Source: Thermoplasmata archaeon (GTDB lineage Archaea > Thermoplasmatota > Thermoplasmata > Lutacidiplasmatales > UBA184). From it: 64,000 nucleotides of DNA. Position 1 is the stretch's first letter. The number at the start of each line of letters is the position of its first letter. The notes under the pieces are model-generated. The model searched no databases. It was not told the origin of the DNA and was given only the letters and a program-made list of their open reading frames with translations. The stretch covers positions 3,676-67,675 of the forward strand of contig JAKAUN010000002.1 of NCBI GenBank assembly GCA_021817605.1. The letters run 5' to 3'. This document shows positions 1 through 64,000 of the stretch, one piece after another. The translations under genes and the position numbers were made by a program.

Positions 1-1606
1 CTTCGACCCCGTCGGACGTGCCGACGAACTGGATGTGGATGTCGTAGCGGGAGATGTCCTCTCCCGTGTACTTCTTGATGAGCGCGCTCACGTTCTGCAC
101 GGCCTCCTTGGCGATCTCCCCGAGCTTGCCGGTCGCGACCACGACCCCGCCGTCCCGGGTCTGGGCCGGGGTCACCTCCGCGACGATCGGGAGGACGATG
201 CCCGAGAACTCCGCCATGCCTGTTTGGGCGTTGATCGCGGCGAGGCCGTTCACCACGCCCACCGCGGCACCCTCGGTGGAGAACATCCGGTACTCCTTGC
301 GCCGCTCGATGTAGCGGTCGGCGATCTGCTGCTCGAGCGAGCGGCTGGCGCGCTTCGCCTTGACCACGTGCTCCGCACGGACGATCGGCGAGCCCTCGGC
401 GAGAGCGATGTCACCGGCGACGCGGACCAGGCCGCCGAGCTCGCGGAGGCGTAGCGTGAGCTGCCCCGAGCGGCCGGACCGCCGCTGGGCCTCGCGGATG
501 ACCTCGACGACCGCGGGCTTGTCGAACTGGCCGATCTTCTTGTCCTTGGCAATCTCCTGGGCGATGAACCGCACGAGCTTGAGCCGGTTCTCCGGCACGT
601 CCGGCATCGTCGTCTTGACGTAGAGCTCGTAGCCGTAGCCACGGATGCGGGAGCGCAGCGCGGGATGCATCGACTGGACCGAGTCGACGTTGCCCGCGGC
701 GACCAGGACGAAGTCGGCGGGGACCGGCTCGGTCTTCACCATCGCGCCGGCGGAGCGCTCCGACTGTCCGACGATAGGGAACTTGCGCTCCTGCAGCGCG
801 GTGAGCAACGAGTGCTGGCTCTCGATCTTGAGAAGGTTGATCTCGTCGACGAACAGCACCCCGCCGTTCGCCTTGTGGATCGCCCCGACCTCGACCCGCT
901 CGTGGGGCGGGGTCTCGAGCCCGCCGGACTGGAAGGGGTCGTGCTTCACGTCACCCAGGAGCGCGCCGGCATGGGCGCCGGTGGCATCGACAAACGGCGG
1001 CCTCTCGTCCGAGGTATGCGAGACGAGCAGTTTCGCCACCCCGCTCGCGGAATCCGGCCGCCCACCGGAAAAGCGGGCGAGCGCGTAGATGAAGACCACG
1101 ATGAGCACGCCGAGGAGCAGGGCGGTGAGGTCCCGGGTCGTCCATACGATGTAGAGGACCACGGCGAAGATCGCGAGGGAGATCGCGACGAAGACGAAGG
1201 TGCGGGTCTCCTTCTTCTGGGCCGCTTCGACCTTCTGGGCCGCGACGATCTCCTTGCCTTTGCCCGACGGAACGACCCGTATCTTCGGCTCGTTCGGGTC
1301 CTCGTTGTTGGGGTAGGCCAGGATGTCCTGGAGCGGCTCGTGGGGAAGGAAGTCGACCATCGCCCGGGCGAGCATGCTCTTGCCGGTCCCGGGCTCGCCG
1401 ATGAGGATCATGTGGCGCTTCTGCGTCGCCGCCTTGCGCGCCACCTCGACGGCATCGTCCTGCCCGATCACCTGGTCGAGCAGGCGCGGCGGGACCTCGA
1501 CGTCGGCGGTCGTCTGGTAGGGAAGGGTCTTTGCCCAGGAGTCGAGGTCGGCCGCTGGCGCGGGCTCCCCGACCTGCCCCGACGGTGTATCCGCGCCTTC
1601 TGCCAT
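1..1606 (-). CDS. lonB: Membrane-bound archaeal Lon protease LonB, N-terminal ~535 aa; 3' end lies beyond the window start
   Basis: Manual minus-strand translation from ATG (cat at 1604-1606): [10 protein letters not shown]...[34 protein letters not shown] (Walker A). Two hydrophobic TM helices are inserted in the AAA+ module, the archaeal LonB hallmark. It then runs to ...[16 protein letters not shown] without stops. Absent from the ORF track because it runs off the edge. Confidence 0.85.
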
Positions 1607-1668
1607 GGTGGCGTCTCGCCCCTTCGTCCCGAAGGACCGTTGCGCCAGTCAAAGAAGGCGGGAGTCGC

Positions 1669-1675
1669 TATAAAT
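1669..1675. promoter_or_regulatory. TATAAAT box in the divergent lonB/folD intergenic region
   Basis: gcTATAAATgc is the only AT-rich element in the 195-nt GC-rich intergenic region. It is about 30 nt upstream of the lonB ATG on the minus strand. Confidence 0.4.
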
Positions 1676-1801
1676 GCTCTCGGTGGCCGGAGCGCCACCC
1701 CAGGGTCCCGGCGCGGCCAAAGGCGCGTCGGGAGCCGTGCGACGCCCGCTACCGGCCCGTTGTTATCTACCGAGCGCGGCTCGGTCGCGAGAGCACCGCC
1801 G

Positions 1802-2695
1802 ATGACGCTCCGTCTGGAGGGCCGGCCCGTCACCGAGGCGATCGACAGGGAGACCCGTTCGATCCTCGCCTCCCTCGGCATGGGAGCCCCACCTCCGCTC
1901 CTCGTCAGCGTGCACCGGGGGGTCGACAGCCCGTTCCGTTTCTACCTAAAGCGCCAGGCGAAGGCCGCCCAGGCGCTCGGAATCGGCTTTCGGGACGACA
2001 CCCTCGCCCCCGGCAACGGGACGGACGAGCTCGCGGCGCGCCTGCGATCGCTCGACCGCGACCCTTCGGTCCACGGCGTGATCGTGGAGCACCCGCTGCC
2101 CGCCCCCTTCGACTTCTTCCGGGCACTCGAGGAGCTTCGTCCCGAGAAGGACATCGACGGCGTCGGCGCGCGGAACTTGGGCAGGCTCCTCGCCCAGCGG
2201 CCGCTCCATGTTCCCGCCGTCGCCCGCGCCGCCCTCGCCATCGCGCGCCACTACCGCCTCCCGCTCGAGGGGCAACCGACGGCGGTCGTGGGCCGCTCCC
2301 CGACCGTCGGGCTCCCTCTCGCGGTCCTCTTGGCCTCGCGGCCCCCGGGCGGCAACGCGAGCGTCCGGCTGCTCCACTCGCAGAGCCGGGACCTCGTCGA
2401 GGGCCTTGCGGGCACCCGGACCATCTTCTCCTGCGCGGGGCGCCCCGGGCTCCTCGACCGTCGCCTGGTGCCCGAGGGGGCGCACGTGGTCGACGTGGGC
2501 CTCTCCAGCGTGCCGGACCCCGGGCGACCGGGCGGCGCTCGGGCGGTCGGCGATGCCGACCCGGACTCCCTGGACGGCTGGGCGGCCTCGCTCACTCCCG
2601 TGCCAGGAGGGGTCGGACCGGTGACCGTCGCCGAGCTGATGGCGAACACCGCGCGAGCCTGGCAGGTTCAGCTTAAGGGAACGGGCGACGCATGA
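1802..2695 (+). CDS. folD: Bifunctional methylenetetrahydrofolate dehydrogenase/cyclohydrolase
   Basis: ATG at 1802 (MTLRLEGRPV...), in frame with the tail of track ORF 665..2695. The upstream part of that ORF is the antisense of lonB. Length 297 aa. FolD-like ...HGVIVEHPLP..., GRSPTVGLPLAVLL, PVPGGVGPVTVAEL. Confidence 0.85.
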   Translation: MTLRLEGRPVTEAIDRETRSILASLGMGAPPPLLVSVHRGVDSPFRFYLKRQAKAAQALGIGFRDDTLAPGNGTDELAARLRSLDRDPSVHGVIVEHPLPAPFDFFRALEELRPEKDIDGVGARNLGRLLAQRPLHVPAVARAALAIARHYRLPLEGQPTAVVGRSPTVGLPLAVLLASRPPGGNASVRLLHSQSRDLVEGLAGTRTIFSCAGRPGLLDRRLVPEGAHVVDVGLSSVPDPGRPGGARAVGDADPDSLDGWAASLTPVPGGVGPVTVAELMANTARAWQVQLKGTGDA

Positions 2696-2870
2696 GCCCG
2701 CCCCGGCCCGCCCGACGCGCTCGCTCCGCTCGGCCGCCCCCTCCCCTGCACTGCCGCGACTGCCCGATGTGGTACGGGGCGGAGGACGGGGGCTGGGGAC
2801 CCTGTTCGATCAAACACCGGCGCGGAGACCCCCGCTACCTCACCTTCGGGGGCCACCCGTGCGACGAGGG

Positions 2871-4010
2871 TTACGTGCCGCCCGAGCCGACGCCCAGCTG
2901 GGATCTGGCCGCCTCGTTGAGCGGCGAGCGCTCGACCTCGAGCGCGTCGGCGGTGGGGTACTCCTCGACCTCGAAGGCAGGCCAGGGGAGCCGAGCCGCC
3001 ACGCGGCGCAGGCGGGCCGGGGCGAGCTCGACGCGGCGGCGAGCCAGGTCGAGGCGGTAGCTCCCCGTCGGAAGCTTCGAGCGACGCGCCACCCGTGTCG
3101 CCCAACGGCCCAGCTCGCCGACCGGCCCCGCCTCGACCACGCCGAGGACGATCGTGCCGTCCTCGGTGGTCTCGGCAAAGGTCGGGGCCGTCCGTTCGGC
3201 CCTCCGCAGCAGTCGCCGGCGGAGCTGCACGCCGTCCTTGAACCGGGAGGAGCAGTAGTGGACCGGGAGCCCCGGGGGAGCCTCCCGCACGAGACGCTCC
3301 GCCACGGAGCGGCTTCCCCGGACCCCCCAGCCGTTGCGGGCATCGGTGCGGTAGCCGCGGTCGAGCAGCAAGGCCTCGTTGGTCTCGGAGAACTCGAGCT
3401 CGTTGAGGTTGACGAAATCGACCCCGATCTCCCGCAGGGTCCGCAGAAGACGGCGCAGCTCGGCCTCCTTCTCGGGGAGGACGGGGATCTCCACCCCCCG
3501 GCGGATCCCCCAGCGTGGCGCCTCCTCGAGGACCTTGCGGTAGGCGCCTCCCGACGACGCGAGCGGCCCCCAGAGGTAGTGGGGAACGTGGAGGCGGAAC
3601 TCGTCCAGACCCGCGGCGGCGAGCCGCCTAAGCTTCTCGGCGTTGGGCTCGTGCGTGTAGAGATGGATGTGGTGGTCCGGCCCGAACTCGCGCTTGAGCA
3701 GGCGCACGTAGTGCTCCACGCGATCGACGACCCCAAGCGGGTCCCCTCCCGTGATGCCGGTGCCCGCGGCGCCGATCGCCCGGGCCTCCTCGAGGAGGTC
3801 GGAGTCGCTGCGGACCCGCCGTTCGTTGGCGTAGACGACGTCAATCTGGTTGCGTGAGGGGGAAACCGGGCAGTAAAAGCAGCGGAACCTGCAGAGCCCC
3901 GTGACGAAGAGCACCATCTTACGCCCCTCGCCGCACTGCGTGCACGCCGGCGAGAGCGCCCCCCGGTGGCTCGACGCCATCGGCAGAAGCGCAAGGCCCG
4001 TGGTCTCCAT
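2871..4010 (-). CDS. Radical SAM protein (PflA-like activase / AmmeMemoRadiSam-like family), function unknown
   Basis: CxxxCxxC motif in VTGLCRFRCFYCP, with CTQCG just upstream. About 379 aa. Divergent from psmA. Confidence 0.7.
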   Translation of the reverse strand: METTGLALLPMASSHRGALSPACTQCGEGRKMVLFVTGLCRFRCFYCPVSPSRNQIDVVYANERRVRSDSDLLEEARAIGAAGTGITGGDPLGVVDRVEHYVRLLKREFGPDHHIHLYTHEPNAEKLRRLAAAGLDEFRLHVPHYLWGPLASSGGAYRKVLEEAPRWGIRRGVEIPVLPEKEAELRRLLRTLREIGVDFVNLNELEFSETNEALLLDRGYRTDARNGWGVRGSRSVAERLVREAPPGLPVHYCSSRFKDGVQLRRRLLRRAERTAPTFAETTEDGTIVLGVVEAGPVGELGRWATRVARRSKLPTGSYRLDLARRRVELAPARLRRVAARLPWPAFEVEEYPTADALEVERSPLNEAARSQLGVGSGGT

Positions 4011-4189
4011 GGGAGGGAAGCGAGCGGCGCGCCCGCTCTAAGGATTTCCGCCCGCTCGGCGGCTCCTCCGGAGGCGGCGTCGGGCCCGGTCCGGTTGCGT
4101 CGGGCCACCTGGTGGGGTCAGGGCGAGAGCTAGGCGCAGGCTCAAATGCCCCACCTGATTCGCCGCCACCACTTCGGGGGCCGCTAGCG

Positions 4190-4954
4190 ATGGAGATGCA
4201 ACCGGGCCAGATGGCGTACGACCGTGCGAGCACCGTGTTCTCGCCGGACGGGCGGCTCTTCCAGGTCGAGTACGCCCTCCAGGCGATCCAGATGGGAGGC
4301 ACGGCGGTCGCCGTGACCTACGACACGGGGATCGTCTTCGTCGCCTACCGCAACCTGCCGGTGAGCACGCTCGCCGAGGCCAGGTCGATCGAGAAGAGCT
4401 TCGCCGTCGACAGCGGCCTCGGCTGCGTCACCGCCGGCCTCATCGCCGACTCGCGGGTCTTGGTCGAGTTCCTCCGCGTCGAGGCCCAGCGCCATCGCCT
4501 CACCTACGGTGAGACGATCCCCTACAGCCTTCTCGGCCATTCTCTCGGGACCCTTCTCCAGCAGTACACGCAGTTCGGAGGGACCCGGCCGTTCGCCGTG
4601 TCGCTCCTCCTCGGAGGCTTCACGGGCAGGGCCCCGGGCCTCATCGAGCTCGACCCGAGCGGCGCGACGATCGGCTGGAGGGCATATGCCATCGGCCGCA
4701 ACCGCCGCGCGGTCGCCGACTTCCTCGAGGAGAAGATGCCCGAGCGGCCGAACGAGGAGGCGGCCTTCAAGCTCGCCGTCCAGGCGGTCGCCGAGGGGTC
4801 GCCCACGCCGTTCCAGCCCGAATCTCTGGACGCTGCGATCCTCGAACCCGACTCGGAGCTCCGTCGCCTGCCGACGGCCGATATCGCCCGCCGAGTCCAG
4901 GGGCTGCCGTTCATCGGCGCCCCGGAGCGCAAGGGAGCCGCCCGCGGGGCGTGA
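4190..4954 (+). CDS. psmA: Proteasome alpha subunit
   Basis: MEMQPGQMAYDRASTVFSPDGRLFQVEYALQAI... is the canonical 20S alpha N-terminus. ATG 4190 is in frame inside track ORF 4112..4954. Confidence 0.9.
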   Translation: MEMQPGQMAYDRASTVFSPDGRLFQVEYALQAIQMGGTAVAVTYDTGIVFVAYRNLPVSTLAEARSIEKSFAVDSGLGCVTAGLIADSRVLVEFLRVEAQRHRLTYGETIPYSLLGHSLGTLLQQYTQFGGTRPFAVSLLLGGFTGRAPGLIELDPSGATIGWRAYAIGRNRRAVADFLEEKMPERPNEEAAFKLAVQAVAEGSPTPFQPESLDAAILEPDSELRRLPTADIARRVQGLPFIGAPERKGAARGA

Positions 4955-5511
4955 CGTCCCGACGCGCTCCGGTGGCTGCTCCTCGCCTCGCTTTCGGCAA
5001 GGACGACGCGCGCGCGCTCGTCGCCTACAACGAGGCCGTCTTCGAGAGGTACGCCCGTCGGCTCGCGCGCCTTCCCCGGGACGCGGCGACGCGCCGACGG
5101 GAGATAGGGCACCAGAGCCTCTTCGACACCCTCGTCCACATCCTCAACGTCCACGAGGTCTGGCTCGTCTACATCGTGCCGGGCCGGCAGCGCGAGCTGC
5201 CCGGGCTCTTCCGCCAGAGCTACCGGCGCCCGAAGGATCTCGCCGGCCTTCGCAGCTACGCGCGGCAGGTCTGGGAAGGGGCCCGTTCGACCGTCGAGGG
5301 GCTCACCGAACGCACGCTCGGAGAGCGGGTGAAGGCGCCGTGGATGCCCGGCCGCTACACCGTCCGCGACGCGCTCCTCCAGACCACGCTCGAGCAGGCG
5401 CACCACCTGGGGGAGGTCATCGCGGCGCTCTGGCAGGACGACATCGAACCTCCCGAGATGACCTGGATCGACACGCGCCGCTCGGCGGCCCGCACGCGGC
5501 GCCGCCCTTGA
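4951..5511 (+). CDS. DinB/YfiT-like (DUF664) putative metal-dependent hydrolase
   Basis: His-rich motifs HILNVHEVW and HHLGEV. 186 aa. GTG start overlaps the psmA stop (GTGA). Confidence 0.5.
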   Translation: MTSRRAPVAAPRLAFGKDDARALVAYNEAVFERYARRLARLPRDAATRRREIGHQSLFDTLVHILNVHEVWLVYIVPGRQRELPGLFRQSYRRPKDLAGLRSYARQVWEGARSTVEGLTERTLGERVKAPWMPGRYTVRDALLQTTLEQAHHLGEVIAALWQDDIEPPEMTWIDTRRSAARTRRRP

Positions 5512-5545
5512 CGGCCGGCGCCCCTTCCTGACGAGGCGTCGGGGG

Positions 5546-7273
5546 CTACGGCGCGTCGGCACGGCCGGCAGCGCGGGACGCGCCGTCGAACTCCTCGTGG
5601 AGACGCATGCGACGGCGGGTCCTGTGGTAGCTCACCGCGAAGCGATGCGCCTCGTCGCGCACCGCGCGAAGGAGGAGCATCGGCGGGGAGTTCGGGTTCG
5701 GGCGGATCGGATCGCGTCGGTCAGGCAGGTAGACCTCCTCCTCGCGCTTGGCCAGCCCGATCGCCGGAAGTCGGTCGGCGAGCCCCAGCGCCGCGAGCGA
5801 GGAGAGGGCCGCAGAGAGCTGGCCGGCCCCGCCGTCCACCACCAGGAGGTCGGGGAGACGTTCCTCCTCGGCCAGGCGGCGGAGGTAGCGGCGTCGGACG
5901 ACCTCGGCGATCATGGCAAAGTCGTTGGTCCCGGCGACCGAGCGGATGCGGAAGCGGCGGTACTCCGAGCGCTTGGCCACCCCGCGCTCGAAGACGACCA
6001 GCGAGCCGACGGCCTCGGAGCCCTGGAAGAGCGAGATGTCGGTCCCCTCGATGTGGGTGGGCAGGGTCGGCAGTTCGAGCAGGCTCTGGAGGGCGGCGAG
6101 GACCTCGCGCGGGGCCGGCCGGGCGACGACCTGGTCGACGGTCGCGCGCGCGAGACGCTCGGCGAGGCGGGCGAGCGACGCGTAGCGGCCCGTCGGGCGG
6201 AACTGTACCTCGACCCCCCGCGCGCCGAGAAGCTCGTCGATCGTCACGTCGATCCCCGCGGGCCGCGGCCCCGAGAGGTAGATCCTCCCGGGCAGCTCGA
6301 TCCGGCCGCCGTAGAACTGCGTGAGGAACTGCCGCCAGAGCTCCCCCGGTTCGGGGATGTCGTCCGCCGGCACCGCCATGAGGTGCGGCTCGGTCGCGCG
6401 GACCTCGCCGTCCTCCACGTGGAGAAGGCCGACCGCGACCCGGAGCGTGGACGGCTCGTTGGGATAGGCTAGGGCGAGGACGTCGACCCGTCCGGAGCCG
6501 GGACCGACGACCGACTGGCGCTCGCGCAGCGCCCCGAGGCCGGCGAGGGCGTCCCGGAGGAGACCCGCGCGCTCGAACTCCTCGCGACGGGCGGCCGAGC
6601 GCATCTCGGACTCCACCTCCTGGCGGAGGCCGGCGGTCTCGCCGCGGAGGACCTCGGTCGCCCGGTCGATCTGGGCACGGTAGCCCTTCGGGTCGATCGC
6701 GCCGATACACGGCGCGCTGCAGACCCCGAGGTGGTAGTAGAGGCACGCCGCCTTGGGGAGGCGCACGCACCGCCGCAGCCGGAACAGGTCCCCGAGCAGG
6801 CGCTCGACGCCGCGCGCCTCGCGCACGCTCGTATACGGCCCGAAGAGGACGAGCCCGCGGCGACGGCGCGGGCGGCGGACGAGCACGATCCTCGGGAACT
6901 CCTCCTCGAGGGTGACGGCGAGGTACGGGTAGCTGCGATCGTCCTTGAGGAGGGCGTTGTACGCCGGCTGGTACTGGCGCACCAGGCTCGCCTCGAGCAG
7001 GAGCGCCTCGCGCTCGCTCGCGGTCGGGACGAACTCGACGCTCGCGCTCTTGGCGAGGATCGTCCCGTCCTTCTCGACGCGCGCGCGGAGGTGGTCGAGG
7101 ACCCTCCGCCGAAGGTTGCGCGACTTGCCGACGTAGACGACCTCGCCGGTCGGCGAGCGGAACAGGTAGACTCCCGGCGAATTCGGGCCGGCCTTGAACC
7201 CCTCCTGCTGGACGGCCGCGAGCTCGCTCGCCCGCACGAAGCCGGCGGCCTCGGTCGCCCCGGGCTCGCTCAT
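5546..7273 (-). CDS. uvrC: Excinuclease ABC subunit C
   Basis: Start [11 protein letters not shown] at 7273 (ATGA overlap with the uvrA stop). GIY-YIG motif GVYLFRSPTGEVVYVGKSRNLRRRVLDH, UvrBC domain and C-terminal HhH. Track ORF 5546..8296 is this gene fused to an antisense read of uvrA. Confidence 0.9.
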   Translation of the reverse strand: MSEPGATEAAGFVRASELAAVQQEGFKAGPNSPGVYLFRSPTGEVVYVGKSRNLRRRVLDHLRARVEKDGTILAKSASVEFVPTASEREALLLEASLVRQYQPAYNALLKDDRSYPYLAVTLEEEFPRIVLVRRPRRRRGLVLFGPYTSVREARGVERLLGDLFRLRRCVRLPKAACLYYHLGVCSAPCIGAIDPKGYRAQIDRATEVLRGETAGLRQEVESEMRSAARREEFERAGLLRDALAGLGALRERQSVVGPGSGRVDVLALAYPNEPSTLRVAVGLLHVEDGEVRATEPHLMAVPADDIPEPGELWRQFLTQFYGGRIELPGRIYLSGPRPAGIDVTIDELLGARGVEVQFRPTGRYASLARLAERLARATVDQVVARPAPREVLAALQSLLELPTLPTHIEGTDISLFQGSEAVGSLVVFERGVAKRSEYRRFRIRSVAGTNDFAMIAEVVRRRYLRRLAEEERLPDLLVVDGGAGQLSAALSSLAALGLADRLPAIGLAKREEEVYLPDRRDPIRPNPNSPPMLLLRAVRDEAHRFAVSYHRTRRRMRLHEEFDGASRAAGRADAP

Positions 7274-10116
7274 GGGGCGCGAGCGCGCGCCCGGGGCGCC
7301 GGGCCGTGGCCCACAAGCCCGCTCAGGAACCGACCGGTGTGCGAGCGGCTCTCGCGGGCGACCTCCTCGGGGGTCCCCGAGGCGACGACGTGGCCGCCGC
7401 CCGGCCCGCCCTCCGGACCGAGGTCGATGAGCCAGTCGGCGCTCTTGAGCACGTCCAGATGGTGCTCGATGACGACCACGGTGTTGCCCCCCGCGCGCAG
7501 GCGCAGGAGGACCGAGAGCAACCGCTCGACGTCGGCGAAGTGAAGGCCCGTCGTCGGCTCGTCCAGAAGGTAGAGGGTCCGGCCCGTCGGCGGCTTGGCG
7601 AGCTCGAAGGCGATCTTGATCCGCTGGGCCTCCCCGCCCGAGAGGGTGGTCGCGCTCTGGCCGAGCCGGACGTAGCCAAGGCCGACCTCGCTCAGCAGCT
7701 TGAGCCGCGAGGCGATGCGCCGGTGGTTGGCGAAGAACGCGAGCGCCTCGTCCACGGTCATGTCGAGGACGTCGGCGATCGTCTTCTCCTTGAACGTCAC
7801 CTCGAGGGTCTCGGAGTTGAACCTCTTGCCGTGGCACTCCTCGCAGACGACGTAGACGTCGGGAAGGAAGTGCATCTCGTAGCGCAGCACCCCGTCCCCG
7901 TCGCACGCCTCGCAGCGTCCGCCGGCGACGTTGAAGCTGAACCGCCCCGGCGCGAAGCCACGGGCCTTCGCCTCGGGGAGGCTCGCGAAGAGCTCGCGGA
8001 CCGGGGTCATCACTCCGGTGTACGTCGCCGGGTTCGATCGCGGGGTCCGGCCGATAGGCGACTGGTCGATGAACAGGACCCGGTCGATCGTCTCGATCCC
8101 TTCGATGAACTCGTGCTGTCCGGGACGCTCCCGCCCCAGACCGAGGTGGCGGCGGACCGCCTTGTAGAGGATCTCCTCGAGGACCGTGGACTTCCCGCTT
8201 CCCGAGACCCCCGAAAGGGCCACGAGGAGGCCGAGCGGGATGCGGACGTCCTCTCCCTTGAGGTTGTGCTCCGTGGGGCCGTGGATCGTCAGCCACCGGC
8301 CGGTCGGCCGCGCCCGGGTCGCGGGGACGAGGATCGACCTCCGTCCCGAGAGGAACTCGGCGGTGAGCGAGCGCGGGGTGCCTCCGACCGACTCGGGCGG
8401 GCCGGCGTAGAGGAGCTCGCCGCCGTGGACGCCGGCTCCCGGTCCCAGGTCGAGCAACCAGTCGGCCTCGCGCATCGTCATCTCGTCATGCTCGACGACC
8501 AGCAGGGTGTTGCCCAGATCGCGCAGCGTCTTGAGGGTCGAGAGCAGGCGCGCGTGATCGCGGGGATGGAGCCCGATCGACGGCTCGTCCAGGATGTAGA
8601 GGACACCGACGAGCCCCGAGCCGATCTGCGTCGCGAGCGCGATGCGCTCCGCCTCGCCTCCCGAGAGCGAGCCGGAGGCACGGTCGAGCGAGAGGTAGTT
8701 GAGCCCGACGTTCTCGAGGAAGGAGAGGCGGGAGCGGATCTCCTTGACGACCGGTCCCACGATCTTGAGGTCCCTCTCGGCCAGCCGAAGGTCGCGGAAC
8801 AGCTCGATGGCGTCGCTGACGGTCATCGAGGCGATCTCGGCGACCGACCGACCCTCGACCGTCACGGCGAGGCTCGCCGGTTTTAGACGACGACCGGCGC
8901 ACGAGCGGCAGGTGACGAAGGAGAGGAAGCCGAGGTAGTACTCCTTCGCCCCCTCGCTCTTGGTCGTGCGCCACCGCCTCTCGACCGCCGCGACCAGGCC
9001 TTCCTTGCGCCAGCCGCCGACCCACCAGTGCTCGGGCCCCCGGGCGGAGGGGACGGCGGCGCGCTCGGAGCCGTACATGAGCGCCTTCCACCCCTTCTCG
9101 GAGAGCTCGCGGATCGGACGACGGGAGTCGGAACCGAACTCCCGCGAGAACCTCGCGAGCGACTCGGAGGCCGGCGTGAGCCCCCAGACGGCGATCGCGC
9201 GTCCGATCGGCTTGTCCTTGTCCGGGACGATCCGGTCCGGGTCGCCGTGGAGCGTGGCGCCGATGCCGAGGCATTCCGGGCAGGCGCCGATGGGGTTGTT
9301 GAACGAGAACATCCGCGGCGTGAGCTCCTCGATGGAGAAGCCGCAGGTCGGGCAGGCCCGGCGGCTCGAGAAGGTCGTGCGCTCCCCGCCCGCCCGGCGG
9401 ACGACGAGGAGCCCGTCGCCGAGCTCGCGTGCGAGCGCGACGGACTCGGAAAGCCGGCTCTCCTCCTCGGGGCCGACCTCGAGGCTGTCGACGAGCACCT
9501 CGATCGTGTGCTTCTTGTTCTTGCCCAGTCGGATCTCCGGGCCGGGGAGGCGGACCTCGACACCATCGATGACGAAGCGCCGGTAGCCCTGGGCCCTCAG
9601 CTTGGCGAGGAGCTCGCGATGCTCGCCTTTCATCGCCCGGACGACCGGGGCGATGAGGTCGACCTTCTCGCCGCGGGCGGTGCGGGAGATCGCCTCGACG
9701 ATCCGGTCGATCGACTGGGGAGCGATCTCCTCTCCGTCGTTCGGGCAGTGCGGTACTCCGACCCGGGCGAAGAGGAGCCTCAGGTAGTCGTAGATCTCGG
9801 TGACGGTCCCGACCGTCGAGCGGGGATTGCGGCTGCCGGCACGCTGCTCGATCGCGATCGCCGGCGAGAGCCCCTCGATCGAGTCGACCTCGGGCTTGTC
9901 CATCTGGCCCAGGAACTGGCGGGCGTAGGCCGAGAGGCTCTCGATGTAGCGGCGCTGCCCCTCGGCGTAGAGGGTGTCGAAGGCCAGCGACGACTTTCCC
10001 GAGCCGCTCACTCCGGTGACGACGACGAACTTGCCTCGGGGGATGTCGACGGAGATGTTCTTGAGGTTGTGCTGGCGTGCGCCGCGGACCCGGATCCCGT
10101 CAAGGTCGGCGGCCAT
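7270..10116 (-). CDS. uvrA: Excinuclease ABC subunit A
   Basis: [69 protein letters not shown] is near-identical in pattern to bacterial UvrA. Two ABC modules. ATG at 10116 is preferred over the upstream GTG at 10128. Confidence 0.9.
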
Positions 10117-10124
10117 GGACGTTC

Positions 10125-10820
10125 TCACGCGGCCAGCAGCTTGCCGACCGTCTCCACGAGGCGGTCGAGCACGTAGCCCTGGACCTTGCGTCCGAGCTCG
10201 GCGCTCGCGGGCCGGCTGTCACCGATGACGCTCTCGGGCCAATCCTCCTCGCGGGGGGAGCCCGGGACGAACGGGCTGTGGCGGTACTCCCCGACCGGAC
10301 GCGCGTCGCCGACGGTCTCGGGGGCGAGGGCGAGGACGCGAGAGGTCTCGAGCAAGCCCCCGTGACCGTCGGTCGGAGGGCTCTCCTTGCCTCGAAGCTC
10401 GTAGACGAAGTCGTAGTCGGAAAGGACGACCACCCGCGTCCCCGGGTGCTCCCGCATCGTGGACTCCCCGGCCTCGCGCAGCGCGGCCATGTGGCCTCGC
10501 TCGGCGTGGCCCGAGAGGACGAGGAGCCGGCGGGCACCGGAACGGGCGAGTTCGCCGAGTACGGCGCTCACGTAGCTCCCGAGCTCCCCGAGGCGCAGCG
10601 AGACGGTCCCGGGGAAGCGGCGGGCCCCAGGCGCGGAGCCGTAGGCGACGCTCGGCGCGACAAGCGCGTCGATCCGCTCGGCGAGGGCGTCGGCGGTCGC
10701 CTCGGCCTGGATCTGGTCCGCGCCGAGGGGCAGGTGCGGCCCGTGGGCCTCGAGGGCACCGACGGGCAGGATCACCACCGGGTTGGACGCGAGCCGTCGC
10801 TCGAACGTCCGCGAGTCCAT
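10125..10820 (-). CDS. Creatininase-family amidohydrolase (ArfB-like deformylase family)
   Basis: [35 protein letters not shown]... matches the creatininase fold signature. ATG at 10820 is chosen because the TATA at 10869-10875 would put the track's GTG 10847 upstream of the transcription start. Confidence 0.65.
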
Positions 10821-10868
10821 CCCGAGGAGTTTTCGGGCTCCGACCACGAGCGTTCGAGCGGGGGGCGC

Positions 10869-10875
10869 TATTTAA
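10869..10875. promoter_or_regulatory. TATA-like box (ctatTTAAc / TTAAATA on minus) upstream of the creatininase-family gene
   Basis: AT-rich heptamer about 45 nt upstream of ATG 10820 in otherwise GC-rich DNA. Confidence 0.3.
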
Positions 10876-11156
10876 CGCGGGGCGAGAGGTAGGGAAACGG
10901 TCTCCCGCGTCGTGGCGCGGGGGGACCTTTTGGGCGAGCGCCGCGTTGCGTTCGGCTTCGCTCCCCGTCGGGGCGCGAGGCGCTCCCGGGACCCCTCGGG
11001 GCGGTCCGGAGCCTCGGGCGGACTCCCCCGCACCCTGACGGCGGCCCGGAGGCCGTGAACCCCCGGGACGGGGAGGCGAGGCGGCACCGGCCCCGACAGC
11101 CACGAGCTCCTGTCGCCGTCGCCCCGTGCTCCCCGGCGAGGGAGGGCGGAGAGCCG

Positions 11157-13607
11157 CTAAGGAGGCGTGGCCACGGGCCCGGAGCCTTCGGGAGCCGCGG
11201 GTGACGGGCTCCCACCGGTCCGTGGTCGGGACCGACCGCCGGTGGCCCGTTTGCCCGACGGGGCCTTGCGGGGGGCCTTCTTCGTCGAACCTGCGGCGCG
11301 GGAGGTCTTGCTCCGCTTCTCCTGGGCGGGCTCCTTCTTGCGGGACGGGCACTCCGGGTTGATGCACAGGGTCCAGGGGGGCCGACCGGCCTCGATGGCG
11401 GTGACGACCGGCGCCTTGCAGACCGGGCAGGGCGGCTGGTCCTTGAGGAGCTTGCCGCGCTGGGGAAGCGGATAGGTGACGCGGCACTCCGGATAGCCCG
11501 AGCAGCCGACGAACCGCTTGCCGGCGAACGAGTAGCGGATCTGCAACGGATGCCCCGAGCTCGGGCAGGTGCCGATGCGGAACGCCTTCTGGTTCTCGGC
11601 GCACTCCGGATTGATGCAGTAGAGCTCGGGCCGCTGGCCGCGGAAGGTGATCTTCACCCGCGGGACCTGGCAGGCCGCGCAGAGGAACTCCGGCGCGGGC
11701 TCGACGAATCCGGCCGGCGGCAGCGAATAGCTCACGGTGCAGGAGGCCGGGTTGTTCGAGCACTGCACCCAGCGCGACCCGCGCGGGCTCCTTCCCAGGC
11801 GGAGAGCGCCGCCGCAGCGAGCGCACGGTCCGACGAAGTGCTGCGCGTCCAGCGCGCCGGTGAGGGTCGCCCGTACCCCCTCGGAGTTCTTCGCGAGGAG
11901 CTCGTAGGCATCCCGAAGCATCTCGCGGGAGTCGGCAAGCACGTCCGACTTCGCCTTCTTCGTCTCGGCGACCAGCTCCATCTCCTCCTCGAGGCGGTGG
12001 GTCATCTCCGGCCGGGTGATGAGAGGCGCATGGGCACGGAGCGCCTCGGTGACCGCGATCCCCGTCGACGTCGGCTCGAGCTGGCGCGCGCTCACGTAGT
12101 GGCGGTCGAAGAGCTTCTGCAGGACGTCGTGACGGGTGCTCTTCGTCCCGAGCCCGAGGCGCTCCATCTCCTGGATGAGGGAGCCCTGCGTGTAGCGACG
12201 CGGAGGCTTGGTCTGCTCCTCCCGTAGTTCGACCGCGTCCAGCACCACCGTCTCGCCGACGGCGAGGGCAGGCATCGGGCTCTCGTCCGGCTGGGAATAC
12301 GGGTAGATCCGGTACCAGCCGGGGTCGGTAAGGCGATGGCCCTTCCCCTCGAACCGCTCCCCGCGTACGTCGACCGCCACGGTGCGGCTCCAGCCCAGAG
12401 CGTCCGGGCCCAGCGTCGCGAGGAACCGCCGCACGACGAGCTCGTAGAGCTGGGCGGCCTCCGGCTTGAGCTTCTTCGGGTCGATGGCCGCGGTCGGGTA
12501 GATCGGAGGGTGGTCGGTCGTCTCCGTCCTACCCCGCGTGGCCCTAAACGTCGGCTGGGAGAGGACGAGTTCGGCGGCGGAGGCGAACGGGGTCTCCTTG
12601 AACTTCTCGGCGAGCGTCCTGAGCCCGAGGCCGCGCGGGTAGACGGTGTTGTCCGTCCTCGGGTAGCTGATGATCCCCTGGGTGTAGAGGTCCTCGGCGA
12701 TCCGCATCACCCGCGCCGCCCCGAGACCGAGACGGGTCGCCTCCGCGACGAAGAGGGTCGTGGAGAACGGCACCGGCGGCCGACGTCGGGTCTCCTCCTC
12801 GGAGAACTCTCGGACGCTCCCGTCCCTTGCGTCCCGGACGCGGGCGAAGACCGCTTCGGCCTCCTCCTTCTTCTCCCAGATGCCGTGGGCGTGGTGGAGG
12901 GTGAACGCCTCCTCGCCTTTCGAGGCGCGGGCGACCAGCTCCCAGTAGGGGGTCGGCTCGAACTCCTTGATCGACTGGTCGCGTTCCACGAGCAGCGCGA
13001 GGGTCGGGGTCTGCACCCGTCCCACGGAAAGGAACCCTCGGCCCTGCGTGCCGGCGGTGAGGGAGAGGTAGCGGGTGAGCAGCGCTCCCCAGACGAGATC
13101 GATCTCCTGCCGGGACTCCGCCGCCTCGGCGAGAGCTCGGTCGACCTCGACCAGCTGGGTGAAGCTCCGCTCGATCTCGTCGCGCGTGAGCGCGCTGTAG
13201 CGCGCGCGCTTCACGTCGATCCCGGGGTGGATCTCCTGGAGGAGGGTGAGCGCCTCGAGGCCGATGAGCTCGCCCTCGCGGTCGAAGTCGGTCGCGATGA
13301 TGACCCGATCGAACTCTCGCACGATCTCCTGGAGCGCCCCGACGATCGCCGGCTCGGTCACCCGCTTCTCGGGGGCGGCGTCCAAAAGCCGGGGGAGGCC
13401 CGCGAGGCTCCACTGGGAGTGCTCTTCGGGGTAGTCGAGCTCGACGATATGCCCGCGAAGCCCGACCACGGCGTAGGGCCCCTCGCTCCGCTGGAACCGG
13501 AACACCGGGGTCCCGCGCACGCGCGCGCGCTCCATCCGGCCGTCGGAGAGGACGATGGCGATCCGCAGGGCCGTGCTGAACTTCTCGGTGACGACGAGGG
13601 TGCGCAT
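11157..13607 (-). CDS. topA: DNA topoisomerase I (type IA) with C-terminal zinc-ribbon repeats
   Basis: Toprim N-terminus MRTLVVTEKFSTALRIA. 816 aa. Active-site region ...ISYPRTDN.... Multiple C-terminal CxxC...CxxC fingers. Confidence 0.85.
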   Translation of the reverse strand: MRTLVVTEKFSTALRIAIVLSDGRMERARVRGTPVFRFQRSEGPYAVVGLRGHIVELDYPEEHSQWSLAGLPRLLDAAPEKRVTEPAIVGALQEIVREFDRVIIATDFDREGELIGLEALTLLQEIHPGIDVKRARYSALTRDEIERSFTQLVEVDRALAEAAESRQEIDLVWGALLTRYLSLTAGTQGRGFLSVGRVQTPTLALLVERDQSIKEFEPTPYWELVARASKGEEAFTLHHAHGIWEKKEEAEAVFARVRDARDGSVREFSEEETRRRPPVPFSTTLFVAEATRLGLGAARVMRIAEDLYTQGIISYPRTDNTVYPRGLGLRTLAEKFKETPFASAAELVLSQPTFRATRGRTETTDHPPIYPTAAIDPKKLKPEAAQLYELVVRRFLATLGPDALGWSRTVAVDVRGERFEGKGHRLTDPGWYRIYPYSQPDESPMPALAVGETVVLDAVELREEQTKPPRRYTQGSLIQEMERLGLGTKSTRHDVLQKLFDRHYVSARQLEPTSTGIAVTEALRAHAPLITRPEMTHRLEEEMELVAETKKAKSDVLADSREMLRDAYELLAKNSEGVRATLTGALDAQHFVGPCARCGGALRLGRSPRGSRWVQCSNNPASCTVSYSLPPAGFVEPAPEFLCAACQVPRVKITFRGQRPELYCINPECAENQKAFRIGTCPSSGHPLQIRYSFAGKRFVGCSGYPECRVTYPLPQRGKLLKDQPPCPVCKAPVVTAIEAGRPPWTLCINPECPSRKKEPAQEKRSKTSRAAGSTKKAPRKAPSGKRATGGRSRPRTGGSPSPAAPEGSGPVATPP

Positions 13608-13767
13608 CGGGGGACGTAGAGAGGAGGAAGGGGTTAGATAAGGTATCAGGCGACCCGATGCCCTGCCGGCGGCCCGAACGCGGGCGCGCGCGTTCGTCCT
13701 TGGGCGACGGGGCTCGGAGCCCCCTCGCCGTTGTGGCCACGACGCCGGGCCGGTCGGGTTGGCACGC

Positions 13768-13774
13768 TTTATAC
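13768..13774 (+). promoter_or_regulatory. TATA box (TTTATAC) for tRNA-Phe
   Basis: Centred about 27 nt upstream of the mature tRNA 5' end at 13799, the canonical archaeal spacing. Confidence 0.55.
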
Positions 13775-13798
13775 TGGGCTCGTGGTCGGGGCCACCGC

Positions 13799-13872
13799 GC
13801 CGCGGTAACTCAGTTTGGGAGAGTGCAAGACTGAAGATCTTGAAGCCGCCGGTTCAAGCCCGGCCCGCGGCA
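13799..13872 (+). tRNA. tRNA-Phe (anticodon GAA), no intron, CCA not encoded
   Basis: Folded manually. Acceptor stem GCCGCGG/CCGCGGC. D arm ACTC-AGTTTGGGA-GAGT. Anticodon stem CAAGA/TCTTG with loop CTGAAGA. T arm GCCGG-TTCAAGC-CCGGC. Discriminator A. 74 nt. Confidence 0.9.
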
Positions 13873-13953
13873 TCCCCTTCGGCCCGGTAGCTCGCGAGAT
13901 CCCCTGAGAGAGGCCGACCGGAGACGGCCGGTCGGCCGGGGCGATCGGCCTGG

Positions 13954-14487
13954 CTACCGGTGCGTTTGGTCGGGAACGAACCAGACGTCCGTGATGCGGT
14001 ACTTCGGGCGGTCGGTGAACCGCGCGACGACGGGCATCCCGACGTAGATCTCCGGCTCGGTGCAGTCCTTGAGGCGGCCGAGAAGGAGGCTGCCGACCTT
14101 GTCGAACTCCACCAGGGCGAGGTTGTACGGCGTCTCGGAAAGGAACGCCTCGCTCCCGAAGTGGCAGGTGGTCCAGGAGTGGACCCGGCCGCTCTTGGGC
14201 AGCTCGAACCAGTCGGTCGGCTCCCCGCATACCATGCAGTTCGACCGCGGCGTGGCGTAGCGGAAGCCGCAGCTCCCCGACGTACAGCGCGAGCCGAGCA
14301 GCTTGCCCTCGGCCAGGCCGAGGAAGAACGGCGAGTCCTCGGCGTAGCTGTGGATGTACTCGATGGCGTAGGGATCGCGGATGACCAGGTTCTCGGAGCC
14401 CTGGGCGTCGCGGAAGATCGCCGAGCCGCTTCGTCCGAGCTCGGACTGGACGTCGCGGAACTTGTCGAAGGCGAGAGGTCGGGGCAT
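13954..14487 (-). CDS. DUF35 Zn-ribbon/OB-fold protein (thiolase-associated scaffold)
   Basis: MPRPLAFDKF... contains CTSGSCGFRYATPRSNCMVCG (CxxC...CxxC) then an OB-fold. ATG at 14487 is 3 nt below the stop of the upstream thiolase-like gene. Track ORF 13954..15948 fuses the two out of frame. Confidence 0.75.
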   Translation of the reverse strand: MPRPLAFDKFRDVQSELGRSGSAIFRDAQGSENLVIRDPYAIEYIHSYAEDSPFFLGLAEGKLLGSRCTSGSCGFRYATPRSNCMVCGEPTDWFELPKSGRVHSWTTCHFGSEAFLSETPYNLALVEFDKVGSLLLGRLKDCTEPEIYVGMPVVARFTDRPKYRITDVWFVPDQTHR

Positions 14488-14489
14488 GG

Positions 14490-15911
14490 TCAGAACCCCC
14501 GCTCGAGGATCGAGACGGTCACCGACGAGCCGGTACCGGCGTGGCTGTGGATGGCTCCGCGCTTGGCCCCGGCGATCTGGAGCGTGCCGTCGCCGAAGTG
14601 CTTGTCCACCGTCCCTTGCAGCTGCCAGAGCGCGAAGACGGCCTGCATGAGCCCCGTGGCGCCGACCGGGTGCCCGCAGGCGATGAGCCCGCCGGAAGGG
14701 TTCACGGGGATCGTCCCGGCCTTGGGCACCTCGAGCCCGTAGTCGAGCCCCTTGAGGAACGGCGCTCCGGAGAGGGTGAAGTCGTAGCCTTCGCCGTAAC
14801 GGCAGAGCCCGAGGTCCTCGTAGGTCTGGATCTCGCTCGAGGCGTAGGCGTCGTGCAGCTCGACAAAGTCGAGCTCCTTGATCGGGTTGACGATCCCCGC
14901 CATCCGGTAGGCCTCGAGGCCCGCCGCGCGCCCCGCGCGGAAGGAATGCACACCGGGATAGGAGAGCCCGGCATAGTCGTTCTCGGTCTCGTGGGGGAAC
15001 CGCGGCACCTTGCCGAACGGTCGGTCGGCGAGACGCATCGTGTCGGTGCCGCAGCCGACCCCCGTGACCCGGACCGGGTGATCGGTGAACTCGCGGGCCC
15101 GCGACTCGTCGCAGAGGACCGCGACCGCGGCCCCGTCCGACATCGTGCAGATCTGCTCGCGGGTGAGCGGATAGCTGATCATCTCCGAGGCGAGGACGTC
15201 CTCGACGGTGAGCCGCTTCGGATACTGGGCGTAGGGGTTGTACAGGGCGTTGAGGTGGTTCTTCACCGAGACCCAGCTCATGATCCGCTGGCCCTCGGCG
15301 ATCGCGCGGCGCTGCGCCTCGCGCTCGTCGGTGATCCCGGCGAACTTGCCCCGGCGCAGGTACTCGTAGATGTGCCGGACGACCATGAGCGCGTAGTAGC
15401 CGGTGTAGAAGCCGCCGAGGGGGAAGTCGAAGTTCGTGTCGGAGGCGAGGGCGATGAACTCGTTGCCCTTCCAGGTCGCCACCCGGCTCATCGTCTCGTA
15501 GCCGGCAGCGAGGCAGACGTCCATCCGTCCGCTCGCCACGGCCTCGTAGGCGGCCTGGAAGCACTCGCCGCCGGTCGCTCCGCCCCACTCGATACGGACC
15601 GAACCCTTCGGGTTGAGCCCGAGGTAGTCCTGGACCATGCTCGCCGCCTTGAGCTGCCGGGAGAAATGGTCGGAGAAGTAGGAGATCCGCGAGCCGTCGA
15701 TCCGGTCCCTCGTCAGGTTCGGGGTGTCCTTGAGGGCGTAGTCGTAGGCTTTCTTCACCATCAGGCGGAAGTCCATCCCCGGATGGGCCTTGGCGAACTT
15801 CGTCACCCCGCCCGTAACGAGGTAGACCTTCCTCCCGGTCGACGCATGGGGACTTTCCGGATCGCGCCGCGACTCGGGGCGACGCTCCGGCGATGACGCT
15901 GTGGCGGACAT
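14490..15911 (-). CDS. Thiolase-like protein (SCP-x/Ltp-type, DUF35-partnered)
   Basis: Thiolase C-terminal motif NPSGGLIACGHPVGATGL. The N-terminal region carries GGATGGEC instead of the classic CASG nucleophile motif. 473 aa. Confidence 0.7.
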   Translation of the reverse strand: MSATASSPERRPESRRDPESPHASTGRKVYLVTGGVTKFAKAHPGMDFRLMVKKAYDYALKDTPNLTRDRIDGSRISYFSDHFSRQLKAASMVQDYLGLNPKGSVRIEWGGATGGECFQAAYEAVASGRMDVCLAAGYETMSRVATWKGNEFIALASDTNFDFPLGGFYTGYYALMVVRHIYEYLRRGKFAGITDEREAQRRAIAEGQRIMSWVSVKNHLNALYNPYAQYPKRLTVEDVLASEMISYPLTREQICTMSDGAAVAVLCDESRAREFTDHPVRVTGVGCGTDTMRLADRPFGKVPRFPHETENDYAGLSYPGVHSFRAGRAAGLEAYRMAGIVNPIKELDFVELHDAYASSEIQTYEDLGLCRYGEGYDFTLSGAPFLKGLDYGLEVPKAGTIPVNPSGGLIACGHPVGATGLMQAVFALWQLQGTVDKHFGDGTLQIAGAKRGAIHSHAGTGSSVTVSILERGF

Positions 15912-16013
15912 CTTGACGCTCCGGCGCGCGCAGACGGGTCCCCTTCATAACATGCGCACGGCGCGCTCCCGGCCGGGGCGAGACGTTTTGCCGCGGGGGC
16001 GCTGCCCTCGGCG

Positions 16014-17039
16014 ATGCCCGAGCGTTCCCCGAAACGCGACCTCCTTTCGCTCGCAGATGTCGCGGACGAGCTGCCGGCGCTCCTCGAGCATGCGACGCGG
16101 CTCAAGGCCGAGCGCGCGGGGGGCCGAGCGCGCGCGACCCTGCCGGGGAGGAACCTCGCCATGATCTTCGAAAAGCCGTCGACGCGCACCCGCGCCTCCT
16201 TCGAGGTCGCGATCGGGGACCTGGGAGGCCACGCGCTCTACCTCTCGGCGAACGACCTCCAGCTGGGGCGCGGCGAGACGATTTCCGACACGGCGCGCGT
16301 GCTCTCCCGCTACGTCGACGCGATCACCTACCGCGCCTTCCGCCACGAGAACATGGTGGAGCTCGCCCGTTCGGCGAGCGTCCCGGTCATCAACGCCCTC
16401 GACGACCTCGAGCATCCCTGCCAGATCGTCGCCGATCTCATGACGCTCCGCGAGAGGTGGGACGGAGGTTTCCGTGGCCGTCGCCTCGCCTGGATCGGCG
16501 ACGGCAACAACGTCTGCCACTCGCTGTTGCTCGGGGCGGCGGCGGTCGGGCTCGACCTGGCCGCGGCCATCCCCGAGGACTACCGCCCGCGACCCGAGCT
16601 CTTGAGCGCCGCCCGCACGCTCTCCGACAGGACCGGCGCGACGATCAGCCTCGTCGCCGATCCCCGCGAGGCAGCCCGCGGCGCGGATGCGCTCTACACC
16701 GACGTCTGGGTCTCGATGGGAGACGAGAGCGAGAAGGAAGCGCGCGAGCGCGCCTTTCGCGGCTACCAGATCAACGCCGAGCTGCTCGGTCTTGCCCGAC
16801 CCGAGGCGTTCGTGCTCCACGACCTCCCCGCCCATCGGGGGCAGGAGATCACCGACGAGGTGCTGGACGGGCCCCGTTCCGCCGCGTGGGACCAGGCCGA
16901 GAACCGTCTCCACGCCCAGAAAGCGATCCTCGAGACGCTCCTTCTCCCCAGGTCGGCCCAGGTCTCCCCCCGAGGGTCCGACCCCGGCCCGGCCACCCCG
17001 TCCCGCCGACGGGGCGGGACCGAGCGGGCAGCGCGCTAG
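16014..17039 (+). CDS. argF: Ornithine carbamoyltransferase
   Basis: STRTR carbamoyl-phosphate motif and HPCQ (OTC-type, not the HPTQ of ATCase). 341 aa with a short low-complexity C-terminal tail. Confidence 0.8.
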   Translation: MPERSPKRDLLSLADVADELPALLEHATRLKAERAGGRARATLPGRNLAMIFEKPSTRTRASFEVAIGDLGGHALYLSANDLQLGRGETISDTARVLSRYVDAITYRAFRHENMVELARSASVPVINALDDLEHPCQIVADLMTLRERWDGGFRGRRLAWIGDGNNVCHSLLLGAAAVGLDLAAAIPEDYRPRPELLSAARTLSDRTGATISLVADPREAARGADALYTDVWVSMGDESEKEARERAFRGYQINAELLGLARPEAFVLHDLPAHRGQEITDEVLDGPRSAAWDQAENRLHAQKAILETLLLPRSAQVSPRGSDPGPATPSRRRGGTERAAR

Positions 17040-17048
17040 CCCGGCGGT

Positions 17049-17498
17049 CTATTCCGACGCGGCTCCCGCTTCCGCGCGCAGGCGGACCTTGAGAAGACGC
17101 TCGAGCTTGCGCACGAGCTCGTCCGGCGGGTGGATGCCCCCGGTCTCGACCTTGAGGACGACCGACTTCTTCTCGTTGAGACGCTTGCCGAGCTCCTCGG
17201 GGGTCCAGCCGAGGCCCTCGCGTGCCAGGCGGACCCGGCGGCCCCAGTCGGGGGCGAGCTCGAGCTCGCCGATCTCCGTGTAGAGGTCCCGCTCCTCGAG
17301 CCGACGCGGTCCGGCCGAGGCGCGCGTCGCCCCGACGGCCGGGCGGGGGCCGGAGCTCGTCGCCGCCGCGGCCGTCGCGGGGGGCGGATCGAGCGGGGTC
17401 CCGAACTTGGCGCACTCGGCGCAGAGCGAGAGCACCGAGCGCTCGATGCGCACCCGGCTCGTCGCCTCGACCTCTTTGCCGCACATCTCGCAGAGCAT
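17049..17498 (-). CDS. mbf1: Archaeal multiprotein-bridging factor 1 (Zn-ribbon + XRE HTH)
   Basis: MLCEMCGKEVEATSRVRIERSVLSLCAECAKFG is the aMBF1 Zn ribbon. C-terminal HTH WTPEELGKRLNEKKSVVLKVETG. Confidence 0.8.
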   Translation of the reverse strand: MLCEMCGKEVEATSRVRIERSVLSLCAECAKFGTPLDPPPATAAAATSSGPRPAVGATRASAGPRRLEERDLYTEIGELELAPDWGRRVRLAREGLGWTPEELGKRLNEKKSVVLKVETGGIHPPDELVRKLERLLKVRLRAEAGAASE

Positions 17499-17987
17499 CT
17501 ACGGAACCTCCCCGCGCCGACGGGAGCGGCGCCGCTCCTCGGTCCTCCGTCGCCCCTCCTCGAACATGGCGCGCTCCTCCTCCGTGAGGGGGTGAAGCGG
17601 CGGAACCGCGGTCGGGCGGCCGTCCCGGTCGACCGCCACCATCGTGACGAACGCGTCGCCGACCTTGCGGACCGGCCCACCCTCGACCGCGCGCGAGGAG
17701 ATGCGCACCACCACTTCCATCGAGGTCCGGCCGGCGAACGTGAGCTCGCCGGAGAAGTCGACGACCTCGCCGACGTGCACCGGAGCGAGGAAATCGACAC
17801 GGTCGAAGGACGCCGTCACGCACGTCCGCTGGGCATGGCGGCTCGCCGCGACGTAGGCGACCCGGTCGACCTCGGCGAGGATCACCCCGCCGAAGACGTT
17901 CCCCATGAAGTTCGCGTCGCTCGGGACCATGAGACGAACGACCGACGCGCGGCTGGCGGCTACGGTTCCCGCGGACGGTTCGCTCAA
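17499..17987 (-). CDS. Acyl-CoA thioesterase (hotdog fold, YciA-like)
   Basis: ...VVRLMVPSDANFMGNVFGGVILAEVDRVAYVAA... is the typical hotdog thioesterase core. Abuts mbf1 with no gap. Confidence 0.7.
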   Translation of the reverse strand: MSEPSAGTVAASRASVVRLMVPSDANFMGNVFGGVILAEVDRVAYVAASRHAQRTCVTASFDRVDFLAPVHVGEVVDFSGELTFAGRTSMEVVVRISSRAVEGGPVRKVGDAFVTMVAVDRDGRPTAVPPLHPLTEEERAMFEEGRRRTEERRRSRRRGEVP

Positions 17988-18346
17988 CGACCCAGATCAC
18001 CCCGGCTTCGGGCAGGGCTCCTCAACGGTCCCCCGCTAAAATTGTTTCCGCGGGACCGGGGGCTTCCCGAACGGACCGCCACGACGACGGCCTCGGAGCG
18101 GCGCGGCCTGGGCGTGGGACGGACACCGCCGGCCCACTCCGAGCCCGAGGGCGAACGCGAGAAGCCCCCGAGCCCGCGCCGGGGCCCCCCGGCGGGAACC
18201 GCCGGAGGACGGGTCGGCCGTCCGGCCGGAATCCGACCCCGTGCCGCGACGGGGCGGGAGAGGGCTCGGGACGTGGGCGCTCTTCTCCGCGCCCGAGCCG
18301 CCGGTCCGAGAGACCGCCGCGCTCCCGGTGAGCCTCCTGGTGACTG

Positions 18347-21300
18347 CTAGGGCACTTCCTTGCGGTCTGCGCACGCCGCGTCCGTGGGACGGTCCTCGTC
18401 TCCCGCGGTCTGCCCCCCAAGAGCAGCTCCCGACCGGGAGGCGCCCGCCGCGGCCAGGAGCAACGTCGTCGCGAGAGCGGCTGCCGCGGGGAGCGCGAGC
18501 CCGGCACCGCCCACCGGCCCGCCGACCGACAACGCGGACGGAAGGCGGGGGAGCGCGGGGGGGTTCATGGTGACGTTGACGAGCTGCCTCGGAGACGGCG
18601 CGTGGAGCACCGCAATCGTTCCGCTGGCAGGGGTCGGGGCCTGCGTGTTCGCGACCCCCACGGTGTAGGTGTAGTTGCCTATCGGCAAGAGGAAACGGAT
18701 GACGCCCTTGCCGGCGAGCTTCGAAAGGGTCGTGGGGAAGGTGAGCGCCGGGGTCGAGCCGGTCGCGATCGTGACCGTCCAGGTCGCCCCAGCCTGTAGG
18801 CCCTTCTCGCGGAAGACGATCGCCTCGGTCAGTAGGCGGAACTTCACCACCTTGGTGAGGGCATGCTTGGGAACGTGGAACCCACCCTTGGCCGGCAGGA
18901 CCTTGTACTCCGCTCCCGGGCCGGCGATCGCGAAGTGGAAGGCGGCGCCGGTCGGTAGGGAGAACGATATCGAGGTGCCGGTCGATGTCTTCGACTGGCC
19001 GGCGGGTCCGCCGTGGGGGAACGCGGGGGTGAGATCAACTCCCCAGGTCGACCCCGCGTACTTCTGGAACTTCGCTAGCGAGCTCTGGTTGAAGGTGACC
19101 GTCTGGAGGTGCCCGAAGATGACCGTCCACGTGGCGACCCCCGACAGCGAGTAGGTCGGGGTCCCGTAGGTCTGGTTGGGCGACCCCGGACCCGCGATCC
19201 TGGCGACCCCCCATCCTGCGGGCCCACTGATGTTGTAGACGAGGGCGCCTGCCGCCTCCGAGAACGAGACCGAACCTGTCGACCCGGTCCCGGTCGTCAC
19301 CGTGGTGTCGCTCCTCACGATCCCGAGAACATCCACCGACCAGAGCGCCCCGGCCGGGAGGTGGAGCTCCCGGAAGCGCAAGGTGTGCCCGAGCGACGCC
19401 GTGAAGACGATGGGGATGTTCACGGGGCTCCCGCTGATCGAGAACTGCCCGCCGTAGAGGCTCGCGGCGAACCCCGGCACGAAGGGGATGGTGAAGTTGT
19501 AGCTGATGTTTTGGGCGTCCATGACCATCGCGTCGGGAGCCGGGGCGGTCGCCGTCACCGTGCCCGGAGGCGTGCCGAAAGCATGGCCGATCGAGAGCGA
19601 CCAATTCGTCCCGTTCGGGAGACCGGTCTCCGTGAACGTGGCGAGTTCGCCGGCTAGCAGGCTCGAGTTCGTCACCGCGTAGGCCTTCGACCAGTAGACG
19701 CTGGTCCCCGCGAACACGTTCTCTTGGAGGGTGATCGTGGTGAGCCCGTTGAAGCAGTCCGTCGCCTCGATGGACGCCGTCGGCACGACACTGGCGGCGC
19801 AGCTAGCCGCCGACTGGCTCGCGCCGTTGGACCCGGACGTGCTGGTCCCGATCAGCACGTTGTGGGCTGCCATCTGCGCCGTCCCGATGAGGAAGATCCC
19901 CGGCGCCCCGCTCGCCGCGTTGTTGACCACGTTCGCATCCACGGTGGTGATTCCCGTGCCTTGCGGCTCGGTCACGATGCCGTAGGCGAGGCTGTCGGTC
20001 ACGGTGTTGCCGTCGATCGTCGCCGGGGCGCCCGCGATGCCCGCGTAGCTCGAGGTGTACATCGCATACAAGATTCCGACCGAGCTCGAGCCCACGTGGT
20101 TCGCCTCGATGTTGCACGTCAAAGCCCCCGGAGCACATCCGGCCCAGATCGCCGACGATTGGGTCTGGGTGAAGTAGGAGCCGCCGGTCTCGAAGGAGAA
20201 GCCGCGGACGGTGTTGCCTGAGACGGTCACCGAGCTACCCCAGACGATGATCCCGCCCTCGGAGGCCGCCGTATCGGCTGCCCCTGGGCCGAGAACCGTG
20301 TTGCCGATCACCGAGAAGGTCCCGGTGGGCTCGACCGACGTTGCGGGGAAGATGTCGCCCGCCTCGATCCCCACCGGGCCGCCGGGGCCGGCCCCGCCGG
20401 CTCCGAGCGTGACCGTCGAGGATTCGATCGTGGCGCTCGTCAGGGCGGGGGCCACGATGATCCCGTTGACAGCGCCCGTTCCGAGCGTCGTCGCGTCCTT
20501 CACCGTGACCCCGTTCGCTTGGACCCCGATCGAGTTGCCGTCGCTCGGGTAGCCCGTCGTGTTGATCGTGAAACTCGCCCCGTTGAGCGTGCTGTCGGCC
20601 CAGTAGTCCGTAACGTTGCCCGCAAAGCTCGAGCGCAACGTGGCGACCGTGCCGGCTACCGACACCAGGCTGGCGTTCGTCGGGATCCCGCTCGAGCTCA
20701 GCACGAGCTGGCCGGGAGCCGCGTGGACGAACACGAGCACCGGCTCGACCACCGCCGAGCCGCTGACGGAGCCAACACCCGGGGTGATCAGCGTGTTCTC
20801 GTACCACCCGCCAATCGCTCCGATGCCGTAGGAGAACGATCCGTTCTGGAGATCGCCGACGATCGACGCCGGCGCGGGAACGTTGGCCGTGGTGCCGTTC
20901 ATCGTCACGGACCAGTCGAGGCCCGGGGTAAGGCCGCTCTCGGACCACGTAACATGCTCCCCACCCCGCTGGAACGAAGTCGCCGGGTAGGTCGGGAAGG
21001 TCGCCGTCCAGTCCGGCGCGTTCGTCTGAGCGAAGATGTTGGCGTTCAGCGTGACCTCGGTCGCGGGGTTGAAGCAATCGGTGGCCTCGACCGACGCGGT
21101 CGGGATCGTCGAAGCGACGCAGCTCGCCTGACCTTGGAGCGCCCCGTTGGTGCCGGTGGTGTTCGTCCCCAGGAAGACGTTCCCGGTCAGCGAGAAGGTC
21201 CCTCCAATGAGATAGGCGCCTGGGGCGCCGCTGGGAGCACTGGCGAACGTGTTGGACTCGACCAGGGAGACTCCCGCGGCCCCGGTGGGCTCAAGGACCA

Positions 21301-22240
21301 TCCCGTAGGCGAGGCTGTTGGTGATGGTGTTGTGCAGGACCACTACGGCCGATTGAGCGATGCTCCCAAAACCGGAGGTCATGAGGGCGTAGACGATGCC
21401 GATGCCGTTCGTGTTGAGGGTGTTGGAGTTGATGTCGCACGCAGGCGCGCCTACGGCGCAGCCGGCGAGGATCCCCACGGACTGGGTGTCCTGGAACCAT
21501 GAGGAGTAGGTATTCGCACCGGAGGTCGTGGTCGTGTCCAGGGAGAATCCGCTCACCGTGCTGTTGGTGATCGCGACGGAGTTTCCGTAGACGACGATCC
21601 CGGTCTCGCCGGCGGTGCCTCCCGCACCAGGACCGACGACCGTGACCGCGTTCACGACGAAGGTGCCCGTGGGCTCGACCGCCGTGGCCGGGAATACGTT
21701 GCCGAGCTGAATCCCCAGAGCCGTCGTGCTTCCGGCGGCGAGCGTCACCGTCGAGCTTTCGATCGTCGCCGAGGAGGTGACGAGCGAAGGCGCCGCAAGG
21801 ATCCCGTCCGTGCTGCCGCTCGAGATCGTCACGAAATTCTGCACCGTGATGCCGTTCGCCTCGAGGCTGAGAGCCGCGAGGTCGGTGGGATACGCCGTCG
21901 CGTTGACCACGCACCCGGAGCCGTCCAGCATACTGTTGGCAAACGAATCAGAAAGGTTGCCCGAGAAGCCCTCGAGCACCGTCACCACCGAACCGTTGAC
22001 GGAGACCGCTGTCGGGTCGCTCGAGACCCCTCCGGCAGAGATGGTGACCGTCCCGAGACTACCGGCGGAGGGGCAGGCGGCCAAGGTGGAGAAGGCAGGC
22101 CCTCCCGGCGCCGATCCGACGGAGGACCCGAGGAAGGGGCCCGCGCCGGCAATCGTGGGGGCAAGGGCGAACCCCACCACCGCGAGGAGGCCGACCAGGG
22201 CCGCCCGGACCACCACGCGTCGAGGGGCGCTCATAGCCAC
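18347..22240 (-). CDS. Large secreted/cell-surface protein (1297 aa): signal peptide, two tandem right-handed beta-helix modules each followed by a beta-sandwich domain, further beta-sandwich repeats, C-terminal membrane anchor
   Basis: N-terminal signal MAMSAPRRVVVRAALVGLLAVVGFALAPTIAGA. Dozens of N-x-S/T sequons. Gly/Thr/Ser/Asn/Val-rich beta-helix-like repeats with conserved TIESSTVTL, FPAT(A/S)VEPTGTF, ASCxAS..PTAS(V/I)EATDCFN. C-terminal hydrophobic stretch LALPAAAALATTLLLAAAGA followed by a charged tail. Confidence 0.75.
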   Translation of the reverse strand: MAMSAPRRVVVRAALVGLLAVVGFALAPTIAGAGPFLGSSVGSAPGGPAFSTLAACPSAGSLGTVTISAGGVSSDPTAVSVNGSVVTVLEGFSGNLSDSFANSMLDGSGCVVNATAYPTDLAALSLEANGITVQNFVTISSGSTDGILAAPSLVTSSATIESSTVTLAAGSTTALGIQLGNVFPATAVEPTGTFVVNAVTVVGPGAGGTAGETGIVVYGNSVAITNSTVSGFSLDTTTTSGANTYSSWFQDTQSVGILAGCAVGAPACDINSNTLNTNGIGIVYALMTSGFGSIAQSAVVVLHNTITNSLAYGMVLEPTGAAGVSLVESNTFASAPSGAPGAYLIGGTFSLTGNVFLGTNTTGTNGALQGQASCVASTIPTASVEATDCFNPATEVTLNANIFAQTNAPDWTATFPTYPATSFQRGGEHVTWSESGLTPGLDWSVTMNGTTANVPAPASIVGDLQNGSFSYGIGAIGGWYENTLITPGVGSVSGSAVVEPVLVFVHAAPGQLVLSSSGIPTNASLVSVAGTVATLRSSFAGNVTDYWADSTLNGASFTINTTGYPSDGNSIGVQANGVTVKDATTLGTGAVNGIIVAPALTSATIESSTVTLGAGGAGPGGPVGIEAGDIFPATSVEPTGTFSVIGNTVLGPGAADTAASEGGIIVWGSSVTVSGNTVRGFSFETGGSYFTQTQSSAIWAGCAPGALTCNIEANHVGSSSVGILYAMYTSSYAGIAGAPATIDGNTVTDSLAYGIVTEPQGTGITTVDANVVNNAASGAPGIFLIGTAQMAAHNVLIGTSTSGSNGASQSAASCAASVVPTASIEATDCFNGLTTITLQENVFAGTSVYWSKAYAVTNSSLLAGELATFTETGLPNGTNWSLSIGHAFGTPPGTVTATAPAPDAMVMDAQNISYNFTIPFVPGFAASLYGGQFSISGSPVNIPIVFTASLGHTLRFRELHLPAGALWSVDVLGIVRSDTTVTTGTGSTGSVSFSEAAGALVYNISGPAGWGVARIAGPGSPNQTYGTPTYSLSGVATWTVIFGHLQTVTFNQSSLAKFQKYAGSTWGVDLTPAFPHGGPAGQSKTSTGTSISFSLPTGAAFHFAIAGPGAEYKVLPAKGGFHVPKHALTKVVKFRLLTEAIVFREKGLQAGATWTVTIATGSTPALTFPTTLSKLAGKGVIRFLLPIGNYTYTVGVANTQAPTPASGTIAVLHAPSPRQLVNVTMNPPALPRLPSALSVGGPVGGAGLALPAAAALATTLLLAAAGASRSGAALGGQTAGDEDRPTDAACADRKEVP
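19370..22009 (-). repeat. Intragenic tandem duplication: two ~440-aa modules (about aa 78-517 and 518-957) of the surface protein
   Basis: Manual alignment of the two halves shows colinear conserved blocks, estimated ~45-55% identity. Examples: GNLSDSF.../GNVTDYW..., TIESSTVTL in both, GFSLDT/GFSFET, TDCFNPATEVTLNANIFAQ/TDCFNGLTTITLQENVFAG, VTWSESGLTPGLDWSVTM/ATFTETGLPNGTNWSLSI. Module boundaries are approximate. Confidence 0.6.
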
Positions 22241-22419
22241 CCCTCGCTTAGGTCGACCCGTTCGAACCGCGCAGAACCGCTTCGGGATTCGGGAGCAAAC
22301 ACCATCTCCGCTACCTTACCTTAGATTTGAGAGGGTCAGCTGAATAAATACCAGTTGCCCCCCGGGCCAAGGACCGGCGGTCGGCGTCCGCTTTTCGGCC
22401 CTCGGGAAGCAACAACGCC

Positions 22420-22425
22420 TAAATA
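22420..22425 (+). promoter_or_regulatory. TATA box (cCTAAATAgg) for the EF-1alpha operon
   Basis: About 36-41 nt upstream of ATG 22461. Sits in the AT-rich 220-nt divergent intergenic region. Confidence 0.45.
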
Positions 22426-22460
22426 GGGGTGATTTGTCGGCGCGCCCGGAGCGCAAATCC

Positions 22461-23738
22461 ATGGCACAGAAGCCCCACCTCAACATCGTGTTCATTGGCC
22501 ACGTCGACCACGGGAAGTCCACGACCGTCGGCCGGCTGCTCCTGGATACCGGCTACATCCGCCAGGAGGAGATCGACAAGTTCCGCGCCGAGGCCGAGGC
22601 GAAGGGCAAGGCGACGTTCGAGTTCGCCTGGGTGATGGACGAGCTCAAGGAGGAGCGCGAGCGCGGTGTGACGATCGACATCGCCCACCGACGGTTTGAC
22701 ACCCAGAAGTACTACTTCACCATCATCGACGCCCCCGGCCACCGCGATTTCGTCAAGAACATGATCACGGGGACGAGCCAGGCCGATGCGGCGGTCCTCG
22801 TCTGCTCCGCGGCCGAAGGGATCCAGGAGCAGACCCGCGAGCACATCTTCCTCTCCCGTACGCTCGGGGTAGCCCAGCTCATCTGCGCCGTCAACAAGAT
22901 GGACCGCCAGGAGGTCGCCTACTCCGAGGCGAAGTACGAGACGATCAAGGAAGAGCTCACCAAGCTGCTCAAGAACGTCGGCTTCAAGGTCGACCAGCAG
23001 GTGACGTTCGTCCCGATCTCGGCGTTCAAGGACGACAACATCAACAAGGCGAGCCCCAACATGTCCTGGTTCAAGGGCCCGACCCTGCTCCAGGCGCTCG
23101 ACGCGCTCAAGGTCCCCGAGAAGCCTACCGATAAGCCTCTCCGCCTCCCCGTCCAGGACGTCTACACGATCACCGGGATCGGAACGGTCCCCGTGGGCCG
23201 GGTCGAGACCGGGAAGCTCAAGCTCGGCGACAAGATCACCTTCATGCCCAGCGGCAAGACCGGCGAGGTGAAGACCATCGAGATGCACCACGAGGCGGTC
23301 CCCGAGGCGATCCCGGGCGACAACATCGGCTTCAACGTCCGCGGGATCGACAAGAACGACATCCGCCGCGGGGACGTCGCCGGGCCGGCCTCCAACGCCC
23401 CGACGGTCGTGGAGAGCTTCATCGCCAACATCCAGGTGCTCAACCACCCGAGCGTGATCACGGTGGGCTACACACCGGTGTTCCACTGCCACACGGCGCA
23501 GGTCGCCTGCGAATTCACCGAGCTCCAGAAGCGACTCGACCCGAAGACCGGGCAGGTCGCCGAGGAGAACCCCCAGACCTTGAAGACGGGGGACGCGGCG
23601 GTGGTGAAGATCACCCCGAAGCGCCCGCTGGTCCTCGAGAAGTACAAGGAGTTCCCCCAGCTCGGCCGTTTCGCCGTGCGCGACATGGGCCAGACCGTCG
23701 CCGCCGGCGTCGTCGTCGACGTCAAGAAGCGCGCCTAG
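22461..23738 (+). CDS. tuf: Translation elongation factor 1-alpha
   Basis: [27 protein letters not shown]..., [12 protein letters not shown]. Full length 425 aa. Confidence 0.95.
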
Positions 23739-23781
23739 GCCCCGGGCACACGCACCGGGGCTTGGGAGGGGGAGGGCGTCG

Positions 23782-24093
23782 GTGGTGCAGAGGGCTCGGA
23801 TCTCGCTCAGCGGGATCGACGCCGGCAAGGTCGACTCGATCTGCAAGCAGATCCGGGAGATCTCCCAGAAGACCGGTGTCGCGATCGCGGGGCCGATCCC
23901 CCTTCCGACCAAGAAGCTCAAGGTCCCCGTGCGCAAGGGCCCGGACGGTGGCGGCACGAGCACCATCGACCACTGGGAGATGCGCATCCACAAGCGCCTC
24001 ATCGACATCGACGCGGACGAGCGGGCGCTTCGCCAGGTGATGCGCATCCAGGTTCCCGACGGCGTCAACATCGAGATCGTCCTCACGGGGTAG
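23782..24093 (+). CDS. rps10: 30S ribosomal protein S10 (uS10)
   Basis: ...[61 protein letters not shown] matches archaeal uS10 nearly residue for residue. Confidence 0.92.
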
Positions 24094-24097
24094 GGGC

Positions 24098-24724
24098 GTG
24101 CTCGCCCCCGGGGCCGGTCGCTTTCTTCTGCCGGTCGCCCTGCTCCTTTTCCTCGACCTCGTTCTCCTCCTCCTCGGAACCCCGCCTCTCGGAGCGGCGG
24201 GCTTCGGGCTCGCGGCGGTCCTTGTCGGTCTTTTCGGCTTCTTCGCCGTCTTCTTCCGCGATCCCGAGCGGAGGGTCGGGGAGGGGATCGTTTCCGCCGC
24301 GGACGGCCGCATTCGGGCCGTCGAGCGGCTCGGGGAGCGCTGGCTCGTCTCGGTGTTCATGAACGTCACCGACGTTCACGTGAATCGCCTCCCCTTCGAT
24401 GCGACGGTCGAGGCGATCGACGCTCTGGGCGAGGGGTTCCGCCCCGCCTACCGCCACGACGCGGAGGCGAACGTTAAGCGTCGCTACCGGCTCGCCACGT
24501 CGCTCGGCACGGTGGAGGTCGTCCAGATCACCGGGATCCTGGCGCGTCGCCTGGTCCCGTTCGTCCGGGTCGGGGACTCCGTGGCGAAGGGAGCGCGGCT
24601 CGGCATGATCGTGCTCGGCTCGCGGGTGGACGTGCTGCTGCCGGCGGAGAGGACCGAGCCGACGGTCCGTGTCGGGGACCGGGTCGTCGCGGGGGTCACC
24701 ACGATCGCGAGGGTCCGGCCGTGA
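24098..24724 (+). CDS. psd: Archaetidylserine (phosphatidylserine) decarboxylase proenzyme, small archaeal type
   Basis: N-terminal TM segment. LGSRVD (G-S-x pyruvoyl-forming motif) near the C-terminus. 208 aa. Immediately upstream of pssA with a 4-nt overlap. Confidence 0.7.
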   Translation: MLAPGAGRFLLPVALLLFLDLVLLLLGTPPLGAAGFGLAAVLVGLFGFFAVFFRDPERRVGEGIVSAADGRIRAVERLGERWLVSVFMNVTDVHVNRLPFDATVEAIDALGEGFRPAYRHDAEANVKRRYRLATSLGTVEVVQITGILARRLVPFVRVGDSVAKGARLGMIVLGSRVDVLLPAERTEPTVRVGDRVVAGVTTIARVRP

Positions 24725-25464
24725 CGGACCGCTGGCGTGTCGGCGCGAACCTCGCCACCCTCGGCAACGGCCTTCTCGGAGTCGGCGCGGTCCTCTACAC
24801 GGTCGCGGGCAACAAGCTCTGGGCGATGCTCCTCATCACCCTCGCCATCGGGCTCGACGGACTGGACGGGCTGCTCTCCCGCCGGAGCGGCTCTGCGCCC
24901 GGGGCGTTCGGGCGCATCGCCGACTCGGCGGCGGACGCCGTCTCCTTCGGGGTCGCTCCCGCCGTCCTGGTCGCTGTGCACACCTCGGAGGTCGGCCTCT
25001 GGGCCCCGTACGCGACGCTGACGCTCCTCGCGGCCCTCGTCTACCTCGGCGCCGCCGTCGCGCGGTTGGCCTACTTCACCGCCCGAGCCCACGCGCTCCC
25101 GCACTTCCTCGGCATCCCGAGCCCCCAGGCGGCCCTCGCGGTGATCGTGACGGGGCTGTTCCTCGACACGCCGGCGCTCGCCCGGGTGGACCCGGCCGTC
25201 ACGGTCGCCGTCGTGCTCGCCATCGCCGTCCTCATGCTCGTGCCCGTGCCCTATCCGAAGATCCGGCGCGGGAGCCCGCTGCGCTGGCCGATGGCGACGA
25301 CCGCCGCCTTCGGGGCCCTCGCGCTCGTCCCCCTCCAGTTCCGCCTCGGCCGAGGGAGCCCGCTCTACGACCTCGCCTCCGCGGGGGCCTGGGGGCTCCT
25401 GGTCGGGGTGGCCGCCTATTACCTCGTGGGACCGTTCACGCTGGGTCGGCGAAAGGAGGGCTAG
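24721..25464 (+). CDS. pssA: CDP-alcohol phosphatidyltransferase, archaetidylserine synthase
   Basis: DG-x2-AR-x8-G-x3-D-x3-D signature: GLDGLDGLLSRRSGSAPGAFGRIADSAADAV. Multi-TM protein. Confidence 0.75.
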   Translation: MTDRWRVGANLATLGNGLLGVGAVLYTVAGNKLWAMLLITLAIGLDGLDGLLSRRSGSAPGAFGRIADSAADAVSFGVAPAVLVAVHTSEVGLWAPYATLTLLAALVYLGAAVARLAYFTARAHALPHFLGIPSPQAALAVIVTGLFLDTPALARVDPAVTVAVVLAIAVLMLVPVPYPKIRRGSPLRWPMATTAAFGALALVPLQFRLGRGSPLYDLASAGAWGLLVGVAAYYLVGPFTLGRRKEG

Positions 25465-25467
25465 CAG

Positions 25468-25929
25468 GTGCGGTCGGCACGCTCGTTCCATCGGGCCCGG
25501 CTCAGCGGCCGGGAGGCGCTGCTCTTCGAGGCCGGCATCAAGCTCGGCGGGATCTTCCACCAGTACCTGGGGATCCCGGTGAGCCGCCGGACCTCCCGAG
25601 CGCTCTCCCGCTCGGTCGAGGCGGCGGTCGGCCTCCAGCCGTTCGTCACCCGCGTGCGCGTGACGATCGACCCCTCCCGCGGCGGTCGGCTCGGGCGGCC
25701 GCCGTTCGACTACCGTTACCTGACCGCGGAGATGCTCAGCGCCAAGGTCGAGCTCTCGGACGGCCCCTGGAAGGTCGTCGCGCGCCTCGGCTACCGGGCC
25801 GATCTCCGCTACCCGCTCATGCGCGTCGAGCGGCTCAGTGTCCTCGAGCGCGACCGGCCTAGCGCCGGTCGGCGATCGGCACGTAGGGAAGGTCGGTCGG
25901 GCCGACGTACTTCGCCGTCGGCCGGATGA
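25468..25929 (+). CDS. Conserved archaeal protein, possibly dihydroneopterin aldolase MptD family; low-complexity Arg-rich C-terminal tail
   Basis: Motifs EAGIKLGGIFHQYLGIPVS and DLRYPLM resemble the MptD family; this rests on recollection of the family and is not verified. The last ~30 codons overlap the convergent citrate synthase by 71 nt. Confidence 0.4.
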   Translation: MRSARSFHRARLSGREALLFEAGIKLGGIFHQYLGIPVSRRTSRALSRSVEAAVGLQPFVTRVRVTIDPSRGGRLGRPPFDYRYLTAEMLSAKVELSDGPWKVVARLGYRADLRYPLMRVERLSVLERDRPSAGRRSARREGRSGRRTSPSAG

Positions 25930-26983
25930 GGCGGAGGTCCTCGTACTCCTCGAGGACGTGGGCGGTCCACCCCACGACGCGGCTCGCCGCGAAGATCGGG
26001 GTGAACAGGTCGTGGGGGATGCCGAGGAGCGTGTACATCGACCCCGAATAGAGGTCGACATTGGGGTAGAGGCCTTTTTCCCGGTGGACGACCGCCTCGA
26101 CCTGGCGCAACAGCTCGTAGTAACGGAGCTCGTTCTTCGCCTCCCCGACCCGCCGCGACCACTCCCTCAGGATCGTGGCACGGGGGTCCTCCACCTTGTA
26201 GACGCGGTGGCCGAAACCCATGATCCGCTCGTGGCGGGAGAGCTTGCCCGTGACGACCTCCTCGGCGCGCTCGGGGTTCCCGATCTCCGCGAGCAGTTCC
26301 ATGACCCTCTCGTTCGCGCCCCCATGGAGCGGCCCCTTGAGGGTCCCGACGGCGCTGGTGATCGAGCTGTAGAGGTCCGAGAGGGTCGACGCGGTCACGC
26401 GCGCGGAGAAGGTCGATGCGTTGAGCTCGTGGTCGGCGTGGAGGATGAGCGCCACGTCCAGCGCCCGTGCCTCGAGCTCGGTGGGCTCGCGGTCGAGCAG
26501 GGCGTAGAGGAGGTAAGCGGCGGCGGAGAGGCCGGGGCGGGCTTCGGGCGGTTTCCCTCCGTTGCGCCGCCGGTGGAAGCGGCCGAGGATGGTGGGGAGG
26601 GCGGCGGTCAGCCGCTGGGCCCCGCCGATCGACGTCGGTCCCGGTCGGGTCTCCTCCGGCTCGACCAGGGCGAGGGCGCTTACGGCCGTCCTCAGGATGT
26701 CCATCGGATGGGCGGAGAGCGGCAGCTCGTCGATCTCCCGGGCGAGCGCCGGCGGGAGCTCGCGCAACGGGACGAGACGGGAGGTGAGCTCGTCCAGCTG
26801 GGACGCCGTAGGTAGGCGGCCGTACCAGAGGAGGTAGGCGACCTCCTCGAAGGTCGAACGCTCCGCGAGTTCGCGGATGTCGTAGCCTCGGTAGATGAGA
26901 CGTCCTTTCTGGCCGTCGATGAAACAGATCCGCGACTCGAGCGCGACCACGTCCTCCAAGCCCCGCTGGATCTCCGCCGCCAC
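25859..26983 (-). CDS. gltA: Citrate synthase
   Basis: GFGHRVYK catalytic-His motif, LHADHE. 374 aa. Confidence 0.9.
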   Translation of the reverse strand: MAAEIQRGLEDVVALESRICFIDGQKGRLIYRGYDIRELAERSTFEEVAYLLWYGRLPTASQLDELTSRLVPLRELPPALAREIDELPLSAHPMDILRTAVSALALVEPEETRPGPTSIGGAQRLTAALPTILGRFHRRRNGGKPPEARPGLSAAAYLLYALLDREPTELEARALDVALILHADHELNASTFSARVTASTLSDLYSSITSAVGTLKGPLHGGANERVMELLAEIGNPERAEEVVTGKLSRHERIMGFGHRVYKVEDPRATILREWSRRVGEAKNELRYYELLRQVEAVVHREKGLYPNVDLYSGSMYTLLGIPHDLFTPIFAASRVVGWTAHVLEEYEDLRLIRPTAKYVGPTDLPYVPIADRR

Positions 26984-27023
26984 GTTCCTCTACCCCTGCG
27001 CCCCGGCGTGAGGGGCGGGGGAG

Positions 27024-28412
27024 TTAATGGGGTTTCGCGGCCGGCGGCGGCTCCGGGCCCTGCGGCACGACGGCCGCGGACGAGGCGGCCGGACGTCGCC
27101 GCTCGTAGGCCAGGCTCGCCGCCGCCCAGATCGGCAAGGAGGCGAGCAGGAGCCCTCCCGAGACGAAGAAGACGAGACGGAAACTGCCGACGAGGGCGAG
27201 GGCCCAGGAGAGCGCCGCGCCGGCGACCGCCGCGGCGCCTCCGAAGGCGCTGTTGAGCCCGAGCAGGCTCCCCGGGTCGCGTCGCTGGAGCCCACGGAAC
27301 AGCATGAGGGAGCTGCCCGTCGTGTAGACGGCGATCGCACCGCCCAGGAGCGCGTAAACGAGCACGTTGGCGAGCAGGGCGTCCCGCCGGCCGAAGGCGA
27401 GCAGGGCGAAGCCGCCGGTGACCAGGTAGCCGAGCCCGCGGACGTAGGTCGCCCGCCGGACGAGGCGGTCGGCGCCGATGCGGTTGGCGAGCGGTCCCGT
27501 GACCGGGAAGACGAGCGTCTGGGTGAAGTTGTTGGTGAGGTTCACGAGGAAGATCGACGCGGGGACCAGCCCCGAGACGACGAGGAACGGCGTGTAGGAG
27601 ATGTTGAAGAGGTTGGCCGCGAGGGTGAAGAGGAACGAGCTGATCATGATGAGCGGGAGCTCGTGGTGGAGCTCCTCGCGTCCCCAGTGCGTCAGGCGGC
27701 CCAGCGGCCGAGGCCGGAGGTGCGGGCGTCGGGGGAAGAACGGGACGGCGTTCTGCAGCGGTCCGATGGGACGGATCCGGGAGAAGAGGCTCTCGGTGTG
27801 CCGGGCGACCTGGCGGGTCGTGAGCGAGCGGGAGGCCTCCGTGATCCCGAACCCGAGGGCGAAGGCGCTCGTGAGGGCGAGGGCCGAGAGGACGTAGAGC
27901 AACTCCCCGAGCGCGCCGTTCCCCAGGGTCCAGAAATACCCGATCAGGAGGCCGACGATCGAACCGACCATGCTCATCTCCTGGAAGGAGGCAAAAGCGA
28001 CGGCCCGCTCTCCCTCCGGGAACTTCTCCAGGATGAGGAGGTTCGAGGCGCTCGCCCCGGCCGGAGCGAGCACGCCGACGACCCCGTAGGCGACCAGCAG
28101 CTCGGTAAAGGAGCCCACGTGGGCGAGGAGGAGGTAGATCCCCGCGTAACCGGCGTAGTTGATGACGAGGAACAGGCGCCGCCGGGGGTAGACGTCCGAG
28201 AAGTGCCCCCAGAGCACCGAGGAGAGGGTGACGGACGCGTTGAACAGCGTCGCGGCCACCGCGACATCCGTCCACGAGCCGTGAAGCGGGAAGAGGATGA
28301 GGAGCGGGAGCGCGACCCCGAAGCCGGCGGTCGCGGAGTTGATCGGAACGAATCCCAGCAGCCAGGGCCGGGCGACCAGGCGGCCGGACCAGGTCCGAAA
28401 CGGGGCGACCAT
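27024..28412 (-). CDS. MFS transporter
   Basis: 12 predicted TM helices, 462 aa. Substrate unknown. Confidence 0.7.
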   Translation of the reverse strand: MVAPFRTWSGRLVARPWLLGFVPINSATAGFGVALPLLILFPLHGSWTDVAVAATLFNASVTLSSVLWGHFSDVYPRRRLFLVINYAGYAGIYLLLAHVGSFTELLVAYGVVGVLAPAGASASNLLILEKFPEGERAVAFASFQEMSMVGSIVGLLIGYFWTLGNGALGELLYVLSALALTSAFALGFGITEASRSLTTRQVARHTESLFSRIRPIGPLQNAVPFFPRRPHLRPRPLGRLTHWGREELHHELPLIMISSFLFTLAANLFNISYTPFLVVSGLVPASIFLVNLTNNFTQTLVFPVTGPLANRIGADRLVRRATYVRGLGYLVTGGFALLAFGRRDALLANVLVYALLGGAIAVYTTGSSLMLFRGLQRRDPGSLLGLNSAFGGAAAVAGAALSWALALVGSFRLVFFVSGGLLLASLPIWAAASLAYERRRPAASSAAVVPQGPEPPPAAKPH

Positions 28413-28499
28413 CGCTATGGCACGCCCCTAGACGACCCCCCTTTAAGGACGGTAGATTCCACGGGCGGTCCCGGTGGCGCCCTCACGCGCCGGCGGGAA

Positions 28500-28521
28500 A
28501 AGCGTGCTTTTCGACACGCTT
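28500..28521. promoter_or_regulatory. 7-bp inverted repeat AAGCGTG-(8 nt)-CACGCTT followed by TATTAG, in the divergent MFS/RAM-protein intergenic region
   Basis: Seen directly in the sequence. About 45 nt upstream of the GTG of the RAM-domain gene. Confidence 0.25.
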
Positions 28522-28565
28522 ATTAGCAAGGCACCTTCTCGCGCCCTCCGGCGGGTGCGCGACGG

Positions 28566-28799
28566 GTGGCGGTAGGATTCGTCCTCATCAGCACGGCCCC
28601 GGCCAAGGAGCACGAGGTTTACACCGAGCTCCTGCGCGTGAAGGGGATCGTGGAGCTTCATCCCCTCTTCGGGGAGTACGACCTCATCGCCAAGGTCGAG
28701 GCCGAGGATTTCAACGCCTTGGGCCAGCTCGTGGTCGACAAGATCCGCTCGGTGAGCGGAGTTATCGACACGAAGACTCTGACAGGTATCAAATTCTGA
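28566..28799 (+). CDS. Stand-alone RAM (Lrp/AsnC C-terminal) domain protein, 77 aa
   Basis: MAVGFVLISTAPAKEHEVYTELLRVKGIVELHPLFGEYDLIAKVEAEDFNALGQLVVDKIRSVSGVIDTKTL is the classic RAM domain without an HTH. Confidence 0.65.
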   Translation: MAVGFVLISTAPAKEHEVYTELLRVKGIVELHPLFGEYDLIAKVEAEDFNALGQLVVDKIRSVSGVIDTKTLTGIKF

Positions 28800-28800
28800 G

Positions 28801-29148
28801 GTGCAACGAACGATGTTTGATTGGGTGGGTACGTCGGCTCTGAATGTCGGTGCGTGGCAGTTCCTGGAGATCCTTCTCCTGGTCTTCTCGCTCTTCCTCA
28901 TCCTGGCGGGGGTCTTCACTGCCTACTTTGGGAGCGGGAAGAGCCGGACGGTCGGAGTGAGCCTCCTGGTCGCGGGTCTCGTGGTCGGGATCCTCTCGGG
29001 GTACTTCTACCACACCGGCCTGCTCAACGGCAGCTCGAGCGGCCACCTGGGCGACCTCATCTGGGAGGCGTTCCTCGTGATCGTCGCGGCGGTCATCGGC
29101 GCCCTCATCGCGGTCGGGATCTTCCTGGTCGCGATCATGAAGTCGTAG
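28801..29148 (+). CDS. Small integral membrane protein (3 TM), unknown function
   Basis: Hydrophobic segments LEILLLVFSLFLILAGVFTAYF, VSLLVAGLVVGILSGYFY, FLVIVAAVIGALIAVGIFLVAI. Start may be ATG 28813. Confidence 0.45.
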   Translation: MQRTMFDWVGTSALNVGAWQFLEILLLVFSLFLILAGVFTAYFGSGKSRTVGVSLLVAGLVVGILSGYFYHTGLLNGSSSGHLGDLIWEAFLVIVAAVIGALIAVGIFLVAIMKS

Positions 29149-29167
29149 TCCCGAGCTCCCGCGCGCC

Positions 29168-29989
29168 GTGCCGCGTCGCCACGGCGGGGTTTCCCGCCGG
29201 CGCCTCCCGCTCGTCACCCTGACGAGCGACGTGGGAGCGGAGTACGCCGCGCAGATGCGGGCCGTGCTCCTTGCCACCGTCCCCCCGGAGCGGGTCGTGG
29301 AGCTCACCCACGAGCTCCGCCCTCACGGGATCCTCGAGGCGGCGTTCCTCCTTCGGGCGATGGCGTCGGGGTTCCCGGCAGGGACGATCCATCTGGTCGT
29401 GGTCGACCCCGGTGTCGGGGGCCGAAGGGTCCCTCTGGTCGTGGAGTGTCGGGACGGCTCGCTCCTGGTCGGACCGGACAACGGGGTCCTCATGCCTCTC
29501 GCCGAGGAGCTGGGGCTCGCCCGGGCGTTCCGGATCGAGCGCTCCCGCTCCTGGCTGCCGACCCGGGTCGGCACGACCTTTGACGGCCGGGACCTCTTCG
29601 CCCCGGTCGCGGCGCGGCTCGCCCGAGGCCTGGCCCCGGAGCGGGCCGGCGCACCCACCGTGCCGGTGCCCTTCGCGATGCCCTCGCCCGAGCGGCGCTC
29701 CGGAGGAGCCCGGGGAGCCATCCTGCACTCCGACCACTTTGGCAACCTCATCACCAACGTGCCGACCGCCTGGATCCCGGCCGGGACGGTCGGTCTCCGC
29801 CTCCGCTTTGGGAGGTCGTCGCGCCGGCTCCCCTGGGTGACGAGCTACGAGGCCGGGGGAGCCGACAGGCTCGTGGCGCTGGGCTCGAGCTTCGGGACGG
29901 TCGAGCTCGCGGTCGCCGAGGGGTCGGCGGCCCGACGGCTCCGCCTCGCCGTGGGAGTGGGGGTCGAGCTCGCCTGGCGGGCCGGCTAA
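29168..29989 (+). CDS. SAM hydroxide adenosyltransferase (DUF62, fluorinase/chlorinase-like)
   Basis: N-terminal LVTLTSDVGAEY and the TFDGRDLFAPVAA block are conserved in DUF62. 273 aa. Confidence 0.7.
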   Translation: MPRRHGGVSRRRLPLVTLTSDVGAEYAAQMRAVLLATVPPERVVELTHELRPHGILEAAFLLRAMASGFPAGTIHLVVVDPGVGGRRVPLVVECRDGSLLVGPDNGVLMPLAEELGLARAFRIERSRSWLPTRVGTTFDGRDLFAPVAARLARGLAPERAGAPTVPVPFAMPSPERRSGGARGAILHSDHFGNLITNVPTAWIPAGTVGLRLRFGRSSRRLPWVTSYEAGGADRLVALGSSFGTVELAVAEGSAARRLRLAVGVGVELAWRAG

Positions 29990-30046
29990 TGCGTAAATAG
30001 CGCCCGTCGTAGCAGTACACGGGTTCCGACGAGTCGGCCCTCTCCG

Positions 30047-31192
30047 ATGCCGAAACGCGACTACTACCAGGTCCTGGGTCTCCCACGGACCGCGAGCACG
30101 GAGGAGATCAAGACCGCCTATCGACGCCTGGCACGCCAGCACCACCCGGATGTCTCCAAGGAGAACACGAAGGTCGCCGAGGAGAAGTTCAAGGAGCTCT
30201 CGGAGGCCTACGAGGTCCTCGCCGACGAGCAGAAGCGTCACCGCTACGACCAGCTTGGCTTCGAGGGGGTCGCCTCCGACTTCGGTCCGACGGGGTTCAC
30301 ATGGCAGAACTTCACCCACGTCCAGGACCTCGAGGACCTTCTCGGCGCCTCGCCCCTCTTCGCCCAGTTCTTCGGAGGGTTCGGTGGCGCCTTCGGCGGG
30401 TTCACCCGCGCCGAGCGCAACCGCGGCGCGGACGTGGAGCTCACGGTCCGCCTTCCGCTCCTCGCGGCCGTCCGGGGTGCCCACCCGACGGTCGAGGTGC
30501 CCCGCACGAGCCCCTGCCCGGCCTGCCGGGGGACCGGCGCCAAGGACGGCACGGCCCTCGAGACCTGCCCGGAATGCCAGGGGCAGGGCCAGGTCCGACG
30601 CGTCCGCAGCCAGGGCTACACGCAGCTCATCACGATCGGCGAGTGTCCGCGCTGCCACGGCGCCGGCCGTCGCATCCTCGAACGCTGCCCGGAGTGCCAG
30701 GGCCGAGGACGCACCTCCACGGTCGAGAAGATCGAGCTCGCCGTTCCGGCGGGGGTCGAGGACGGCGCCGTGCTGCGGATCCCCGGCCACGGAGAGGCGG
30801 GGCGGCCGGGCGGCCGCTCGGGGGACCTCTACGTGCAGGTCGTCTTCGAGCCGTCCCCGATCCGTCGCGACGGCCAGGAGGCCCACGCCGAGATCGCCGT
30901 CCCGCTCGCCGTCGCGCTGCTCGGAGGGGAGGTGAGCGTGCCGACCCTCGAGGGCCACGCCGAGCTCAAGATCCCTGCCGGCACGCAACCCGAGACCCAG
31001 TTCCGCCTGCGCGGGCACGGCTTCCCGCCGCTGAGGGGAAGCTCCCGCGGCGACCTCCTCGTCACCGCCCACGTCGAGCTCCCCCGGAGCCTCTCGGCCC
31101 ACGAGCGCGAGCTCCTCAAGGAGGCGCTCGGCGAGACGTCCCGCCCGACGGCGAGCCGCCGGGAGCCGTTCTTCCGGCGACGCGGAACGTGA
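30047..31192 (+). CDS. dnaJ: Chaperone DnaJ (type I: J domain, G/F region, 4x CxxCxGxG zinc centre, C-terminal domains)
   Basis: [36 protein letters not shown] (HPD motif). [32 protein letters not shown]. Confidence 0.9.
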
Positions 31193-31971
31193 CGCCCCCG
31201 AAGAGCGACCTGGCCGGCGAGACCTACTTCAGCGAGCGACCGCGCTCGCGCTCGATCCGGCGGGAGCTGCGCTTCCTCTACCGGGGGGAGATGCTCTCCT
31301 TCACCGTGGACACGGGCGTCTTCTCCGCCCGGGGGCTCGATCCGGGGACAGCGTTGCTCATCGAGCATCTTGCGGTCGCCCCCGAGGCGCGGGTGCTCGA
31401 GGTGGGCTGTGGCTGGGGCGCGGTCGGCGTCGCGGTGGCGAAGGCCGCCTCCCGCGGCACGGTCGTGCTCACGGAGGTGAACCGGCGAGCGGCCCGCCTC
31501 GCCGTGGAGAACCTCGCCCGCAACCGGCTCACCAACGCCGAGGTGCGCGTGGGAAGCCTGTTCGAGCCGGTCGCCGACGCCTCCTTCGACCTGATCCTGT
31601 CGAACCCGCCCTACCGGGCCGGCCGCGAGCTCGTCCTGCGCTTCCTCGAAGAGGTCCCCGCACACCTGCGGCCGGGAGGGCGCCTCCTCCTCGTCGGGAA
31701 AGGCTCCCAGGGGATACGGTTCTACCAATCCTGGCTCGAGGAGCACTTCCAAGGCGGGGTCCGTGTCCTCGGCAGGAAGTCCGGCTACCGCGTCCTCGAG
31801 GCGCTCCCGCTCCGGAGCCCCCCCGCGGAGACGCCCCGGGCGGTCCCGAGAGCCGAAGGTGTTAAGAACCGAGCCCGGCTCGGTGAGCTCTCCCGAGGAC
31901 GCCGGCCCGGTCGGCGAGGGTGGAACGCCGAGCCGGACGTGCGGACCCAGGGATCCAGAACAGGGGAGTGA
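31189..31971 (+). CDS. Class I SAM-dependent methyltransferase, small-domain RsmC/RlmG-like
   Basis: [35 protein letters not shown] (motif I), LILSNPPY (NPPY motif IV). GTG start overlaps the dnaJ stop (GTGA). Alternative ATG at 31291 is less likely. Confidence 0.65.
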
Positions 31972-32153
31972 GTCCCGCGCCGAAGGAGACCAAGGACCCG
32001 GAGAAAGCAGCCGCCGCGCCGCCGGCCGACGAGGCCGCCGCGCCGGCGGAGAAGCCGGGGAAGAAGGAGCGCTCTCCGAAGGGCAAGGACTCCAAGGAAG
32101 GGAAGGAGGGCAAGGAGGCCAAGGGCAAGGGCCGTTCGGGACCCCCCTCCAAG

Positions 32154-32711
32154 GTGGCGAAGATCGTCTCCGACAACCCGAACTTCCGCTACATCGTGCG
32201 CGTGGCGGACACGGACCTTGACGGAACCCGGGCGGTCGGCCTGGCGCTCACGAGGGTCCGAGGGGTCGGGCTTCGGCTCGCCGAAACGAGCTGTCGGCTC
32301 GCCCGGGTGAACCCGGTCGAGCTCATCGGCAACCTCCCCGAACCGTCGGTCGAGGCGCTCGAGACCGCCCTCCGCACCCTGCCCACTGCCGTCCCGGCCT
32401 GGATGGTCAACCACCACACCGAGCCGGTCCTCGGCGATACGATCCACTACATCGGGACCGACGTGGAGACCCGACGTCGGGACGACGTGAACATGATGAA
32501 GATGATCCGCAGCTACCGCGGCGTGCGCCACGAGCGCGGCCAGAAGGTCCGCGGCCAGCGCACGCGCTCGAACGGACGGACGGGGATGGCCGCCGGCGTC
32601 CTCAAGAAGGCAGCCAAGGAGGCCGCAGCGGCCGGCTCGAAGGAGGCCGCCCCTGCGGCGGCCCCCGCAGCCGCTGCCGCACCGGCCCCCGCTGCCGTGA
32701 AGAAGGAGTGA
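32154..32711 (+). CDS. rps13: 30S ribosomal protein S13 (uS13) core with Ala/Lys/Pro-rich C-terminal tail; an in-frame lysine-rich N-terminal extension is possible from GTG 31920
   Basis: From GTG 32154: MAKIVSDNPNFRYIVRVADTDLDGTRAVGLALTRVRGVGLRLAE... is the canonical archaeal uS13 start. The track ORF 31920..32711 prepends 78 in-frame codons. Confidence 0.75.
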   Translation: MAKIVSDNPNFRYIVRVADTDLDGTRAVGLALTRVRGVGLRLAETSCRLARVNPVELIGNLPEPSVEALETALRTLPTAVPAWMVNHHTEPVLGDTIHYIGTDVETRRRDDVNMMKMIRSYRGVRHERGQKVRGQRTRSNGRTGMAAGVLKKAAKEAAAAGSKEAAPAAAPAAAAAPAPAAVKKE

Positions 32712-32721
32712 ACCCACGGCG

Positions 32722-33318
32722 ATGGGCGACCCGAAGTTCCTTAGGCGCCGCTACGACACCCCGAAGCACCCGTGGGAAGGTAGCCGCATGGAGGAGGAGC
32801 GCAAGCTCCTCGAGCGCTACGGCCTCAAGAACAAGCGCGAGCTGTGGAAGGCCCAGTCGATCCTGCGCGGCTTCCGTCGTCAGGCCCGCGAGCTCCAGGC
32901 ACGCCTGAGGGCGCGCGAGGAGCAGGCGACGCGCGAGACCGCCCAGCTCTTGGCCCGGCTCAGCCGGCTTGGCGTGCTCTCGGTCGCCTCCCCGAGCCTG
33001 GACGACGTCCTCGCTCTTACGACGGAGGACATCCTGCGCCGACGGCTCGAGTGGATCGTCTTCTCCCGCGGGCTGGCCCCCACGCCCCGCGGCGCCCGGC
33101 AGTGGATCGTCCACGGCCACTTCGCGGTCGGCGATCACCGGGTGACCCGACCGGGCTATCTCCTGCCTTCCGGGGACGAGAGCCGACTTGCCTTCAGCCC
33201 GACGAGCCCGTATGCCGACGACGGGCACGCGATGCGCGTGGCGCTTCGGGAGCGGCAGGAGCGCCGGGAGGCCGGCGCCCAGGCCCCGGCCCCCGCGCCC
33301 GAGGGGGAGGCGTCGTAG
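32722..33318 (+). CDS. rps4: 30S ribosomal protein S4 (uS4)
   Basis: MGDPKFLRRRYDTPKHPWEGSRMEEE... plus S4 RNA-binding domain. Confidence 0.9.
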   Translation: MGDPKFLRRRYDTPKHPWEGSRMEEERKLLERYGLKNKRELWKAQSILRGFRRQARELQARLRAREEQATRETAQLLARLSRLGVLSVASPSLDDVLALTTEDILRRRLEWIVFSRGLAPTPRGARQWIVHGHFAVGDHRVTRPGYLLPSGDESRLAFSPTSPYADDGHAMRVALRERQERREAGAQAPAPAPEGEAS

Positions 33319-33702
33319 ATGGTCAAGATCGGGATCGCCCACATCTTCGCCAGCTACAACAACATCCACATCACCGTCACCGACATCACCGGCGCCGAGA
33401 CGCTCGCCAAGGCGACCGGAGGCATGGTCGTCAAGGCCGCCCGGGACGAGTCGAGCCCCTACGCCGCGATGAAGGCCGCCGACCAGGTCGCCGCGGTCCT
33501 CAAGGAGAAGGGCTACGACACCCTGCACGTCCGGGTCCGCGCCCCCGGCGGCAACCGCTCGCGCTCGCCGGGGCCCGGCGCCCAGGCGGCGATCCGCGCG
33601 CTCGCCCGCGCGGGAGTCAAGATCCAGCGCATCGAGGACGTCACCCCGGTCCCGCACGACGGGACCAAGCCGAAGGGCGGGCGACGCGGTCGTCGGGTGT
33701 AA
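33319..33702 (+). CDS. rps11: 30S ribosomal protein S11 (uS11)
   Basis: [37 protein letters not shown].... Confidence 0.9.
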
Positions 33703-33707
33703 CCACC

Positions 33708-34553
33708 ATGCCGGTCCGTGTCGAGGAGCTCACTCCCCGCTCGACCTCCCTCGAGCTCGAGGGAGTCTCCGCCTCCCAGGTCAACGCCATCCGCCGCACG
33801 CTCCTCTCCGACGTGCCGAAGCTCGCGATCGAGGACGTCGAGTTCCACCTGGGACCTATCCGCGACGAGGCGACCGGCAAGGACTACGACTCCTCGACCA
33901 GCATGTTCGACGAGGCGGTCGCCCTGCGCCTCGGCCTTCTGCCGATCCCGACCGACCTCTCCCAGTTCCGCCGTCGCTCCGAGTGCACCTGCGAGGGGGC
34001 CGGCTGCCCGAACTGCCAGGTGATGTACTCGATCGACCGCAAGGGCCCGTGCACCGTCTACGCCAAGGATGTCGTCCCGCTCGGGGACGCCTCGCTGGCC
34101 ATCCTCGAGCCGAACGTCCCGATCGTCCGTCTCGGGGCGCGGCAGGCGCTGCTCGCCTACGCGACCGCGATCGTCGGGACGGCCCGCGAGCATGCGAAGT
34201 GGCAGGCCGCCCACGGGGTCGGGGTCTTCCCGAGGCCGCACGTCAACATCTCTCGCAAGGAGGGCTGCTCGGACGCCTGCCTCAAGCGCGCCGCCGCCTC
34301 CTGTCCGGTCAACATCCTCGAGTTCTCCGGCGGCAAGCTCTCGGTCACGGACGAGGTGAAGTGCATCGACTGCGACGCGTGCGAGAAGAGCTGCGAGCAC
34401 GGCTCCATCCGCGTGGAGCCGGACGAGGAGCGGTTCTTCCTCCGGTTCGAGACCGACGGCTCGCTCACCGCCCGCGAGGCGCTGCGCTTCGCCCTCAAGG
34501 ACCTCAAGCGCCGCTTCGAGGACCTTCGGGAGTCGCTCCAGTCGATCCCGTAG
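33708..34553 (+). CDS. rpoD: DNA-directed RNA polymerase subunit D (Rpo3) with 4Fe-4S ferredoxin-like cysteine clusters
   Basis: MPVRVEELTPRSTSLELEGVSASQVNAIRRTLLSDVPKLAIEDVEF... Cys clusters CTCEGAGCPNC and CIDCDACEKSCEHG. ATG 33708 is in frame inside track ORF 32844..34553. Confidence 0.85.
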   Translation: MPVRVEELTPRSTSLELEGVSASQVNAIRRTLLSDVPKLAIEDVEFHLGPIRDEATGKDYDSSTSMFDEAVALRLGLLPIPTDLSQFRRRSECTCEGAGCPNCQVMYSIDRKGPCTVYAKDVVPLGDASLAILEPNVPIVRLGARQALLAYATAIVGTAREHAKWQAAHGVGVFPRPHVNISRKEGCSDACLKRAAASCPVNILEFSGGKLSVTDEVKCIDCDACEKSCEHGSIRVEPDEERFFLRFETDGSLTAREALRFALKDLKRRFEDLRESLQSIP

Positions 34554-35613
34554 CGCGCCCGGCGCTCGTCCAGTCGTAGCGAAGGATCGCGGCGATCCCG
34601 CCGAACCCGCGCAGCGTCGCCCCCGGGGTGTCGACGCTCCGCACGACGAAGAGGCGGGCGCGCGAGCCACGAGAACGCTCGAGGAGGGCCACGACCTCGG
34701 GCTCGACGAGGAGCTCCTCGGAGACGAGGAGCGTCTCGACGGCCCCGGCAGCGATCGCCTCGCCGACCTCGGCCCTGCCGACCGCGGCCCGCACCCCGGT
34801 TCCGACCGCGCGGACAAGACGCTCGACCGTCGCGGCCTCCTCTGCTGCGACGCTCGTACGCAGCTGCTCGCTCGCCCGGCCCGAGCGCAGGATCTCGTCG
34901 ACTCCCGCACGCCCGCTCTCGCTCGCGGGGTAGACCTTCACGCGACGGGCGAGCGCCGGGGCGCTCTCCGTGAGGCGGCGAAGGAGGCTCTCCTTGAAGA
35001 ACCCCGGACCGGCGAGGACGACCGCCTGGGCCTCGGCCGCTTCCCGCTCGAGGACGAGGCGGACCTCCTCGAGGTAGCTCGCCCGATCCTTCTCGGCGAT
35101 CCCGGGTTCGAAGCGCTTGCCGGCGAGGGTGCGACGGATGTCCGCGACCGGCTCGATCGCGCGCCCCCTCAGACGGACGAGCGACGAATCGCCCCAGTCG
35201 ACCGCCGCGACCAAGAGGGTCGGCTCGCCGCTCCGGGCGAGACCCTCGTCCAGGAGCGCGCGGTCCCCCGCGGTGAGCCCGGCCTTGACGACCGTGATGT
35301 CGTCGCCCTCGCCGAGGTCGAGGGTGTGGTGACGTCCGATGTCGAACGGCCCCTCGACGATCGGGCCGGTGATGCGCACGTGCTTGCTGAACCCGTGGAA
35401 CTCGACCTGCTCGGCGCGCACGGCCAGGAAGATCCGTCGCCGGGTCCGCTGCGCCCCGGGGACCTCCTCGGGGGCCTCCGGGTCGCGTCGGGTGGTGGAC
35501 GCACCGACGAGCTCGCCCGGGCGGACCAGACGGGCGAGACGCCAGAGGTCGCTCGGCGTCTCGAGACGCAGCCGGTAAAGCCCGGTCTTCGGGTCGCTCG
35601 AGATGAGGCGCAC
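34504..35613 (-). CDS. pelA: mRNA surveillance protein Pelota (Dom34 homologue)
   Basis: From GTG (cac 35611-35613): MRLISSDPKTGLYRLRLETPSDLWRLARLVRPGELVGASTTRR matches the Pelota N-domain. eRF1-like central and C-terminal domains follow. Upstream in-frame ATG 35847 is judged spurious. Confidence 0.75.
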   Translation of the reverse strand: MRLISSDPKTGLYRLRLETPSDLWRLARLVRPGELVGASTTRRDPEAPEEVPGAQRTRRRIFLAVRAEQVEFHGFSKHVRITGPIVEGPFDIGRHHTLDLGEGDDITVVKAGLTAGDRALLDEGLARSGEPTLLVAAVDWGDSSLVRLRGRAIEPVADIRRTLAGKRFEPGIAEKDRASYLEEVRLVLEREAAEAQAVVLAGPGFFKESLLRRLTESAPALARRVKVYPASESGRAGVDEILRSGRASEQLRTSVAAEEAATVERLVRAVGTGVRAAVGRAEVGEAIAAGAVETLLVSEELLVEPEVVALLERSRGSRARLFVVRSVDTPGATLRGFGGIAAILRYDWTSAGRATGSTGATPEGPRSGA

Positions 35614-35746
35614 GGTCGTTCCCGGTAGCGTCGGACGGGCCGAGGCTACAAGCACGTTTCGTCCGTCCCACGCGCTTGCACAACGCCGTGCATCCTCCGT
35701 CGCCTTCGATAGTCTTATCGAGGGAGCGAAGGGTCGGGGGCCCGGC

Positions 35747-37078
35747 GTGGCGCAGCCGAGCGAGGGAGGTTTCGCCGGGGTCCTCCACCGGGAATCGTTC
35801 CCTGCCTTCCTCGCCGCCGGGGCGGCGCAGTTCGCCGGCCCGTCCACGGCCTTCGTCGTGCTGATCTTCTCGGTGGCGGTCGCCTACCCGCGCGCCGACT
35901 CCTCCTTTGTCGCCGTCGCGCTCGCCCTCATGGGACTCTCTTCGGCCCTGCCGACGCTCGCCGGGGCGTTCTTCGCCGGACCGCTGGCGGACCGGCACGA
36001 CCGGCATTTGCTCATGCGCACGGCGAACCTCGTCTCCCTCGTCGCCACCGCGCTGCTGGCGGTCGATCTGTTCTTCGCTCCCTCGAAAAAGGTCGCGCTG
36101 CCGCTGTTGCCGGGCTTCTACCTCCCCCTCTGGCTGCTCCTTCTCTATCCCGTCTGGGCAGGGCTCATCACGACGGCGACCCTCTTCCGACCCGCCTACA
36201 ATACCTCCGTCCCCAAGTTCGTCTCGACCGCCGAGCTCGGCAGGGCCAACGGCCTCATCTACGCCATCGCCGCCGCGGTGAGCGCCGGCGGCACGCTCCT
36301 GGTCGGGGTCGTCCTCACGCTCGGCGGCAGCGTGCTCGCGCTCTCGATACCGTTCGTGCTCTTCCTTGCCACGCAGGTCGCGCTCCTCCTCGTGACCACG
36401 GACCTCAAGGTCCGTCGGGAGGGTACCCCGCCGAAGATCCTCCGCTTCGCGGCCGAGGGGCTCTCCTACCTCGTCCGACGCCGCGACCTCTTCGAGGTGA
36501 CGATCGCGGCGTTGTTCGTCAACCTCCTGGCTGCGGTCGCCTTCGTCGAGCTCGGCCTCTTCGTGCGGGACTCGCTCGGACTGCTCTCGGGGATATGGTA
36601 CGGCGCCATGATCTCGGCGTCGACCGCGGGAGCGGCGTGCGGCCTGCTCGCGATCTCCCGTATCCCCTTCGAAAAGCACGCCGGCCTCTGGCTCATCGTG
36701 CTGGTCCTGGCGATGGGAGGCGCCCTGTCCGCGCTCTCGTTCGTCCGGAACATCTGGCTCGCCCTGCCGATCATCTTCGTCTACGGCCTGATGCCGGGGA
36801 TGATCCAGACCGTGTTCCTCTCCGCGGTCCAGGCGACGGTGCCGGACGAGGTGATGGGACGGGTCTTCGCCGCGGACGAGGTCGGCAGCTACATGCTCGT
36901 GCCGGTCGGCCAGAGCCTCGGCGGCCTCCTCGCCGTCGAGGTCGGGGTGGAGGGGGCCTACCTGTTCGCCGGCGGGTCGATGGTGGCTCTCGGCGTCGTC
37001 ATGCTCGGAACGTTCGGTTCGCTCCGGGGCCTCAGGATCCGCGTGGACGAGCCGGGGGCCGGGCCGACGGCGAGCTAA
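35747..37078 (+). CDS. MFS transporter (EntS/MFS_3-like)
   Basis: About 12 TM helices. GTG 35747 chosen because the track's ATG 35603 would overlap the Pelota N-terminus on the opposite strand. Confidence 0.6.
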   Translation: MAQPSEGGFAGVLHRESFPAFLAAGAAQFAGPSTAFVVLIFSVAVAYPRADSSFVAVALALMGLSSALPTLAGAFFAGPLADRHDRHLLMRTANLVSLVATALLAVDLFFAPSKKVALPLLPGFYLPLWLLLLYPVWAGLITTATLFRPAYNTSVPKFVSTAELGRANGLIYAIAAAVSAGGTLLVGVVLTLGGSVLALSIPFVLFLATQVALLLVTTDLKVRREGTPPKILRFAAEGLSYLVRRRDLFEVTIAALFVNLLAAVAFVELGLFVRDSLGLLSGIWYGAMISASTAGAACGLLAISRIPFEKHAGLWLIVLVLAMGGALSALSFVRNIWLALPIIFVYGLMPGMIQTVFLSAVQATVPDEVMGRVFAADEVGSYMLVPVGQSLGGLLAVEVGVEGAYLFAGGSMVALGVVMLGTFGSLRGLRIRVDEPGAGPTAS

Positions 37079-38043
37079 CGCGCCGGCGCGCGCGACGCCC
37101 TCGAAGGTCCAAAGGGGATGCAGGCGGTGTTGTACCAGTCGCGACTCGGGCCGAGGGAACGCGCGAAACCGAGCCGCTGGTAGAGGGCGACGGCCGGCTG
37201 GTTGCCCTCCGTGACGTTGAGGTAGATCCGCTTCGCCGCCGGTGCCGCTCGGAGCCTCCGGAGGCTCTCAAGGAGCGTCCGGCGGCCGAGCCCCTGGCCT
37301 TGGTGCCCCGGGTCGACCGCGACATCGGCCAGGAGGACCCCGTCGGGCCGACGGACCGCCAGGACCTGGGCGACGGGCTTCCCCTCGATCTCGAGGACGA
37401 CCGAGCCGTCCGGGTCGAGCTCGCCGAAGCGCCCGTCCAGGATGTCGCGGACCTCCCGCAGCGCGTCCGAGGCCTCGTCCGCTTCCTGAAGGAAGAGGTA
37501 GCGGTCGAAGCGGTCGTGGTAGGCGCGGCGGTGGACCTCGGCAAGGCTCGCGAGGTCCGAGGCGACCACCCCCCTCACCCTACCGGGACCTTCCGACGTT
37601 TCCCGAGGGAGGTCCCGGGCGACGGGCAGTTGCATCTCGCTGCGACCGTAGGGGGCGAACCCGAGCCCGGTCATCAGCCGCTCTTCCTCCGCCGGGGCCA
37701 CCCCGGCGAGCGGCCCCGGAGCGAAGACGAGCCGACCCACCTCACCGATCACCGCGGCGAGGGCCGAAGCATACGCTTCCGCCGAGGCAGTGCCGGCGTT
37801 CAGGTAGAAGAGGTCCAGGTTCGTTCCCATCGCCGTCGCTGCCGACCACGCGGCCAGGCCCACCGGACGGCCGTCGAGCCGAAGGAGCCGGGCCACGAGG
37901 CGGCCGGCCCTACGGTCCGCTTCGAGCGACGCGTGCCAGGCGCTGGCATCGACCGCCGGACCCGCACGCGCCTCGACCGCCCGGAGCAACCACCGGCTCG
38001 CCACCTCGGGCGCGTCGTCCAACCCCGCGAGCTCGATCTTCAC
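37075..38043 (-). CDS. GNAT-family N-acetyltransferase (two GNAT-like halves)
   Basis: C-terminal QPAVALYQRLGFAR is a GNAT motif, with a second ...GLGFAPYG half upstream. GTG start at 38043 (MKIELAGLDD). Confidence 0.55.
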   Translation of the reverse strand: MKIELAGLDDAPEVASRWLLRAVEARAGPAVDASAWHASLEADRRAGRLVARLLRLDGRPVGLAAWSAATAMGTNLDLFYLNAGTASAEAYASALAAVIGEVGRLVFAPGPLAGVAPAEEERLMTGLGFAPYGRSEMQLPVARDLPRETSEGPGRVRGVVASDLASLAEVHRRAYHDRFDRYLFLQEADEASDALREVRDILDGRFGELDPDGSVVLEIEGKPVAQVLAVRRPDGVLLADVAVDPGHQGQGLGRRTLLESLRRLRAAPAAKRIYLNVTEGNQPAVALYQRLGFARSLGPSRDWYNTACIPFGPSRASRAPAR

Positions 38044-38273
38044 GGTGCCTCCTGTCCGCGCCGGTACAAAGGCCCTCCTTGGGAGGAGGACGACCCCCGG
38101 GTGCGGCCGCCCGAGGGACGGACACTCGCCTCGCCGAGCTCCTCGGTCGCGCTCGTCGCGATGCTTGCGGGGGAGCACGGGGGATCGAAACCGCGAGAGG
38201 AGCTTACGGTCCGTTCGGGTCGCGCCGGGTCAGGTGGCCCGCTCAAGCAGCCACACCGCGGCCGGGGCCAACC

Positions 38274-38279
38274 TATATA
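38274..38279 (+). promoter_or_regulatory. TATATA box of the RHH/ftsZ-like operon
   Basis: cCTATATAGg is the only AT-rich element upstream of the operon. About 55 nt upstream of ATG 38335. Confidence 0.5.
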
Positions 38280-38301
38280 GGCGACCTCAGATATGTCAAT
38301 C

Positions 38302-38330
38302 GTCAGACAAAGAACCATATCTTGTCTGAC
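38302..38330 (+). promoter_or_regulatory. Perfect 9-bp inverted repeat GTCAGACAA-(11 nt)-TTGTCTGAC at the predicted transcription start, candidate operator
   Basis: Seen directly in the sequence. Lies between the TATA (38274-38279) and ATG 38335 of the RHH regulator gene. Confidence 0.45.
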
Positions 38331-38334
38331 AATC

Positions 38335-38700
38335 ATGTCCGACACGTCCGAGCGGGTCACCGTCCGCATCCCACAAGAGCTGCTGGAGAAGCTCAAGCAG
38401 ATTCAGCTATCCAAGGGGACGGCGACGATCTCCGACACGATACGGGAGGGGCTCGAGCAGTACATCGAGCTCAACCTGCCCCCCCAGCACATCCGCAAGG
38501 TCGTGGTCGAGCTCTCCCGCCAGGACAACAGCCGGCTCGAGGAGTTCGTCCGGGAAGGCAACTCCGTCAGCGTCGACGACGCCGTCCGCTCGGCCGTGCG
38601 GGAGTACATCCGCAGCCGGATCGATCAGCTGGCTCCGGCGTCCCGCTCCCCGCGCCGCGAGGGCGATACCGTCGCCGCCGCCGGCTCTCCGCCGGCGTGA
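38335..38700 (+). CDS. Tandem ribbon-helix-helix (CopG/Arc/MetJ-like) DNA-binding protein, 121 aa
   Basis: Two consecutive beta-strand/helix/helix units: VTVRIPQELLEKLKQIQLSKGTATISDTIREGLEQYIE and KVVVELSRQDNSRLEEFVREGNSVSVDDAVRSAVREYIRSR. ATG 38335 preferred over ATG 38293, which would lie upstream of the predicted TSS. Confidence 0.65.
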   Translation: MSDTSERVTVRIPQELLEKLKQIQLSKGTATISDTIREGLEQYIELNLPPQHIRKVVVELSRQDNSRLEEFVREGNSVSVDDAVRSAVREYIRSRIDQLAPASRSPRREGDTVAAAGSPPA

Positions 38701-38714
38701 TAGGTCCCCTGTCC

Positions 38715-39740
38715 ATGTTCGACGGTCCGACGGCGGACGCCCTCCACGGCCTCTCGCTCGCCCCGTCGATCGCGGTCGTCGGGCTCGGAGGCGCCGGTTC
38801 GGAGGCGGTCGACGACCTCGTCAACCTCGGCCTGCCGGGGGCGCGCTCGCTCGCGGTGAACACCGACGCCCGCCACCTCAGCCACGTCCGGGCCGAGGAG
38901 CGGATCCTTCTCGGCCAGCGAGAGCTCGGCGGACGCGGGAGCGGCGGCGACCGTGCGGCGGTCCTTCGTGCCGCCGAGGACAGCCGCGAGGAGATCCTCC
39001 GAAGGCTCTCACGGTTCGAGCTCGTCTTCCTTCTCGCCGGCCTCGGAGGCGGAACCGGGAGCGCCCTGCTCCCGTTCCTCGTCAAGGAGCTCAGGAAGAC
39101 CGAGGCGCTCCCCGTGCCGGTCGTCTTCCTGCCGTTCCGCGTGGAGCTCGAGGCGAACCCCGGCCGTCGGCAGAACGTCGAGGAGACGATCGCCGAGCTC
39201 GAAGGACTCGGGGGCCTCCTCCTCGTCCTCGCCAACGAGAAGCTCCGCCGGTTCGAGTCGCTGCCGGTCCACCGCGTCTTCGGCGTGCGCAACGCCTACC
39301 TCCACGCCCTGATCGCCAACCTGGTCGACATCGTCGACCATCCCTCGCAACTCAACGTCGATCTCGCGAGCGTGAAGAGCCACCTTCGTCAGTCGGGGCT
39401 CTCGACCCTGATCATCGGCGAGGAGCACATCTCCGAGCCGGCCCGGCTCGTGCAGCGCGCCCTCTCCGATTCGCTCCTTGATTTCGAGCTCCCCTACCGG
39501 CCGAGCGCGCTCGTCCACCTGGAAGGGGGAACGAACCTCACGCTCCGCGTCCTGGACGAGGTGCTCCACACCGTTCGGGAGCACCTCGGCGAGCCGGCCC
39601 GCCTCACCTTCGGGGCGAGGATCCGCCCGGAACCGTGCGAGGTCGTCCGACTGACCGCTGTCCTCGGCGGGCTCAAGCCCCGCACCGTCCACGAGGCCGT
39701 CGCCCGGCTTCCCCCGTCGGCTCCGCTCGCCGCCCGCTAG
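38715..39740 (+). CDS. Divergent FtsZ/tubulin-superfamily GTPase (FtsZ-like), 341 aa
   Basis: IAVVGLGGAGSEAV (T1), AVNTDARHL (NTD motif), GRGSGGD (T3), LLAGLGGGTGSALLP (tubulin signature GGGTGS), ANEKL (T5), LNVDLASVKSHL (T7 NxDxxD). Deviates from canonical archaeal FtsZ1/2 (GGGGGN). Starts 15 nt after the RHH gene stop. Confidence 0.75.
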   Translation: MFDGPTADALHGLSLAPSIAVVGLGGAGSEAVDDLVNLGLPGARSLAVNTDARHLSHVRAEERILLGQRELGGRGSGGDRAAVLRAAEDSREEILRRLSRFELVFLLAGLGGGTGSALLPFLVKELRKTEALPVPVVFLPFRVELEANPGRRQNVEETIAELEGLGGLLLVLANEKLRRFESLPVHRVFGVRNAYLHALIANLVDIVDHPSQLNVDLASVKSHLRQSGLSTLIIGEEHISEPARLVQRALSDSLLDFELPYRPSALVHLEGGTNLTLRVLDEVLHTVREHLGEPARLTFGARIRPEPCEVVRLTAVLGGLKPRTVHEAVARLPPSAPLAAR

Positions 39741-40375
39741 CCTTCGGGCCGCGCCCGAGCCTCCCGGGACCGAGCCCGGGCTTCCCGGACGTCGAGCTCG
39801 TGGTGAAAGATGTCCAGCACCTGGCTGGTCCGCAGCACCCTCGGGCCGACCGACAGCCGGGGGACCCCGCTCCGTTCGAGGACCGCGCGCTCCTCGACTG
39901 TCGGGTCGTGGGGGTCGGAGACGACCGCCGCGACCTCCGGGCCGGCCGGGAGCCCCTCCGCGAGCGGGTTTCCGTCCTCGGAAAGCCAGAGAGCGCCCGA
40001 CCGGGAGAGAAAGCTCCCGAGGTAGGCGAGGGGGTCGACCGGTCCCACGGAGAGACCCGGCGAGGACTCGAAGTCACGCTCGACGTTCGCGGCACGCACG
40101 AGGGCGTTCTTGAGCAGAGCGGCGGTCGACCGCTCGTCCGGATTGAGATAGCGGAGGCGGGCCCCGACAAGCTCCACCCGGCGGGAGGCCGGGGGAGGCT
40201 CGGCGGCGAAGAGGATCGCGACCTCGGTGTCGCGGCGAAGGGTGTTCGACAGGGTGAAGGCGGTCGAGACCGCGCGGGCGACCTCGTCCATCCGTCCCGC
40301 GCCGCCCGCGAGGTCGTTGAGAGTGAACTCCCCCCGGACCGGAACCTTGTGGGCGAGCAGGAGGAAGCGGCGCAT
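39737..40375 (-). CDS. trmY: tRNA (pseudouridine54-N1)-methyltransferase TrmY (SPOUT, COG1901/DUF358)
   Basis: From ATG 40375: MRRFLLLAHKVPVRGEFTLNDLAGGAGRMDEVARAVSTAF... matches the TrmY N-terminus. About 212 aa. The upstream part of the track ORF is Arg/Pro-rich junk. Confidence 0.7.
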   Translation of the reverse strand: MRRFLLLAHKVPVRGEFTLNDLAGGAGRMDEVARAVSTAFTLSNTLRRDTEVAILFAAEPPPASRRVELVGARLRYLNPDERSTAALLKNALVRAANVERDFESSPGLSVGPVDPLAYLGSFLSRSGALWLSEDGNPLAEGLPAGPEVAAVVSDPHDPTVEERAVLERSGVPRLSVGPRVLRTSQVLDIFHHELDVREARARSREARARPEG

Positions 40376-40428
40376 CGCCCGCCAGCGGGGCGCCGGGCCG
40401 CTATAACTTTGGGCGGACGGAGAGTCGT

Positions 40429-41091
40429 CTACCCGACCCCGCCCGCGCGACGGCCACGCGGGGCGGCGGGAGGCTCCGGCGCGGGGCTCTGGCGTCGCTC
40501 GAGCCAGATCTCGTCGCCGAGCTCGTGGTAGACGGCGTGGTCGGCCATGCCGGTCCCCCGCTCCCCGTGGGGGAGACGGAAGCCCGAGGCCCGGTTGAGG
40601 TTCGGCGAGTAGACGACATCGGCCTCGCCGGCGGCAGCCATCGCCGCGGACTCCTCCCGAGCCAGCTCGAAGATGCGCTCCTTGCGGAACATCCAGTAGT
40701 GGATGCGCCACTCGCGCCCGTCGTAGAGGGTGGTCTCGTCCCGCTCGGTCTCGAGGATCCCGGTGTCCTCCAGCATGTAGAACGTGTCGCGGTCGTCCGG
40801 CTCTAGGACGTTGTCGATGATACGCTCGTTGAAGCCAAAGAAGTTGAGGACGTGGGCAGCGATCGAGCGGGCATCCTCGGCACGCATCCCGTCGTGCCCG
40901 ACGGAGCGGCGGATCGCCTTGGCGAGCGAGTCGAAATCGACCGGCCCGCTCGCGTCGACCAACGTCGCGTCGGTCGGCAGACCCATCCGGGTCTGCGAGA
41001 TGTCCTCCGCGGTCCTCAACGGGACCGGGTTCCTAAGAGTATAATGCGCCGTGCCCTCCGCCCGCGAAGGGCGCCCCCCCGTGCCCGTCAC
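40429..41091 (-). CDS. Hypothetical protein (conserved core ...RIIDNVLEPDDRDTFYMLEDTGILETERDETTLYDGREWRIHYWMFRKERIFEL...)
   Basis: ORF with a non-low-complexity core. No recognisable domain. True start may be at the internal MGLPTDATL. Confidence 0.45.
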   Translation of the reverse strand: MTGTGGRPSRAEGTAHYTLRNPVPLRTAEDISQTRMGLPTDATLVDASGPVDFDSLAKAIRRSVGHDGMRAEDARSIAAHVLNFFGFNERIIDNVLEPDDRDTFYMLEDTGILETERDETTLYDGREWRIHYWMFRKERIFELAREESAAMAAAGEADVVYSPNLNRASGFRLPHGERGTGMADHAVYHELGDEIWLERRQSPAPEPPAAPRGRRAGGVG

Positions 41092-41189
41092 GAACGAATC
41101 TATCCTCTGGTTCGCTATTTATATCTTGGCTGAGCCCCAAGGACCGAAAGGAACGACCCCATCCCGCGCGGGCGGCCGTCCGAGGCTCT

Positions 41190-41771
41190 TCAGAGCACGA
41201 CCCGACGGCCCCGTCCGACGCGCTGAAGCGCCTCGACCCCCGGACGCCACTCCTCCTCCTCGATCCGGAACTCGACCTCCGCGAGCTGGGAGAGCTCCTT
41301 CGGGAACGGCAGGAGAGACTTCGCGAGGTAGACGTGGGCGTACGGCGAGCCGGACGGGGCGCTCCAGCCCTTGCCCGTGTCCACCACGCCGCGGAACTCG
41401 TAGTACTCGGGCGCCGGCAAGAACCAGACCACGCTGTCGTCGGTCGCTCTCAGTCCCGAGGGCGGACGAGGAAGGAGCTGGAGCCCGAGGTGGTGGGCGA
41501 CCTGAGCGGGGAGCGTGAAGAGCAGCCGTTCGCCCGGGCGCGCGGTGGCGATGAGACGGTTGCGGACCGTCTCCACCGCGAGGGCCTCCCGAGCGGGGTA
41601 GGTCGCGATCACCCGCGCGATCCCCGACCCCCGGCTGAGGAAGGAGATCGAGCGGCTTGCGGGCCGACCACCCGCCCCGACCGGGTCGTAGCGGAGGAGC
41701 GCGGCGACCTCGGTGGGAAGCTGCATGGTGAGCCACGTCGGGTGCGTCGCGCGCAGGACGACGTACTCCAT
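41190..41771 (-). CDS. Hypothetical protein, 193 aa
   Basis: Globular-looking sequence (MEYVVLRATHPTWLTMQLPTEV...EVEFRIEEEEWRPG). No recognised motifs. TATA-like cTATAAGa at about 41789-41796 immediately upstream. Confidence 0.45.
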   Translation of the reverse strand: MEYVVLRATHPTWLTMQLPTEVAALLRYDPVGAGGRPASRSISFLSRGSGIARVIATYPAREALAVETVRNRLIATARPGERLLFTLPAQVAHHLGLQLLPRPPSGLRATDDSVVWFLPAPEYYEFRGVVDTGKGWSAPSGSPYAHVYLAKSLLPFPKELSQLAEVEFRIEEEEWRPGVEALQRVGRGRRVVL

Positions 41772-41850
41772 CGCCGGTAGCCACCGCGCCAGGCTATAAG
41801 AAATCTGTCAGAAGGACGGCCTATCGGCGGAACGTGCAGGGGCGGACGGT

Positions 41851-43173
41851 CTACTCCGCGGGAGGGGCGAGGTCGTACTCGCCGCCCTCGGGCGGAAGGG
41901 CCGTGTCGAGCCACGGCCGCAAGGCGCCTTCGGGTTCCCTGCGTCCCGCCGACCCGAGATGGCGGACGAAAGGCCGCGCTCCGATCGGGGAGAGAAGGGT
42001 GGTCGCGACGCCCACTCCCGCGACCACGGTGAACAGCTCGGGGGAGAAGATCCCCCGCACCTCGAGGATGACGGCCATGGCGAGCTCGACCGCTCCCCGG
42101 CTTGCGACCAGGAAGCCGGCGCCGAGCGCCTCGGACGGCGACCAGCCGAACAGGCGGGTCACCATCGCTCCGACGGCGACCTTGGAGAGAAGGGCGAACA
42201 GGCAGAGGGCCGCGAACGAGAATAGGACGAGAGGGGAGGAGACCAGGCTCCTCAGGTTCATGTCGAAGCCGACCAGCGCGAAGAACAGGGGGATGAAGAA
42301 CCCCCAGGTTATCGTATCGAAGACGCGGGCGATCTGGCGGTGCTCGTGGGGCCCGGCGCTCTCGGGGGTGATGAGCAGCCCGGCGTAGAAGGCGCCGACC
42401 AGGAAGGTGAGGCCGAGGGCCTGGGAGTAGAGCGCCGCCCCGAGACCGCTCACCATGAGGATGGCAAAGCCGGCCTCCCGCGAGCGCCAGCTGCCCCGGA
42501 ACCGGGCGACCCAGCGGTCCCAGATGCGCAGGTGACGGAGGCTCCGCAGCCCGTTGTGGACGGCCAGAATGGACGTGAGGAACACCCCCACGGTGAGCAC
42601 CGCGACCGCCACGGCGGTCGTGGTAGAGCCGTGCGCGCCCCAGACGCTCAGGAGGATCGAGAAGGTCGTCACCGCCGCAAGCTCGTTGAGGAGCGAGCTG
42701 TTGAGCAGGGTCGTCCCGAACTTGCTTCCGAGCAGGCCGAACTCCCGCAGCATGATCCCAAGGACGGGGAGCGCCGTGATCGAGATGGTCAGCGCGACGA
42801 AGAGGTCGGTCGTGGTGGAGAACGCCGGATAGAGCAGGTGGACGACCTCGGCCCCGGCAAGGAACGGGGCGACGAACATGGTGATCCCCAACGCCGCCGC
42901 GGGGACGCCGGTCGCGTAGACCTGCTCGGGCGTGACGGCGAGGCCGGCGGTCATCAGGATGAAGAACGTCGCCAGGAACTGCAGTCCCGTGAGCTCCGTG
43001 TTGAGGCTCAGGAAGCCGAGGGGCGCGCCGAGGAGCGTCGGGCCGAAGACGACCCCGACCGCGAGCTGGCCGACCAGCGCGGCCTGCCCGAGCCGGCTCA
43101 TGAGCTCGCCCACGAGCACCGAGCAGGCGACCAGCAGGAACAGCGCGACGATGAACAGCGTCGTGGGGTCCAT
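41851..43173 (-). CDS. Cation:proton antiporter (CPA2 / Kef-NhaP-like), 440 aa
   Basis: From ATG 43173: MDPTTLFIVALFLLVACSVLVGELMSRLGQAALVGQLAVGVVFGP... 11-13 TM helices typical of Na+/H+ or K+/H+ exchangers. Upstream track extension judged spurious. Confidence 0.75.
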   Translation of the reverse strand: MDPTTLFIVALFLLVACSVLVGELMSRLGQAALVGQLAVGVVFGPTLLGAPLGFLSLNTELTGLQFLATFFILMTAGLAVTPEQVYATGVPAAALGITMFVAPFLAGAEVVHLLYPAFSTTTDLFVALTISITALPVLGIMLREFGLLGSKFGTTLLNSSLLNELAAVTTFSILLSVWGAHGSTTTAVAVAVLTVGVFLTSILAVHNGLRSLRHLRIWDRWVARFRGSWRSREAGFAILMVSGLGAALYSQALGLTFLVGAFYAGLLITPESAGPHEHRQIARVFDTITWGFFIPLFFALVGFDMNLRSLVSSPLVLFSFAALCLFALLSKVAVGAMVTRLFGWSPSEALGAGFLVASRGAVELAMAVILEVRGIFSPELFTVVAGVGVATTLLSPIGARPFVRHLGSAGRREPEGALRPWLDTALPPEGGEYDLAPPAE

Positions 43174-43444
43174 GCGATCGACCTCCTGTTGTACCAGCTG
43201 ACGGCGAAACGCCCCGGCTCGTCGTCCGCCACCCCCCACGGGACATTCCGGCGGTCGACGGGGTCCGGGCCAGCGCCTTCTTGTGCAGGCGAACCTGCCA
43301 CCCCTTTTATGGGGCGCCTTCCAGGGGGCGGACCGCTGCTTAAGCCGCCGGCGCCCTGCGGACGGGGTGACCTCGCCTTCCGCGCCCCGGCCGCGACGCA
43401 GCAAAGAGACTTCGCCCCCCGGCTCGGCCATCGACGAACGGAGG

Positions 43445-43831
43445 ATGCGCGCGCTCGCCGAGCCGCTGGATGTGCGGTGGAGGTCCCGCGAGCCCTACCC
43501 CCTTCTCGAGGTGCGCAACCCGCTCCGCGGGACGCGCTATCTCGTACTGCTGCCGGCCTACCCCGACCGGGAGAGCGCCCTGTGCACGTGCACCGATTTC
43601 GCCCGGCGGGGCCTGGGAGACTGCAAGCACATCGAGTCCGCGTGGCGTTGGCTCGGCTCCCGTTCCGAGACCGACGACCCGCTCCCCGCCGTGGAGGAGC
43701 GGCCGGCGCCTCCCGCTGTGTGGGAAGAGGTGGATCGCCGCCTTCGTGGTGATCCCCCTCTCGAGCTACGGGACATTCGCGCGCTAGGCGCTCCGGGAAG
43801 GGTGCTCTTCGAGCGGAGAAGCGAGGGCTGA
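43445..43831 (+). CDS. SWIM zinc-finger domain protein
   Basis: CxCx(n)CxH signature ALCTCTDFARRGLGDCKHIESAW. Start placed at ATG 43445 (MRALAEPLDV). The track's GTG 43283 adds a low-complexity leader. Confidence 0.5.
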   Translation: MRALAEPLDVRWRSREPYPLLEVRNPLRGTRYLVLLPAYPDRESALCTCTDFARRGLGDCKHIESAWRWLGSRSETDDPLPAVEERPAPPAVWEEVDRRLRGDPPLELRDIRALGAPGRVLFERRSEG

Positions 43832-44202
43832 GGGCCGTCCACGGCCCAGCGGCTGCGCCCCGTCCCCGGAACGCTCGCTCCGGGGCGTTGTTGAACCGGC
43901 ACGCCGTTCCGCTCGTTCGGGGTCATCGTGCCCGGGAACCCGCAGACGATCGCACCCGCGGAGCGCCCGCTTCTGAACGCGATCCCGGTGGAAGGGTACG
44001 AGGGGGGAACCCGGCAGCGAACCGGACTTCCCGTCACGCTCCTCCGGCCCTCGGCCCTTCTGACCGCTACGGCGGAGGACTCTCGGGAACGGAGCCCGCC
44101 TGGAGGAAAGGTCCCCCAAGGCAGGGACGGGACCGCTGGCGAAAGCGGGTCGGGAGAAGGCGGAAGGAAGAGGTTCGCCCTGAGACGACCGACCGAGGGG
44201 CC

Positions 44203-45912
44203 CTAGGTCGACATCCCCGGCGCGCTCTTGAGCGCCCGGATCTTGTAGTACTCGGGGTCGACGATGACCTCGCCGTTGACGCCCATCGTCTCGATCGTCT
44301 TCAGCTTGAGGCCGCCCTGCGACTTCGCCCGCTGCCAGTCGGGGATCGGGATCGAGAACTTCTTCTCGACCTCGGTCCGGTAGATCGGCCCGGAGTTGTA
44401 CGAGCAGAACGGGATGACCCGCCCGTCCGGGACCGCGTAGTGGATGTCGCAGCGCATCAGCCGCTGGATGTCGTAGTCGTAGGCGTCCTGGAAGTGCATG
44501 TTGCCGATGTAGAGCGTCCTCCAGGTGAACTTCGCGACGGCCTCCTTGTTGCCCTCGGTGAAGATCGAGGCGATCAGCCGCACGCAGTTCTTCTCCGTCA
44601 CGCCCTCCGGCGCCTTGGTGAAGTCGAAGTACTTCGCGACGTCGTGGAGGAGCCGCGCCCCGGCGACCACCGTCCGCACGCGCGAGAACCGCGCGTCGCG
44701 GTACTTCTCGATCATCCCCTCGACGTTCTCGAAGAAGCCGTCGACGTCCATGAACCGCGGCAGCGGGGTGATCTTCTCCCCGTCCTTGGAGACGAAGGCG
44801 AAGGTCGCGCAGCCGCAGCCCGGGTGCGTCGTGAGGGTCATCTTCTCCTCGCCGTGGATGATCGAGGCGAGCTCGGAGATCGGCGCGACCGACGGCACGG
44901 GGAAGAAGTCGGACTTGTCGAAGGGCCCGTCGGTGCAGAGGATGCGGACGAGGTCGGACTGGGTGAACCGCATCTGGAAGCGGTCCTTGTCGGGGATGCG
45001 GGCGGTCAGGGCGACCGGCTGGAAGTTGACGCCGCGCACGACGTCAAGGTTGTCGATCGCGAACTTGACCGTCGGCCAGATCTCCTTCTCGTTGAACCCG
45101 CCGACCAGCGTCGGGACGAGCACGACGGAGAGAGGCTTGTCCGGCTTACCCGCGGCGAGCTCGGAGGCCGGCGAGTGGGTCTCGCGGGCCGCCTGGATCG
45201 CCTTCTGCTTCACCTTGAACAGCGGCACACCACGGACCTTGCGGTAGATCTCGTCGTCCAGACCGTCGAACTGCAGGTAGAGGGTGTGCAGGCCCGCGTC
45301 CCGGGAGGCCTGGGCGAAGCCGGGCTCGTTGGCCACGCGGATCCCGTTGGTCGCGACCTGGATCTGCTTGAAGCCGAGGTCGCGGGACATCGACACCGCG
45401 TCTAGGAACAGCGGAGAGAGGGTCGGCTCGCCTCCGGAGAACTGGACCGCGACGGTGCCGACCGGCTTCTGCTCGCGCAGGGTCTTCAGCATGAAGTAGA
45501 TCTGCTCGCGGGTGGGCTCGAAGACGTAGCCTGCGGCGTTCGCGTTCGCGAAGCAGACAGGGCACTTGAGATTGCAGCGGTTGGTCAGGTCCACCAGGGC
45601 GAGCCCGGTGTGCGACTTGTGGTGGCTGCACATCCCGCAGGTGGTGGGGCAGCCGCGGAACTTGTCGTAGTAGGGGTTCTCGTAGCCGACCCCGTCGTGG
45701 GCATAGACCTCCATCCGCAGGTAGAAGTCCACGTCGTTGGAGATGATGTCCCAGAAGTAGCCGTGGGCTCGGCAGGTCTTCTCCATGATGACCCGGCCGT
45801 CTTTCTCGCGGACGATGGCGGGAATGACCTTGATGCACTCCGGGCAGACCGAGGCGGTCTTCCGGGGGAGGCCCCGCGGGGCCTGGAACTCCTTCATCAC
45901 TCGTGCCGGCAT
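44203..45912 (-). CDS. Radical SAM protein with N-terminal zinc-ribbon/rubredoxin-like motif and C-terminal auxiliary Cys clusters; Tes (GDGT/MAS tetraether lipid synthase)-like
   Basis: CNLKCPVCF (CxxxCxxC). N-terminal CPECIK...TCRAHG. C-terminal Cys pairs HPGCGCATF, RLMRCDIHY, FCSYN. 569 aa. The Tes assignment rests on domain architecture and lipid-gene neighbourhood and is not verified. Confidence 0.8.
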   Translation of the reverse strand: MPARVMKEFQAPRGLPRKTASVCPECIKVIPAIVREKDGRVIMEKTCRAHGYFWDIISNDVDFYLRMEVYAHDGVGYENPYYDKFRGCPTTCGMCSHHKSHTGLALVDLTNRCNLKCPVCFANANAAGYVFEPTREQIYFMLKTLREQKPVGTVAVQFSGGEPTLSPLFLDAVSMSRDLGFKQIQVATNGIRVANEPGFAQASRDAGLHTLYLQFDGLDDEIYRKVRGVPLFKVKQKAIQAARETHSPASELAAGKPDKPLSVVLVPTLVGGFNEKEIWPTVKFAIDNLDVVRGVNFQPVALTARIPDKDRFQMRFTQSDLVRILCTDGPFDKSDFFPVPSVAPISELASIIHGEEKMTLTTHPGCGCATFAFVSKDGEKITPLPRFMDVDGFFENVEGMIEKYRDARFSRVRTVVAGARLLHDVAKYFDFTKAPEGVTEKNCVRLIASIFTEGNKEAVAKFTWRTLYIGNMHFQDAYDYDIQRLMRCDIHYAVPDGRVIPFCSYNSGPIYRTEVEKKFSIPIPDWQRAKSQGGLKLKTIETMGVNGEVIVDPEYYKIRALKSAPGMST

Positions 45913-45999
45913 ACTTCGGTTCCTCCGTTTCCTGGTCCCTCGTTCCCGACTGGACCAAGAAGCTCACCCATCCCGCCCTACATAATCCATGTGTAGTTC

Positions 46000-46023
46000 G
46001 GACAGCGACAAATTCGGCTGTCC
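46000..46023. promoter_or_regulatory. 7-bp inverted repeat GGACAGC-(10 nt)-GCTGTCC in the 247-nt divergent promoter region between the Tes-like gene and ORF 46160
   Basis: Seen directly in the sequence. A cATAATcc TATA-like element lies at about 45980. Confidence 0.2.
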
Positions 46024-46159
46024 ATGACGTGTATTCGCATGGTAGAAAGCGCTACAACTCTCGTCAGCCGGCCCGTCTTCGCTCCTCGCACGCCGCTGGC
46101 CTGCGTGCCGGTCCCGACGAGAGGTTAAGCGAGCCGACGGCTGGACCGGGGAACCTACC

Positions 46160-46744
46160 ATGGCTCCTTCGCGCACCTCCCGTCGGTCGAGCCGCCGCGG
46201 CGGCCGCTCCCGGAAAGCTGGGACCACGCGACGGGTCCGAAAGCCGCCCGTGCCGAAGTTCGTGGGGCGGGACCCTTCCCCTGTGCTGGACCGCTACCCC
46301 CCGCGGGCGCCGCACGAGGGGCGGCCGACGCCCACAGCCGCCTCCGTCGCGACACCGTCGCCGGCACCGAGCGGCCGGGTAGCCCCTCCGGCCCGCGCCG
46401 CGGCCCCCCCTGCCCCCGCCCAAGGGCCGCCGGCCGGCCTCATCCGGCTCGACCGGCCGTTCGACCTCGACGAGTTCTCCCGGCTCCTCGGGGAGACCTC
46501 GATCCGGCTGAAGGTGCCTCGGGAGAACCTCCTGGAGGTGCTCGGGCGCGTTTTGGAGTTCATGGGCTTCGGGATCTACGTCTACGCGATCTCGGTGCGT
46601 CCTGCGCCCGCCGCTCTCCTCAAGGAGTTCGAGGTGGAGCTCCAGCGCGTGGACTACTCTGCCGAGCGGAGCCGCTGGGAGCCGTTCGTGGAGAGGGGGA
46701 GCGCGTCGTCGCCCCCCGGTTCGAGCTCGGGGAGCCCTCCGTAG
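46160..46744 (+). CDS. Hypothetical protein: Arg/Pro-rich basic N-terminal ~95 aa plus conserved-looking ~90-aa C-terminal domain
   Basis: Good ATG context (accATGg). C-terminal IRLDRPFDLDEFSRLLGETSIRLKVPRENLLEVLGRVLEFMGFGIYVYAISVRP... No recognised domain. Confidence 0.5.
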   Translation: MAPSRTSRRSSRRGGRSRKAGTTRRVRKPPVPKFVGRDPSPVLDRYPPRAPHEGRPTPTAASVATPSPAPSGRVAPPARAAAPPAPAQGPPAGLIRLDRPFDLDEFSRLLGETSIRLKVPRENLLEVLGRVLEFMGFGIYVYAISVRPAPAALLKEFEVELQRVDYSAERSRWEPFVERGSASSPPGSSSGSPP

Positions 46745-46811
46745 CCGGCGCTCCCTTCCGCGGACCTACCTCCTGCTCGCCCTTCGGAGCCGGCCGCAGC
46801 CGCTCGTCGGG

Positions 46812-47072
46812 GTGTTCATCTACTGGAAAGGGCTCGCCGAAGCCGAGAGGACCATGACGGCCGCTGGAGGATCCGACCGCTGGGAAGCCGAGCTCAAGGC
46901 GCTCCGGAGCGAGCTCAACGCCCTTCGGCAGGAACAGAGGGAGATGGCCGAGGCGATCAACCAGCTGCTGACGACCTTCCGGGGACTCGCGGCACATCTC
47001 GGGATCGCGACCGAGCCGTATGGCGGCCGCGGGACCCGCGCGTCGGAGCGCGACCTGCCCGGCTTCGGCTGA
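46812..47072 (+). CDS. Hypothetical small coiled-coil protein (86 aa; may start at ATG 46854)
   Basis: Heptad-like WEAELKALRSELNALRQEQREMAEAINQLL. No motifs. Confidence 0.35.
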   Translation: MFIYWKGLAEAERTMTAAGGSDRWEAELKALRSELNALRQEQREMAEAINQLLTTFRGLAAHLGIATEPYGGRGTRASERDLPGFG

Positions 47073-47118
47073 GCGGCTCGGACCTACGGGTTCCAAGACG
47101 GCCGTTGCCGATCGACGC

Positions 47119-48141
47119 TCAGCCCGGGGTCGGCTGGCGAACGACGGCCTTGCGCCCGTAGCGCCAGGACCCCTCGATGGCGTAGAGGCGCCGCAGCCTC
47201 GTGTCGACCCGGCCGCCTAGCCGGATCTCACCCGGCTCCGTATCGGTGAGGGCCACCGTGGCTCGGAGACCGTCGGCGAGCGCGACGAGCGCCACCCCGT
47301 AGGGCCCGACAGCGGCGACCTGCTCGTCGAACTCGGTAGGCTGGCCTCCGGGGCCGATCCAGGTGAGCGCGACGACCTCGAGCCCGTCTCGGGGGAGCGA
47401 CTCCGCGGTGAGCGTGTCCGCCCGGCCGCAGCGGCGGCAGCGACCCCGGGAAGGGAAGCTGAGTGTCGAGCAGGAGCGGCATCTCTCGCCGGAGAACCTC
47501 CAGCGGCTGGCGACGGCCTCGAGGTAGCTCGCCCGCGGGACGTAGGCGCCCTCGGAGACGGCCGCCGACGGGAACGCCGGCGGTCCCTGGGGGGGCGGAG
47601 GACGTCCCACGGCAGGGCTAGCCGCCCAGTCGCCCACCCAAGCTTTCGCCGCGGCTGCGTCGGCCCGTTGGGCGATCGGGACGAGCGCGGCGAGCTCCTG
47701 CCCCGGGAGGGGAGCTGTCCCCGCGGGGAGAAGGCTCGCCGTCGAGGAAGGGAGCTCGTCGACCAGGAGGGCAAAGGCCCCCTCGCCCGGGGGCGGGACG
47801 GCCGACGCGGGGGAGCCCGAGGCCTCCTCCACGGCACCGACCAGCAGTTCCGGTCCGGCTCCGTGGGAGGCACGTTCGAGGGCGTCGGCAAGGGGGGAGG
47901 CGGTCGGGTCGGGCGCGGGAACCACCGTCACGCTCTCGCCGAGGATCCCGGCAAGCAGCTCCGGAGGGAGGGCCCGTGCGGCGCCGACTTCCCGGATCGT
48001 CCAGGCGGGTGGCCTCGAGGTGCTGCCGGCTAGTAGCCGCTCAAGCGCCGTCGCCACCAGCGTGAAGGCGTCCTCGTCCCAGGAGCGGACGCGGCGCCGG
48101 CCGTCGGTGCGGGTGGGGAGGTAGGCGGCGGCCCGCAGCAC
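47119..48141 (-). CDS. DUF35 Zn-ribbon/OB-fold protein preceded in-frame by a degenerate HMG-CoA-synthase-like segment
   Basis: C-terminal CRSCSTLSFPSRGRCRRCG (CxxC...CxxC) plus OB fold. N-terminal AAAYLPTRTDGRRRVRSWDEDAFTLVATALERL and GEGAFALLV resemble the HMGCS N-terminus and oxyanion-loop region, but the catalytic Cys position reads PDPTASPL. ATG 48141 is 14 nt below the thiolase stop. A shorter DUF35-only product from an internal start cannot be excluded. Confidence 0.6.
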   Translation of the reverse strand: MLRAAAYLPTRTDGRRRVRSWDEDAFTLVATALERLLAGSTSRPPAWTIREVGAARALPPELLAGILGESVTVVPAPDPTASPLADALERASHGAGPELLVGAVEEASGSPASAVPPPGEGAFALLVDELPSSTASLLPAGTAPLPGQELAALVPIAQRADAAAAKAWVGDWAASPAVGRPPPPQGPPAFPSAAVSEGAYVPRASYLEAVASRWRFSGERCRSCSTLSFPSRGRCRRCGRADTLTAESLPRDGLEVVALTWIGPGGQPTEFDEQVAAVGPYGVALVALADGLRATVALTDTEPGEIRLGGRVDTRLRRLYAIEGSWRYGRKAVVRQPTPG

Positions 48142-48157
48142 CCCGCGCGTCGTCCTC

Positions 48158-49321
48158 TCACCCCACCGAGTAGATCGTCACGGCGCAGGTCGCCCCGGCC
48201 CCGCCGACATTGTGCGTGAGCGCGCTTCGGGCCCCCGGGACCTGGCGGGGGCCGGCGCTCCCGCGGAGCTGGTGGAAGACCTCGTAGGCCTGAGAGACGC
48301 CCGTCGCTCCGATCGGATGGCCCTTGGCCTTGAGCCCCCCGTCGGGGTTGACAGGGATCCGGCCGTCGCGGCGCGTCGCCCCCGAGAGGGTGAGGGCTCC
48401 GGCCTCCCCACGGCCGGCGAAGCCGAGGTCCTCGAGGGCGAGGAGCTCGGCGATCGTGAAGCAGTCATGGACCTCGAGGAAGGAGATCGACCCACGCTCG
48501 GCCCCGGCGGAGCGGAAGGCGGTCTCGGCGGCCCGTCGGCTCGCCTCGAAGCCGGTGAGCTCGGCCCGCTCCTGCACGGCGAGGCGGTCGGAGGCCGCCC
48601 CGATCCCGTCGACGTAGACCGGCGTGTCGGTGTACCGTTTCGCCGTTTCGGTCGAGGCGAGGAGGACGGCGGCGGCCCCGTCGCTCACCGGACAGCAGTC
48701 GTAGAGCCCGAGCGGATCGGCGACCCGGGGGCTGCGCAGGGCCTGTTCGCGCTCGATGCGCTTCTGGAAGTGCGCGTTCGGGTTGAGCGCGCCGTTCTCG
48801 TGGTTCTTGACCGCGACCTCGGCGAGGGCCTCGCGCCCGAGCCGGTAGCGGTCGAGATAGGCCGAGGCGAGAAGCCCGTAGACCCCGGCGAAGGTGAGCC
48901 CGGCCTGGCGCTCCCACTCGGTGTCGCCCGAGACACCGAGCCAGAAGCGGCGGCGGGCGTTGGAGACGTCGGTCATCTTCTCGAGGCCCGCGACGAGGAC
49001 GAGGTCGGCCGACCCCGAGGCGATGGCGTGGACCGCCTCGTGAAGCGCAAAGCCGCCGGACGCGCAGGCGTTCTCGACCCGGACGCAGGCCAGCCCGGGG
49101 ACGCCGAGCTCCTCGGCGAGCAGGGCGGAGGAGTTGCCGATCTGCCAGCCGCCGAAGCCCAGCGACGCGAGGTAGCTGCGGTCCACCGCCGACGGCTCGA
49201 AAGCGCGGTCGACGCTGCCGAGCGCCTGGCGCACCGCGCTCCCCAGAAGGGCCCGGGGTCCCTCGGGAAGGACGCCGAACCGGGTGTGCCCCGCCCCGAC
49301 GATCGCCGCGCGATGCACCAC
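48158..49321 (-). CDS. Acetyl-CoA C-acetyltransferase (archaeal thiolase)
   Basis: MVHRAAIVGAGHTRFG... Catalytic ENACASGG. C-terminal NVGGAGATCAVTIY. 387 aa. Confidence 0.85.
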   Translation of the reverse strand: MVHRAAIVGAGHTRFGVLPEGPRALLGSAVRQALGSVDRAFEPSAVDRSYLASLGFGGWQIGNSSALLAEELGVPGLACVRVENACASGGFALHEAVHAIASGSADLVLVAGLEKMTDVSNARRRFWLGVSGDTEWERQAGLTFAGVYGLLASAYLDRYRLGREALAEVAVKNHENGALNPNAHFQKRIEREQALRSPRVADPLGLYDCCPVSDGAAAVLLASTETAKRYTDTPVYVDGIGAASDRLAVQERAELTGFEASRRAAETAFRSAGAERGSISFLEVHDCFTIAELLALEDLGFAGRGEAGALTLSGATRRDGRIPVNPDGGLKAKGHPIGATGVSQAYEVFHQLRGSAGPRQVPGARSALTHNVGGAGATCAVTIYSVG

Positions 49322-49387
49322 GTCTTCCCCGTTGCACGAACCGTCTTAACGCCTCAGTCGCTGCGCCGGCCGGGCAGCGGGGCCAGG

Positions 49388-49963
49388 GTGGGCGACGATC
49401 GTCCGTTGGTCGTGGGAGTCACGGGAGCGAGCGGAGCCCCGATCGCCGTGCGGGTCCTCGAGGCCCTGCAAGGGGCCGGCGTGCCGGTCGCCCTCGTCCT
49501 CTCGGAGGCCGGGCGGGCGGTCCTCCGGGCCGAGACCGACCTCGAGCCGCTCGCCGTCGAGCACCTCGCGGGCGTCACCTACCGCGACGACGACATCGCC
49601 GCCCCGATCGCCAGCGGCTCGCGCGCCACCCGAGGGATGGTCGTGGTTCCCTGCTCGGCGTCGACCGCGGCGAAGATCGCCGTCGGGCTCGCCGACACCC
49701 TGCTGACCCGGACCGCCTTCGTCCACCTCAAGGAGCGACGGCCGCTCGTCCTGGTTCCCCGCGAGACGCCGATGCCCAGTGTCCTCCTGAGGCACCTCGC
49801 CGCGCTCAGCGAGATGGGGGCCGTCGTCCTGCCGGTGAGTCCCCCTTACTACCTGCGGCCGAGGTCGCTCGCGGACCTCACCGACTACATGGCCGGCAAG
49901 GTCCTCGACCACGTCGGAGTGCCGCACCAGCTCTACCGTGGCTGGCGCGAGCCCGAGGAGTAG
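49388..49963 (+). CDS. ubiX: Flavin prenyltransferase UbiX (prenyl-FMN synthase)
   Basis: From GTG 49388: MGDDRPLVVGVTGASGAPIAVRVLEAL... and ...VVVPCSASTAAKIAVGLADTLLTR... match the UbiX/Pad1 flavoprotein. About 191 aa. The upstream track frame is antisense of the thiolase. Confidence 0.75.
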   Translation: MGDDRPLVVGVTGASGAPIAVRVLEALQGAGVPVALVLSEAGRAVLRAETDLEPLAVEHLAGVTYRDDDIAAPIASGSRATRGMVVVPCSASTAAKIAVGLADTLLTRTAFVHLKERRPLVLVPRETPMPSVLLRHLAALSEMGAVVLPVSPPYYLRPRSLADLTDYMAGKVLDHVGVPHQLYRGWREPEE

Positions 49964-49965
49964 GG

Positions 49966-50562
49966 ATGAGCGCACGGGTCCCCTCGCGCTCGAAAAGCCC
50001 GGCCGACCCGCTCGGTCGCTACGCGCCCGCGCCGTTCGTCGCGGCCAGCGCGGTGCTCGTCCTGCTCATCGTCTTCACCCCGGTCCTTTTGTCGACGGGG
50101 CCGAGCCCTCTGCTCACGCAGGGGGAGCTCACCATCGACCGCGTCGCGGGCCAGAACTGGACGAAGTTCTGGGTCATGCCGCTCGACCCGCACGCGGTCC
50201 TCTACCGGTCGATCACGCTCGCCGTCGGCACGGGATTCAGCTGGAACGGCACCTGCCCGACCTCTCCGCTCTCCTGGAGCACCACCTCCGACACGCAGAC
50301 CCACGCCCTCAGCGTAAACACGACCGCGGACCCGGTCGTGGTGAACGCGACCGCGGTCTACGCGATGGGCGCCGGACGCACGGTCTACGCCGGGGAGTAC
50401 GCCTTCGATGTGGTGAACCCCGGCGGCCCGAGCCCGACGATGCTCATGGTGCCGTGCACCTCCGCGACCCCGGGAGCCACCGTTCCGGAGCCCTCGGTCG
50501 CGGTGACCAACGCTTCGATCACCTTCGGCCTCGTCAACTACGGCAGCGGAGGGGTCCCGTGA
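49966..50562 (+). CDS. N-terminally membrane-anchored extracytoplasmic protein with N-glycosylation sequons, unknown function
   Basis: TM FVAASAVLVLLIVFTPVLL, then Ser/Thr/Asn-rich region with NWT, NGT, NTT, NAT, NAS sequons. Confidence 0.45.
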   Translation: MSARVPSRSKSPADPLGRYAPAPFVAASAVLVLLIVFTPVLLSTGPSPLLTQGELTIDRVAGQNWTKFWVMPLDPHAVLYRSITLAVGTGFSWNGTCPTSPLSWSTTSDTQTHALSVNTTADPVVVNATAVYAMGAGRTVYAGEYAFDVVNPGGPSPTMLMVPCTSATPGATVPEPSVAVTNASITFGLVNYGSGGVP

Positions 50563-50930
50563 GGCCGGGGAGGGCCGTTCTCGTCGTCTGGAGCGTCGTC
50601 GTGGGGGTCCTCGTGATCCTCGAGGTCGCGGAGGTGACCCGGGTGTTCACGGTCCCCATCGCCCGCGCCGTCGCCGACCCGCTCGTGCTGCTCGTCTCCC
50701 TTCTGTTCACGACGGTCATCGCGGTGGTCGGGGCGATCTTCGTCGGGATCTCGATGTCGGCGCGCCTGCTCAATCCCCGGGGATTCACCCCCTTCGAGGA
50801 AGAGATGCTCCGGATGCGCGCCGACCTCCTCGAAGTCAAGCGGTCGGTCGAGGAGGTCCTCCGGCGGGAGGGGGCCTCGCCGCCGACGGCTCCGCCGCGC
50901 GACCCGCCGAGGCCAGGAGACCGCCGGTGA
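50559..50930 (+). CDS. Small membrane protein (2 TM + charged C-terminal tail), unknown
   Basis: GTG 50559 overlaps the preceding stop (GTGA). AVLVVWSVVVGVLVILEV and PLVLLVSLLFTTVIAVVGAIFVGI. Confidence 0.4.
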   Translation: MRPGRAVLVVWSVVVGVLVILEVAEVTRVFTVPIARAVADPLVLLVSLLFTTVIAVVGAIFVGISMSARLLNPRGFTPFEEEMLRMRADLLEVKRSVEEVLRREGASPPTAPPRDPPRPGDRR

Positions 50931-51490
50931 AGGTCCCCGTCATCGACAACGGCGGGCAGTGGACGCATCGGGAGTACCGGGTCCTCCGCGACCTGGGCTC
51001 GGAGAGCCGGATCGTCCCGAACACGACCCCGCTCGAAGAGCTCGACGCGGACGGCATCGTCCTCTCGGGAGGCGCGCTCAGCCTGGAGGGCTCCGAGGCA
51101 CCTCTCGGGCGGGTCGACGAGTGGATCGACCGGGCCACCGTGCCGGTCCTGGCGATCTGCCTCGGTCACGAGTTCCTCGGCCGCCACTTCGGCGGGACGG
51201 TCGCTGGCGGCGGCGCGGAGTTCGGCTCGGTCGAGCTGACCGTCGACCGCCCGGACCACCCGCTCTTTCTCGGCCTACCGAACCGTCTCACCGTCTGGGC
51301 GAGCCACAACGACCAGGTCGTCCGGGCGCCTCCGGGCTGGTCGATCCTCGCGCACTCGGCCGCCTGCCCGATCGAGGCGATGGCCAGCCCCGACCGGCCC
51401 CTCTGGGGGCTGCAGTTCCACCCGGAGGTCGAGCACACCCAGGGCGGCAAGGAGATCTTCCGCCACTTCCTCGAGGCCTGTCGCCGCTGA
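50927..51490 (+). CDS. guaAA: GMP synthase glutamine amidotransferase subunit (GuaA subunit A, class I GATase)
   Basis: MKVPVIDNGGQWTHREYRVLRDLG, catalytic ICLGHEFLG, GLQFHPEV. 187 aa. The following gene lacks the SGGxDS PP-loop, so the ATP-pyrophosphatase subunit is encoded elsewhere. Confidence 0.8.
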   Translation: MKVPVIDNGGQWTHREYRVLRDLGSESRIVPNTTPLEELDADGIVLSGGALSLEGSEAPLGRVDEWIDRATVPVLAICLGHEFLGRHFGGTVAGGGAEFGSVELTVDRPDHPLFLGLPNRLTVWASHNDQVVRAPPGWSILAHSAACPIEAMASPDRPLWGLQFHPEVEHTQGGKEIFRHFLEACRR

Positions 51491-51545
51491 CCGGCCACGG
51501 TGCCCTCTCGCTATGTAGGGCTCACCGCTCGGGCCTGCAGGTCGG

Positions 51546-53111
51546 ATGGCGCGGATCCGAAGAGGCTCCACAGTCCGGGAGGCGGACCTCCTTTCGCGAG
51601 CCAAGGCGCTGAGGTCGAGCGTCGAGCCGCTGCTCCCGCGGCTCACCGCCGAGTGCCCGACCGAGCGGTTCGACCGTCTTCGGCAGGAGCTCGAGGAGGT
51701 CCGGGCCGCACGCGAGGACGACAAGCGGCTCACGCGTCTCTCCCGCTGGGGGGATCCTCTCGCCCGGGCCTACGCCGGCCTGCTCAAGTTCGCCCTCGAA
51801 CCGACGGCGCCCGCGGTGGTCGCCTTCGAGATCCCGGGTGGCGAGGTCTCCTTCGCGCCGCTCGCCCGCACCGACCGGGAGGCAGAGGTCGCGGTGCAAC
51901 AGTCGGACGACCCGGGACGCCTGCTCCTCGGCTACCTCACCTGGGGGAAACGCGGCTTTCACTTCTTCGCGACCCGCAAGACGCTCTGGTGCACGGGACG
52001 CTCGCCGACCCCTCCTGAGGAGTTCCTCGCGGAACGGATCGCCGAGCAGCCGTACCGCCTCATCGAGAACGCTGCGGAACGACGGTTCGACTGCCCGCAC
52101 CTTTCCAGCGGAGAGCCTCGACCCTACCTCGAGGTCGGCTGGGTCGGCGCGGACCGGCGGTTCCGGGTCTGCCGCCGCTGCGCGAAGGAGGGCCGTCAGC
52201 TGCTCTCGAGCCTGTCGGAAGGGGCGCTCGGGCCGGACCCCGTCGCGGAGTTCCCCGTCGCGGCCTCGCTCAACGTCCGCTGCTCCGGCGGGCAGGCGTG
52301 CGTGCACGCCGTCCTCCCGGAGCTGCCCCGCCCGCTCCGCCAGAGCTACGAGCGAGGGCGCCTTTCGGACGCGCAGCTGATCGACGAGTACCTCCTCGAG
52401 CTCAGGCCGCGTCTCGAGCGGGTGAGCCGGCCGACGTTCGTTGCCGGCGGGGTCTGCTACGGCTCCGATCTCTCGGGCTTTCTCCAGGCACTAGATCCCA
52501 CCCCGGCCGAACGGGCCGCGCTCGAGACGGTCCTCGGCGGACGCCCCGGGCTCTTTGAGGTGGACGAGCCGTCCGCGAGCCGGGCGCTCGAGAAGCTCTG
52601 GGCGTCGCACGCGGAGGAGATCGTCTCGGCGATCGTCCACGACCCGAAGGAGGCCCGACGGCTCGTCGACCAAGCCCGCGGCGCCCCGGGGCGCGTCGCG
52701 GAGATCCTCAAGCGCGCCCAGCGCCAGAGCGAGACCCGGGAGCTTCTGGGGACCTTGCCACAGTACGCTTCGCTCGCCCCCGAGGCCGCGTGGGCGGACC
52801 GGATCGCCCGCGTCCATCGCACCGGAGGGGATGCGGCCGCCGAGCGCGCCGTCACCGAGTCGCTCCCCCGCGAGGGCAAGACCCGCGGGCTCGCCTACGG
52901 GATGCTCCTCGCCATCGGGCGGACCGGCCCGCATGCCTGGCAGTTCTCCCCGACGGAGAAGGAGTTCGGCCAGTCGCTCGAGCCGCGGGCCCGTGCGCTC
53001 CTCGGCTCGACGCCGGAGGGCTACCACGAGGCGCTCGGCGCCCTCCTTACCGCCGCCGGCGTCGCGGGGTGGGGAACTCTGGCGGCTCCCAACGTTCCGC
53101 GCGAAGGGTAG
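51546..53111 (+). CDS. Hypothetical 521-aa protein with scattered Cys/His motifs
   Basis: No recognisable domain. Cys motifs CPHLSSG, RVCRRCAKEG, VRCSGGQACVHAV. Non-repetitive composition argues it is real. Confidence 0.5.
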   Translation: MARIRRGSTVREADLLSRAKALRSSVEPLLPRLTAECPTERFDRLRQELEEVRAAREDDKRLTRLSRWGDPLARAYAGLLKFALEPTAPAVVAFEIPGGEVSFAPLARTDREAEVAVQQSDDPGRLLLGYLTWGKRGFHFFATRKTLWCTGRSPTPPEEFLAERIAEQPYRLIENAAERRFDCPHLSSGEPRPYLEVGWVGADRRFRVCRRCAKEGRQLLSSLSEGALGPDPVAEFPVAASLNVRCSGGQACVHAVLPELPRPLRQSYERGRLSDAQLIDEYLLELRPRLERVSRPTFVAGGVCYGSDLSGFLQALDPTPAERAALETVLGGRPGLFEVDEPSASRALEKLWASHAEEIVSAIVHDPKEARRLVDQARGAPGRVAEILKRAQRQSETRELLGTLPQYASLAPEAAWADRIARVHRTGGDAAAERAVTESLPREGKTRGLAYGMLLAIGRTGPHAWQFSPTEKEFGQSLEPRARALLGSTPEGYHEALGALLTAAGVAGWGTLAAPNVPREG

Positions 53112-53194
53112 GCAGAAATAGAGCCGATCGCCTATTCGACGCCGTCTGCCGTCCGGGGACCCGGGTCGGGCCGGTAGCGGCAGGCGCTAGGACG

Positions 53195-53596
53195 GTGCGC
53201 GCTGCGGAGTCGGGAGGCCCCAGTGCGGTCGTCGCGGCGGGAGACGAGGAGACTCGCATCCTGCTGCGGGGCCTGCTTCGGCTCCATCACGTGCGGGTCG
53301 AAGGAGAGGCGCGCAACGCTTCCGTGGCTCTCGAGCTGCTTCGGCGCGTCCGTCCGTCGCTGCTCGTGCTCGACGTCGATCTTGCCGACGGCGGCTTCGA
53401 GAAGCTCTTGGCCGGCGCCCGCGCGCAGCTTCCCGGCCTCAGGATCGTCCTGGTCGCCCCGTCCTCCCGTCCCCCGCCGGCCCTGCCCGACGGCCCCGCG
53501 CCGGACGTGACGCTCCTGCGCCCGTTCCGCATTCGGGCCTTCGCCGAGGCGATCGCCCCGTCGGCCGGCGGCGCCCCGCCCGGCCCTCCTCCCTAG
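53195..53596 (+). CDS. Single-domain response-regulator receiver-like protein (possibly atypical: conserved Lys not evident)
   Basis: From GTG 53195: ...AVVAAGDEETRILLRGLLRLHHVRVEGEARNASVALELLRRVRPSLLVLDVDLADG... shows the acidic pocket and phospho-acceptor Asp context of CheY-like domains. Confidence 0.45.
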   Translation: MRAAESGGPSAVVAAGDEETRILLRGLLRLHHVRVEGEARNASVALELLRRVRPSLLVLDVDLADGGFEKLLAGARAQLPGLRIVLVAPSSRPPPALPDGPAPDVTLLRPFRIRAFAEAIAPSAGGAPPGPPP

Positions 53597-54360
53597 AGCT
53601 TGCGGAACCGGGCGAGAGCGGCGTCCTCCTCGAAGTGGAGGGTCGGCGCGAGGACGACCACGCAGTGCATCGGCGGGCCAAAGTCGCGGCCGACCAGGCG
53701 CGCGAAGGTCCCGACGTAGCCTCGTGCCTCCGGGCGGCCGACCCGGGCGGCCACGGCGAGCTCCTCGTCGTCGCCGACGACCTTCCCGTCGGGATCGCGC
53801 TCGCGCAGGAGCGCGAGCGCCCTGCCCGCCAGGAGGAACTCTCCGCGCTCGGGGGCGAGGTCGAGCAGGAGGAGGGTGTGCAGCCCCGCGCGACGGTTCT
53901 CGGCGATCCGCTCGAGAGGCGAGGTCGGGGAGAACCTCGGATCCGGTAGAGGCAGCGAGACCGGCCGGCCGAACCGGTAATGCATGAGCCCGAGGAAACC
54001 GGCCGCCGCGGAGAGGATCGAGGCGTTCGGAAGGTAGCTCCAGGTGTGGCCGGCGCGCTCGGCCGCGAGCCGCAGCGCGACATGCGTGGTCGCCGCGAAC
54101 GGGTCGCCGACCGCGAGGAGCGCCACGGAGGCCGAGCGCCCGAGAGCGGCGAGCACCGGTGCCTCCCCCTCGAGCGCCCCCCGCGCGAGAGTGACGATCG
54201 GCCGTCCGAGCTCCTGCGACAGGCGGTCCATCGACCCCGGGGCGGCGACCGCGGTGTACTCCTCGGCGAAGACCTCCGAGCGGGAAAGGACCTCGAGGGC
54301 CCGGCGCGAGAGCCCGCGCTCGTCATCCAGGCCCAGCCCGACGAACCAGAGCTCGGACAC
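53593..54360 (-). CDS. dphB: Diphthine synthase (Dph5/DphB)
   Basis: MSELWFVGLGLDDERGLSRRALEVL... tetrapyrrole-methylase fold. GDPFAATTH. Confidence 0.8.
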   Translation of the reverse strand: MSELWFVGLGLDDERGLSRRALEVLSRSEVFAEEYTAVAAPGSMDRLSQELGRPIVTLARGALEGEAPVLAALGRSASVALLAVGDPFAATTHVALRLAAERAGHTWSYLPNASILSAAAGFLGLMHYRFGRPVSLPLPDPRFSPTSPLERIAENRRAGLHTLLLLDLAPERGEFLLAGRALALLRERDPDGKVVGDDEELAVAARVGRPEARGYVGTFARLVGRDFGPPMHCVVVLAPTLHFEEDAALARFRKL

Positions 54361-54377
54361 GGCCGCTCGGCCCCTCG

Positions 54378-55181
54378 CTAGGCCCGCACGGCCATCACCG
54401 GGCAGGGAGCCGCCCTAAAGAGCGCCTCGAGGAAACGCCGCGTCAGCAGCCGCCCGCCGGCGAACTCCTCCTCGCCGACGATCACCAGCCCGTAGCGCTC
54501 CGCCGCGGCGGCCTGGAGCATGAGCTCGGGGAGGCGGCGGCGTCGGCCGAGCATCGCGGAGGGGAGCGGGCTGACGCGCCTCATGATCGGCACCCCTCGC
54601 GCGGTCCAGTCCTCGCCCGGGGCGGCCGCGGCCCGTCCGGCCGACGCTCCGACCGCGAGCGCGATCACCTGGACCCCGCCGGCCTTGACCGAGAGCTCCT
54701 CGGCGAGGGCGAGCGCCCGCGGCGGGGGGCTCTCGCGGAACGTGGGCAAAAGGATGCGCGGGAGAGCGTCGGTCGCCAGGGCGAGGCGGTTGACGACCAG
54801 CACGTTGGCGCGGGCGTGCTGGAGCAGCGCGCTCGCCGTCCGGCCGACGAACGGGTTGCGGCTGCGCCGGTCGCCTCGCAGCGTGAAGAGGATGGCATCG
54901 ACCCCGTGGGCCTCGGCGCTCTCGAGGATCTCCCCCGCGACGTCGGAGGCCGCGCGCACCTCGGGCTCGACGCGGATGTCGAGGACGGCGCCGGCCTCGT
55001 GCGCGGGGACGACCAGGTTGACGGACGCCCGCCACTCGCGCGTCACCTCCGGGAGGGTCGTGGTCGGGATGACGTGGAGCACGCGCACCTCGCCGTCCGG
55101 CTCCAGCAGCCGGGAAGCGAAGCGGACGAGCGGCTCGACCTCGGCTGCGACCTGGACGGGGACGAGGATCTTGCGGTACAC
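54378..55181 (-). CDS. Universal stress protein (tandem UspA domains), KdpQ-like position downstream of kdpC
   Basis: Two UspA-like halves (MYRKILVPVQ... and ...RILLPTFRESPP...). Sits 2 nt downstream of kdpC. Confidence 0.7.
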   Translation of the reverse strand: MYRKILVPVQVAAEVEPLVRFASRLLEPDGEVRVLHVIPTTTLPEVTREWRASVNLVVPAHEAGAVLDIRVEPEVRAASDVAGEILESAEAHGVDAILFTLRGDRRSRNPFVGRTASALLQHARANVLVVNRLALATDALPRILLPTFRESPPPRALALAEELSVKAGGVQVIALAVGASAGRAAAAPGEDWTARGVPIMRRVSPLPSAMLGRRRRLPELMLQAAAAERYGLVIVGEEEFAGGRLLTRRFLEALFRAAPCPVMAVRA

Positions 55182-55182
55182 G

Positions 55183-55845
55183 CTAGCACTTCCCTACGAG
55201 GCTCAGCAGAGCCATGTCGAGCTCAAGAACGTTCACGAAGGACTCGCCGAGGTAGGGAAGGGGTGGGGAGCTAATGTGGGCGTTCACCAGCGCGAGGACC
55301 TCCGCGACGGAGAGGTTGTTCTCCTGGGCGACCCGGGGGACCTGGACGAGGACGGCCTCGGGGACGAGGTCGGGGTCGACGGAGGAGGCGGACGGAGCGG
55401 CGTACCAGAAGGGGACGGTCGCATTGACCGAGAGGTTGCCGTAGAGACGCATGTAGTCGATCGTCTCGTTGAGCAGGCGGCCAAGAGCCGGGTCGCTCGG
55501 CCCGGGAGGGACCGCGGCGCCGAGAGTGGTGTTGTAGTCGGTGAGCGACGGACGGGCCCAGAACAGCGACGGGCCGAGCGTGCCGGCCGAGAGGTTCTGC
55601 GCGATGTCGACCGAGCCGACCACGGTCCCGTTCGGGCAGCGCAGCAGCGAGCCGCCGGCGCTCCCCGGGACCAGGAGCTCCGCCACGGCGCTCACCGCCA
55701 GCGGGTAGACGACGCCGGAGAGGAGGAGGGCGAGGACGAGGAAGATCCCGGCGGCCCGTGCGTGGGTCCTCAGCCGGTGCTCGGTCGGGACCGCCGGCTC
55801 GGTGGGCGGGCCGAGAGGCGCCGGCGGGCCCCGCGGGGCGCTCAC
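55183..55845 (-). CDS. kdpC: Potassium-transporting ATPase subunit C
   Basis: From GTG (cac 55843-55845, GTGA overlap with the kdpB stop). TM IFLVLALLLSGVVYPLAV. KdpC motifs LLRCPNGTVVGS..IAQNLS and LFWARPS..DYN. The upstream part of the track ORF to 56553 is out-of-frame overlap with kdpB. Confidence 0.8.
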   Translation of the reverse strand: MSAPRGPPAPLGPPTEPAVPTEHRLRTHARAAGIFLVLALLLSGVVYPLAVSAVAELLVPGSAGGSLLRCPNGTVVGSVDIAQNLSAGTLGPSLFWARPSLTDYNTTLGAAVPPGPSDPALGRLLNETIDYMRLYGNLSVNATVPFWYAAPSASSVDPDLVPEAVLVQVPRVAQENNLSVAEVLALVNAHISSPPLPYLGESFVNVLELDMALLSLVGKC

Positions 55846-57977
55846 GGGCCTCCGAGGGGAAGGTGGCGGACGACGAGCCGGGCGACCGTGGCGAACGCGG
55901 GCTCGCGGACGAGCCAGGCGAGGAAGTGGTAGCAGAGCCAGATCCCCACGAACGCGCTCACGAGGCCTCCCAGGCCGTAGCTCACCAGGTTGCGCCGCAA
56001 CAGGTCGATCGCGCTCCGAGGCCGGAACGGCACGCCGGCGAGCGCGAGGGGGATGAGCAGGGGGATGATGAGCGCGTTGAAGACGAGGGCCGCGAGCACC
56101 GCGAGGTACGGGTTGGAGAAGCCGAGCAGGTTGAGCAGCGCGATCCCCGGTAGCGCGACGGCCCCTCCGCCCAGGAAGATCGCCGGGATGATGGCGAAGT
56201 ACTTCGCCACGTCGTTCGTGATCGAGAACGTGGTCAGCGCCCCGCGCGTGATGAGCAGCTGCTTGCCGATCGAGACGACCTCGATGATCTTGGTGGGGTC
56301 GTTGTCGAGGTCGACCATGTTGCCGGCCTCCTTCGCCGCGCTGGTCCCCGAGTTCATGCACAGGCCCACGTCCGCCCGTGCGAGCGCGGGGGCGTCGTTG
56401 GTCCCGTCGCCGGTCATCGCCACGAGCCTCCCGGCGCTCTTCTCCCGCTGGATGAGCTCGAGCTTGCTCTCGGGCTTCGCCTCGGCGACGAACTCGTCGA
56501 CGCCGCTCTCCTCGGCGATCGCCGCCGCGGTGAGACGGTTGTCGCCGGTGCACATGATCGTCCGGATCCCCATCGTGCTGAGCTCGTGGATCCGGTCGCG
56601 GATGCCCGGCTTCACCACGTCCTTGAGGATGACGAGGCCGACCACGCGCTTGTTGACGGCGATCGCCAGAGGGGTCATCCCCTTGCGCGCGGCCTCCGCG
56701 GCGGCAGAACGGGTCGGGGCCGGGAGAGGCGCCCCGTAGGCCTCGATCGAGCTGAGCGCCCCCTTGAAGACCTCCGTGCCGTCGGCGAGCGTGAGCCCGC
56801 TCATGCGCCGCTCGGCGGTGAACGGCATCACCTTGTAGGAGCCCGGCTCCAGGCGACGCGAAGGAGCGCTGCGCCGGGCCGCGAGGCGCACGATCGAGCG
56901 GCCCTCGGGGGTCTCGTCCAGGGTCGAGGAGAGCAGCGCGGCCTCGAGCAGCTCGGACGCCGGCACGTCGGGGGCCTGCACGAACTGCACGGCGAGACGG
57001 CTCCCCACCGTGATCGTCCCGGTCTTGTCGAGGATGAGCACGTCCAGATCGCCGGAGGCCTCAACCGCCTTACCGGATTTGGCGATGACGTTCGCCCGCG
57101 CCACACGGTTGACCCCCGAGATGCCGATCGCCGGGAGGAGCGCTCCGATGGTCGTCGGCATGAGGCAGACGAACAGGGCGATGATCGTCGCGAGGTCGAC
57201 CGTGACCTCGCCGGAGAAGTTGGCGAGGTAGACGAAGCTCAGGACGACCACGAAGAGCGTGACCGTGAACGCCGCGAGGAGGACCGAGAGCGCGATCTCG
57301 CTGGGCGTCGGCTCGCGTCCGAGCCCTTCGACCAGGCGGATGAGCCTATCGAGGAACGATTCGCCGCGCGCGGCGCTCACCCGCACGCGGACGGTCCCCT
57401 GCAACACCCGGGTCCCGCCGAGGACGCTCGTCTTGTCGCCTCCGCTCTCGCGGGTGACCGCCTCGGACTCGCCGGTCATCATCGACTCGTCGATGAGCGC
57501 CACGCCCTCGATGACGTCACCGTCCATCGGGATCGGTTCGCCGGGGGCGACCTCGACCGTGTCCCCGACATGCAGCACGTCCGAGGGGACCCAGCGGAGC
57601 GCGCCGTCCGGCAGGACCTGGCGGGCGCGGATCCCGCTGCGGATCGCCCGCAGGCTCTCGGCCTGCGCGCGACCCTGCGCCTCGGCGATCGCTTCGGCGA
57701 GGTTGGCGAACCAGACCGTCAGGAACAGGATGATCGCGACGGCGACGTAGTAGCCGGCCTGGTAGCTTGCCGCGATGTCCGGGAACGCCCGCGGGTAGAG
57801 GGTGACCAGGCTCACGAAGAGGAAGAGGACGAAGACGCAGAACATGAGCGGGTGGCGCATCTGGCGGCGCAGCCCGAAGTGCTTGACCGAGTCGACCAGG
57901 ACCCGACGGACCGAGGTATGCGGCCTACGCCGCACCGAGACGCGGGCGCCGGGTTCGACGGGATCGGGGGCGGCCAC
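55842..57977 (-). CDS. kdpB: Potassium-transporting P-type ATPase subunit B
   Basis: DKTGTIT phosphorylation motif, TGDN, GDGTNDAPAL. Colinear with E. coli KdpB from the N-terminus (...MRHPLMFCVFV...). Confidence 0.92.
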   Translation of the reverse strand: MAAPDPVEPGARVSVRRRPHTSVRRVLVDSVKHFGLRRQMRHPLMFCVFVLFLFVSLVTLYPRAFPDIAASYQAGYYVAVAIILFLTVWFANLAEAIAEAQGRAQAESLRAIRSGIRARQVLPDGALRWVPSDVLHVGDTVEVAPGEPIPMDGDVIEGVALIDESMMTGESEAVTRESGGDKTSVLGGTRVLQGTVRVRVSAARGESFLDRLIRLVEGLGREPTPSEIALSVLLAAFTVTLFVVVLSFVYLANFSGEVTVDLATIIALFVCLMPTTIGALLPAIGISGVNRVARANVIAKSGKAVEASGDLDVLILDKTGTITVGSRLAVQFVQAPDVPASELLEAALLSSTLDETPEGRSIVRLAARRSAPSRRLEPGSYKVMPFTAERRMSGLTLADGTEVFKGALSSIEAYGAPLPAPTRSAAAEAARKGMTPLAIAVNKRVVGLVILKDVVKPGIRDRIHELSTMGIRTIMCTGDNRLTAAAIAEESGVDEFVAEAKPESKLELIQREKSAGRLVAMTGDGTNDAPALARADVGLCMNSGTSAAKEAGNMVDLDNDPTKIIEVVSIGKQLLITRGALTTFSITNDVAKYFAIIPAIFLGGGAVALPGIALLNLLGFSNPYLAVLAALVFNALIIPLLIPLALAGVPFRPRSAIDLLRRNLVSYGLGGLVSAFVGIWLCYHFLAWLVREPAFATVARLVVRHLPLGGP

Positions 57978-57980
57978 GGA

Positions 57981-59693
57981 CTAGCCGACCCCCACGATCT
58001 GGGCGAGAGGCCCCAGCGCCATCACCGGCAGGAATACCAGCGCCGTGACGACCACGACGAAGAGCGCCAGGTAGACCGCGAAGGTGCCCGTGGCGGTGTT
58101 GAGCGTCCCGGGGCCCTGCGGCAGCGTCGCCTCTCCGGCGAAGTAGCCGCCCACGCGAAGCATCACGTAGATCGGGACGAACCGACCGAGGAGCATCACG
58201 AGGCCGCCGACCACGTTGAAGTAGGGGGTCGTGTCGTTGAAGGCGTTGGACGAGAGCGCCGAGCCGTTGTTCGCCGACTCGCTCGCGAACTCGTAGAGGA
58301 CCGAGCTGAAGGTGTGCGCCGTCACTCCTATCGATGCCCCGCCCACGGAGACCCAGCCGCCCACGACGGCGATGGAGAACGGGACCAGGATGAGCGCCGG
58401 GTGCAGGATGAGGGCGAGGGCCGCCCAGCGCACCTGGCTCGTCCCGATCTTCTTGCCCAGGTACTCGGGGGTCCTCCCGACCATGAGGCCGCCGACGTAG
58501 ATCGCCAGCACCGTGAACACGAGCAGCATGGCAAACCCGGTCCCGTCGCCCCCGGGGGTCGCCTGGGTGAACATGCCGAAGAGCAGGACGAGCTGGGCGA
58601 TCGGGGAGATCGCCCCGATCTGCATCGAGTTCGCGCCGACGTTGTTGTAGACGCTCACCACCTGGAAGAACGCCGTCTCCGGAAGGCTCCAGCGTGTCTC
58701 CTGGCCGACCGGATAGCCGTTGGTCGACGGACCGAGGCCGGGGATGCCCCCGAGGAGGGGGTTGGCGGCGGCCTGGTAGGCGACGAAGAGGCCCACCGCG
58801 ATCGCGACGATCAGCACGATGACGGCCACGAAGGGCCACGCTTCGGCGCGTCGGCGCACCATCGTCCCGAAGGCGAACGGCGTGGAGAACGGCACGAGGA
58901 GCATCAGGAACGTCCCGAGCAGCAGGCTCGCCGAGGACGGGTTGGCAAGCGGGCTCGCTGCGTTCGCGGTGTAGTAGCCCCCTCCGTTCGTCCCGAGGAG
59001 GCTGATCGCCTGGAACGAGGCGACCGGGCCGAGGTAGATCGTCTGGGTCCCTCCGGTGAGCGGGTGGGCCCTCACCGCTGCGACAAGCGTCTCGGGCACC
59101 CCAAGAGCGACAAAGACGAGCGCCCCGAGCACCGCGACCGGAAGGAGGATGCGCGTGATCGAGCGGGTGAGGTCGACGTAGAAGTTGCCGAGACGCCCGT
59201 CCTTGCGGACGAAACCCCGGATCATCGCGGCGGCGACGGAGAGGCCGGTCGCCGCCGAGAGGAAGAGCGCGAGCTGCCAGGCGATCATCGCGGAGCCAAG
59301 GCTCAGCTGCGACTCGTTGACGAAGTGGGTGAAGTCGGTGTTGGTCGTGAAGCTCGCCGCGGAGTGGAAGGCGAGGTCCCACGGCATCCCGGGCGCGCCG
59401 GTCGGGTCGAGCGGGAGCGCGTGCTGGAGGAGGAAGAACAGGAAGAGGAAGGCGAACGTCCCCCCGTTGACGAACAGGACGGCGACCATGTACTCGCCGG
59501 CGCGCATCGGCCGACGCGGCGAGGTGCCGAGGAGCCGGTAGACCGCCCGCTCGAGCGGGAGGAGGAGGCTGTCGCCCGCCACGGGCCGCTCGAGGTAGAC
59601 CTTCCCGACGTAGCGGCCGAACCAGGGAGCGACGGCGAGCACGACCCCCAGAAGGACGAGGACGTCCCAGAGCGACTGGAGGGCGAAGGCCAT
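57981..59693 (-). CDS. kdpA: Potassium-transporting ATPase subunit A
   Basis: 570 aa, 10-12 TM. KdpA selectivity-filter-like GTNGGG and NNGS segments. Confidence 0.9.
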   Translation of the reverse strand: MAFALQSLWDVLVLLGVVLAVAPWFGRYVGKVYLERPVAGDSLLLPLERAVYRLLGTSPRRPMRAGEYMVAVLFVNGGTFAFLFLFFLLQHALPLDPTGAPGMPWDLAFHSAASFTTNTDFTHFVNESQLSLGSAMIAWQLALFLSAATGLSVAAAMIRGFVRKDGRLGNFYVDLTRSITRILLPVAVLGALVFVALGVPETLVAAVRAHPLTGGTQTIYLGPVASFQAISLLGTNGGGYYTANAASPLANPSSASLLLGTFLMLLVPFSTPFAFGTMVRRRAEAWPFVAVIVLIVAIAVGLFVAYQAAANPLLGGIPGLGPSTNGYPVGQETRWSLPETAFFQVVSVYNNVGANSMQIGAISPIAQLVLLFGMFTQATPGGDGTGFAMLLVFTVLAIYVGGLMVGRTPEYLGKKIGTSQVRWAALALILHPALILVPFSIAVVGGWVSVGGASIGVTAHTFSSVLYEFASESANNGSALSSNAFNDTTPYFNVVGGLVMLLGRFVPIYVMLRVGGYFAGEATLPQGPGTLNTATGTFAVYLALFVVVVTALVFLPVMALGPLAQIVGVG

Positions 59694-59702
59694 GGGCTCC
59701 GC

Positions 59703-59816
59703 TCAGAACCGCTCGGGGTGGATCATCACTCGGACGAGATAGGTGACCAACCCCGCCGCAAGAACGCTCAGGACCAAGAGTCCAAGGTTCGTCTCTACCC
59801 ACGCCAACGGACCCAT
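59703..59816 (-). CDS. kdpF: Potassium-transporting ATPase subunit F (37 aa, single TM); not in the ORF track
   Basis: Manual translation: MGPLAWVETNLGLLVLSVLAAGLVTYLVRVMIHPERF*. Ends 7 nt upstream of the kdpA ATG. Hydrophobic single-TM micro-protein with a KdpF-like C-terminal ...YLV..M..PE.F. Confidence 0.7.
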   Translation of the reverse strand: MGPLAWVETNLGLLVLSVLAAGLVTYLVRVMIHPERF

Positions 59817-59848
59817 CGCGTGCCCGGGCAGGGTCGAGCCGGCCTTCC

Positions 59849-59856
59849 GTATTTAG
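59849..59856 (-). promoter_or_regulatory. TATA-like box (cTAAATAc on minus strand) upstream of kdpFABC
   Basis: About 33-40 nt upstream of the kdpF ATG, in the 82-nt intergenic region. Confidence 0.3.
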
Positions 59857-59898
59857 CGTGCCGGACCGAAGGGCAACGGCTCCCCCCGGCGGGCCGCC

Positions 59899-61590
59899 CT
59901 ACGCCGCGTCGGGGGACGGGGGATCCTCCCGCCGCTGTCGCGCCTCGGCGGAGAGGCGGCGGACGATCCGTTTCATCGCCTTCTCCCGTCGCGCCTCGGC
60001 GACCTGGTAGGAGACGTCCCGGGTCTCTCGCGTGAGAAGGACCGTCACCTTCCCCTCCGAGCTCCTCCCGGTCCTCCCGCGGCGCTGGATCGCGCGGATC
60101 TCGCTCGGGACCGACTCGAAGAAGACCACGCGGTCGACATCCGGCACGTCCAGTCCCTCCTCCGCCACGCTGCTCGCCACGAGGATGGGGAACGCCCCCT
60201 GGCGGAAGCCGGCCAGCACGCGGCCCTGCTCCTTCTGGTCCATCCCCGGGTCGTCCTGGTCGCGGGTCGACTGGCCGACGAACCGCCCGACCGTCCAGCC
60301 TTCGCCTTCGAGCCTCTGCTGGATCGTGCGGATCGTGTCACGGTACTGCGCGAAGACGAGCAGCCGGCCTCTCCCCTCTCCCGGCGTTCCGAGCGTCTCC
60401 CGGGCCAGCTCGGCGAGGGCGTCGAGCTTCGGATGGGACGGCTCTCGGCCGGAGGAAAGGAACTCCGTGGCGATCCGCTTCGCCTCGAGGACCCCGGGAA
60501 GCTTGAGGAAGGCGAGGTCGCCGCGGCTCGGCTTCTCCTTCGCTCCGACGCGCTTGAGGTACTGCACGAGCGGCTCTATCCCCTGGGTCTCGAGCCGCTC
60601 GAGCGCGTGGTGGAGGTGAAGGAGAACGAGCTGGTGGAACAGGGGGCCGAAGCGCCGCACCATCGGGCCGGGACGGGCGAAGATCTCGGCCCGGAGGGCG
60701 ATGAGGTCCTTCACCGAGATCGAGGCGATCGGCTTCTTGCGCAGATAGCCCATCTTCTGCAGCTTGCGCGCGGTGGCCCCCGCGGCCTCCCTAAGGCCGT
60801 CGCGGATCGCCTCGGCGGTCGGGGAGAGCTCGACCCAGCGGTACTCGACCTCCACCGGCTGGACGTGCTCGCGCACCCCCTCGTCCTCGCGGGCGCGCGC
60901 CTCGATCCGTCGGACGCCGAGCGCGCCGACCACCGCCTCGATCCGCTCGTCCTTTCCCCCGGGCGACGCGGTGAGCCCGAGCACGCGGCCGTCCGCGGGC
61001 CGGTCGGTGAGATACTGCCGCGCGATGGGGACGTAGGCGTACTTCCCCACCGCGTGGTGGGCCTCGTCGAAGACCAGCAGCTCGACCTCCCCGAGCGTGT
61101 AACGTCCCGCGGCCAGGTCGTTCGCCACGATCTCGGGCGTCGCGAAGACGAGGTCGGCCGGCTCCCACGCCCCTTCGCGGATCGGCCGCTTGACCGTCCC
61201 CGTGAAACGGGCCGTGGTGAGAGGCGCGAGCAGGCGGGCGAACGACTCGGCGTGCTGCTGCACCAGCGGGCGCGTCGGCGCGAGGACGAGGACCTTTCCC
61301 GGCGAGCGGCGAAGGACCTCGGCCGCCACGAGCGCGGCGATGACGGTCTTGCCGAGCCCGGTGGGAAGGACGACCAGAAGGTCCTCCGAGAGGCCGACGC
61401 GGGCGAGGTCGAGCTGGAACGGAAGGGCGCGCGCGGCCCCGTCGGCGAGGAGGGGGTGGCGGACGAACCCGTCCTTCACCTCCCAGATCGTGGGAAGCGC
61501 CGGCAGGTCCCGGCGGAGCGTGCGCCGGGCACGTGCGAGGGGCGCCGGGGTTTCGCCCTCGAAGTCGTTGAGGGTACGCTGGAGGCCCAC
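59899..61590 (-). CDS. Hef/FANCM-family DEAH-box helicase (helicase domains only, no nuclease domain)
   Basis: Walker A LPTGLGKT, DEAH in LLVFDEAHHAVG, helicase-C VASSVAEEGLDVPDVDRVVFFESVPSEIRAIQRRGRTGR. 563 aa. Confidence 0.75.
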   Translation of the reverse strand: MGLQRTLNDFEGETPAPLARARRTLRRDLPALPTIWEVKDGFVRHPLLADGAARALPFQLDLARVGLSEDLLVVLPTGLGKTVIAALVAAEVLRRSPGKVLVLAPTRPLVQQHAESFARLLAPLTTARFTGTVKRPIREGAWEPADLVFATPEIVANDLAAGRYTLGEVELLVFDEAHHAVGKYAYVPIARQYLTDRPADGRVLGLTASPGGKDERIEAVVGALGVRRIEARAREDEGVREHVQPVEVEYRWVELSPTAEAIRDGLREAAGATARKLQKMGYLRKKPIASISVKDLIALRAEIFARPGPMVRRFGPLFHQLVLLHLHHALERLETQGIEPLVQYLKRVGAKEKPSRGDLAFLKLPGVLEAKRIATEFLSSGREPSHPKLDALAELARETLGTPGEGRGRLLVFAQYRDTIRTIQQRLEGEGWTVGRFVGQSTRDQDDPGMDQKEQGRVLAGFRQGAFPILVASSVAEEGLDVPDVDRVVFFESVPSEIRAIQRRGRTGRSSEGKVTVLLTRETRDVSYQVAEARREKAMKRIVRRLSAEARQRREDPPSPDAA

Positions 61591-61609
61591 GGCCGCCCCG
61601 GGCTCGGGC

Positions 61610-62944
61610 CTAGCCCGCCCCGCCGGCGGGCGTCACGCCCGGGGCCGGTCGGGAGGCAGGCGTCGCGGCCGTGATCGTGCCGAGGCCTCCGAGGTACGGC
61701 CGCAGCACCTCGGGAACCGTCACCGAGCCGTCGGGCTGCTGGTACTGCTCGAGGAGCACGGCGAGGGCTCTCGAGGTGGCGACGGCCGTCGAGTTGAGCG
61801 TGTGCGGGACGAGCTTACCGGGCTTACCGGCCTTTCCGCAGCGGATCCCCAGCCTCCGGGCCTGGTAATCGGTGCAGTTCGAGCAGCTCACCACCTCCCG
61901 GTAGGCCTGCTGACGGGGGAACCAGGCCTCGATGTCGTACTTCTTCGCGGGGACGCTGCCGAGATCGCCGGTGCAGACGTTGACGACGCGGTAGGGGACC
62001 TTCAGGCGACGGAAGACCTCCTCGGCGTTGGCACGCAGCTCCTCGTGGAGGCGGGGAGAGTCGCCGGGGAGGCAGAAGACGAACTGCTCGACCTTCTCGA
62101 ACTGGTGGACCCGGAAGATCCCCTTCTGGTCGACCCCGTGGCCGCCGATCTCTTTTCGGAAGTTGGTGCTCACCCCCGCGAGGCGGAGGGGGAGCTCGGA
62201 CTCCTCCAGGATCTCGCCCATGTGCAGGGCGGCGAGCGGGTGCTCGCTGGTGGCGATGAGGTAGAGGTCCTCCTGGTCGATCTTGTACATCACGTTCTCG
62301 AAGTCCGCAAGGTCCGTCACGCCCTCGTACGGTTCGCGTCGGAGCATGTAGGGAGGCAGCACCGGCGTGAACCCGCGGTCCGCCAGGAGGTCGAGGGCGA
62401 AGTGCTGGAGCGCGAGGTCGAGCAGCACGATCGGTCCCTTGAGGTAGTAGAACCCTGCGCCGCTCGCGCGGCGGGCGCGCTCGAAGTCAGCGAGGCCGAG
62501 GGTCTCGAGCAGCTCTCCGTGGGCGCGCAGCCCCTCGGCGGCGCGCATCGGCTCGCCCCAGCTCGCGACGACGACGTTCTCCCGGTCGTCGACGCCGTAG
62601 GGGACCGAGTCGTCCAGGAGGTTGGGGACCCGGCGGAGCAGCGTGTCGCGGGTGCGCCGAAGCTCCTCCTCCCCGGTCTCGATCTCCTTGAGACGGGCCG
62701 CGAGCTGCCGGGCCTCCGTCTCGAGCTCGGAGCTCGCCTCCCCCTTCGCCCGCGCCGCGGAGACCTTGCGGCCGAGCTCGTTGCGCTGCTGGCGGACCAT
62801 GTCGGCCTCACGACGGGCCTTGCGCCAGGCCTCGTCGCGCTCGCGGACCGAGGCCAGGAGAGTGAGGAGCTCGGGCCGCCGTCGCCGAGCGAGGTTCGCC
62901 TCGACCTGCTCCGGCCGGTCCCTCAGGAGCTCGATGTCGATCAT
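61610..62944 (-). CDS. serS: Seryl-tRNA synthetase
   Basis: From ATG 62944: MIDIELLRDRPEQVEANLARRR... (N-terminal coiled coil). Class II motifs ...FRKEIGGHGVDQKGIFRVHQFEKVEQF... and GDLGSVPAKKYDIEAWFP. Confidence 0.9.
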   Translation of the reverse strand: MIDIELLRDRPEQVEANLARRRRPELLTLLASVRERDEAWRKARREADMVRQQRNELGRKVSAARAKGEASSELETEARQLAARLKEIETGEEELRRTRDTLLRRVPNLLDDSVPYGVDDRENVVVASWGEPMRAAEGLRAHGELLETLGLADFERARRASGAGFYYLKGPIVLLDLALQHFALDLLADRGFTPVLPPYMLRREPYEGVTDLADFENVMYKIDQEDLYLIATSEHPLAALHMGEILEESELPLRLAGVSTNFRKEIGGHGVDQKGIFRVHQFEKVEQFVFCLPGDSPRLHEELRANAEEVFRRLKVPYRVVNVCTGDLGSVPAKKYDIEAWFPRQQAYREVVSCSNCTDYQARRLGIRCGKAGKPGKLVPHTLNSTAVATSRALAVLLEQYQQPDGSVTVPEVLRPYLGGLGTITAATPASRPAPGVTPAGGAG

Positions 62945-63067
62945 CGTCCCCGGGGAGGAGCCCCCCTCGAAAGTCTTTGTCCCTGCGTCCCGAGGCCGCC
63001 GGGGAGGGCCCGGCAACCCCTATGTAGGTTCGTCGGGGGTCGCCCGACCGGAGCTTCGGAGCGGTCC

Positions 63068-64000
63068 ATGGAGACGGAATACGGCCTGTTTGTAGGCGGC
63101 AAGTGGACCACACCCGCGCATGCGGGTCGGTTCCAGACGACCAACCCGGCGACCCGCGAGACGGTCGCCTCCTTCGTGTCGGCGACGGCCGACGAGGTCG
63201 CGCGCGCTACCTCGGAGGCGGCGAAGGCGTTCTCCGCTTGGCGCGATACCCCGGCCCCGAAACGGGGCGAGATCCTGCTCAACGCTGCGTCGATCATGAA
63301 GCGGCGCAAGGCCGAGCTCGGACGCATCGTCACCCGGGAGATGGGCAAGGTCATCGCCGAGGGTCTCGGGGACGTCCAGGAGTCGATCGACTTCATCGAG
63401 TACATGGCCGGGGAGGGCCGTCGGCTCTTCGGGGAGACCGTACCCTCCGAGCTACGCTCGAAGTTCTGCCTGACCGTACGCCAGCCGAAGGGGGTCGTCG
63501 CGTGCATCACCCCGTGGAACTTCCCGACGGCGATCCCCAACTGGAAGATCGCCGCCGCCCTCATCACGGGCAACACGATCGTCTTCAAGCCGGCGTCCAA
63601 CACGGCGCAGTGCGCCGCCGAGGTCGTCAAGGTCTACGAGGAGGCCGGCGTCCCGCCCGGCGTGCTCAACCTCGTCACCGGCTCGGGCGCGGTCGTCGGG
63701 CACGCCCTGGTGAGCGACCCGAGGGTCCGGACCGTCTCCTTCACCGGCGGGGTGGAGGCGGGACGCGACGTCTACGTCCGCGGGGCCGCGGGGCTCAAGA
63801 TGGTCCATCTCGAGCTCGGAGGGAAGAACCCGGTGATCCTCATGGAGGATGCCGACCTCAAGCTCGCGCTCGACGGGGTCCTCTTCGGGGCGTTCGGCAC
63901 CGCGGGTCAGCGCTGCACGGCGACCAGCCGGCTCATCGTCCACGAGAAGGTCTACGACGCGTTCCTCGGGATGCTCACCGAGCGCCTCGGCTCGTTCACG
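63068..64000 (+). CDS. NAD(P)-dependent aldehyde dehydrogenase, N-terminal 311 aa (continues beyond window end)
   Basis: METEYGLFVGGKWTTPAHAGRF... ITPWNFP, FTGGVEAGR, ELGGKNP, GQRCTA (catalytic Cys) all present in order. Missing from the ORF track because it runs off the edge. Confidence 0.85.
   Translation, partial: METEYGLFVGGKWTTPAHAGRFQTTNPATRETVASFVSATADEVARATSEAAKAFSAWRDTPAPKRGEILLNAASIMKRRKAELGRIVTREMGKVIAEGLGDVQESIDFIEYMAGEGRRLFGETVPSELRSKFCLTVRQPKGVVACITPWNFPTAIPNWKIAAALITGNTIVFKPASNTAQCAAEVVKVYEEAGVPPGVLNLVTGSGAVVGHALVSDPRVRTVSFTGGVEAGRDVYVRGAAGLKMVHLELGGKNPVILMEDADLKLALDGVLFGAFGTAGQRCTATSRLIVHEKVYDAFLGMLTERLGSFT

Follow-up and report, generated by a model that had tools for sequence, protein, structure and literature searches.

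The closest described counterparts of the protein analysed here are methanogen adhesin-like proteins and the Methanosarcina-type 'surface layer proteins' (Jing et al. 2002, Structure 10:1453; reference 67 of PMC10354927). Like our protein as predicted, these are large, secreted and archaeal, join a right-handed beta-helix to small beta-sandwiches and to a membrane anchor at the C-terminus, and have a modular, variable architecture. The beta-helix fold itself is common to enzymes (epimerases, lyases and glycosidases) and to non-enzymatic adhesins, and binding can thus not be separated from catalysis by fold alone. In mannuronan C5-epimerases and alginate lyases (AlgE4, AlgG) the catalytic Asp/His/Tyr cluster forms a DPHD-type motif. 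The S-layer of Sulfolobus offers a different model, in which the coiled-coil protein SlaB has a partner of its own, SlaA, as the canopy. The envelope proteins of uncultured Thermoplasmata that carry the module family reported here are essentially uncharacterised, and a search of the literature found no description of the family.

The gene lies on the minus strand of a 64,000-nucleotide stretch of DNA (the window, 70% GC) from an uncultured soil archaeon of the Thermoplasmata. It had been described as a 1297-aa open reading frame, which is how it is listed from a GTG start (18347..22240, minus strand); the frame stands, and the start was revised. An ATG at 22234, two codons inside this frame, has GAGGGGTGG just before it, and the resulting 1295-aa product is 100% identical to the database protein P0001 and the same as an independent gene call. 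GC3 of the reading frame (0.87-0.88) is as in real genes of the window. The features of the locus are as follows:

22343..22350, minus strand: TATA-like box TATTTATT, about 110 nt 5' of the ATG, read directly from the sequence; putative own promoter
22237..22245, minus strand: Shine-Dalgarno-like GAGGGGTGG, directly 5' of the ATG, read from the sequence
18347..22234, minus strand: complete gene, 1295 codons, ATG at 22234, TAG stop at 18347-18349, GC3 0.88
22136..22234, minus strand: signal-peptide-like N-terminus, aa 1-33, with an Arg-rich n-region and a hydrophobic core, then ...TIAGAG
20975..22063, minus strand: beta-helix 1, right-handed parallel, aa ~58-420, Cys pairs C259/C266 and C372/C387
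20720..20962, minus strand: CnaB/prealbumin-like beta-sandwich 1, aa ~425-505, repeat HMM E=9e-12, all-beta in the module model
19655..20719, minus strand: beta-helix 2, duplicate of beta-helix 1, aa ~506-860, Cys pairs C700/C707 and C812/C827
19391..19651, minus strand: CnaB/prealbumin-like beta-sandwich 2, aa ~862-948
19115..19384, minus strand: beta-sandwich 3, FRELHLPAGALWSVDV, aa ~951-1040, repeat HMM E=2.6e-9 over aa 951-1015, C-terminal boundary estimated
18845..19099, minus strand: beta-sandwich 4, divergent, aa ~1046-1130, repeat HMM E=2.8e-4 (weak)
18560..18820, minus strand: beta-sandwich 5, FREKGLQAGATWTVTI, aa ~1139-1225, repeat HMM E=4.8e-5, module HMM E=5.6e-6 for its sandwich portion
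18437..18514, minus strand: C-terminal Ala/Leu-rich hydrophobic segment, putative transmembrane anchor, aa 1241-1266, Kyte-Doolittle maximum 1.87
18350..18436, minus strand: 29-aa C-terminal tail SRSGAALGGQTAGDEDRPTDAACADRKEVP, presumed cytoplasmic, from the translation

Scans of the whole window with Rfam and tRNA models found a tRNA-Phe alone, and the 350-nt spacer 3' of the gene gave no Rfam or tRNA match. Read-through of the TAG into an open Arg/Pro-rich frame downstream was considered and rejected, because a second frame on the same strand is also open across most of the spacer and GC3 is lower there; we judged the open frame to be a by-product of GC-rich non-coding DNA.

As stated in the preliminary description, the gene is divergent from that of EF-1alpha (22461-23738, plus strand), and the gene positions bear this out. 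The same description read the arrangement as a very strong promoter context, which we could not uphold: EF-1alpha has a TATA-like TAAATA of its own at 22420-22425 (plus strand), about 70 bp from the box of the surface-protein gene, and the adjacency to EF-1alpha was missing in all homologue loci compared. With a GC3 of 0.88 and an ENC of 37, the surface-protein gene ranks among the least biased genes of the window, while EF-1alpha has a GC3 of 0.93. Its neighbours include, besides EF-1alpha, a thioesterase, an HTH protein and OTCase. None of seven neighbouring window proteins had a homologue in the related loci compared, the neighbourhood of the homologue P0002 is unrelated to that of the window, and no conserved operon partner was found among the homologue loci compared.

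BLAST of the whole protein against itself returned the identity match alone, and the internal duplication became visible once the protein was split into halves. BLASTP of the halves aligned aa 69-500 with aa 516-943 at 43% identity (E=3e-89) over the whole ~440-aa module, and a module HMM placed the copies at aa 58-508 and 505-946, the second scoring 548 bits. Given a two-residue offset, this agrees with the two colinear copies of about 440 aa proposed earlier (78-517 and 518-957), and the ASC.AS..PTAS(V/I)EATDCFN block noted with them recurs in each of the two copies and in the majority of homologous modules. The module adopts a right-handed parallel beta-helix fold, as had been anticipated. 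Against Pfam Beta_helix (PF13229) the window protein scored 20.2 bits, with a cut-off of 25.9 bits; 8 of the 16 family module copies matched Beta_helix (E<=0.01, best 7.4e-10) and three matched NosD. All 16 copies share one Cys pair, and 12 have the second as well. In the 16-copy alignment the invariant polar residues of the helix part are Q197, S198, E261 and T325 together with five regularly spaced Asn, and most of the other invariant positions are Gly, a pattern of Gly and spaced Asn that would be expected of structural beta-helix positions. A profile search of PDB sequences with the module returned nothing significant, and no paralogues or further repeat proteins were found elsewhere in the 64-kb window.

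The repeat HMM found five copies of the beta-sandwich (aa 428-497, 866-946, 951-1015, 1046-1130 and 1139-1209), that is, one closing each module and three more, where two to three further copies had been expected. A PKD or Ig fold, suggested for this domain at the outset, gave way to a CnaB/prealbumin-like fold. Aligned over 64 repeats, the domain keeps E, G, L, W, N, G and G nearly unchanged, and none of its conserved residues is a Lys, which makes a Lys-Asn/Asp isopeptide bond impossible in the repeat. No Pfam or NCBIfam model was found for the repeat, NCBIfam being blank for repeat-rich homologues as well, and the best hit of a PDB-sequence profile search with the repeat or module, a SpaA-like prealbumin-fold protein at E=0.02, was not significant. 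About 600 representative proteins match this ~80-aa repeat. Elsewhere it is fused to unrelated heads (phosphoesterase, YNCE/NHL propeller, NosD), and in P0009 an array of about 25 copies has a transmembrane segment at its end; unrelated heads and such an array argue that the repeat acts as a generic surface stalk.

Hydropathy analysis showed hydrophobic segments where a signal peptide and a C-terminal anchor with a charged tail had been proposed. The N-terminal hydrophobic segment (aa 5-35) reaches a Kyte-Doolittle maximum of 2.47, and the homologues likewise begin with a hydrophobic segment. Twin-arginine export, raised by the 'PRRVVV' motif, was rejected, the RR not being conserved among homologues. 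The C-terminal segment (aa 1241-1266) is Ala-rich and only moderately hydrophobic, and the charged residues of the 29-aa tail leave it net acidic. Comparable C-terminal segments with basic tails are found in P0005, P0007 and P0009; the close homologues P0002, P0003 and P0010 have none. No PGF-CTERM or archaeosortase signal was found among NCBIfam models at E<=1. In place of the 'dozens' of N-x-S/T sequons first reported we counted 20, a modest enrichment over shuffles of the same composition (13.1 +/- 3.1). Two sequon positions are conserved across homologues, and the NG[ST] sequon is retained in 52 of 64 repeats and in 15 of 16 modules; a GN[ILV][TS]D sequon is conserved as well. Charged residues make up 7.9% of the ectodomain, compared to 25.1% of the 19 other window proteins. 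Collectively, the signal-like N-terminus, the C-terminal segment, the Cys pairs, the conserved sequons and the low ectodomain charge suggest a protein that is secreted and anchored at the membrane.

When a genome collection was scanned with a 9-copy core alignment as query, the beta-helix module was found in seven species-representative genomes, all titled Thermoplasmata MAGs, at one locus per genome. Several of the family's MAGs bear soil-survey isolate names. The architecture varies among homologues: some have a single module and others two, and an extra NosD-like domain or the anchor may be present or absent. In P0002, P0004 and P0007 the module copies within one protein are more closely related to each other than to any other copy. 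Such variation in modules and anchor, with kinship of copies within a protein, is typical of the evolution of adhesin-like surface proteins.

We therefore favour, with somewhat better than even confidence, a membrane-anchored, N-glycosylated surface protein of adhesin-like or glycan-binding type, whose export, glycosylation, topology and binding are predictions from sequence. Sec export and signal cleavage would yield a type-I surface protein, probably N-glycosylated. Three CnaB/prealbumin-like sandwiches would form a stalk over one C-terminal transmembrane helix. On this stalk two 'head' modules would sit in tandem, and each head would consist of a right-handed parallel beta-helix of CASH/NosD type, with the conserved disulfides as putative staples and its own sandwich as a cap. 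The helices have long flat faces that may attach to polymers outside the cell, with glycans as the most plausible ligands, or to adjacent components of the surface, and we propose that in this way the protein contributes to the glycoprotein coat of the cell.

Since the fold is shared with enzymes, the two tandem helices might instead be catalytic, making the protein a surface-displayed polysaccharide-modifying enzyme (a C5-epimerase, lyase or glycosidase) acting on the cell's own exopolysaccharide or on plant or microbial glycans of the soil. The core module copies do have conserved motifs in common, such as WFEDTQSVGI, AYGL.AEPTG and TASVEASDC, and the two Glu and one Asp retained by the 12 core copies could form an active site. 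However, Q, S, E and T are the only invariant polar helix residues other than Asn in the 16 module copies, and the remainder has the structural pattern described above. No His, Asp, Lys or Arg is invariant in that alignment, so that neither the DPHD-type epimerase motif nor the Lys or Arg base of lyases is conserved. Identity to any enzyme among the 60 matches listed is at most 18%, and no glycan-utilisation genes are adjacent; we consider this reading unlikely. A further reading takes the protein for a NosD-like periplasmic or surface accessory protein that handles copper or sulfur for a metalloenzyme. The window protein matched neither Pfam NosD (PF05048) nor NCBIfam, whose models include the NosD subfamily TIGR04247, no nosZ, nosF or nosY-like genes are adjacent, and its tandem duplication and long stalk set it apart from NosD, all of which makes this role highly improbable.

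The preliminary description had put the protein forward as a candidate S-layer or major envelope protein. In such a role it would be a lattice-forming glycoprotein with the beta-helices as canopy and the sandwich stalk and transmembrane helix as pillar. Consistent with this, the protein is large, of secreted type, charge-poor and rich in Ser, Thr, Gly and Ala, with conserved sequons and a hydrophobic C-terminal anchor; its occurrence at one locus in each of the seven species-representative MAGs fits a single essential envelope protein, and the 64-kb window holds no other candidate. Nevertheless, the Pfam and NCBIfam scans returned a sub-threshold Beta_helix and a chance-level RIF5_SNase_2 alone, with no match to an S-layer or PGF-CTERM model, and the anchor is missing in P0002, P0003 and P0010, while close relatives differ in the number of modules and in their N-terminal domains. 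The codon bias is weaker than that of EF-1alpha, which counts for little in a 70% GC genome; the adjacency to EF-1alpha is unconserved and its TATA-like box is separate. As for precedent, the Methanosarcina beta-helix 'surface layer proteins' reportedly proved, in later work, to be something other than the main S-layer protein. We regard a major lattice-forming role as rather unlikely, and as doubtful indeed its most specific form, an S-layer glycoprotein of an uncultured acid-soil Thermoplasmata lineage with a tandem beta-helix lattice on an integral CnaB-like stalk and a transmembrane anchor. If true, this would amount to a 'SlaA plus SlaB' in one polypeptide, an S-layer architecture so far undescribed. 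The analysis gave no specific evidence that the window protein is the main envelope (S-layer) protein.

With this gene, one uncultured Thermoplasmata lineage has a concrete and well-folded surface-display candidate. The ~80-aa CnaB-like repeat is suited to curation as a domain family of its own and could serve as a marker for surface proteins in these archaea; otherwise the window protein is an ordinary modular beta-helix surface protein of a familiar archaeal class.

In contrast to the Methanosarcina-type proteins, the window protein has neither a YVTN beta-propeller nor a PKD domain, its sandwich being CnaB/prealbumin-like, and its beta-helix and sandwich are duplicated as one ~440-aa unit; no sequence relationship was detected past the Beta_helix clan. 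Compared with the CASH/NosD/AlgE4 beta-helices, it scores below the Beta_helix cut-off, does not conserve the catalytic residues of epimerases and lyases and has no nos operon, and its putative disulfide-stapled loop (ASC...TDCFN) is an extra specific to its own family. The CnaB-type stalks of Gram-positive pilins and MSCRAMM adhesins (GBS52, Spy0128, the SdrD B-repeats and CnaB2, the SpyCatcher parent) differ from the archaeal repeat, which lacks the conserved Lys and a Pfam CnaB match, and has a conserved NG[ST] sequon; the window protein would be anchored by a transmembrane helix instead of LPXTG and sortase. With Sulfolobus SlaB, the S-layer stalk (PDB 8qox chain B), it has no sequence homology and no evident coiled coil in common, and where SlaB relies on a partner, the window protein would unite a putative canopy and stalk in one polypeptide.

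The open reading frame at 18347..22240(-) encodes 1297 aa when counted from GTG. An ATG at 22234, two codons further on and with GAGGGGTGG ahead of it, gives a 1295-aa product (the window protein) that matches database protein P0001 exactly; the same product came from a gene call made independently on a different contig. GC3 in this frame is 0.87-0.88, like that of the real genes of the window, where GC content is ~70% throughout. An Arg-rich start leads into a strongly hydrophobic stretch at aa 5-35, and a hydrophobic Ala/Leu-rich segment at aa 1241-1266 is followed by a 29-aa tail, in agreement with the signal-like N-terminus and tailed C-terminal segment of the preliminary description. The N-terminus (22136-22234, -) begins MSAPRRVVV, with a twin-arginine-like pair. 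Tat export was considered; the RR is not kept in homologues, which makes Sec export appear more likely. Charged residues account for 7.9% of the ectodomain (K+R 2.1%) versus 25.1% in 19 other window proteins, and Ser+Thr for 23.5%, a charge-poor, Ser/Thr-rich bias common to the homologues. Extracellular proteins of acidophiles are typically depleted of charge in this way. N-x-S/T sequons, previously put at dozens, number 20, a modest excess over composition-preserving shuffles (13.1 +/- 3.1). With the exception of this count, the initial observation is confirmed.

When the window protein was cut into halves and these were aligned to each other, aa 69-500 and aa 516-943 showed 43% identity over 444 columns (E=3e-89). 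A module profile likewise set two units, at aa 58-508 and aa 505-946, so that the proposed internal duplication was recovered by both approaches. The ASC.AS..PTAS(V/I)EATDCFN block, as first described, is present in both copies, and also in most homologous modules. All 16 modules keep one Cys pair, and 12 of them have a second; a GN[ILV][TS]D sequon near the helix start is retained in 12/16, and an NG[ST] sequon within the sandwich in 15/16 (52 of 64 repeats).

In Pfam, the only match of the window protein was Beta_helix, below threshold (20.2 bits against a 25.9-bit cut-off); NCBIfam gave no match, and sequence profiles gave no significant match in the PDB. Structural neighbours of the module include many phage tailspikes, depolymerases, and GH and PL enzymes, at 8-18% sequence identity among the matches listed. 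Foldseek agreed, though more weakly, and Pfam Beta_helix matched 8 of the 16 module copies (best 7.4e-10) and NosD 3. We conclude that the module is a divergent CASH/NosD-type beta-helix.

That its best structural neighbours are enzymes would speak for a catalytic module, and two Glu and one Asp kept in a 9-copy core alignment would suit a hydrolase. However, most of the helix residues invariant across all 16 copies are Gly or belong to an Asn series with regular spacing, the others being Q197, S198, E261 and T325 (module numbering); no His, Asp, Lys or Arg is invariant there. Epimerases require a DPHD-type site and lyase chemistry has its own catalytic residue requirement, and the lack of such invariant residues argues against both. 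We consider catalysis unlikely.

A sandwich profile derived from P0009, a homologue with regular 77/80-aa repeats, located one repeat in each module and, as anticipated, further ones behind them, three in number.

Sandwich repeats of the window protein (P0009-repeat profile)
aa 428-497, repeat 1, E=9e-12
aa 866-946, repeat 2, E=4e-15
aa 951-1015, repeat 3, E=3e-9
aa 1046-1130, repeat 4, E=3e-4
aa 1139-1209, repeat 5, E=5e-5

These five copies (window 18560-20962) have counterparts in P0009, P0011 and P0012. The repeat is CnaB/prealbumin-like and spans ~77-85 aa, with the consensus Y.VTF.E.GLP.GT.W.V...NG[ST]Y.Y.V..GY, and P0009 carries ~25 in tandem with a strict 77/80-aa period. An exhaustive search of representative proteins returned 597 at E<=1e-3, the majority through the sandwich repeat alone, often in 5-40 matched stretches. 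In the members sampled, the heads are unrelated (phosphoesterase, YNCE/NHL propeller, NosD) or no further domain is recognisable; the repeat therefore acts like a generic surface stalk. Neither Pfam nor NCBIfam holds a model for it, and this widespread, uncurated CnaB-like stalk repeat with a conserved sequon is the most useful by-product of the analysis.

Only 12 proteins in a 5.8-billion-protein collection matched the window protein at E<=1e-3; those with names come from 'Thermoplasmata archaeon' MAGs, where their annotation is either hypothetical or 'right-handed parallel beta-helix repeat-containing protein'. Scanning one genome per GTDB species placed the module in seven genomes, one locus each, all titled Thermoplasmata MAGs and several with soil-survey isolate names.

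Architectures of homologues
P0002, P0003, P0004, P0006: two modules
P0005, P0007: two modules and an extra NosD-like beta-helix at the N-terminus
P0008, P0010: N-terminal NosD-like beta-helix and one module

A C-terminal hydrophobic anchor with basic tail occurs in P0005, P0007 and P0009; P0002, P0003 and P0010 stop directly after a sandwich domain, without an anchor. In the module tree, copies from the same protein are mutual closest relatives in P0002 (73% identity), P0007 (62%) and P0004 (56%), and the most diverged same-protein pair is that of the window protein (49% in the core; 16-copy alignment A1, P0001-P0010). The modules of P0007 and P0010, and P0006-m2, are of a subtype without the second Cys pair, and P0006 combines both subtypes. 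This pattern points to copies that arose by recurrent, independent duplication, by shuffling or by concerted evolution, and not from a single duplication fixed long ago.

The gene is indeed divergent from EF-1alpha (22461-23738, +), across a 226-bp intergenic region with two separate TATA-like boxes.

22343-22350, minus strand, TATA-like box TATTTATT, ~110 nt ahead of the window-protein ATG
22420-22425, plus strand, TATA-like box TAAATA, ~36 nt ahead of the EF-1alpha ATG

With a distinct box for each gene, the EF-1alpha promoter is predicted not to be shared, which removes the strong promoter context once claimed. Within 22461-25464 (+), EF-1alpha is followed by an rpS10-like ORF (end 24093) and then by phosphatidylserine decarboxylase and CDP-alcohol phosphatidyltransferase, which resemble a pair for polar-lipid head-group synthesis right behind translation genes. 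On the other side, a GC-rich 350-nt spacer (17997-18346) runs from the TAG stop to a 4HBT thioesterase gene, which has a TTTTA box of its own near 18040. The big-gene frame stays open for ~118 codons beyond the stop, its Arg/Pro-rich translation resembling the Pro/Arg-rich tails with which P0009 and P0011 are annotated beyond their TM segments. The spacer has no Rfam match and the frame is probably non-coding, which suggests that those tails may be over-extended ORFs. The sole RNA gene detected in the window, tRNA-Phe (GAA; 13799-13872, +), overlaps the upstream end of the topoisomerase I stop-to-stop frame (11157-13853, -), whose start must therefore lie further downstream.

The large size and composition of the window protein, its single locus per genome and its SlaB-like stalk would fit an S-layer or 'major' envelope protein, as initially proposed. 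Nothing specific was found in support, however: no S-layer or PGF-CTERM model matched in Pfam or NCBIfam, and anchor and architecture are unconserved among homologues. Codon usage (GC3 0.883, ENC 37.1) falls at the weakly biased end of window genes, with EF-1alpha at GC3 0.93, a weak indicator in a high-GC genome. The gene has its own TATA-like box and sits among unrelated housekeeping genes (LonB, proteasome alpha, UvrA, topoisomerase I, thiolase, OTCase, thioesterase, HTH protein, EF-1alpha/S10, PS decarboxylase, citrate synthase, DnaJ). None of seven neighbouring window proteins had a counterpart at the homologue loci compared. We consider an S-layer role improbable.

The likeliest reading, which we favour by a little, is a type-I membrane-anchored, N-glycosylated surface protein, adhesin-like or glycan-binding. 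Two disulfide-stapled CASH-type beta-helix heads, each with a CnaB-like cap, would be borne on a stalk of three more CnaB-like domains, below which a predicted TM helix would lead into a short cytoplasmic tail. The 'surface layer proteins' of Methanosarcina combine beta-helix, beta-sandwich and anchor (Jing et al. 2002, as cited in PMC10354927). The window protein belongs in the same class as these and the methanogen adhesin-like proteins, but differs from them in its sandwich fold and its duplicated composite module.

Follow-up and report, generated by a model that had tools for sequence, protein, structure and literature searches.

The locus described here, which lies in a 64-kb stretch of DNA (hereafter, the window), is by its sequence orthologous to the archaeal cdrS-ftsZ2 operon of the literature and is its Thermoplasmata (Lutacidiplasmatales-like) version. 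As a whole, it likely represents a cell-division operon of soil Thermoplasmata (high-GC, Lutacidiplasmatales/TMEG-like), made up of a ribbon-helix-helix (RHH) regulator with a duplicated RHH unit, a promoter carrying two conserved heptads, and a diverged FtsZ2. To our knowledge, the cdrS-ftsZ2 operon is among the very few archaeal cell-cycle control modules known, and it has been studied in haloarchaea only. The lineage under study is uncultured (PMC9287336). In haloarchaea, cdrS and ftsZ2 are co-transcribed and division is under the operon's control (PMC7439475, PMC8406309), and an RHH_1 gene is a typical neighbor of ftsZ2 (PMC9871819).

The gene order carries much of this identification. In the window and in all 80 related species loci, the FtsZ gene is immediately preceded by an RHH gene on the same strand, each time behind a conserved dyad, and the RHH gene occupies the same position in the haloarchaeal pairs VNG0194H-VNG0192G (Hbt. 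salinarum) and HVO_0582-HVO_0581 (Hfx. volcanii). Across a broader sample, an upstream RHH open reading frame was found at 11 of 15 FtsZ2-type loci but at none of 26 FtsZ1-type and none of 21 bacterial loci. An earlier note on this DNA had recognized the arrangement and its chromosomal setting among housekeeping genes, both of which hold: the window annotation places housekeeping genes on either side of the cassette, and downstream synteny is kept in 71 to 81 of the 83 clade-related loci that were fetched. Its proposal of a new module gives way to the published operon, and the spacing of 15 nt that it gave for the elements is replaced by 22 nt from TATA box to dyad, 4 nt from dyad to the ATG at 38335, and 14 nt from the RHH stop codon to the ftsZ ATG, compared with 3 nt between the two genes in Hfx. 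volcanii (PMC8406309). Both genes have dN/dS values below 0.35. Three features go beyond the literature that we could search, namely, the wide occurrence of a duplicated CdrS, the GTCNGAC heptads, and four substitutions in FtsZ2. The coordinates of all features are collected in Table 1.

Table 1. Positions of the operon's features in the window
Feature	Position (nt)	Strand	Remark
TATA box CCTATATA	38272..38279	+	TATATA at 38274-38279 inside the 8-mer
Proximal element GATATGTCAATC, TATA box to dyad	38290..38301	+	most positions at least 90% conserved in 78 loci
Heptad 1, GTCAGAC, extended to GTCAGACAA at 38310	38302..38308	+	first G at the predicted transcription start
Heptad 2, GTCTGAC, extended to TTGTCTGAC from 38322	38324..38330	+	conserved like heptad 1
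cdrS-like gene, tandem (duplicated) RHH protein, 121 aa	38335..38700	+	Pfam and NCBIfam matches
RHH unit 1, about aa 6-48	38350-38478	+
RHH unit 2, about aa 53-99	38491-38631	+	followed by the clade-specific C-terminal tail
Divergent ftsZ2 ortholog, 341 aa	38715..39740	+	Tubulin and FtsZ_C domains
T7 loop NVDLAS, aa 214-219	39354-39371	+	catalytic second Asp replaced by Ser219

A CdrS homolog with two RHH units

The product of the first gene had been read as two consecutive RHH units, and profile comparisons bear this out. There is a Pfam RHH_1 match at aa 7-45 (E 1e-7) and a weak match to an NCBIfam CdrS model at aa 56-97, and hhalign aligns unit 1 with unit 2 in register at a probability of 97.5% (E 7e-12), identifying them as homologous RHH units. 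This homology is revealed by profile comparison alone, as BLASTP detects no similarity between the two halves. Single-unit CdrS proteins from ftsZ2 loci align with unit 1 at 99.1% (E 4e-19) and with unit 2 at 98.3% (E 2e-14), so that both units are homologous to single-unit CdrS and the protein, with its RHH fold, belongs with the ftsZ2-linked CdrS proteins. The β-strand of unit 1, ERVTVRIP, closely resembles ERVTLRIP of haloarchaeal CdrS. The protein scores only 22.7 bits against NF058555, the Halobacteria-specific equivalog model for single-RHH haloarchaeal CdrS, whose cut-off is 100 bits; that model has 61 positions, whereas the window protein joins two fused RHH units and a tail in 121 aa. 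The NCBIfam aCcr1 model matches unit 1 weakly (23.5 bits, where the cut-off is 60), and the protein is thus not a member of that family. In contrast to haloarchaea, the locus has no CdrL gene.

Homologous two-unit RHH proteins precede FtsZ2 elsewhere in Thermoplasmatota, as in a Methanomassiliicoccales archaeon of the RumEn M1 type (L166), CP070767.1 (L167), and WNFX01000101.1 (L168). The window protein aligns without gaps across both units to these tandem RHH proteins of 103 to 105 aa, which lack its C-terminal tail of about 20 aa. The duplicated CdrS is widespread in Thermoplasmatota, as judged by homology, and a natural single-chain form of the regulator would be available throughout the phylum, including in cultivable Methanomassiliicoccales. 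The gene appears to be well constrained (dN/dS of 0.09 to 0.17).

Because the RHH unit is duplicated, a single chain can form both halves of what is usually an RHH dimer. The earlier note had suggested predicting the structure as such a single-chain dimer. AlphaFold reached a pLDDT of 50 with a shallow alignment of 27 sequences and a pLDDT of 69 with 65 diverse sequences (pTM of 0.36), the latter model showing four helices and no β-ribbon. Foldseek matches of the model to the RHH proteins NikR, Arc, and AtaR were not significant, and searching the PDB with a profile of the RHH family gave no more than marginal matches. Given the missing β-ribbon, the low pTM, and the nonsignificant Foldseek matches, intramolecular pairing is not established and the single-chain pseudo-dimer is not demonstrated structurally. 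[quoted passage not shown] More generally, aCcr1 and its viral homologs in Sulfolobales resemble CdrS-type proteins as RHH factors that act on a short promoter motif and control division genes, but they belong to another lineage with ESCRT-based division and use the motif AGTATTA. A scan of viral contigs found no relatives of the RHH protein.

A promoter with two GTCNGAC heptads

Both promoter elements of the earlier note, a TATATA box and a perfect 9-bp palindrome with an 11-nt spacer at the predicted transcription start, are present where it had placed them. The perfect dyad GTCAGACAA-N11-TTGTCTGAC spans 38302-38330 and resolves, on comparison of related loci, into two GTCNGAC heptads 22 bp apart (start to start) that are conserved across orders. 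The G, T, and C and the G, A, and C of the heptads are invariant in 86 aligned sites. The center base is free to vary, a pattern that speaks for a bound protein and against an RNA stem. The dyad is the sole match in the window even with up to three mismatches allowed (chance expectation of 0.01). Of 81 sequences compared, the window and 80 loci, 80 have a single copy at the locus, and the 686 kb searched hold no other. Among the clade loci, the dyad and the TATA box are conserved and fixed in spacing, whereas spacer and flanks vary.

In most of 78 clade loci, an A/T-rich 8-mer (TTCATATA, TTCAAATA, or TCTATATA) occupies positions -30 to -23, counted from the first G of heptad 1, and its three commonest forms account for 64 of these loci. 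By analogy with canonical archaeal promoter geometry, from which the transcription start itself is predicted, this 8-mer probably acts as the promoter. The conserved proximal element between TATA box and dyad includes an ATG at 38293, the start chosen by many gene callers, which yields a product of 135 aa. We rejected this start, since the distance from the dyad to the ATG at 38335 varies between 3 and 5 nt among loci; the frame between the two ATGs is therefore not kept, and the stretch at 38290-38301 is noncoding.

The same layout of a TATA box, 22 to 23 nt, and GTCNGAC-N15-GTCNGAC lies upstream of tandem-RHH and FtsZ2 genes in Methanomassiliicoccales-type and other Thermoplasmatota loci. 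It is seen in L166 and L167, with the TATA spacing shared also by the Methanomassiliicoccales-type locus L098, and it precedes a cdrS-ftsZ2 locus with a single-RHH regulator (L092). Other arrangements occur at more distant loci: L084 has one heptad, L086 and haloarchaeal loci have several, and L168 has direct-repeat flanks with a TATA-to-heptad gap of about 15 nt. Haloarchaea, like the window, have inverted repeats of the GTC/GAC type upstream of cdrS. Overall, related heptads occur at 2.09 per kb upstream of FtsZ2-type genes against 0.11 per kb, an enrichment of about 19-fold that is absent upstream of FtsZ1-type genes and of bacterial ftsZ. Our literature search found no paper describing a GTCNGAC motif; the CdrS ChIP motif (PMC8406309) is given as a figure only.

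The most plausible mechanism is autorepression. The first gene would encode a CdrS-type transcription factor, and its promoter would consist of the TATA box at -30 to -23 followed by two heptads at about +1 to +29, two helical turns apart. Most likely one tandem-RHH molecule would sit on each heptad and, by covering the start site, keep RNA polymerase out; the operon would then adjust its own expression and thereby the amount of FtsZ2. Regulators bound at or downstream of an archaeal promoter are usually repressors (PMC8406309, discussion). The position of the heptads at the predicted start thus suggests repression and autoregulation here, in contrast to haloarchaeal CdrS, which is described as an activator. 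A candidate operator that is conserved across orders would allow regulon prediction in uncultured archaea. We know of no description of autoregulation for CdrS.

The pairing of regulator and heptads could also be misleading. A different factor may bind the heptads, much as CdrL occupies the operon's promoter in Halobacterium, and the tandem-RHH protein may activate division genes elsewhere, a role reported for CdrS of haloarchaea. This is unlikely, yet it has support from haloarchaea: ChIP-seq in Halobacterium found CdrL, not CdrS, on the cdrS-ftsZ2 promoter (PMC7439475), and the 18 listed CdrS sites of H. volcanii do not include its own promoter, most lying upstream of other promoters, consistent with activation (PMC8406309). 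Haloarchaeal loci moreover carry GTAAGAC/GTCTTAC rather than GTCNGAC despite a nearly identical β-strand, so that site and strand show no obvious co-variation. Against these points, CdrL is reportedly restricted to Halobacteria (PMC7439475), whereas the heptads extend across Thermoplasmatota and other FtsZ2-type loci, and gene and site are co-inherited in every locus that we examined. The site is also of the kind that RHH dimers bind, with a 7-bp palindromic core that recurs two helical turns away. We therefore favor the tandem-RHH protein as the ligand of this candidate operator, as suggested by the conservation of both partners.

A divergent FtsZ2 with substituted nucleotide-pocket and catalytic positions

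The second gene encodes an FtsZ/tubulin superfamily protein (PF00091, E 1.8e-27; PF12327, E 1e-10) whose best PDB match is Methanocaldococcus jannaschii FtsZ (E 2e-45 over aa 18-323). It had been called clearly not a canonical FtsZ1 or FtsZ2. It is indeed noncanonical, as the protein scores 190.4 bits against TIGR00065, the canonical FtsZ equivalog, with its cut-off of 295.2. On sequence grounds the GTPase is a member of the FtsZ2 lineage. With group labels taken from synteny and from the PDB entry “FtsZ homolog 1”, it scores 258 bits with the FtsZ2-type HMM and 233, 222, and 219 (FtsZ1-type) bits with the remaining HMMs, and the RHH-linked group gives the best HMM by 24 to 39 bits in six of six clade members. 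In a neighbor-joining tree, tandem-RHH-linked FtsZ2 is its sister in 178 of 200 bootstraps (FtsZ1 in 3 of 200), a placement that may be partly artefactual given its very long branch beside another long branch (L130). The cdrS (RHH) gene directly upstream on the same strand agrees with the profile and tree affinities. CetZ was considered and set aside: the chains 3zid, 4b46, and 4b45 match at E values of 5e-10 to 8e-8 over partial stretches, against 2e-45 for FtsZ.

Divergence within this lineage is nonetheless strong. True FtsZ2 members score a mean of 432 bits with the FtsZ2-type HMM, and identity to other Thermoplasmatota FtsZ2 proteins is 29 to 31%, compared with 45 to 58% among those proteins. 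The FtsZ2 proteins of the other tandem-RHH loci are also short (346 to 361 aa), but unlike the window protein they are canonical, with 426 to 466 bits and a T7 loop of NLD[YF][AS]D. The window protein has almost no C-terminal linker, in contrast to haloarchaeal FtsZ2. Clade members often end in a short P-[LV]-x-A-R or IP[LV]VR, similar to the FtsZ2 tail GIPLVR of L167.

The GTP-binding loops had all been taken as intact, with an NxDxxD motif among them. GGGTGS and GGAGSEA are indeed present, but the T7 loop reads NVDLAS where the aligned loop of M. jannaschii FtsZ reads NVDFAD, and the second, catalytic Asp is thus a Ser. The catalytic Asp is present in Hfx. volcanii FtsZ2. Four near-universal positions are changed in the clade, and canonical residues are found at none of them in the window protein: T1 Asn to Glu (Glu30, in GGAGSEA), T4 Gly to Ala (Ala117, in GGGTGSA; canonically GGGTGxG), H7 Asp to Asn (Asn193, in FxVRN), and T7 Asp to Ser or Thr (Ser in 74 and Thr in 6 of 80 clade species). 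The changes at T7 and T4 are fixed in 80 of 80 species, that at T1 in 79 of 79 scored, and that at H7 in 79 of 80. They are rare outside the clade, where other FtsZ domains carry T7 Asp in 140, T1 Asn in 141, T4 Gly in 145, and H7 Asp in 129 of 145 cases.

By analogy with mutant studies of other FtsZ proteins, the GTPase activity of the clade FtsZ2 is probably impaired. Engineered T7 mutants are dominant-negative in Haloferax. The fold and most GTP-contact residues are kept, and a dN/dS of 0.22 to 0.32 points to purifying selection. Such a protein would probably bind nucleotide and stimulate hydrolysis poorly in the neighboring subunit, and it might serve division by forming a polymer that is slow or stable, or by partnering another FtsZ. 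An order-wide, natural T7 “mutant” would bear on what FtsZ2 needs GTP hydrolysis for.

The same substitutions invite a reading in which the GTPase is no longer divisional, having been neofunctionalised or being a third paralog, for example, with a CetZ-like role in shape or as a scaffold, and in which the linkage to cdrS is merely kept. The low identity, the score under the TIGR00065 cut-off, the four pocket and catalytic-loop changes, and a dN/dS above that of the regulator are all compatible with it, and FtsZ paralogs have expanded in other Thermoplasmatota, as in the two tandem FtsZ1-type genes of L171. We judge it quite unlikely nonetheless. Regulator and operator are retained, the regulator has diverged in proportion (39 to 44% identity versus 60 to 79% among the others), and the C-terminal ending still resembles that of L167. 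A second FtsZ2-type gene turned up neither in the window nor in the flanks of any locus, the regions that the scan covered. A diverged FtsZ2 that still acts in division remains the preferred reading.

The T7 residue of β-tubulin is noncatalytic and an Asn at H7 is tubulin-like, so that the T7 Asp-to-Ser and H7 Asp-to-Asn changes have parallels in tubulin. We entertain a more far-reaching reading to which we give little credence: the order-wide FtsZ2 would be a nucleotide-binding, non-hydrolysis-activating, fixed partner of FtsZ1, an independent archaeal step toward a tubulin-style heterodimer, and a single-chain CdrS would control its dose by acting on an ancient GTCNGAC “CdrS box” common to Thermoplasmatota and several other FtsZ2-bearing archaeal lineages.

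Other readings of the dyad and the cassette

The dyad might act in RNA rather than in DNA, or in both, as a 9-bp hairpin at the 5′ end of the mRNA leader that affects stability or translation. It would be transcribed if transcription starts at its first G, the RNA folds at -13.5 kcal/mol (z = -3.7 versus shuffles), and in 70 of 78 loci only 4 nt separate the stem from the start codon, where a clear Shine-Dalgarno sequence is lacking. The pattern of substitutions makes this reading very unlikely. The distant loci L166 and L167 have changed on both arms with complementarity kept, but double changes occur only at the heptad center, where 7 distinct sequences are unpaired and 3 are compensated, and the 11 non-A/T center combinations yield 2 Watson-Crick pairs and 1 wobble. 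Six of the nine stem pairs never vary. Each arm is by itself a GTCNGAC mini-palindrome, as expected for the site of a two-fold symmetric protein, the heptads are differently arranged in L084, L086, L168, and haloarchaeal loci, and no Rfam family matches. A protein-bound operator accounts better for these features.

The layout, in which a tubulin-superfamily GTPase follows a small DNA-binding protein that has a site close by, had led the earlier note to a TubR/TubZ-type segregation system, with the RHH protein as centromere-binding adaptor, the palindrome as centromere, and the GTPase as a DNA-moving filament motor. TubR itself has a winged-helix rather than an RHH fold. The likeness to type III plasmid partition is superficial, confined to gene order, and this reading is effectively refuted: the GTPase has an FtsZ_C domain, matches FtsZ structures at E 2e-45, with none of its 52 PDB matches at E ≤ 1e-3 being a TubZ chain, and groups with RHH-linked FtsZ2, while the regulator has a different fold from TubR, the two heptads occur once per locus instead of in an iterated centromere array, the locus is chromosomal with conserved synteny, and the scan of viral contigs found no relatives. 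Further copies of the dyad, which the earlier note had proposed to seek genome-wide as candidate centromere or operator sites, are likewise absent from the window. A false lead is thereby removed, and the locus is not a new segregation system. The viral contigs contain a single dyad match, which lies within a low-GC gene of a phage baseplate region and is a chance match.

Layout and conservation of the locus

The elements that the earlier note described at 38270-39740 are largely present, but the spacings it gave between them were off, and the T7 loop it read as NxDxxD is NVDLAS in an alignment to FtsZ of the PDB. Pfam places RHH_1 (ribbon-helix-helix, RHH) at aa 7-45 of the 121-aa protein and finds Tubulin and FtsZ_C domains in the 341-aa protein. 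Among NCBIfam models, haloarchaeal CdrS weakly matches aa 56-97 and aCcr1 weakly matches aa 8-44 of the former, and the latter scores 190 bits against TIGR00065 (FtsZ; cut-off, 295). The locus is real; rather than the new module once proposed, it is a variant of the already known cdrS-ftsZ2 module and no new class of system. Three points make it of interest: a single-chain CdrS that is widespread in Thermoplasmatota, a candidate operator conserved across orders, and an FtsZ2 whose nucleotide pocket is remodelled order-wide and which is without the T7 catalytic Asp.

Features of the cdrS-ftsZ2 locus and other ORFs in the window
Feature	Position	Strand	Remarks
TATA box, CCTATATA	38272-38279	+	8-mer
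Proximal element, GATATGTCAATC	38290-38301	+	AT-rich, conserved; between TATA box and heptad 1
Perfect dyad, GTCAGACAA-N11-TTGTCTGAC	38302-38330	+	
RHH gene	38335-38700	+	121 aa; ATG at 38335
FtsZ-like gene	38715-39740	+	341 aa; 14 nt after RHH ORF
Convergent downstream genes	39737-41771	-	SPOUT-type RNA methyltransferase (PF04013), DUF6015 protein, 193-aa protein
Large ORF	18347-22240	-	1297 aa
ORF	51546-53111	+	521 aa

The nearest proteins belong to uncultured Thermoplasmata of soil and peat. With one genome scanned per species, 163 species had a relative, and the 80 loci fetched include UBA184 and AcS isolates of the order Lutacidiplasmatales/TMEG, an entirely uncultured order with ~69% GC and genomes of ~2.1 Mb (PMC9287336). 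The GC content of the window is 70.7%. The pairing of the two genes holds in these relatives, with the RHH gene immediately 5' of the FtsZ-like gene in 80 of 80 loci. Conservation of the palindrome had been set as a test beforehand, and the dyad, the proximal element and the TATA box indeed stay fixed while the flanks 5' of the RHH gene diverge freely. The 11-nt spacer of the dyad is constant in length and variable in sequence. Each locus holds one copy of the dyad, and the 686 kb of clade DNA contain no other; in the 64-kb window it has a single match even with three mismatches allowed (chance expectation, 0.01).

Synteny with the operon extends downstream to the SPOUT methyltransferase (81/83 fetched clade-related loci), the DUF6015 protein (75/83) and the 193-aa protein, which matches no family (71/83). 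The remaining window genes are housekeeping: UvrA, topoisomerase I, EF-1α, an S13-S4-S11-RpoD cluster, Pelota, citrate synthase, DnaJ, KdpAB and SerRS. The cdrS-ftsZ2 pair is a stable chromosomal locus; the earlier note, too, placed it on the chromosome among housekeeping genes. In L166, a locus of the Methanomassiliicoccales RumEn M1 type, a different SPOUT methylase (PF00588) occupies the same convergent position after FtsZ2. Elsewhere in the window, the 1297-aa ORF is gene-like (GC3, 0.88) with an odd pattern at the other positions (GC1, 0.57; GC2, 0.59) and no Pfam domain at E<=1e-5; it may encode a large surface or low-complexity protein. The 521-aa ORF has a gene-like codon composition and likewise no Pfam match at E<=1e-5.

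Lineage and substitutions of the FtsZ

Among 1.84 billion library representatives clustered at 50% identity, the FtsZ of the clade is practically a single cluster, and the next real matches fall to 28-35% identity. In the PDB, M. jannaschii "FtsZ homolog 1" comes closest (E 2e-45); CetZ chains reach only 5e-10 to 8e-8, and no TubZ chain is matched. The analogy to TubR/TubZ-type segregation fails on this and every other feature tested, and we rejected it.

Archaeal FtsZ representatives were grouped by a neighbor-joining (NJ) tree and motifs and labelled by gene context in 80 metagenome loci. An RHH ORF lies directly upstream in 11 of the 15 loci of one group, labelled FtsZ2, and in 0 of the 26 loci of the group holding M. 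jannaschii FtsZ1; bacterial ftsZ loci have FtsA upstream. These labels fit the published account (PMC9871819), in which ftsZ2 usually neighbours an RHH_1 gene and ftsZ1 neighbours translation genes. The RHH-linked (FtsZ2) profile gives the highest score for each of the six clade members tested, by a margin of 24 to 39 bits, and the clade is sister to purely tandem-RHH-linked Thermoplasmatota FtsZ2 in 178 of 200 NJ bootstraps, grouping with FtsZ1 in 3. The 341-aa FtsZ therefore belongs to the FtsZ2 lineage, where it forms a very long branch whose exact placement may be affected by long-branch effects. It shares 29-31% identity with other Thermoplasmatota FtsZ2, whereas those share 45-58% among themselves.

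FtsZ1-type genes also appear among the comparison loci. L171 (DATEUP010000280.1, 3001-5398), from a Thermoplasmatota MAG of 67% GC, carries two in tandem (387 and 368 aa) immediately 5' of nusG-L11-L1, so that at least some soil Thermoplasmatota have a duplicated FtsZ1. L166 carries an FtsZ1-type gene (1-926) and a tandem-cdrS-ftsZ2 operon (3001-4373) ~2 kb apart on opposite strands, with a TBP gene between them.

The window FtsZ2 departs at four positions from a residue that is near-universal in 145 other FtsZ domains, and the four substitutions are essentially fixed across 80 clade species.

Substitutions in the window FtsZ2
Element	Substitution	Other FtsZ domains	Clade
T1	Asn->Glu30	N in 141/145	Glu in 79/79 scored
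T4	Gly->Ala117	G in 145/145	Ala in 80/80
H7	Asp->Asn193	D in 129/145	Asn in 79/80
T7	Asp->Ser219	D in 140/145	Ser 74, Thr 6, Asp 0

The other contact residues are retained in T4 (GGGT), T5 (Glu and Arg) and T6 (Asn), as are the H7 Phe, the T7 Asn and the first T7 Asp. The ftsZ2 gene is under purifying selection, looser than that on the regulator gene (dN/dS of 0.22-0.32 versus 0.09-0.17, both probably inflated by strong GC3 bias). In FtsZ, the second Asp of T7 activates hydrolysis by the neighbouring subunit, and Liao et al. (2021, Nature Microbiology) reportedly found Haloferax FtsZ1 and FtsZ2 to be dominant-inhibitory when mutated at T7 from Asp to Ala. Because of this role and these mutants, we infer that the window FtsZ2 binds nucleotide and activates hydrolysis poorly. 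The C-terminus of the clade protein has almost no linker and often ends in P-[LV]-x-A-R or IP[LV]VR, resembling the GIPLVR tail of one canonical Thermoplasmatota FtsZ2.

The tandem RHH regulator

The halves of the 121-aa protein show no similarity by BLASTP, but a profile comparison aligns them in register across the strand, helix A and helix B (probability 97.5%, E 7e-12). Single-unit CdrS from FtsZ2 loci matches both unit 1 (99.1%, E 4e-19) and unit 2 (98.3%, E 2e-14). The regulator is a duplicated CdrS. The protein database holds at least 543 tandem-RHH homologues, with named sources in Thermoplasmata, Methanomassiliicoccales (including RumEn M1) and "Methanobacteriota" and "Euryarchaeota" MAGs; proteins of 103-105 aa align without gaps to the window protein over both units. 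The duplication is widespread in Thermoplasmatota and not peculiar to the window's clade, which differs in adding a tail of ~20 residues with a conserved RREG...GSPPP pattern. In 3 of 3 loci looked up, the tandem-RHH gene is followed by a gene for a canonical FtsZ2 of 346-361 aa with an intact T7 loop.

A structure predicted from 65 diverse aligned sequences has helix pairs H14-27/H32-47 and H62-73/H80-99 (pLDDT 69) and lacks the β-ribbon (low pTM, 0.36); its best fold matches are RHH proteins, none significant. Intramolecular pairing of the two units is plausible, with a published precedent in SIFV gp29 (PMC9976892).

Promoter, heptad site and putative autoregulation

An A/T-rich 8-mer lies at -30 to -23 from the dyad's first G in most of 78 loci, the commonest (TTCATATA, TTCAAATA and TCTATATA) together covering 64. 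This is the canonical archaeal TATA position, and the distance predicts the dyad's first G as the transcription start. Since the dyad-to-ATG distance varies from 3 to 5 nt among loci, the frame between ATG 38293 and ATG 38335 is not conserved and the dyad is non-coding. We rejected the start at 38293, which would translate the operator (38293-38334) as MSIVRQRTISCLTI; the ~40 of 120 listed database calls of 134-135 aa, consistent with that start, are probably mis-called.

Comparison beyond the clade led us to re-read the palindrome as two GTCNGAC heptads. The layout of TATA box, 22-23 nt and GTCNGAC-N15-GTCNGAC precedes the tandem-RHH gene in several outside loci: L166 (GTCCGAC...GTCGGAC), L167 (CP070767.1; GTCGGAC...GTCCGAC), L098 (GTCAGAC...GTCGGAC) and L168 (WNFX01000101.1; heptads as in L098, with a TATA-like box only ~15 nt upstream). 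The two heptads recur with unchanged spacing in L092, a single-RHH cdrS-ftsZ2 locus. In an alignment of 86 sites, both heptads keep their GTC and GAC without exception and vary at the centre base. Each arm is a 7-bp mini-palindrome, which suits a two-fold symmetric RHH dimer or pseudo-dimer, and the 22-bp offset puts both heptads on the same face of the helix. These features speak for a DNA site read by a protein more than for an RNA hairpin. The proximal element, nearly invariant across 78 species, ends in a degenerate heptad (GTCAATC) that directly abuts GTCAGAC of heptad 1; it may serve as a weak third site, as an initiator or proximal promoter element, or as a binding site for another factor.

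Related heptads are ~19-fold enriched upstream of FtsZ2-type genes, with no enrichment upstream of FtsZ1-type or bacterial ftsZ. Haloarchaeal loci have several copies of a variant, GTAAGAC/GTCTTAC, as in the inverted repeats upstream of cdrS in two brine contigs, L088 (seven half-sites in 700 nt) and L090. In haloarchaea, this variant may be where CdrL or CdrS binds; it occurs, as GTAAGACGGTTGTCTT, in Hfx. volcanii CRISPRi spacer oligonucleotides targeting the cdrS promoter (PMC8406309). A literature search found no paper describing the heptad motif; the published CdrS ChIP motif is given as a figure only.

The operon-like cdrS and ftsZ2 pair, its fixed promoter architecture and the two-heptad site at the predicted start are all conserved. 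One tandem CdrS molecule would bind one heptad, and occupancy of approximately +1 to +29 would hinder RNA polymerase, resulting in negative autoregulation of cdrS and ftsZ2, with FtsZ2 acting in division as a hydrolysis-impaired subunit. Another factor might bind the promoter instead: the protein found on the Halobacterium cdrS-ftsZ2 promoter is CdrL, and published descriptions of haloarchaeal CdrS make it an activator with binding sites upstream of other promoters (PMC7439475, PMC8406309). However, CdrL is reportedly restricted to Halobacteria (PMC7439475), so a different binder is needed elsewhere, and the co-inherited RHH protein is the simplest candidate.

The dyad might have an added role as an RNA hairpin, as its transcript would fold (-13.5 kcal/mol, z = -3.7). 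However, six of the nine stem pairs are invariant, and the sole pair with double changes is unpaired in seven cases and compensated in three; the 11 non-A/T centre combinations include only two Watson-Crick pairs and one wobble. Among 2.9 million viral contigs, the 29-bp pattern has one exact copy (L164, an IMG/VR contig, 5776-5804); it falls within a small gene of a phage with low GC, beside large structural genes, and was rejected as a chance match. One clade member, L063 (408-444), carries a third heptad, GTCCGAC, at a distance of exactly 22 bp upstream from heptad 1, placing three sites in phase.

Follow-up and report, generated by a model that had tools for sequence, protein, structure and literature searches.

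A live thiolase paired with an apparently dead HMG-CoA-synthase-like::DUF35 fusion in Thermoplasmata suggests a split mevalonate entry

Here we describe a two-gene operon from a Thermoplasmata archaeon (Lutacidiplasmatales) in which an intact thiolase is paired with a fusion of a degenerate HMG-CoA synthase (HMGCS)-like domain and DUF35. The operon lies within positions 44203–49963 of the 64,000-nucleotide stretch of DNA that was analysed (hereafter the window). In relatives, a separate operon appears to have the converse composition: judged from catalytic residues, the two mirror each other, one with a live HMGCS and a dead thiolase, the other with a live thiolase and a dead HMGCS::DUF35. We propose, with a probability of roughly 55%, that mevalonate entry is split in two complexes, in each of which the live enzyme has an obligate structural partner in a dead copy of its counterpart. 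If true, the first two isoprenoid-lipid steps would be divided between mirror-image complexes, of which the one with the live thiolase adjoins tes, the tetraether lipid synthase gene.

The first gene of the operon (48158–49321, minus strand) encodes an archaeal/SCP2-type thiolase of 387 amino acids. It matches Thiolase_N and Thiolase_C_1 in Pfam and scores 448 bits against NF004720 (cutoff 420), and its catalytic motifs are all intact (NACAS with C86, HDCF at 285–288 and GHP at 334–336), in line with the original prediction of a thiolase here. These motifs are invariant in five aligned orthologues, and the protein is 67–84% identical in 80 loci. The thiolase and DUF35 genes were described as translationally coupled, which is roughly correct: the thiolase stop and the fusion start are –3 to +7 nt apart in most relatives and 16 nt apart in the window.

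The second gene (47119–48141, minus strand) encodes the 340-residue fusion. Its C-domain (residues 205–340; 47122–47529, minus strand) comprises the zinc ribbon and OB fold of DUF35. Matches to PF12172 and PF01796 fall slightly under the Pfam gathering cut-offs; the closest sequence is 6ESQ_E, from the archaeal ACAT/HMGCS/DUF35 complex (profile match, E = 7e-17), and the Foldseek matches are PhlB (the best), 6ESQ DUF35 and BbsA (1e-9 to 1e-6). All four zinc ribbon cysteines (C221, C224, C235 and C238) are invariant. In the N-domain (residues 1–200; 47542–48141, minus strand) the whole Glu-Cys-His-Asn (E-C-H-N) tetrad of HMGCS is gone, the fusion has no cysteine outside the zinc ribbon, and the GSES glutamate is absent too. 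By these residues the N-domain is a truncated, catalytically dead HMGCS-like domain. Profile–profile comparison of this domain with archaeal HMGCS gives a weak match (hhalign probability 16–30%), so the HMGCS ancestry rests on hmmsearch against the PDB and on the predicted, thiolase-fold structure. Word-indexed searches returned 355 homologues of the fusion, and every one with an organism name belongs to Thermoplasmata; of 80 related loci, 70 contain the fusion, and the remainder are mostly cut contigs.

A genuine HMGCS, which the original prediction suggested locating elsewhere in the genome, was found in two related metagenome-assembled genomes (MAGs) in which the thiolase-fusion locus is present too. 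In both, a canonical HMGCS-thiolase-DUF35 operon lies on a different contig from that locus (DASPSQ010000003.1 versus DASPSQ010000006.1 in GCA_035623855.1; DATGZQ010000032.1 versus DATGZQ010000039.1 in GCA_035297125.1). The HMGCS of this operon scores 522 bits against the archaeal equivalog TIGR00748 (cutoff 353) and retains E-C-H-N, and its DUF35 is a free-standing protein. The operon thiolase, by contrast, reads GGGAS, HDAY and GRP where the M. thermolithotrophicus acetoacetyl-CoA thiolase (ACAT) has AACAS, HDCF and GHA. The nucleophilic Cys and the GHx His are lost in all 17 clade loci examined, and yet the protein is still 79–81% conserved. The identification of the window genes as the mevalonate-entry complex is not supported as it stood, but part of it is rescued: the fusion lacks the tetrad and an intact HMGCS operon exists elsewhere, but the thiolase of that operon lacks its catalytic Cys and His, and so the window thiolase may be the working mevalonate-entry thiolase. 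The two thiolases are 43% identical. A rough neighbour-joining tree places the window-type thiolase outside all HMGCS-operon thiolases, which makes it an ancient paralogue or a transferred gene instead of a recent copy, and so lends no support to a simple duplication followed by reciprocal decay.

Compared with the archaeal ACAT/HMGCS/DUF35 complex (2018), the window operon has the same three protein folds in adjacent genes and the same thiolase motifs (CxS, HDCF and GHx). However, it is thiolase-first, its HMGCS part is cut to ~200 residues, tetrad-less and fused to DUF35, and its thiolase stays under the cutoff of NF053570, the equivalog of the M. thermolithotrophicus ACAT (379 versus 600 bits); the canonical layout occurs in the relatives as the separate operon, but with a dead thiolase. 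The nearest functional analogue is Pseudomonas fluorescens PfACAT/HMGS-DUF35, in which a thiolase and a fused tetrad-less HMGS-DUF35 form a thiolase-only complex that in vitro only cleaves acetoacetyl-CoA (PMC12960953, 2026). Cys, HDxF and GHx are kept in both systems, and both lack PKS/NRPS neighbours. The likeness is one of description; PfACAT/HMGS-DUF35 is bacterial, the HMGS-like part of the window type is cut to about half (short form) or ~300 residues (long form), and no complementary dead-thiolase operon is reported for Pseudomonas.

By analogy, the window pair most likely forms a complex that has thiolase activity only and is held together by the fusion as a pseudoenzyme scaffold, and we infer both complex formation and thiolase-only activity on this basis. 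The fusion would clamp the thiolase dimer via DUF35, as in the solved ACAT/HMGCS/DUF35, PhlABC and MucABC assemblies, and would occupy the usual place of HMGCS, so that the thiolase remains soluble and competent. The complex would then be limited to thiolase chemistry (2 acetyl-CoA <-> acetoacetyl-CoA + CoA) and would supply acetoacetyl-CoA for HMGCS. Dead partners would be worth keeping because archaeal ACAT on its own does not stay soluble and HMGS on its own has no activity, as stated in a passage of PMC12960953 citing Vogeli 2018. The window pair could plausibly provide the acetoacetyl-CoA that mevalonate synthesis needs; its assignment to this pathway rather than to catabolism is the least certain step, at about even odds.

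The most serious alternative, although an unlikely one, is a degradative acetoacetyl-/3-ketoacyl-CoA thiolase acting in fatty-acid, ketone-body or amino-acid breakdown, with the fusion as a solubility scaffold and the proximity of tes and ubiX accidental. Acetoacetyl-CoA condensation is endergonic unless HMGCS is coupled, which would favour breakdown, as does the restriction of PfACAT/HMGS-DUF35 to thiolysis. The window thiolase is also distant from mevalonate-type ACATs, with 237 bits to 6ESQ_A versus 359 for the HMGCS-operon thiolase. Lutacidiplasmatales are predicted fatty-acid degraders, with beta-oxidation predicted to be common (PMC9287336), a setting that a catabolic role fits as well as a mevalonate role does. 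Against breakdown, no acyl-CoA dehydrogenase, hydratase or dehydrogenase gene is adjacent in the window or in the gene tables of four relatives, and the HMGCS-operon thiolase cannot supply acetoacetyl-CoA, so that some other thiolase must. Three thiolase-fold proteins with a DUF35 partner were seen for the clade, and the window thiolase alone bears a catalytic nucleophile; this count covers 64 kb of the window's genome and the flanks of relatives, and other intact thiolases may exist elsewhere.

The original prediction read the block as a single isoprenoid-lipid cluster in which thiolase and DUF35 provide mevalonate entry, UbiX serves a UbiD-type anhydromevalonate-phosphate decarboxylase, Tes makes GDGTs and two unknown ORFs (o194 and o86) have lipid roles. 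All six genes are where it placed them, and GC3 is 0.85–0.97 in each ORF, as is typical of real genes at the ~70% GC of this genome. Gene order is likewise kept: the block is collinear across 80 species-level Thermoplasmata MAGs, named Lutacidiplasmatales/TMEG genomes among them; the thiolase has ubiX as its divergent neighbour in 80/80 loci, and tes has o194 in all 61 loci where o194 was found. Prenyl-FMN, moreover, is required in the archaeal mevalonate pathway. However, the whole ±10 kb region, unrelated flanks included, is equally collinear; in 40 of 58 genomes, tes and the thiolase pair are separated by insertions (M61 peptidase, ABC transporter); and 120 HMGCS operons from other contigs all lack both ubiX and tes in their flanks. 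Because the collinearity extends over the entire region and the HMGCS operons lack these neighbours, clustering beyond simple inheritance is not shown, and one functional cluster is improbable. We propose instead that the 5.8 kb comprises four separate transcription units (tes; o194 and o86; the thiolase-fusion operon; ubiX) kept together by descent in a soil/peat Thermoplasmata clade that includes Lutacidiplasmatales/TMEG. Tes, thiolase, UbiX and gene order thus stand from the original interpretation, whereas the sole mevalonate-entry complex, the lipid ORFs and the single cluster do not.

The ubiX gene (49388–49963, plus strand) encodes a genuine flavin prenyltransferase, as predicted (203 bits against TIGR00421, cutoff 109). 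It likely starts at GTG 49388, giving 191 amino acids (191–193 in relatives), and opens a divergent run of co-directional genes that continues, in relatives' gene tables, with two small unknowns and a class-I glutamine amidotransferase.

The two small ORFs, o194 (46160–46744) and o86 (46812–47072), both on the plus strand, are real conserved genes found by independent gene callers, in 61 and 64 related loci, respectively. In o194 (194 amino acids; the NCBI annotation is a 153-residue version), a disordered, basic, Arg/Pro-rich N-terminal stretch of ~100 residues is followed by a conserved ~80-residue generic alpha/beta domain (residues ~100–178) that lacks a catalytic fold. Among 1.84 billion representatives, this domain occurs in just 17 clusters, none of which falls below 47% identity; o194 is therefore lineage-restricted while Tes is widespread. 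The probable start of o86 is ATG 46854, giving the 72 amino acids called by NCBI and in relatives (42–74% identity); it appears to be a small coiled coil, with sub-threshold coiled-coil matches only and nothing above threshold in Pfam. An ABC transporter sits between o194 and o86 in some genomes. From their sequences both would be small non-enzymatic proteins, with lineage specificity shown for o194, and there is no support for either of them acting in lipid synthesis. When expressed in a heterologous host, Tes makes GDGTs without a partner (PMC8941075).

There is a slim chance that the pair belongs to an ACP-independent archaeal fatty-acid synthase as its biosynthetic ketothiolase/DUF35 module, the dead HMGCS domain acting as a reductase/dehydratase dock. 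Such complexes are nucleated by ketothiolase/DUF35 pairs, of which several per genome are common in archaea including Thermoplasmatota (bioRxiv 10.1101/2024.07.05.601840), and at least three thiolase/DUF35 pairs occur in this clade. Sulfolobus acidocaldarius Saci_1121/1120, described in the same work, is a thiolase-DUF35 operon paralogous to the mevalonate pair and one of several in its genome. However, its DUF35 is free-standing, without an HMGCS-like domain, and its reductase and dehydratase lie in a fatty-acid gene cluster, whereas no SDR reductase, MaoC dehydratase or enoyl reductase was found in the neighbourhood in the window and four relatives.

Very improbable is a Friedel-Crafts type C-acyltransferase transferring from an acetyl-CoA donor to a small-molecule acceptor, as in PhlABC (Pseudomonas protegens) and MucABC (Streptococcus) (PDB 5M3K, 9SKH, 9VBO). 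These share the three-domain parts list of the window pair (a tetrad-less HMGS-like subunit, a thiolase-like catalytic subunit and a DUF35 clamp) and give the best Foldseek matches of its DUF35 half, PhlB foremost. But they are three separate proteins in natural-product clusters, and their thiolase subunit has lost HDxF (PMC12960953) and gained acceptor-binding residues, whereas the window HDCF is intact and invariant in aligned orthologues and no PKS/NRPS genes are nearby. The steroid aldolases Ltp2-ChsH2 and Sal-Shy (PDB 6OK1, 9MYR; DUF35 partners ChsH2 and Shy), which catalyse retro-aldol side-chain cleavage, are cases in which a thiolase-fold protein without the Cys functions together with DUF35. 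They are relevant by fold and partner, not substrate, to the Cys-less HMGCS-operon thiolase and to a second thiolase-fold/DUF35 pair in the window (13954–15911), whose thiolase-fold protein also lacks the nucleophile.

Least probable of all is a functionless, decaying fusion pseudogene: the N-domain diverges fast (mean pairwise identity 35%, versus 63% for the DUF35 half), which could reflect decay instead of a maintained role, varies from ~200 to ~300 residues and is frameshifted in two relatives (L015 and L047), but the ORF is intact in ~70 species and thiolase-coupled in every case, D22-E23-D24, E34 and G68 remain invariant, the predicted fold is confident with a fixed domain arrangement (pTM 0.89), GC3 is 0.87, and the contig names of the frameshifted MAGs suggest long-read assembly, so the frameshifts may be assembly errors.

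The tes gene (44203–45912, minus strand) is its own transcription unit and encodes a 569-residue radical-SAM protein with an N-terminal zinc ribbon. It scores 569 bits against the NCBIfam equivalog NF045702 (cutoff 450), matches PF04055 (Radical_SAM) and PF23545 (Zn_ribbon_HMPTM), and aligns full-length with GDGT-MAS 7TOL (456 bits, residues 12–534), with the cluster cysteines aligned and CX3CX2C at C113/C117/C120. It is 71–98% identical (median 94%) across 58 related loci. PqqE and sulfatase maturase profiles score at most 44 bits, and the protein does not group with those families. By homology it is thus a true Tes/GDGT-MAS, as originally predicted, with no notable difference from Maeo_0574, MA_1486 and MJ0619 (structure 7TOL), and would join two archaeol tails into GDGT. 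In the divergent tes/o194 intergenic region (45913–46159), blocks at least 80% conserved emerge from an alignment of 45 of the 64 recovered upstream regions: on the tes strand, TTGTMGC at 46004–46011 and 46050–46057, an inverted repeat (CTACA at 45978, TGTAG at 45992), a TATA-like TTATGTA (45979–45985 on the plus strand) and a Shine-Dalgarno-like GGAGG at 45922–45926. The region has no Rfam match, and the motifs are a putative promoter/operator. In public records, the protein is named 'radical SAM protein' or '7,8-dihydro-6-hydroxymethylpterin dimethyltransferase'.

The original prediction of six genes between 44203 and 49963 was confirmed, in a window of ~70% GC in which coding frames are marked by a GC3 of 0.85–0.97. 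Two of these genes form an operon on the minus strand and encode a 387-residue thiolase (48158–49321) and a 340-residue fusion protein (47119–48141). The thiolase is of the archaeal/SCP2 type, as proposed, and has the catalytic motifs NACAS, HDCF and GHP, which are invariant among aligned orthologues; it scores 379 bits against NF053570, the equivalog model for the M. thermolithotrophicus ACAT, below the cutoff of 600. The adjoining ubiX (plus strand; most likely start, GTG 49388) was also correctly named, its product scoring 202.7 bits on TIGR00421 (cutoff 108.9) and 200.3 bits on NF004685 (cutoff 188). Neither a UbiD-type anhydromevalonate-phosphate decarboxylase nor a phosphomevalonate dehydratase was found in the scanned part of the 64-kb window.

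The fusion had been described as a degenerate HMG-CoA synthase (HMGCS)-like protein joined to DUF35, and this description holds for both halves. Its C-terminal 135 residues form a DUF35 domain with a four-cysteine zinc ribbon and an OB fold, closest in sequence to the DUF35 subunit found in the thiolase/HMGCS complex of M. thermolithotrophicus. The N-domain alone belongs to no Pfam or NCBIfam family. In a profile built from 35 homologues, the N-terminal 130 positions match HMG-CoA synthases of the PDB (E = 1.8e-5), with the ACxGG cysteine motif of these enzymes aligning to a gap. The AlphaFold model of the fusion is confident (pLDDT 89, pTM 0.89), and Foldseek matches its C-terminal half to PhlB, 6ESQ-DUF35 and BbsA and its N-terminal half to FabH and MvaS. 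Compared with the M. thermolithotrophicus HMGCS, the sequence of which was recovered from a PDB alignment, the fusion lacks the entire catalytic tetrad of Glu (GSES), Cys, His and Asn: VGAA stands in place of GSES, the region bearing His and Asn is deleted, and the only four cysteines of the protein are all zinc ligands, leaving none in the N-domain. An invariant D-E-D was considered as a source of the catalytic Glu and dismissed, because Glu82 of the M. thermolithotrophicus enzyme sits in the GSES motif that the fusion lacks.

A database search returned 355 full-length homologues of the fusion (320–370 residues), and every one with an organism name comes from a Thermoplasmata MAG. Mean identity across relatives is 35% for the N-domain and 63% for the DUF35 half. 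Deeper-branching relatives encode a longer form of 420–485 residues (loci L081:11149–12471, L054, L064, L067, L069, L075, L076, L079 and L082–L087), with ~100 extra residues between the N-domain and DUF35; the HMGCS-like part spans ~200 residues in the short form and ~300 in the long form. On visual inspection, the additional residues look like the C-terminal strands of HMGCS, which suggests stepwise truncation, and BLAST no longer aligns the N-domains of the two forms. Searches for bacterial HMGS–DUF35 relatives with the short form and a 440-residue long form returned Thermoplasmata proteins only, none with an HMGCS Pfam domain. The conservation of the fusion led us to reject the idea that it is a pseudogene. 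In two MAGs the gene is frameshifted or truncated (L015:11163–12223 and L047:11544–12218), which may reflect either errors of assembly or genuine pseudogenes.

HMGCS genes are absent both from the window and from 87 related loci. When metagenome contigs were scanned for the archaeal GSESxPYA(V/I/L)KP motif, back-translated with a GC3 bias, 120 loci emerged, all of which encode HMGCS, mostly in the canonical order HMGCS–thiolase–DUF35; Glu, Cys, His and Asn are kept in 110 of the 110 HMGCS sequences sampled. One high-GC HMGCS cluster has archaeal neighbours and homologues named Thermoplasmata archaeon. By WGS accession prefixes, the HMGCS operon of this cluster and a thiolase–fusion locus share the same MAG in two cases, on separate contigs: DASPSQ010000003.1 and DASPSQ010000006.1 in GCA_035623855.1, and DATGZQ010000032.1 and DATGZQ010000039.1 in GCA_035297125.1. 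The HMGCS of this operon scores above the archaeal equivalog cutoff, so that the search for a genuine enzyme elsewhere in the genome succeeded in two related MAGs. The pair in the window thus constitutes a paralogous second set rather than the canonical complex itself. Of the proposal that it represents the archaeal mevalonate-entry complex, the intact thiolase and the DUF35 domain stand; the HMGCS tetrad is missing, and the canonical operon lies elsewhere in these two MAGs.

The operon thiolase was aligned with its counterparts from M. thermolithotrophicus and P. furiosus. Where the M. thermolithotrophicus ACAT has AACAS, HDCF and GHA, the operon thiolase of the clade has GGGAS, HDAY and GRP; each of the 17 clade loci examined lacks the nucleophilic Cys, the base Cys and the His. 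The protein is still 79–81% conserved (HMGCS, 86–87%) and scores 508 bits against NF053570, again below the cutoff of 600. Among environmental operons with both genes, 41 of 76 have a Cys-less thiolase, usually without the GHx His as well, next to an HMGCS that keeps its tetrad (L208–L217, L122, L125, L145, L151, L177 and L203, for example L211:5056–6225; also L124, L150, L187, L099, L108, L174, L115, L204, L103, L153 and ~20 more). One Cys-less group is named Methanomassiliicoccales and one Methanoregula operon carries an intact set; the Cys-less thiolase may be a class-wide trait of Thermoplasmata. In a rough neighbour-joining tree, the Lutacidiplasmatales Cys-less thiolases cluster with other Cys-less ones beside the M. 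thermolithotrophicus group, a second Cys-less group is separate, and the window-type thiolase falls outside all operon thiolases. We found no report of Cys-less thiolases in HMGCS operons.

A further thiolase-fold/DUF35 pair lies at 13954–15911 on the minus strand, where a 473-residue PRK06365-like protein (621 bits, cutoff 695) is followed by a 177-residue DUF35 protein. The larger protein has Gly for Cys at the nucleophile position and keeps GHP, and the pair resembles Cys-less DUF35-partnered aldolases such as Ltp2–ChsH2. Three thiolase-fold proteins with a DUF35 partner were seen for the clade, and the window thiolase alone has the nucleophile.

PfACAT/HMGS-DUF35, as defined in PMC12960953, combines an HMGS-like domain that lacks the tetrad and lies N-terminal to DUF35 with an ACAT containing Cys, HDxF and GHx, and the window pair displays each of these features. 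By analogy, the window complex would carry out acetoacetyl-CoA thiolysis without forming HMG-CoA. With the archaeal ACAT/HMGCS/DUF35 complex it shares the thiolase motifs and the four-cysteine DUF35, but it differs in having no HMGCS with an intact tetrad. Archaeal ACAT is insoluble and HMGS inactive when each is expressed alone, and a Pseudomonas ACAT forms a thiolase-only complex with a fused, tetrad-less HMGS–DUF35 (PMC12960953); together these provide a reason to retain dead partners. The window thiolase would thus be held by a pseudo-HMGCS::DUF35 scaffold, and the HMGCS of the distant operon by a pseudo-thiolase and DUF35. We infer complex formation, activity and pathway.

Because the operon thiolase is Cys-less, another thiolase must feed HMGCS, the obvious candidate being that of the window; in this role, it would give 'mevalonate entry' a new basis. 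A catabolic role for the window pair is about as likely, since the Pseudomonas analogue only cleaves acetoacetyl-CoA (PMC12960953) and fatty-acid degradation has been predicted for the order Lutacidiplasmatales (PMC9287336). Neither the latter paper nor its supplementary files offer usable information on genes for mevalonate, UbiX/UbiD or GDGT. An archaeal KT/DUF35 fatty-acid synthase has partner reductase and dehydratase genes, whereas no ketoacyl-CoA reductase, MaoC dehydratase or enoyl reductase was found among the scanned window ORFs or, in four relatives, among the genes called up to 10 kb to either side. A Phl/Muc-type acyltransferase was rejected, as the thiolase-like subunit of PhlABC and MucABC has lost HDxF and the window thiolase retains HDCF.

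The thiolase with its dead HMGCS::DUF35, mirrored by an HMGCS operon with a dead thiolase, adds a new archaeal version to a known kind of assembly; no prior description of the mirrored two-operon arrangement was found in the searchable literature. The archaeal thiolase/HMGCS/DUF35 complex is a textbook case of substrate channelling, by which an unfavourable Claisen condensation is drawn towards the synthesis of membrane lipids. In a large, abundant clade of soil archaea, both reactions appear to be run by enzymes that each retain their counterpart only in a dead form. We give roughly three chances in ten to a joint reading in which, in at least two Thermoplasmata orders (Lutacidiplasmatales and Methanomassiliicoccales), HMGCS would sit in a shell of Cys-less thiolase and DUF35, the methanogen-type channelling thiolase/HMGCS metabolon would be absent as such and the real thiolase, in Lutacidiplasmatales at least, would reside in a second complex shelled by the dead HMGCS::DUF35. 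Either the two complexes would then mix or dock, rebuilding channelling from four gene products, or channelling would have been abandoned; each outcome would revise the view of what drives the first, endergonic step by which archaea make isoprenoids. If confirmed, the arrangement would be a clear natural case of pseudoenzymes kept as obligate structural partners, would mean that automatic 'acetyl-CoA acetyltransferase' annotation in archaeal HMGCS operons can be wrong, and would single out, for GDGT-producing soil Thermoplasmata, the gene whose product should be tested as the true mevalonate-entry thiolase.

A thiolase-alignment scan covering one genome per species gave 382 relatives, the best 80 of which are all from soil or peat Thermoplasmata MAGs; clade-specific peptides were used in the scan, so all 80 loci represent one clade. 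They include UBA184, one named Lutacidiplasmatales MAG and MAGs with the isolate names AcS and SubAcS, a naming used in the Lutacidiplasmatales description (PMC9287336). Gene order is retained across these best 80 of 382 loci, with a 521-residue protein, a glutamine amidotransferase, ubiX, thiolase, fusion, the small ORFs o86 and o194, tes (the radical-SAM gene), a Na/H exchanger and DUF6015 all collinear. ubiX divergently adjoins the thiolase gene in 80 of 80 loci, and o194 adjoins tes in all 61 in which o194 was detected. The thiolase-to-tes distance varies from 2.1 to 7.4 kb, being as compact as in the window in 18 of 58 genomes; in the others an M61 peptidase gene is inserted, in some together with an ABC transporter. 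Median identity is 94% for Tes, 73% for the thiolase and 44% for the fusion. The order is kept, yet no more than for the unrelated surrounding genes, and ubiX and tes are absent from the flanks of all 120 HMGCS loci; the supposed lipid neighbourhood thus finds no support as a functional cluster. The 521-residue protein (51546–53111, plus strand), beyond the glutamine amidotransferase, is conserved and has no Pfam match. Between ubiX and the amidotransferase, two small ORFs of 198 and ~123 residues without a family (49966–50930, plus strand) form a tight co-directional run that is also collinear across the clade.

The 569-residue radical-SAM protein (tes, 44203–45912, minus strand) contains Radical_SAM and Zn_ribbon_HMPTM (PF23545) domains and was rightly called Tes-like. 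It scores 569.1 bits against the Tes (tetraether lipid synthase) equivalog of NCBIfam, NF045702 (cutoff 450), compared with at most 321 bits for TrsS, at most 56 for MoaA and 44 for PqqE, which eliminates a PqqE or sulfatase-maturase identity. Its alignment to the solved GDGT-MAS structure 7TOL is full-length (456 bits, residues 12–534); the radical-SAM motif CX3CX2C (C113-x3-C117-x2-C120) and auxiliary cysteines are kept, with CPxC...C.xHG, GCPxxCGxC and MRCxIHY...FC all aligned. By these family criteria the protein belongs with Tes/GDGT-MAS, and formation of GDGT or macrocyclic archaeol is predicted. Public records name it 'radical SAM protein' or pterin methyltransferase. Tes identity across species is 71–98%, compared with 40–75% for other proteins of the same species, and a single 90%-identity cluster contains 567 sequences; purifying selection on tes is unusually strong. 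The composition of tes differs from its surroundings (GC 65.6% versus 70–73%; GC1/GC2/GC3 0.59/0.41/0.97). Convergent with tes, a 182-residue ORF (43283–43831, plus strand) shows a SWIM-type zinc-finger pattern (CTC...CKH), matches no Pfam model at threshold and recurs in 46 related loci at 36–63% identity.

An alignment of 45 upstream regions revealed non-coding blocks at least 80% conserved between tes and o194, at 45960–46060. They comprise a pair of TTGTMGC boxes, 46 nt from each other, and an inverted repeat, CTACA...TGTAG, that overlaps a TATA-like TTATGTA ~75 nt before the start of tes; GGAGG precedes the ATG. The blocks have no Rfam match, and sigma-70 promoter, terminator, Rfam and tRNA scans of the region returned nothing; judged from their motifs, they are a candidate tes promoter/operator. 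A local regulatory role is possible for o194 (46160–46744, plus strand), because these conserved motifs lie between it and tes. o86 (46812–47072, plus strand) is a coiled coil of roughly 72 residues. Neither protein has a Pfam or NCBIfam family, giving only sub-threshold coiled-coil matches, and neither has the look of an enzyme or of a membrane protein. Their proposed lipid-pathway role found no support, and in Methanococcus maripaludis Tes alone is enough to form GDGT (PMC8941075); tempting as they were, both drop off the list of possible GDGT-pathway genes.

Elsewhere in the window, ~19 kb from tes, phosphatidylserine-decarboxylase-like and CDP-alcohol phosphatidyltransferase genes overlap by one base (24098–25461, plus strand); these head-group lipid genes are probably an archaetidylserine synthase/decarboxylase pair. 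A YciA-like acyl-CoA thioesterase of the 4HBT family (17502–17987, minus strand), a further CoA-ester gene with no link to the thiolase–fusion finding, adjoins a small zinc-ribbon/HTH protein (17052–17498, minus strand) that is MBF1-like by eye. Finally, a 1297-residue Thr/Ser/Gly/Ala-rich protein (18350–22240, minus strand), with a signal-anchor-like N terminus and two long internal repeats of ~500 residues, is presumably a surface protein.
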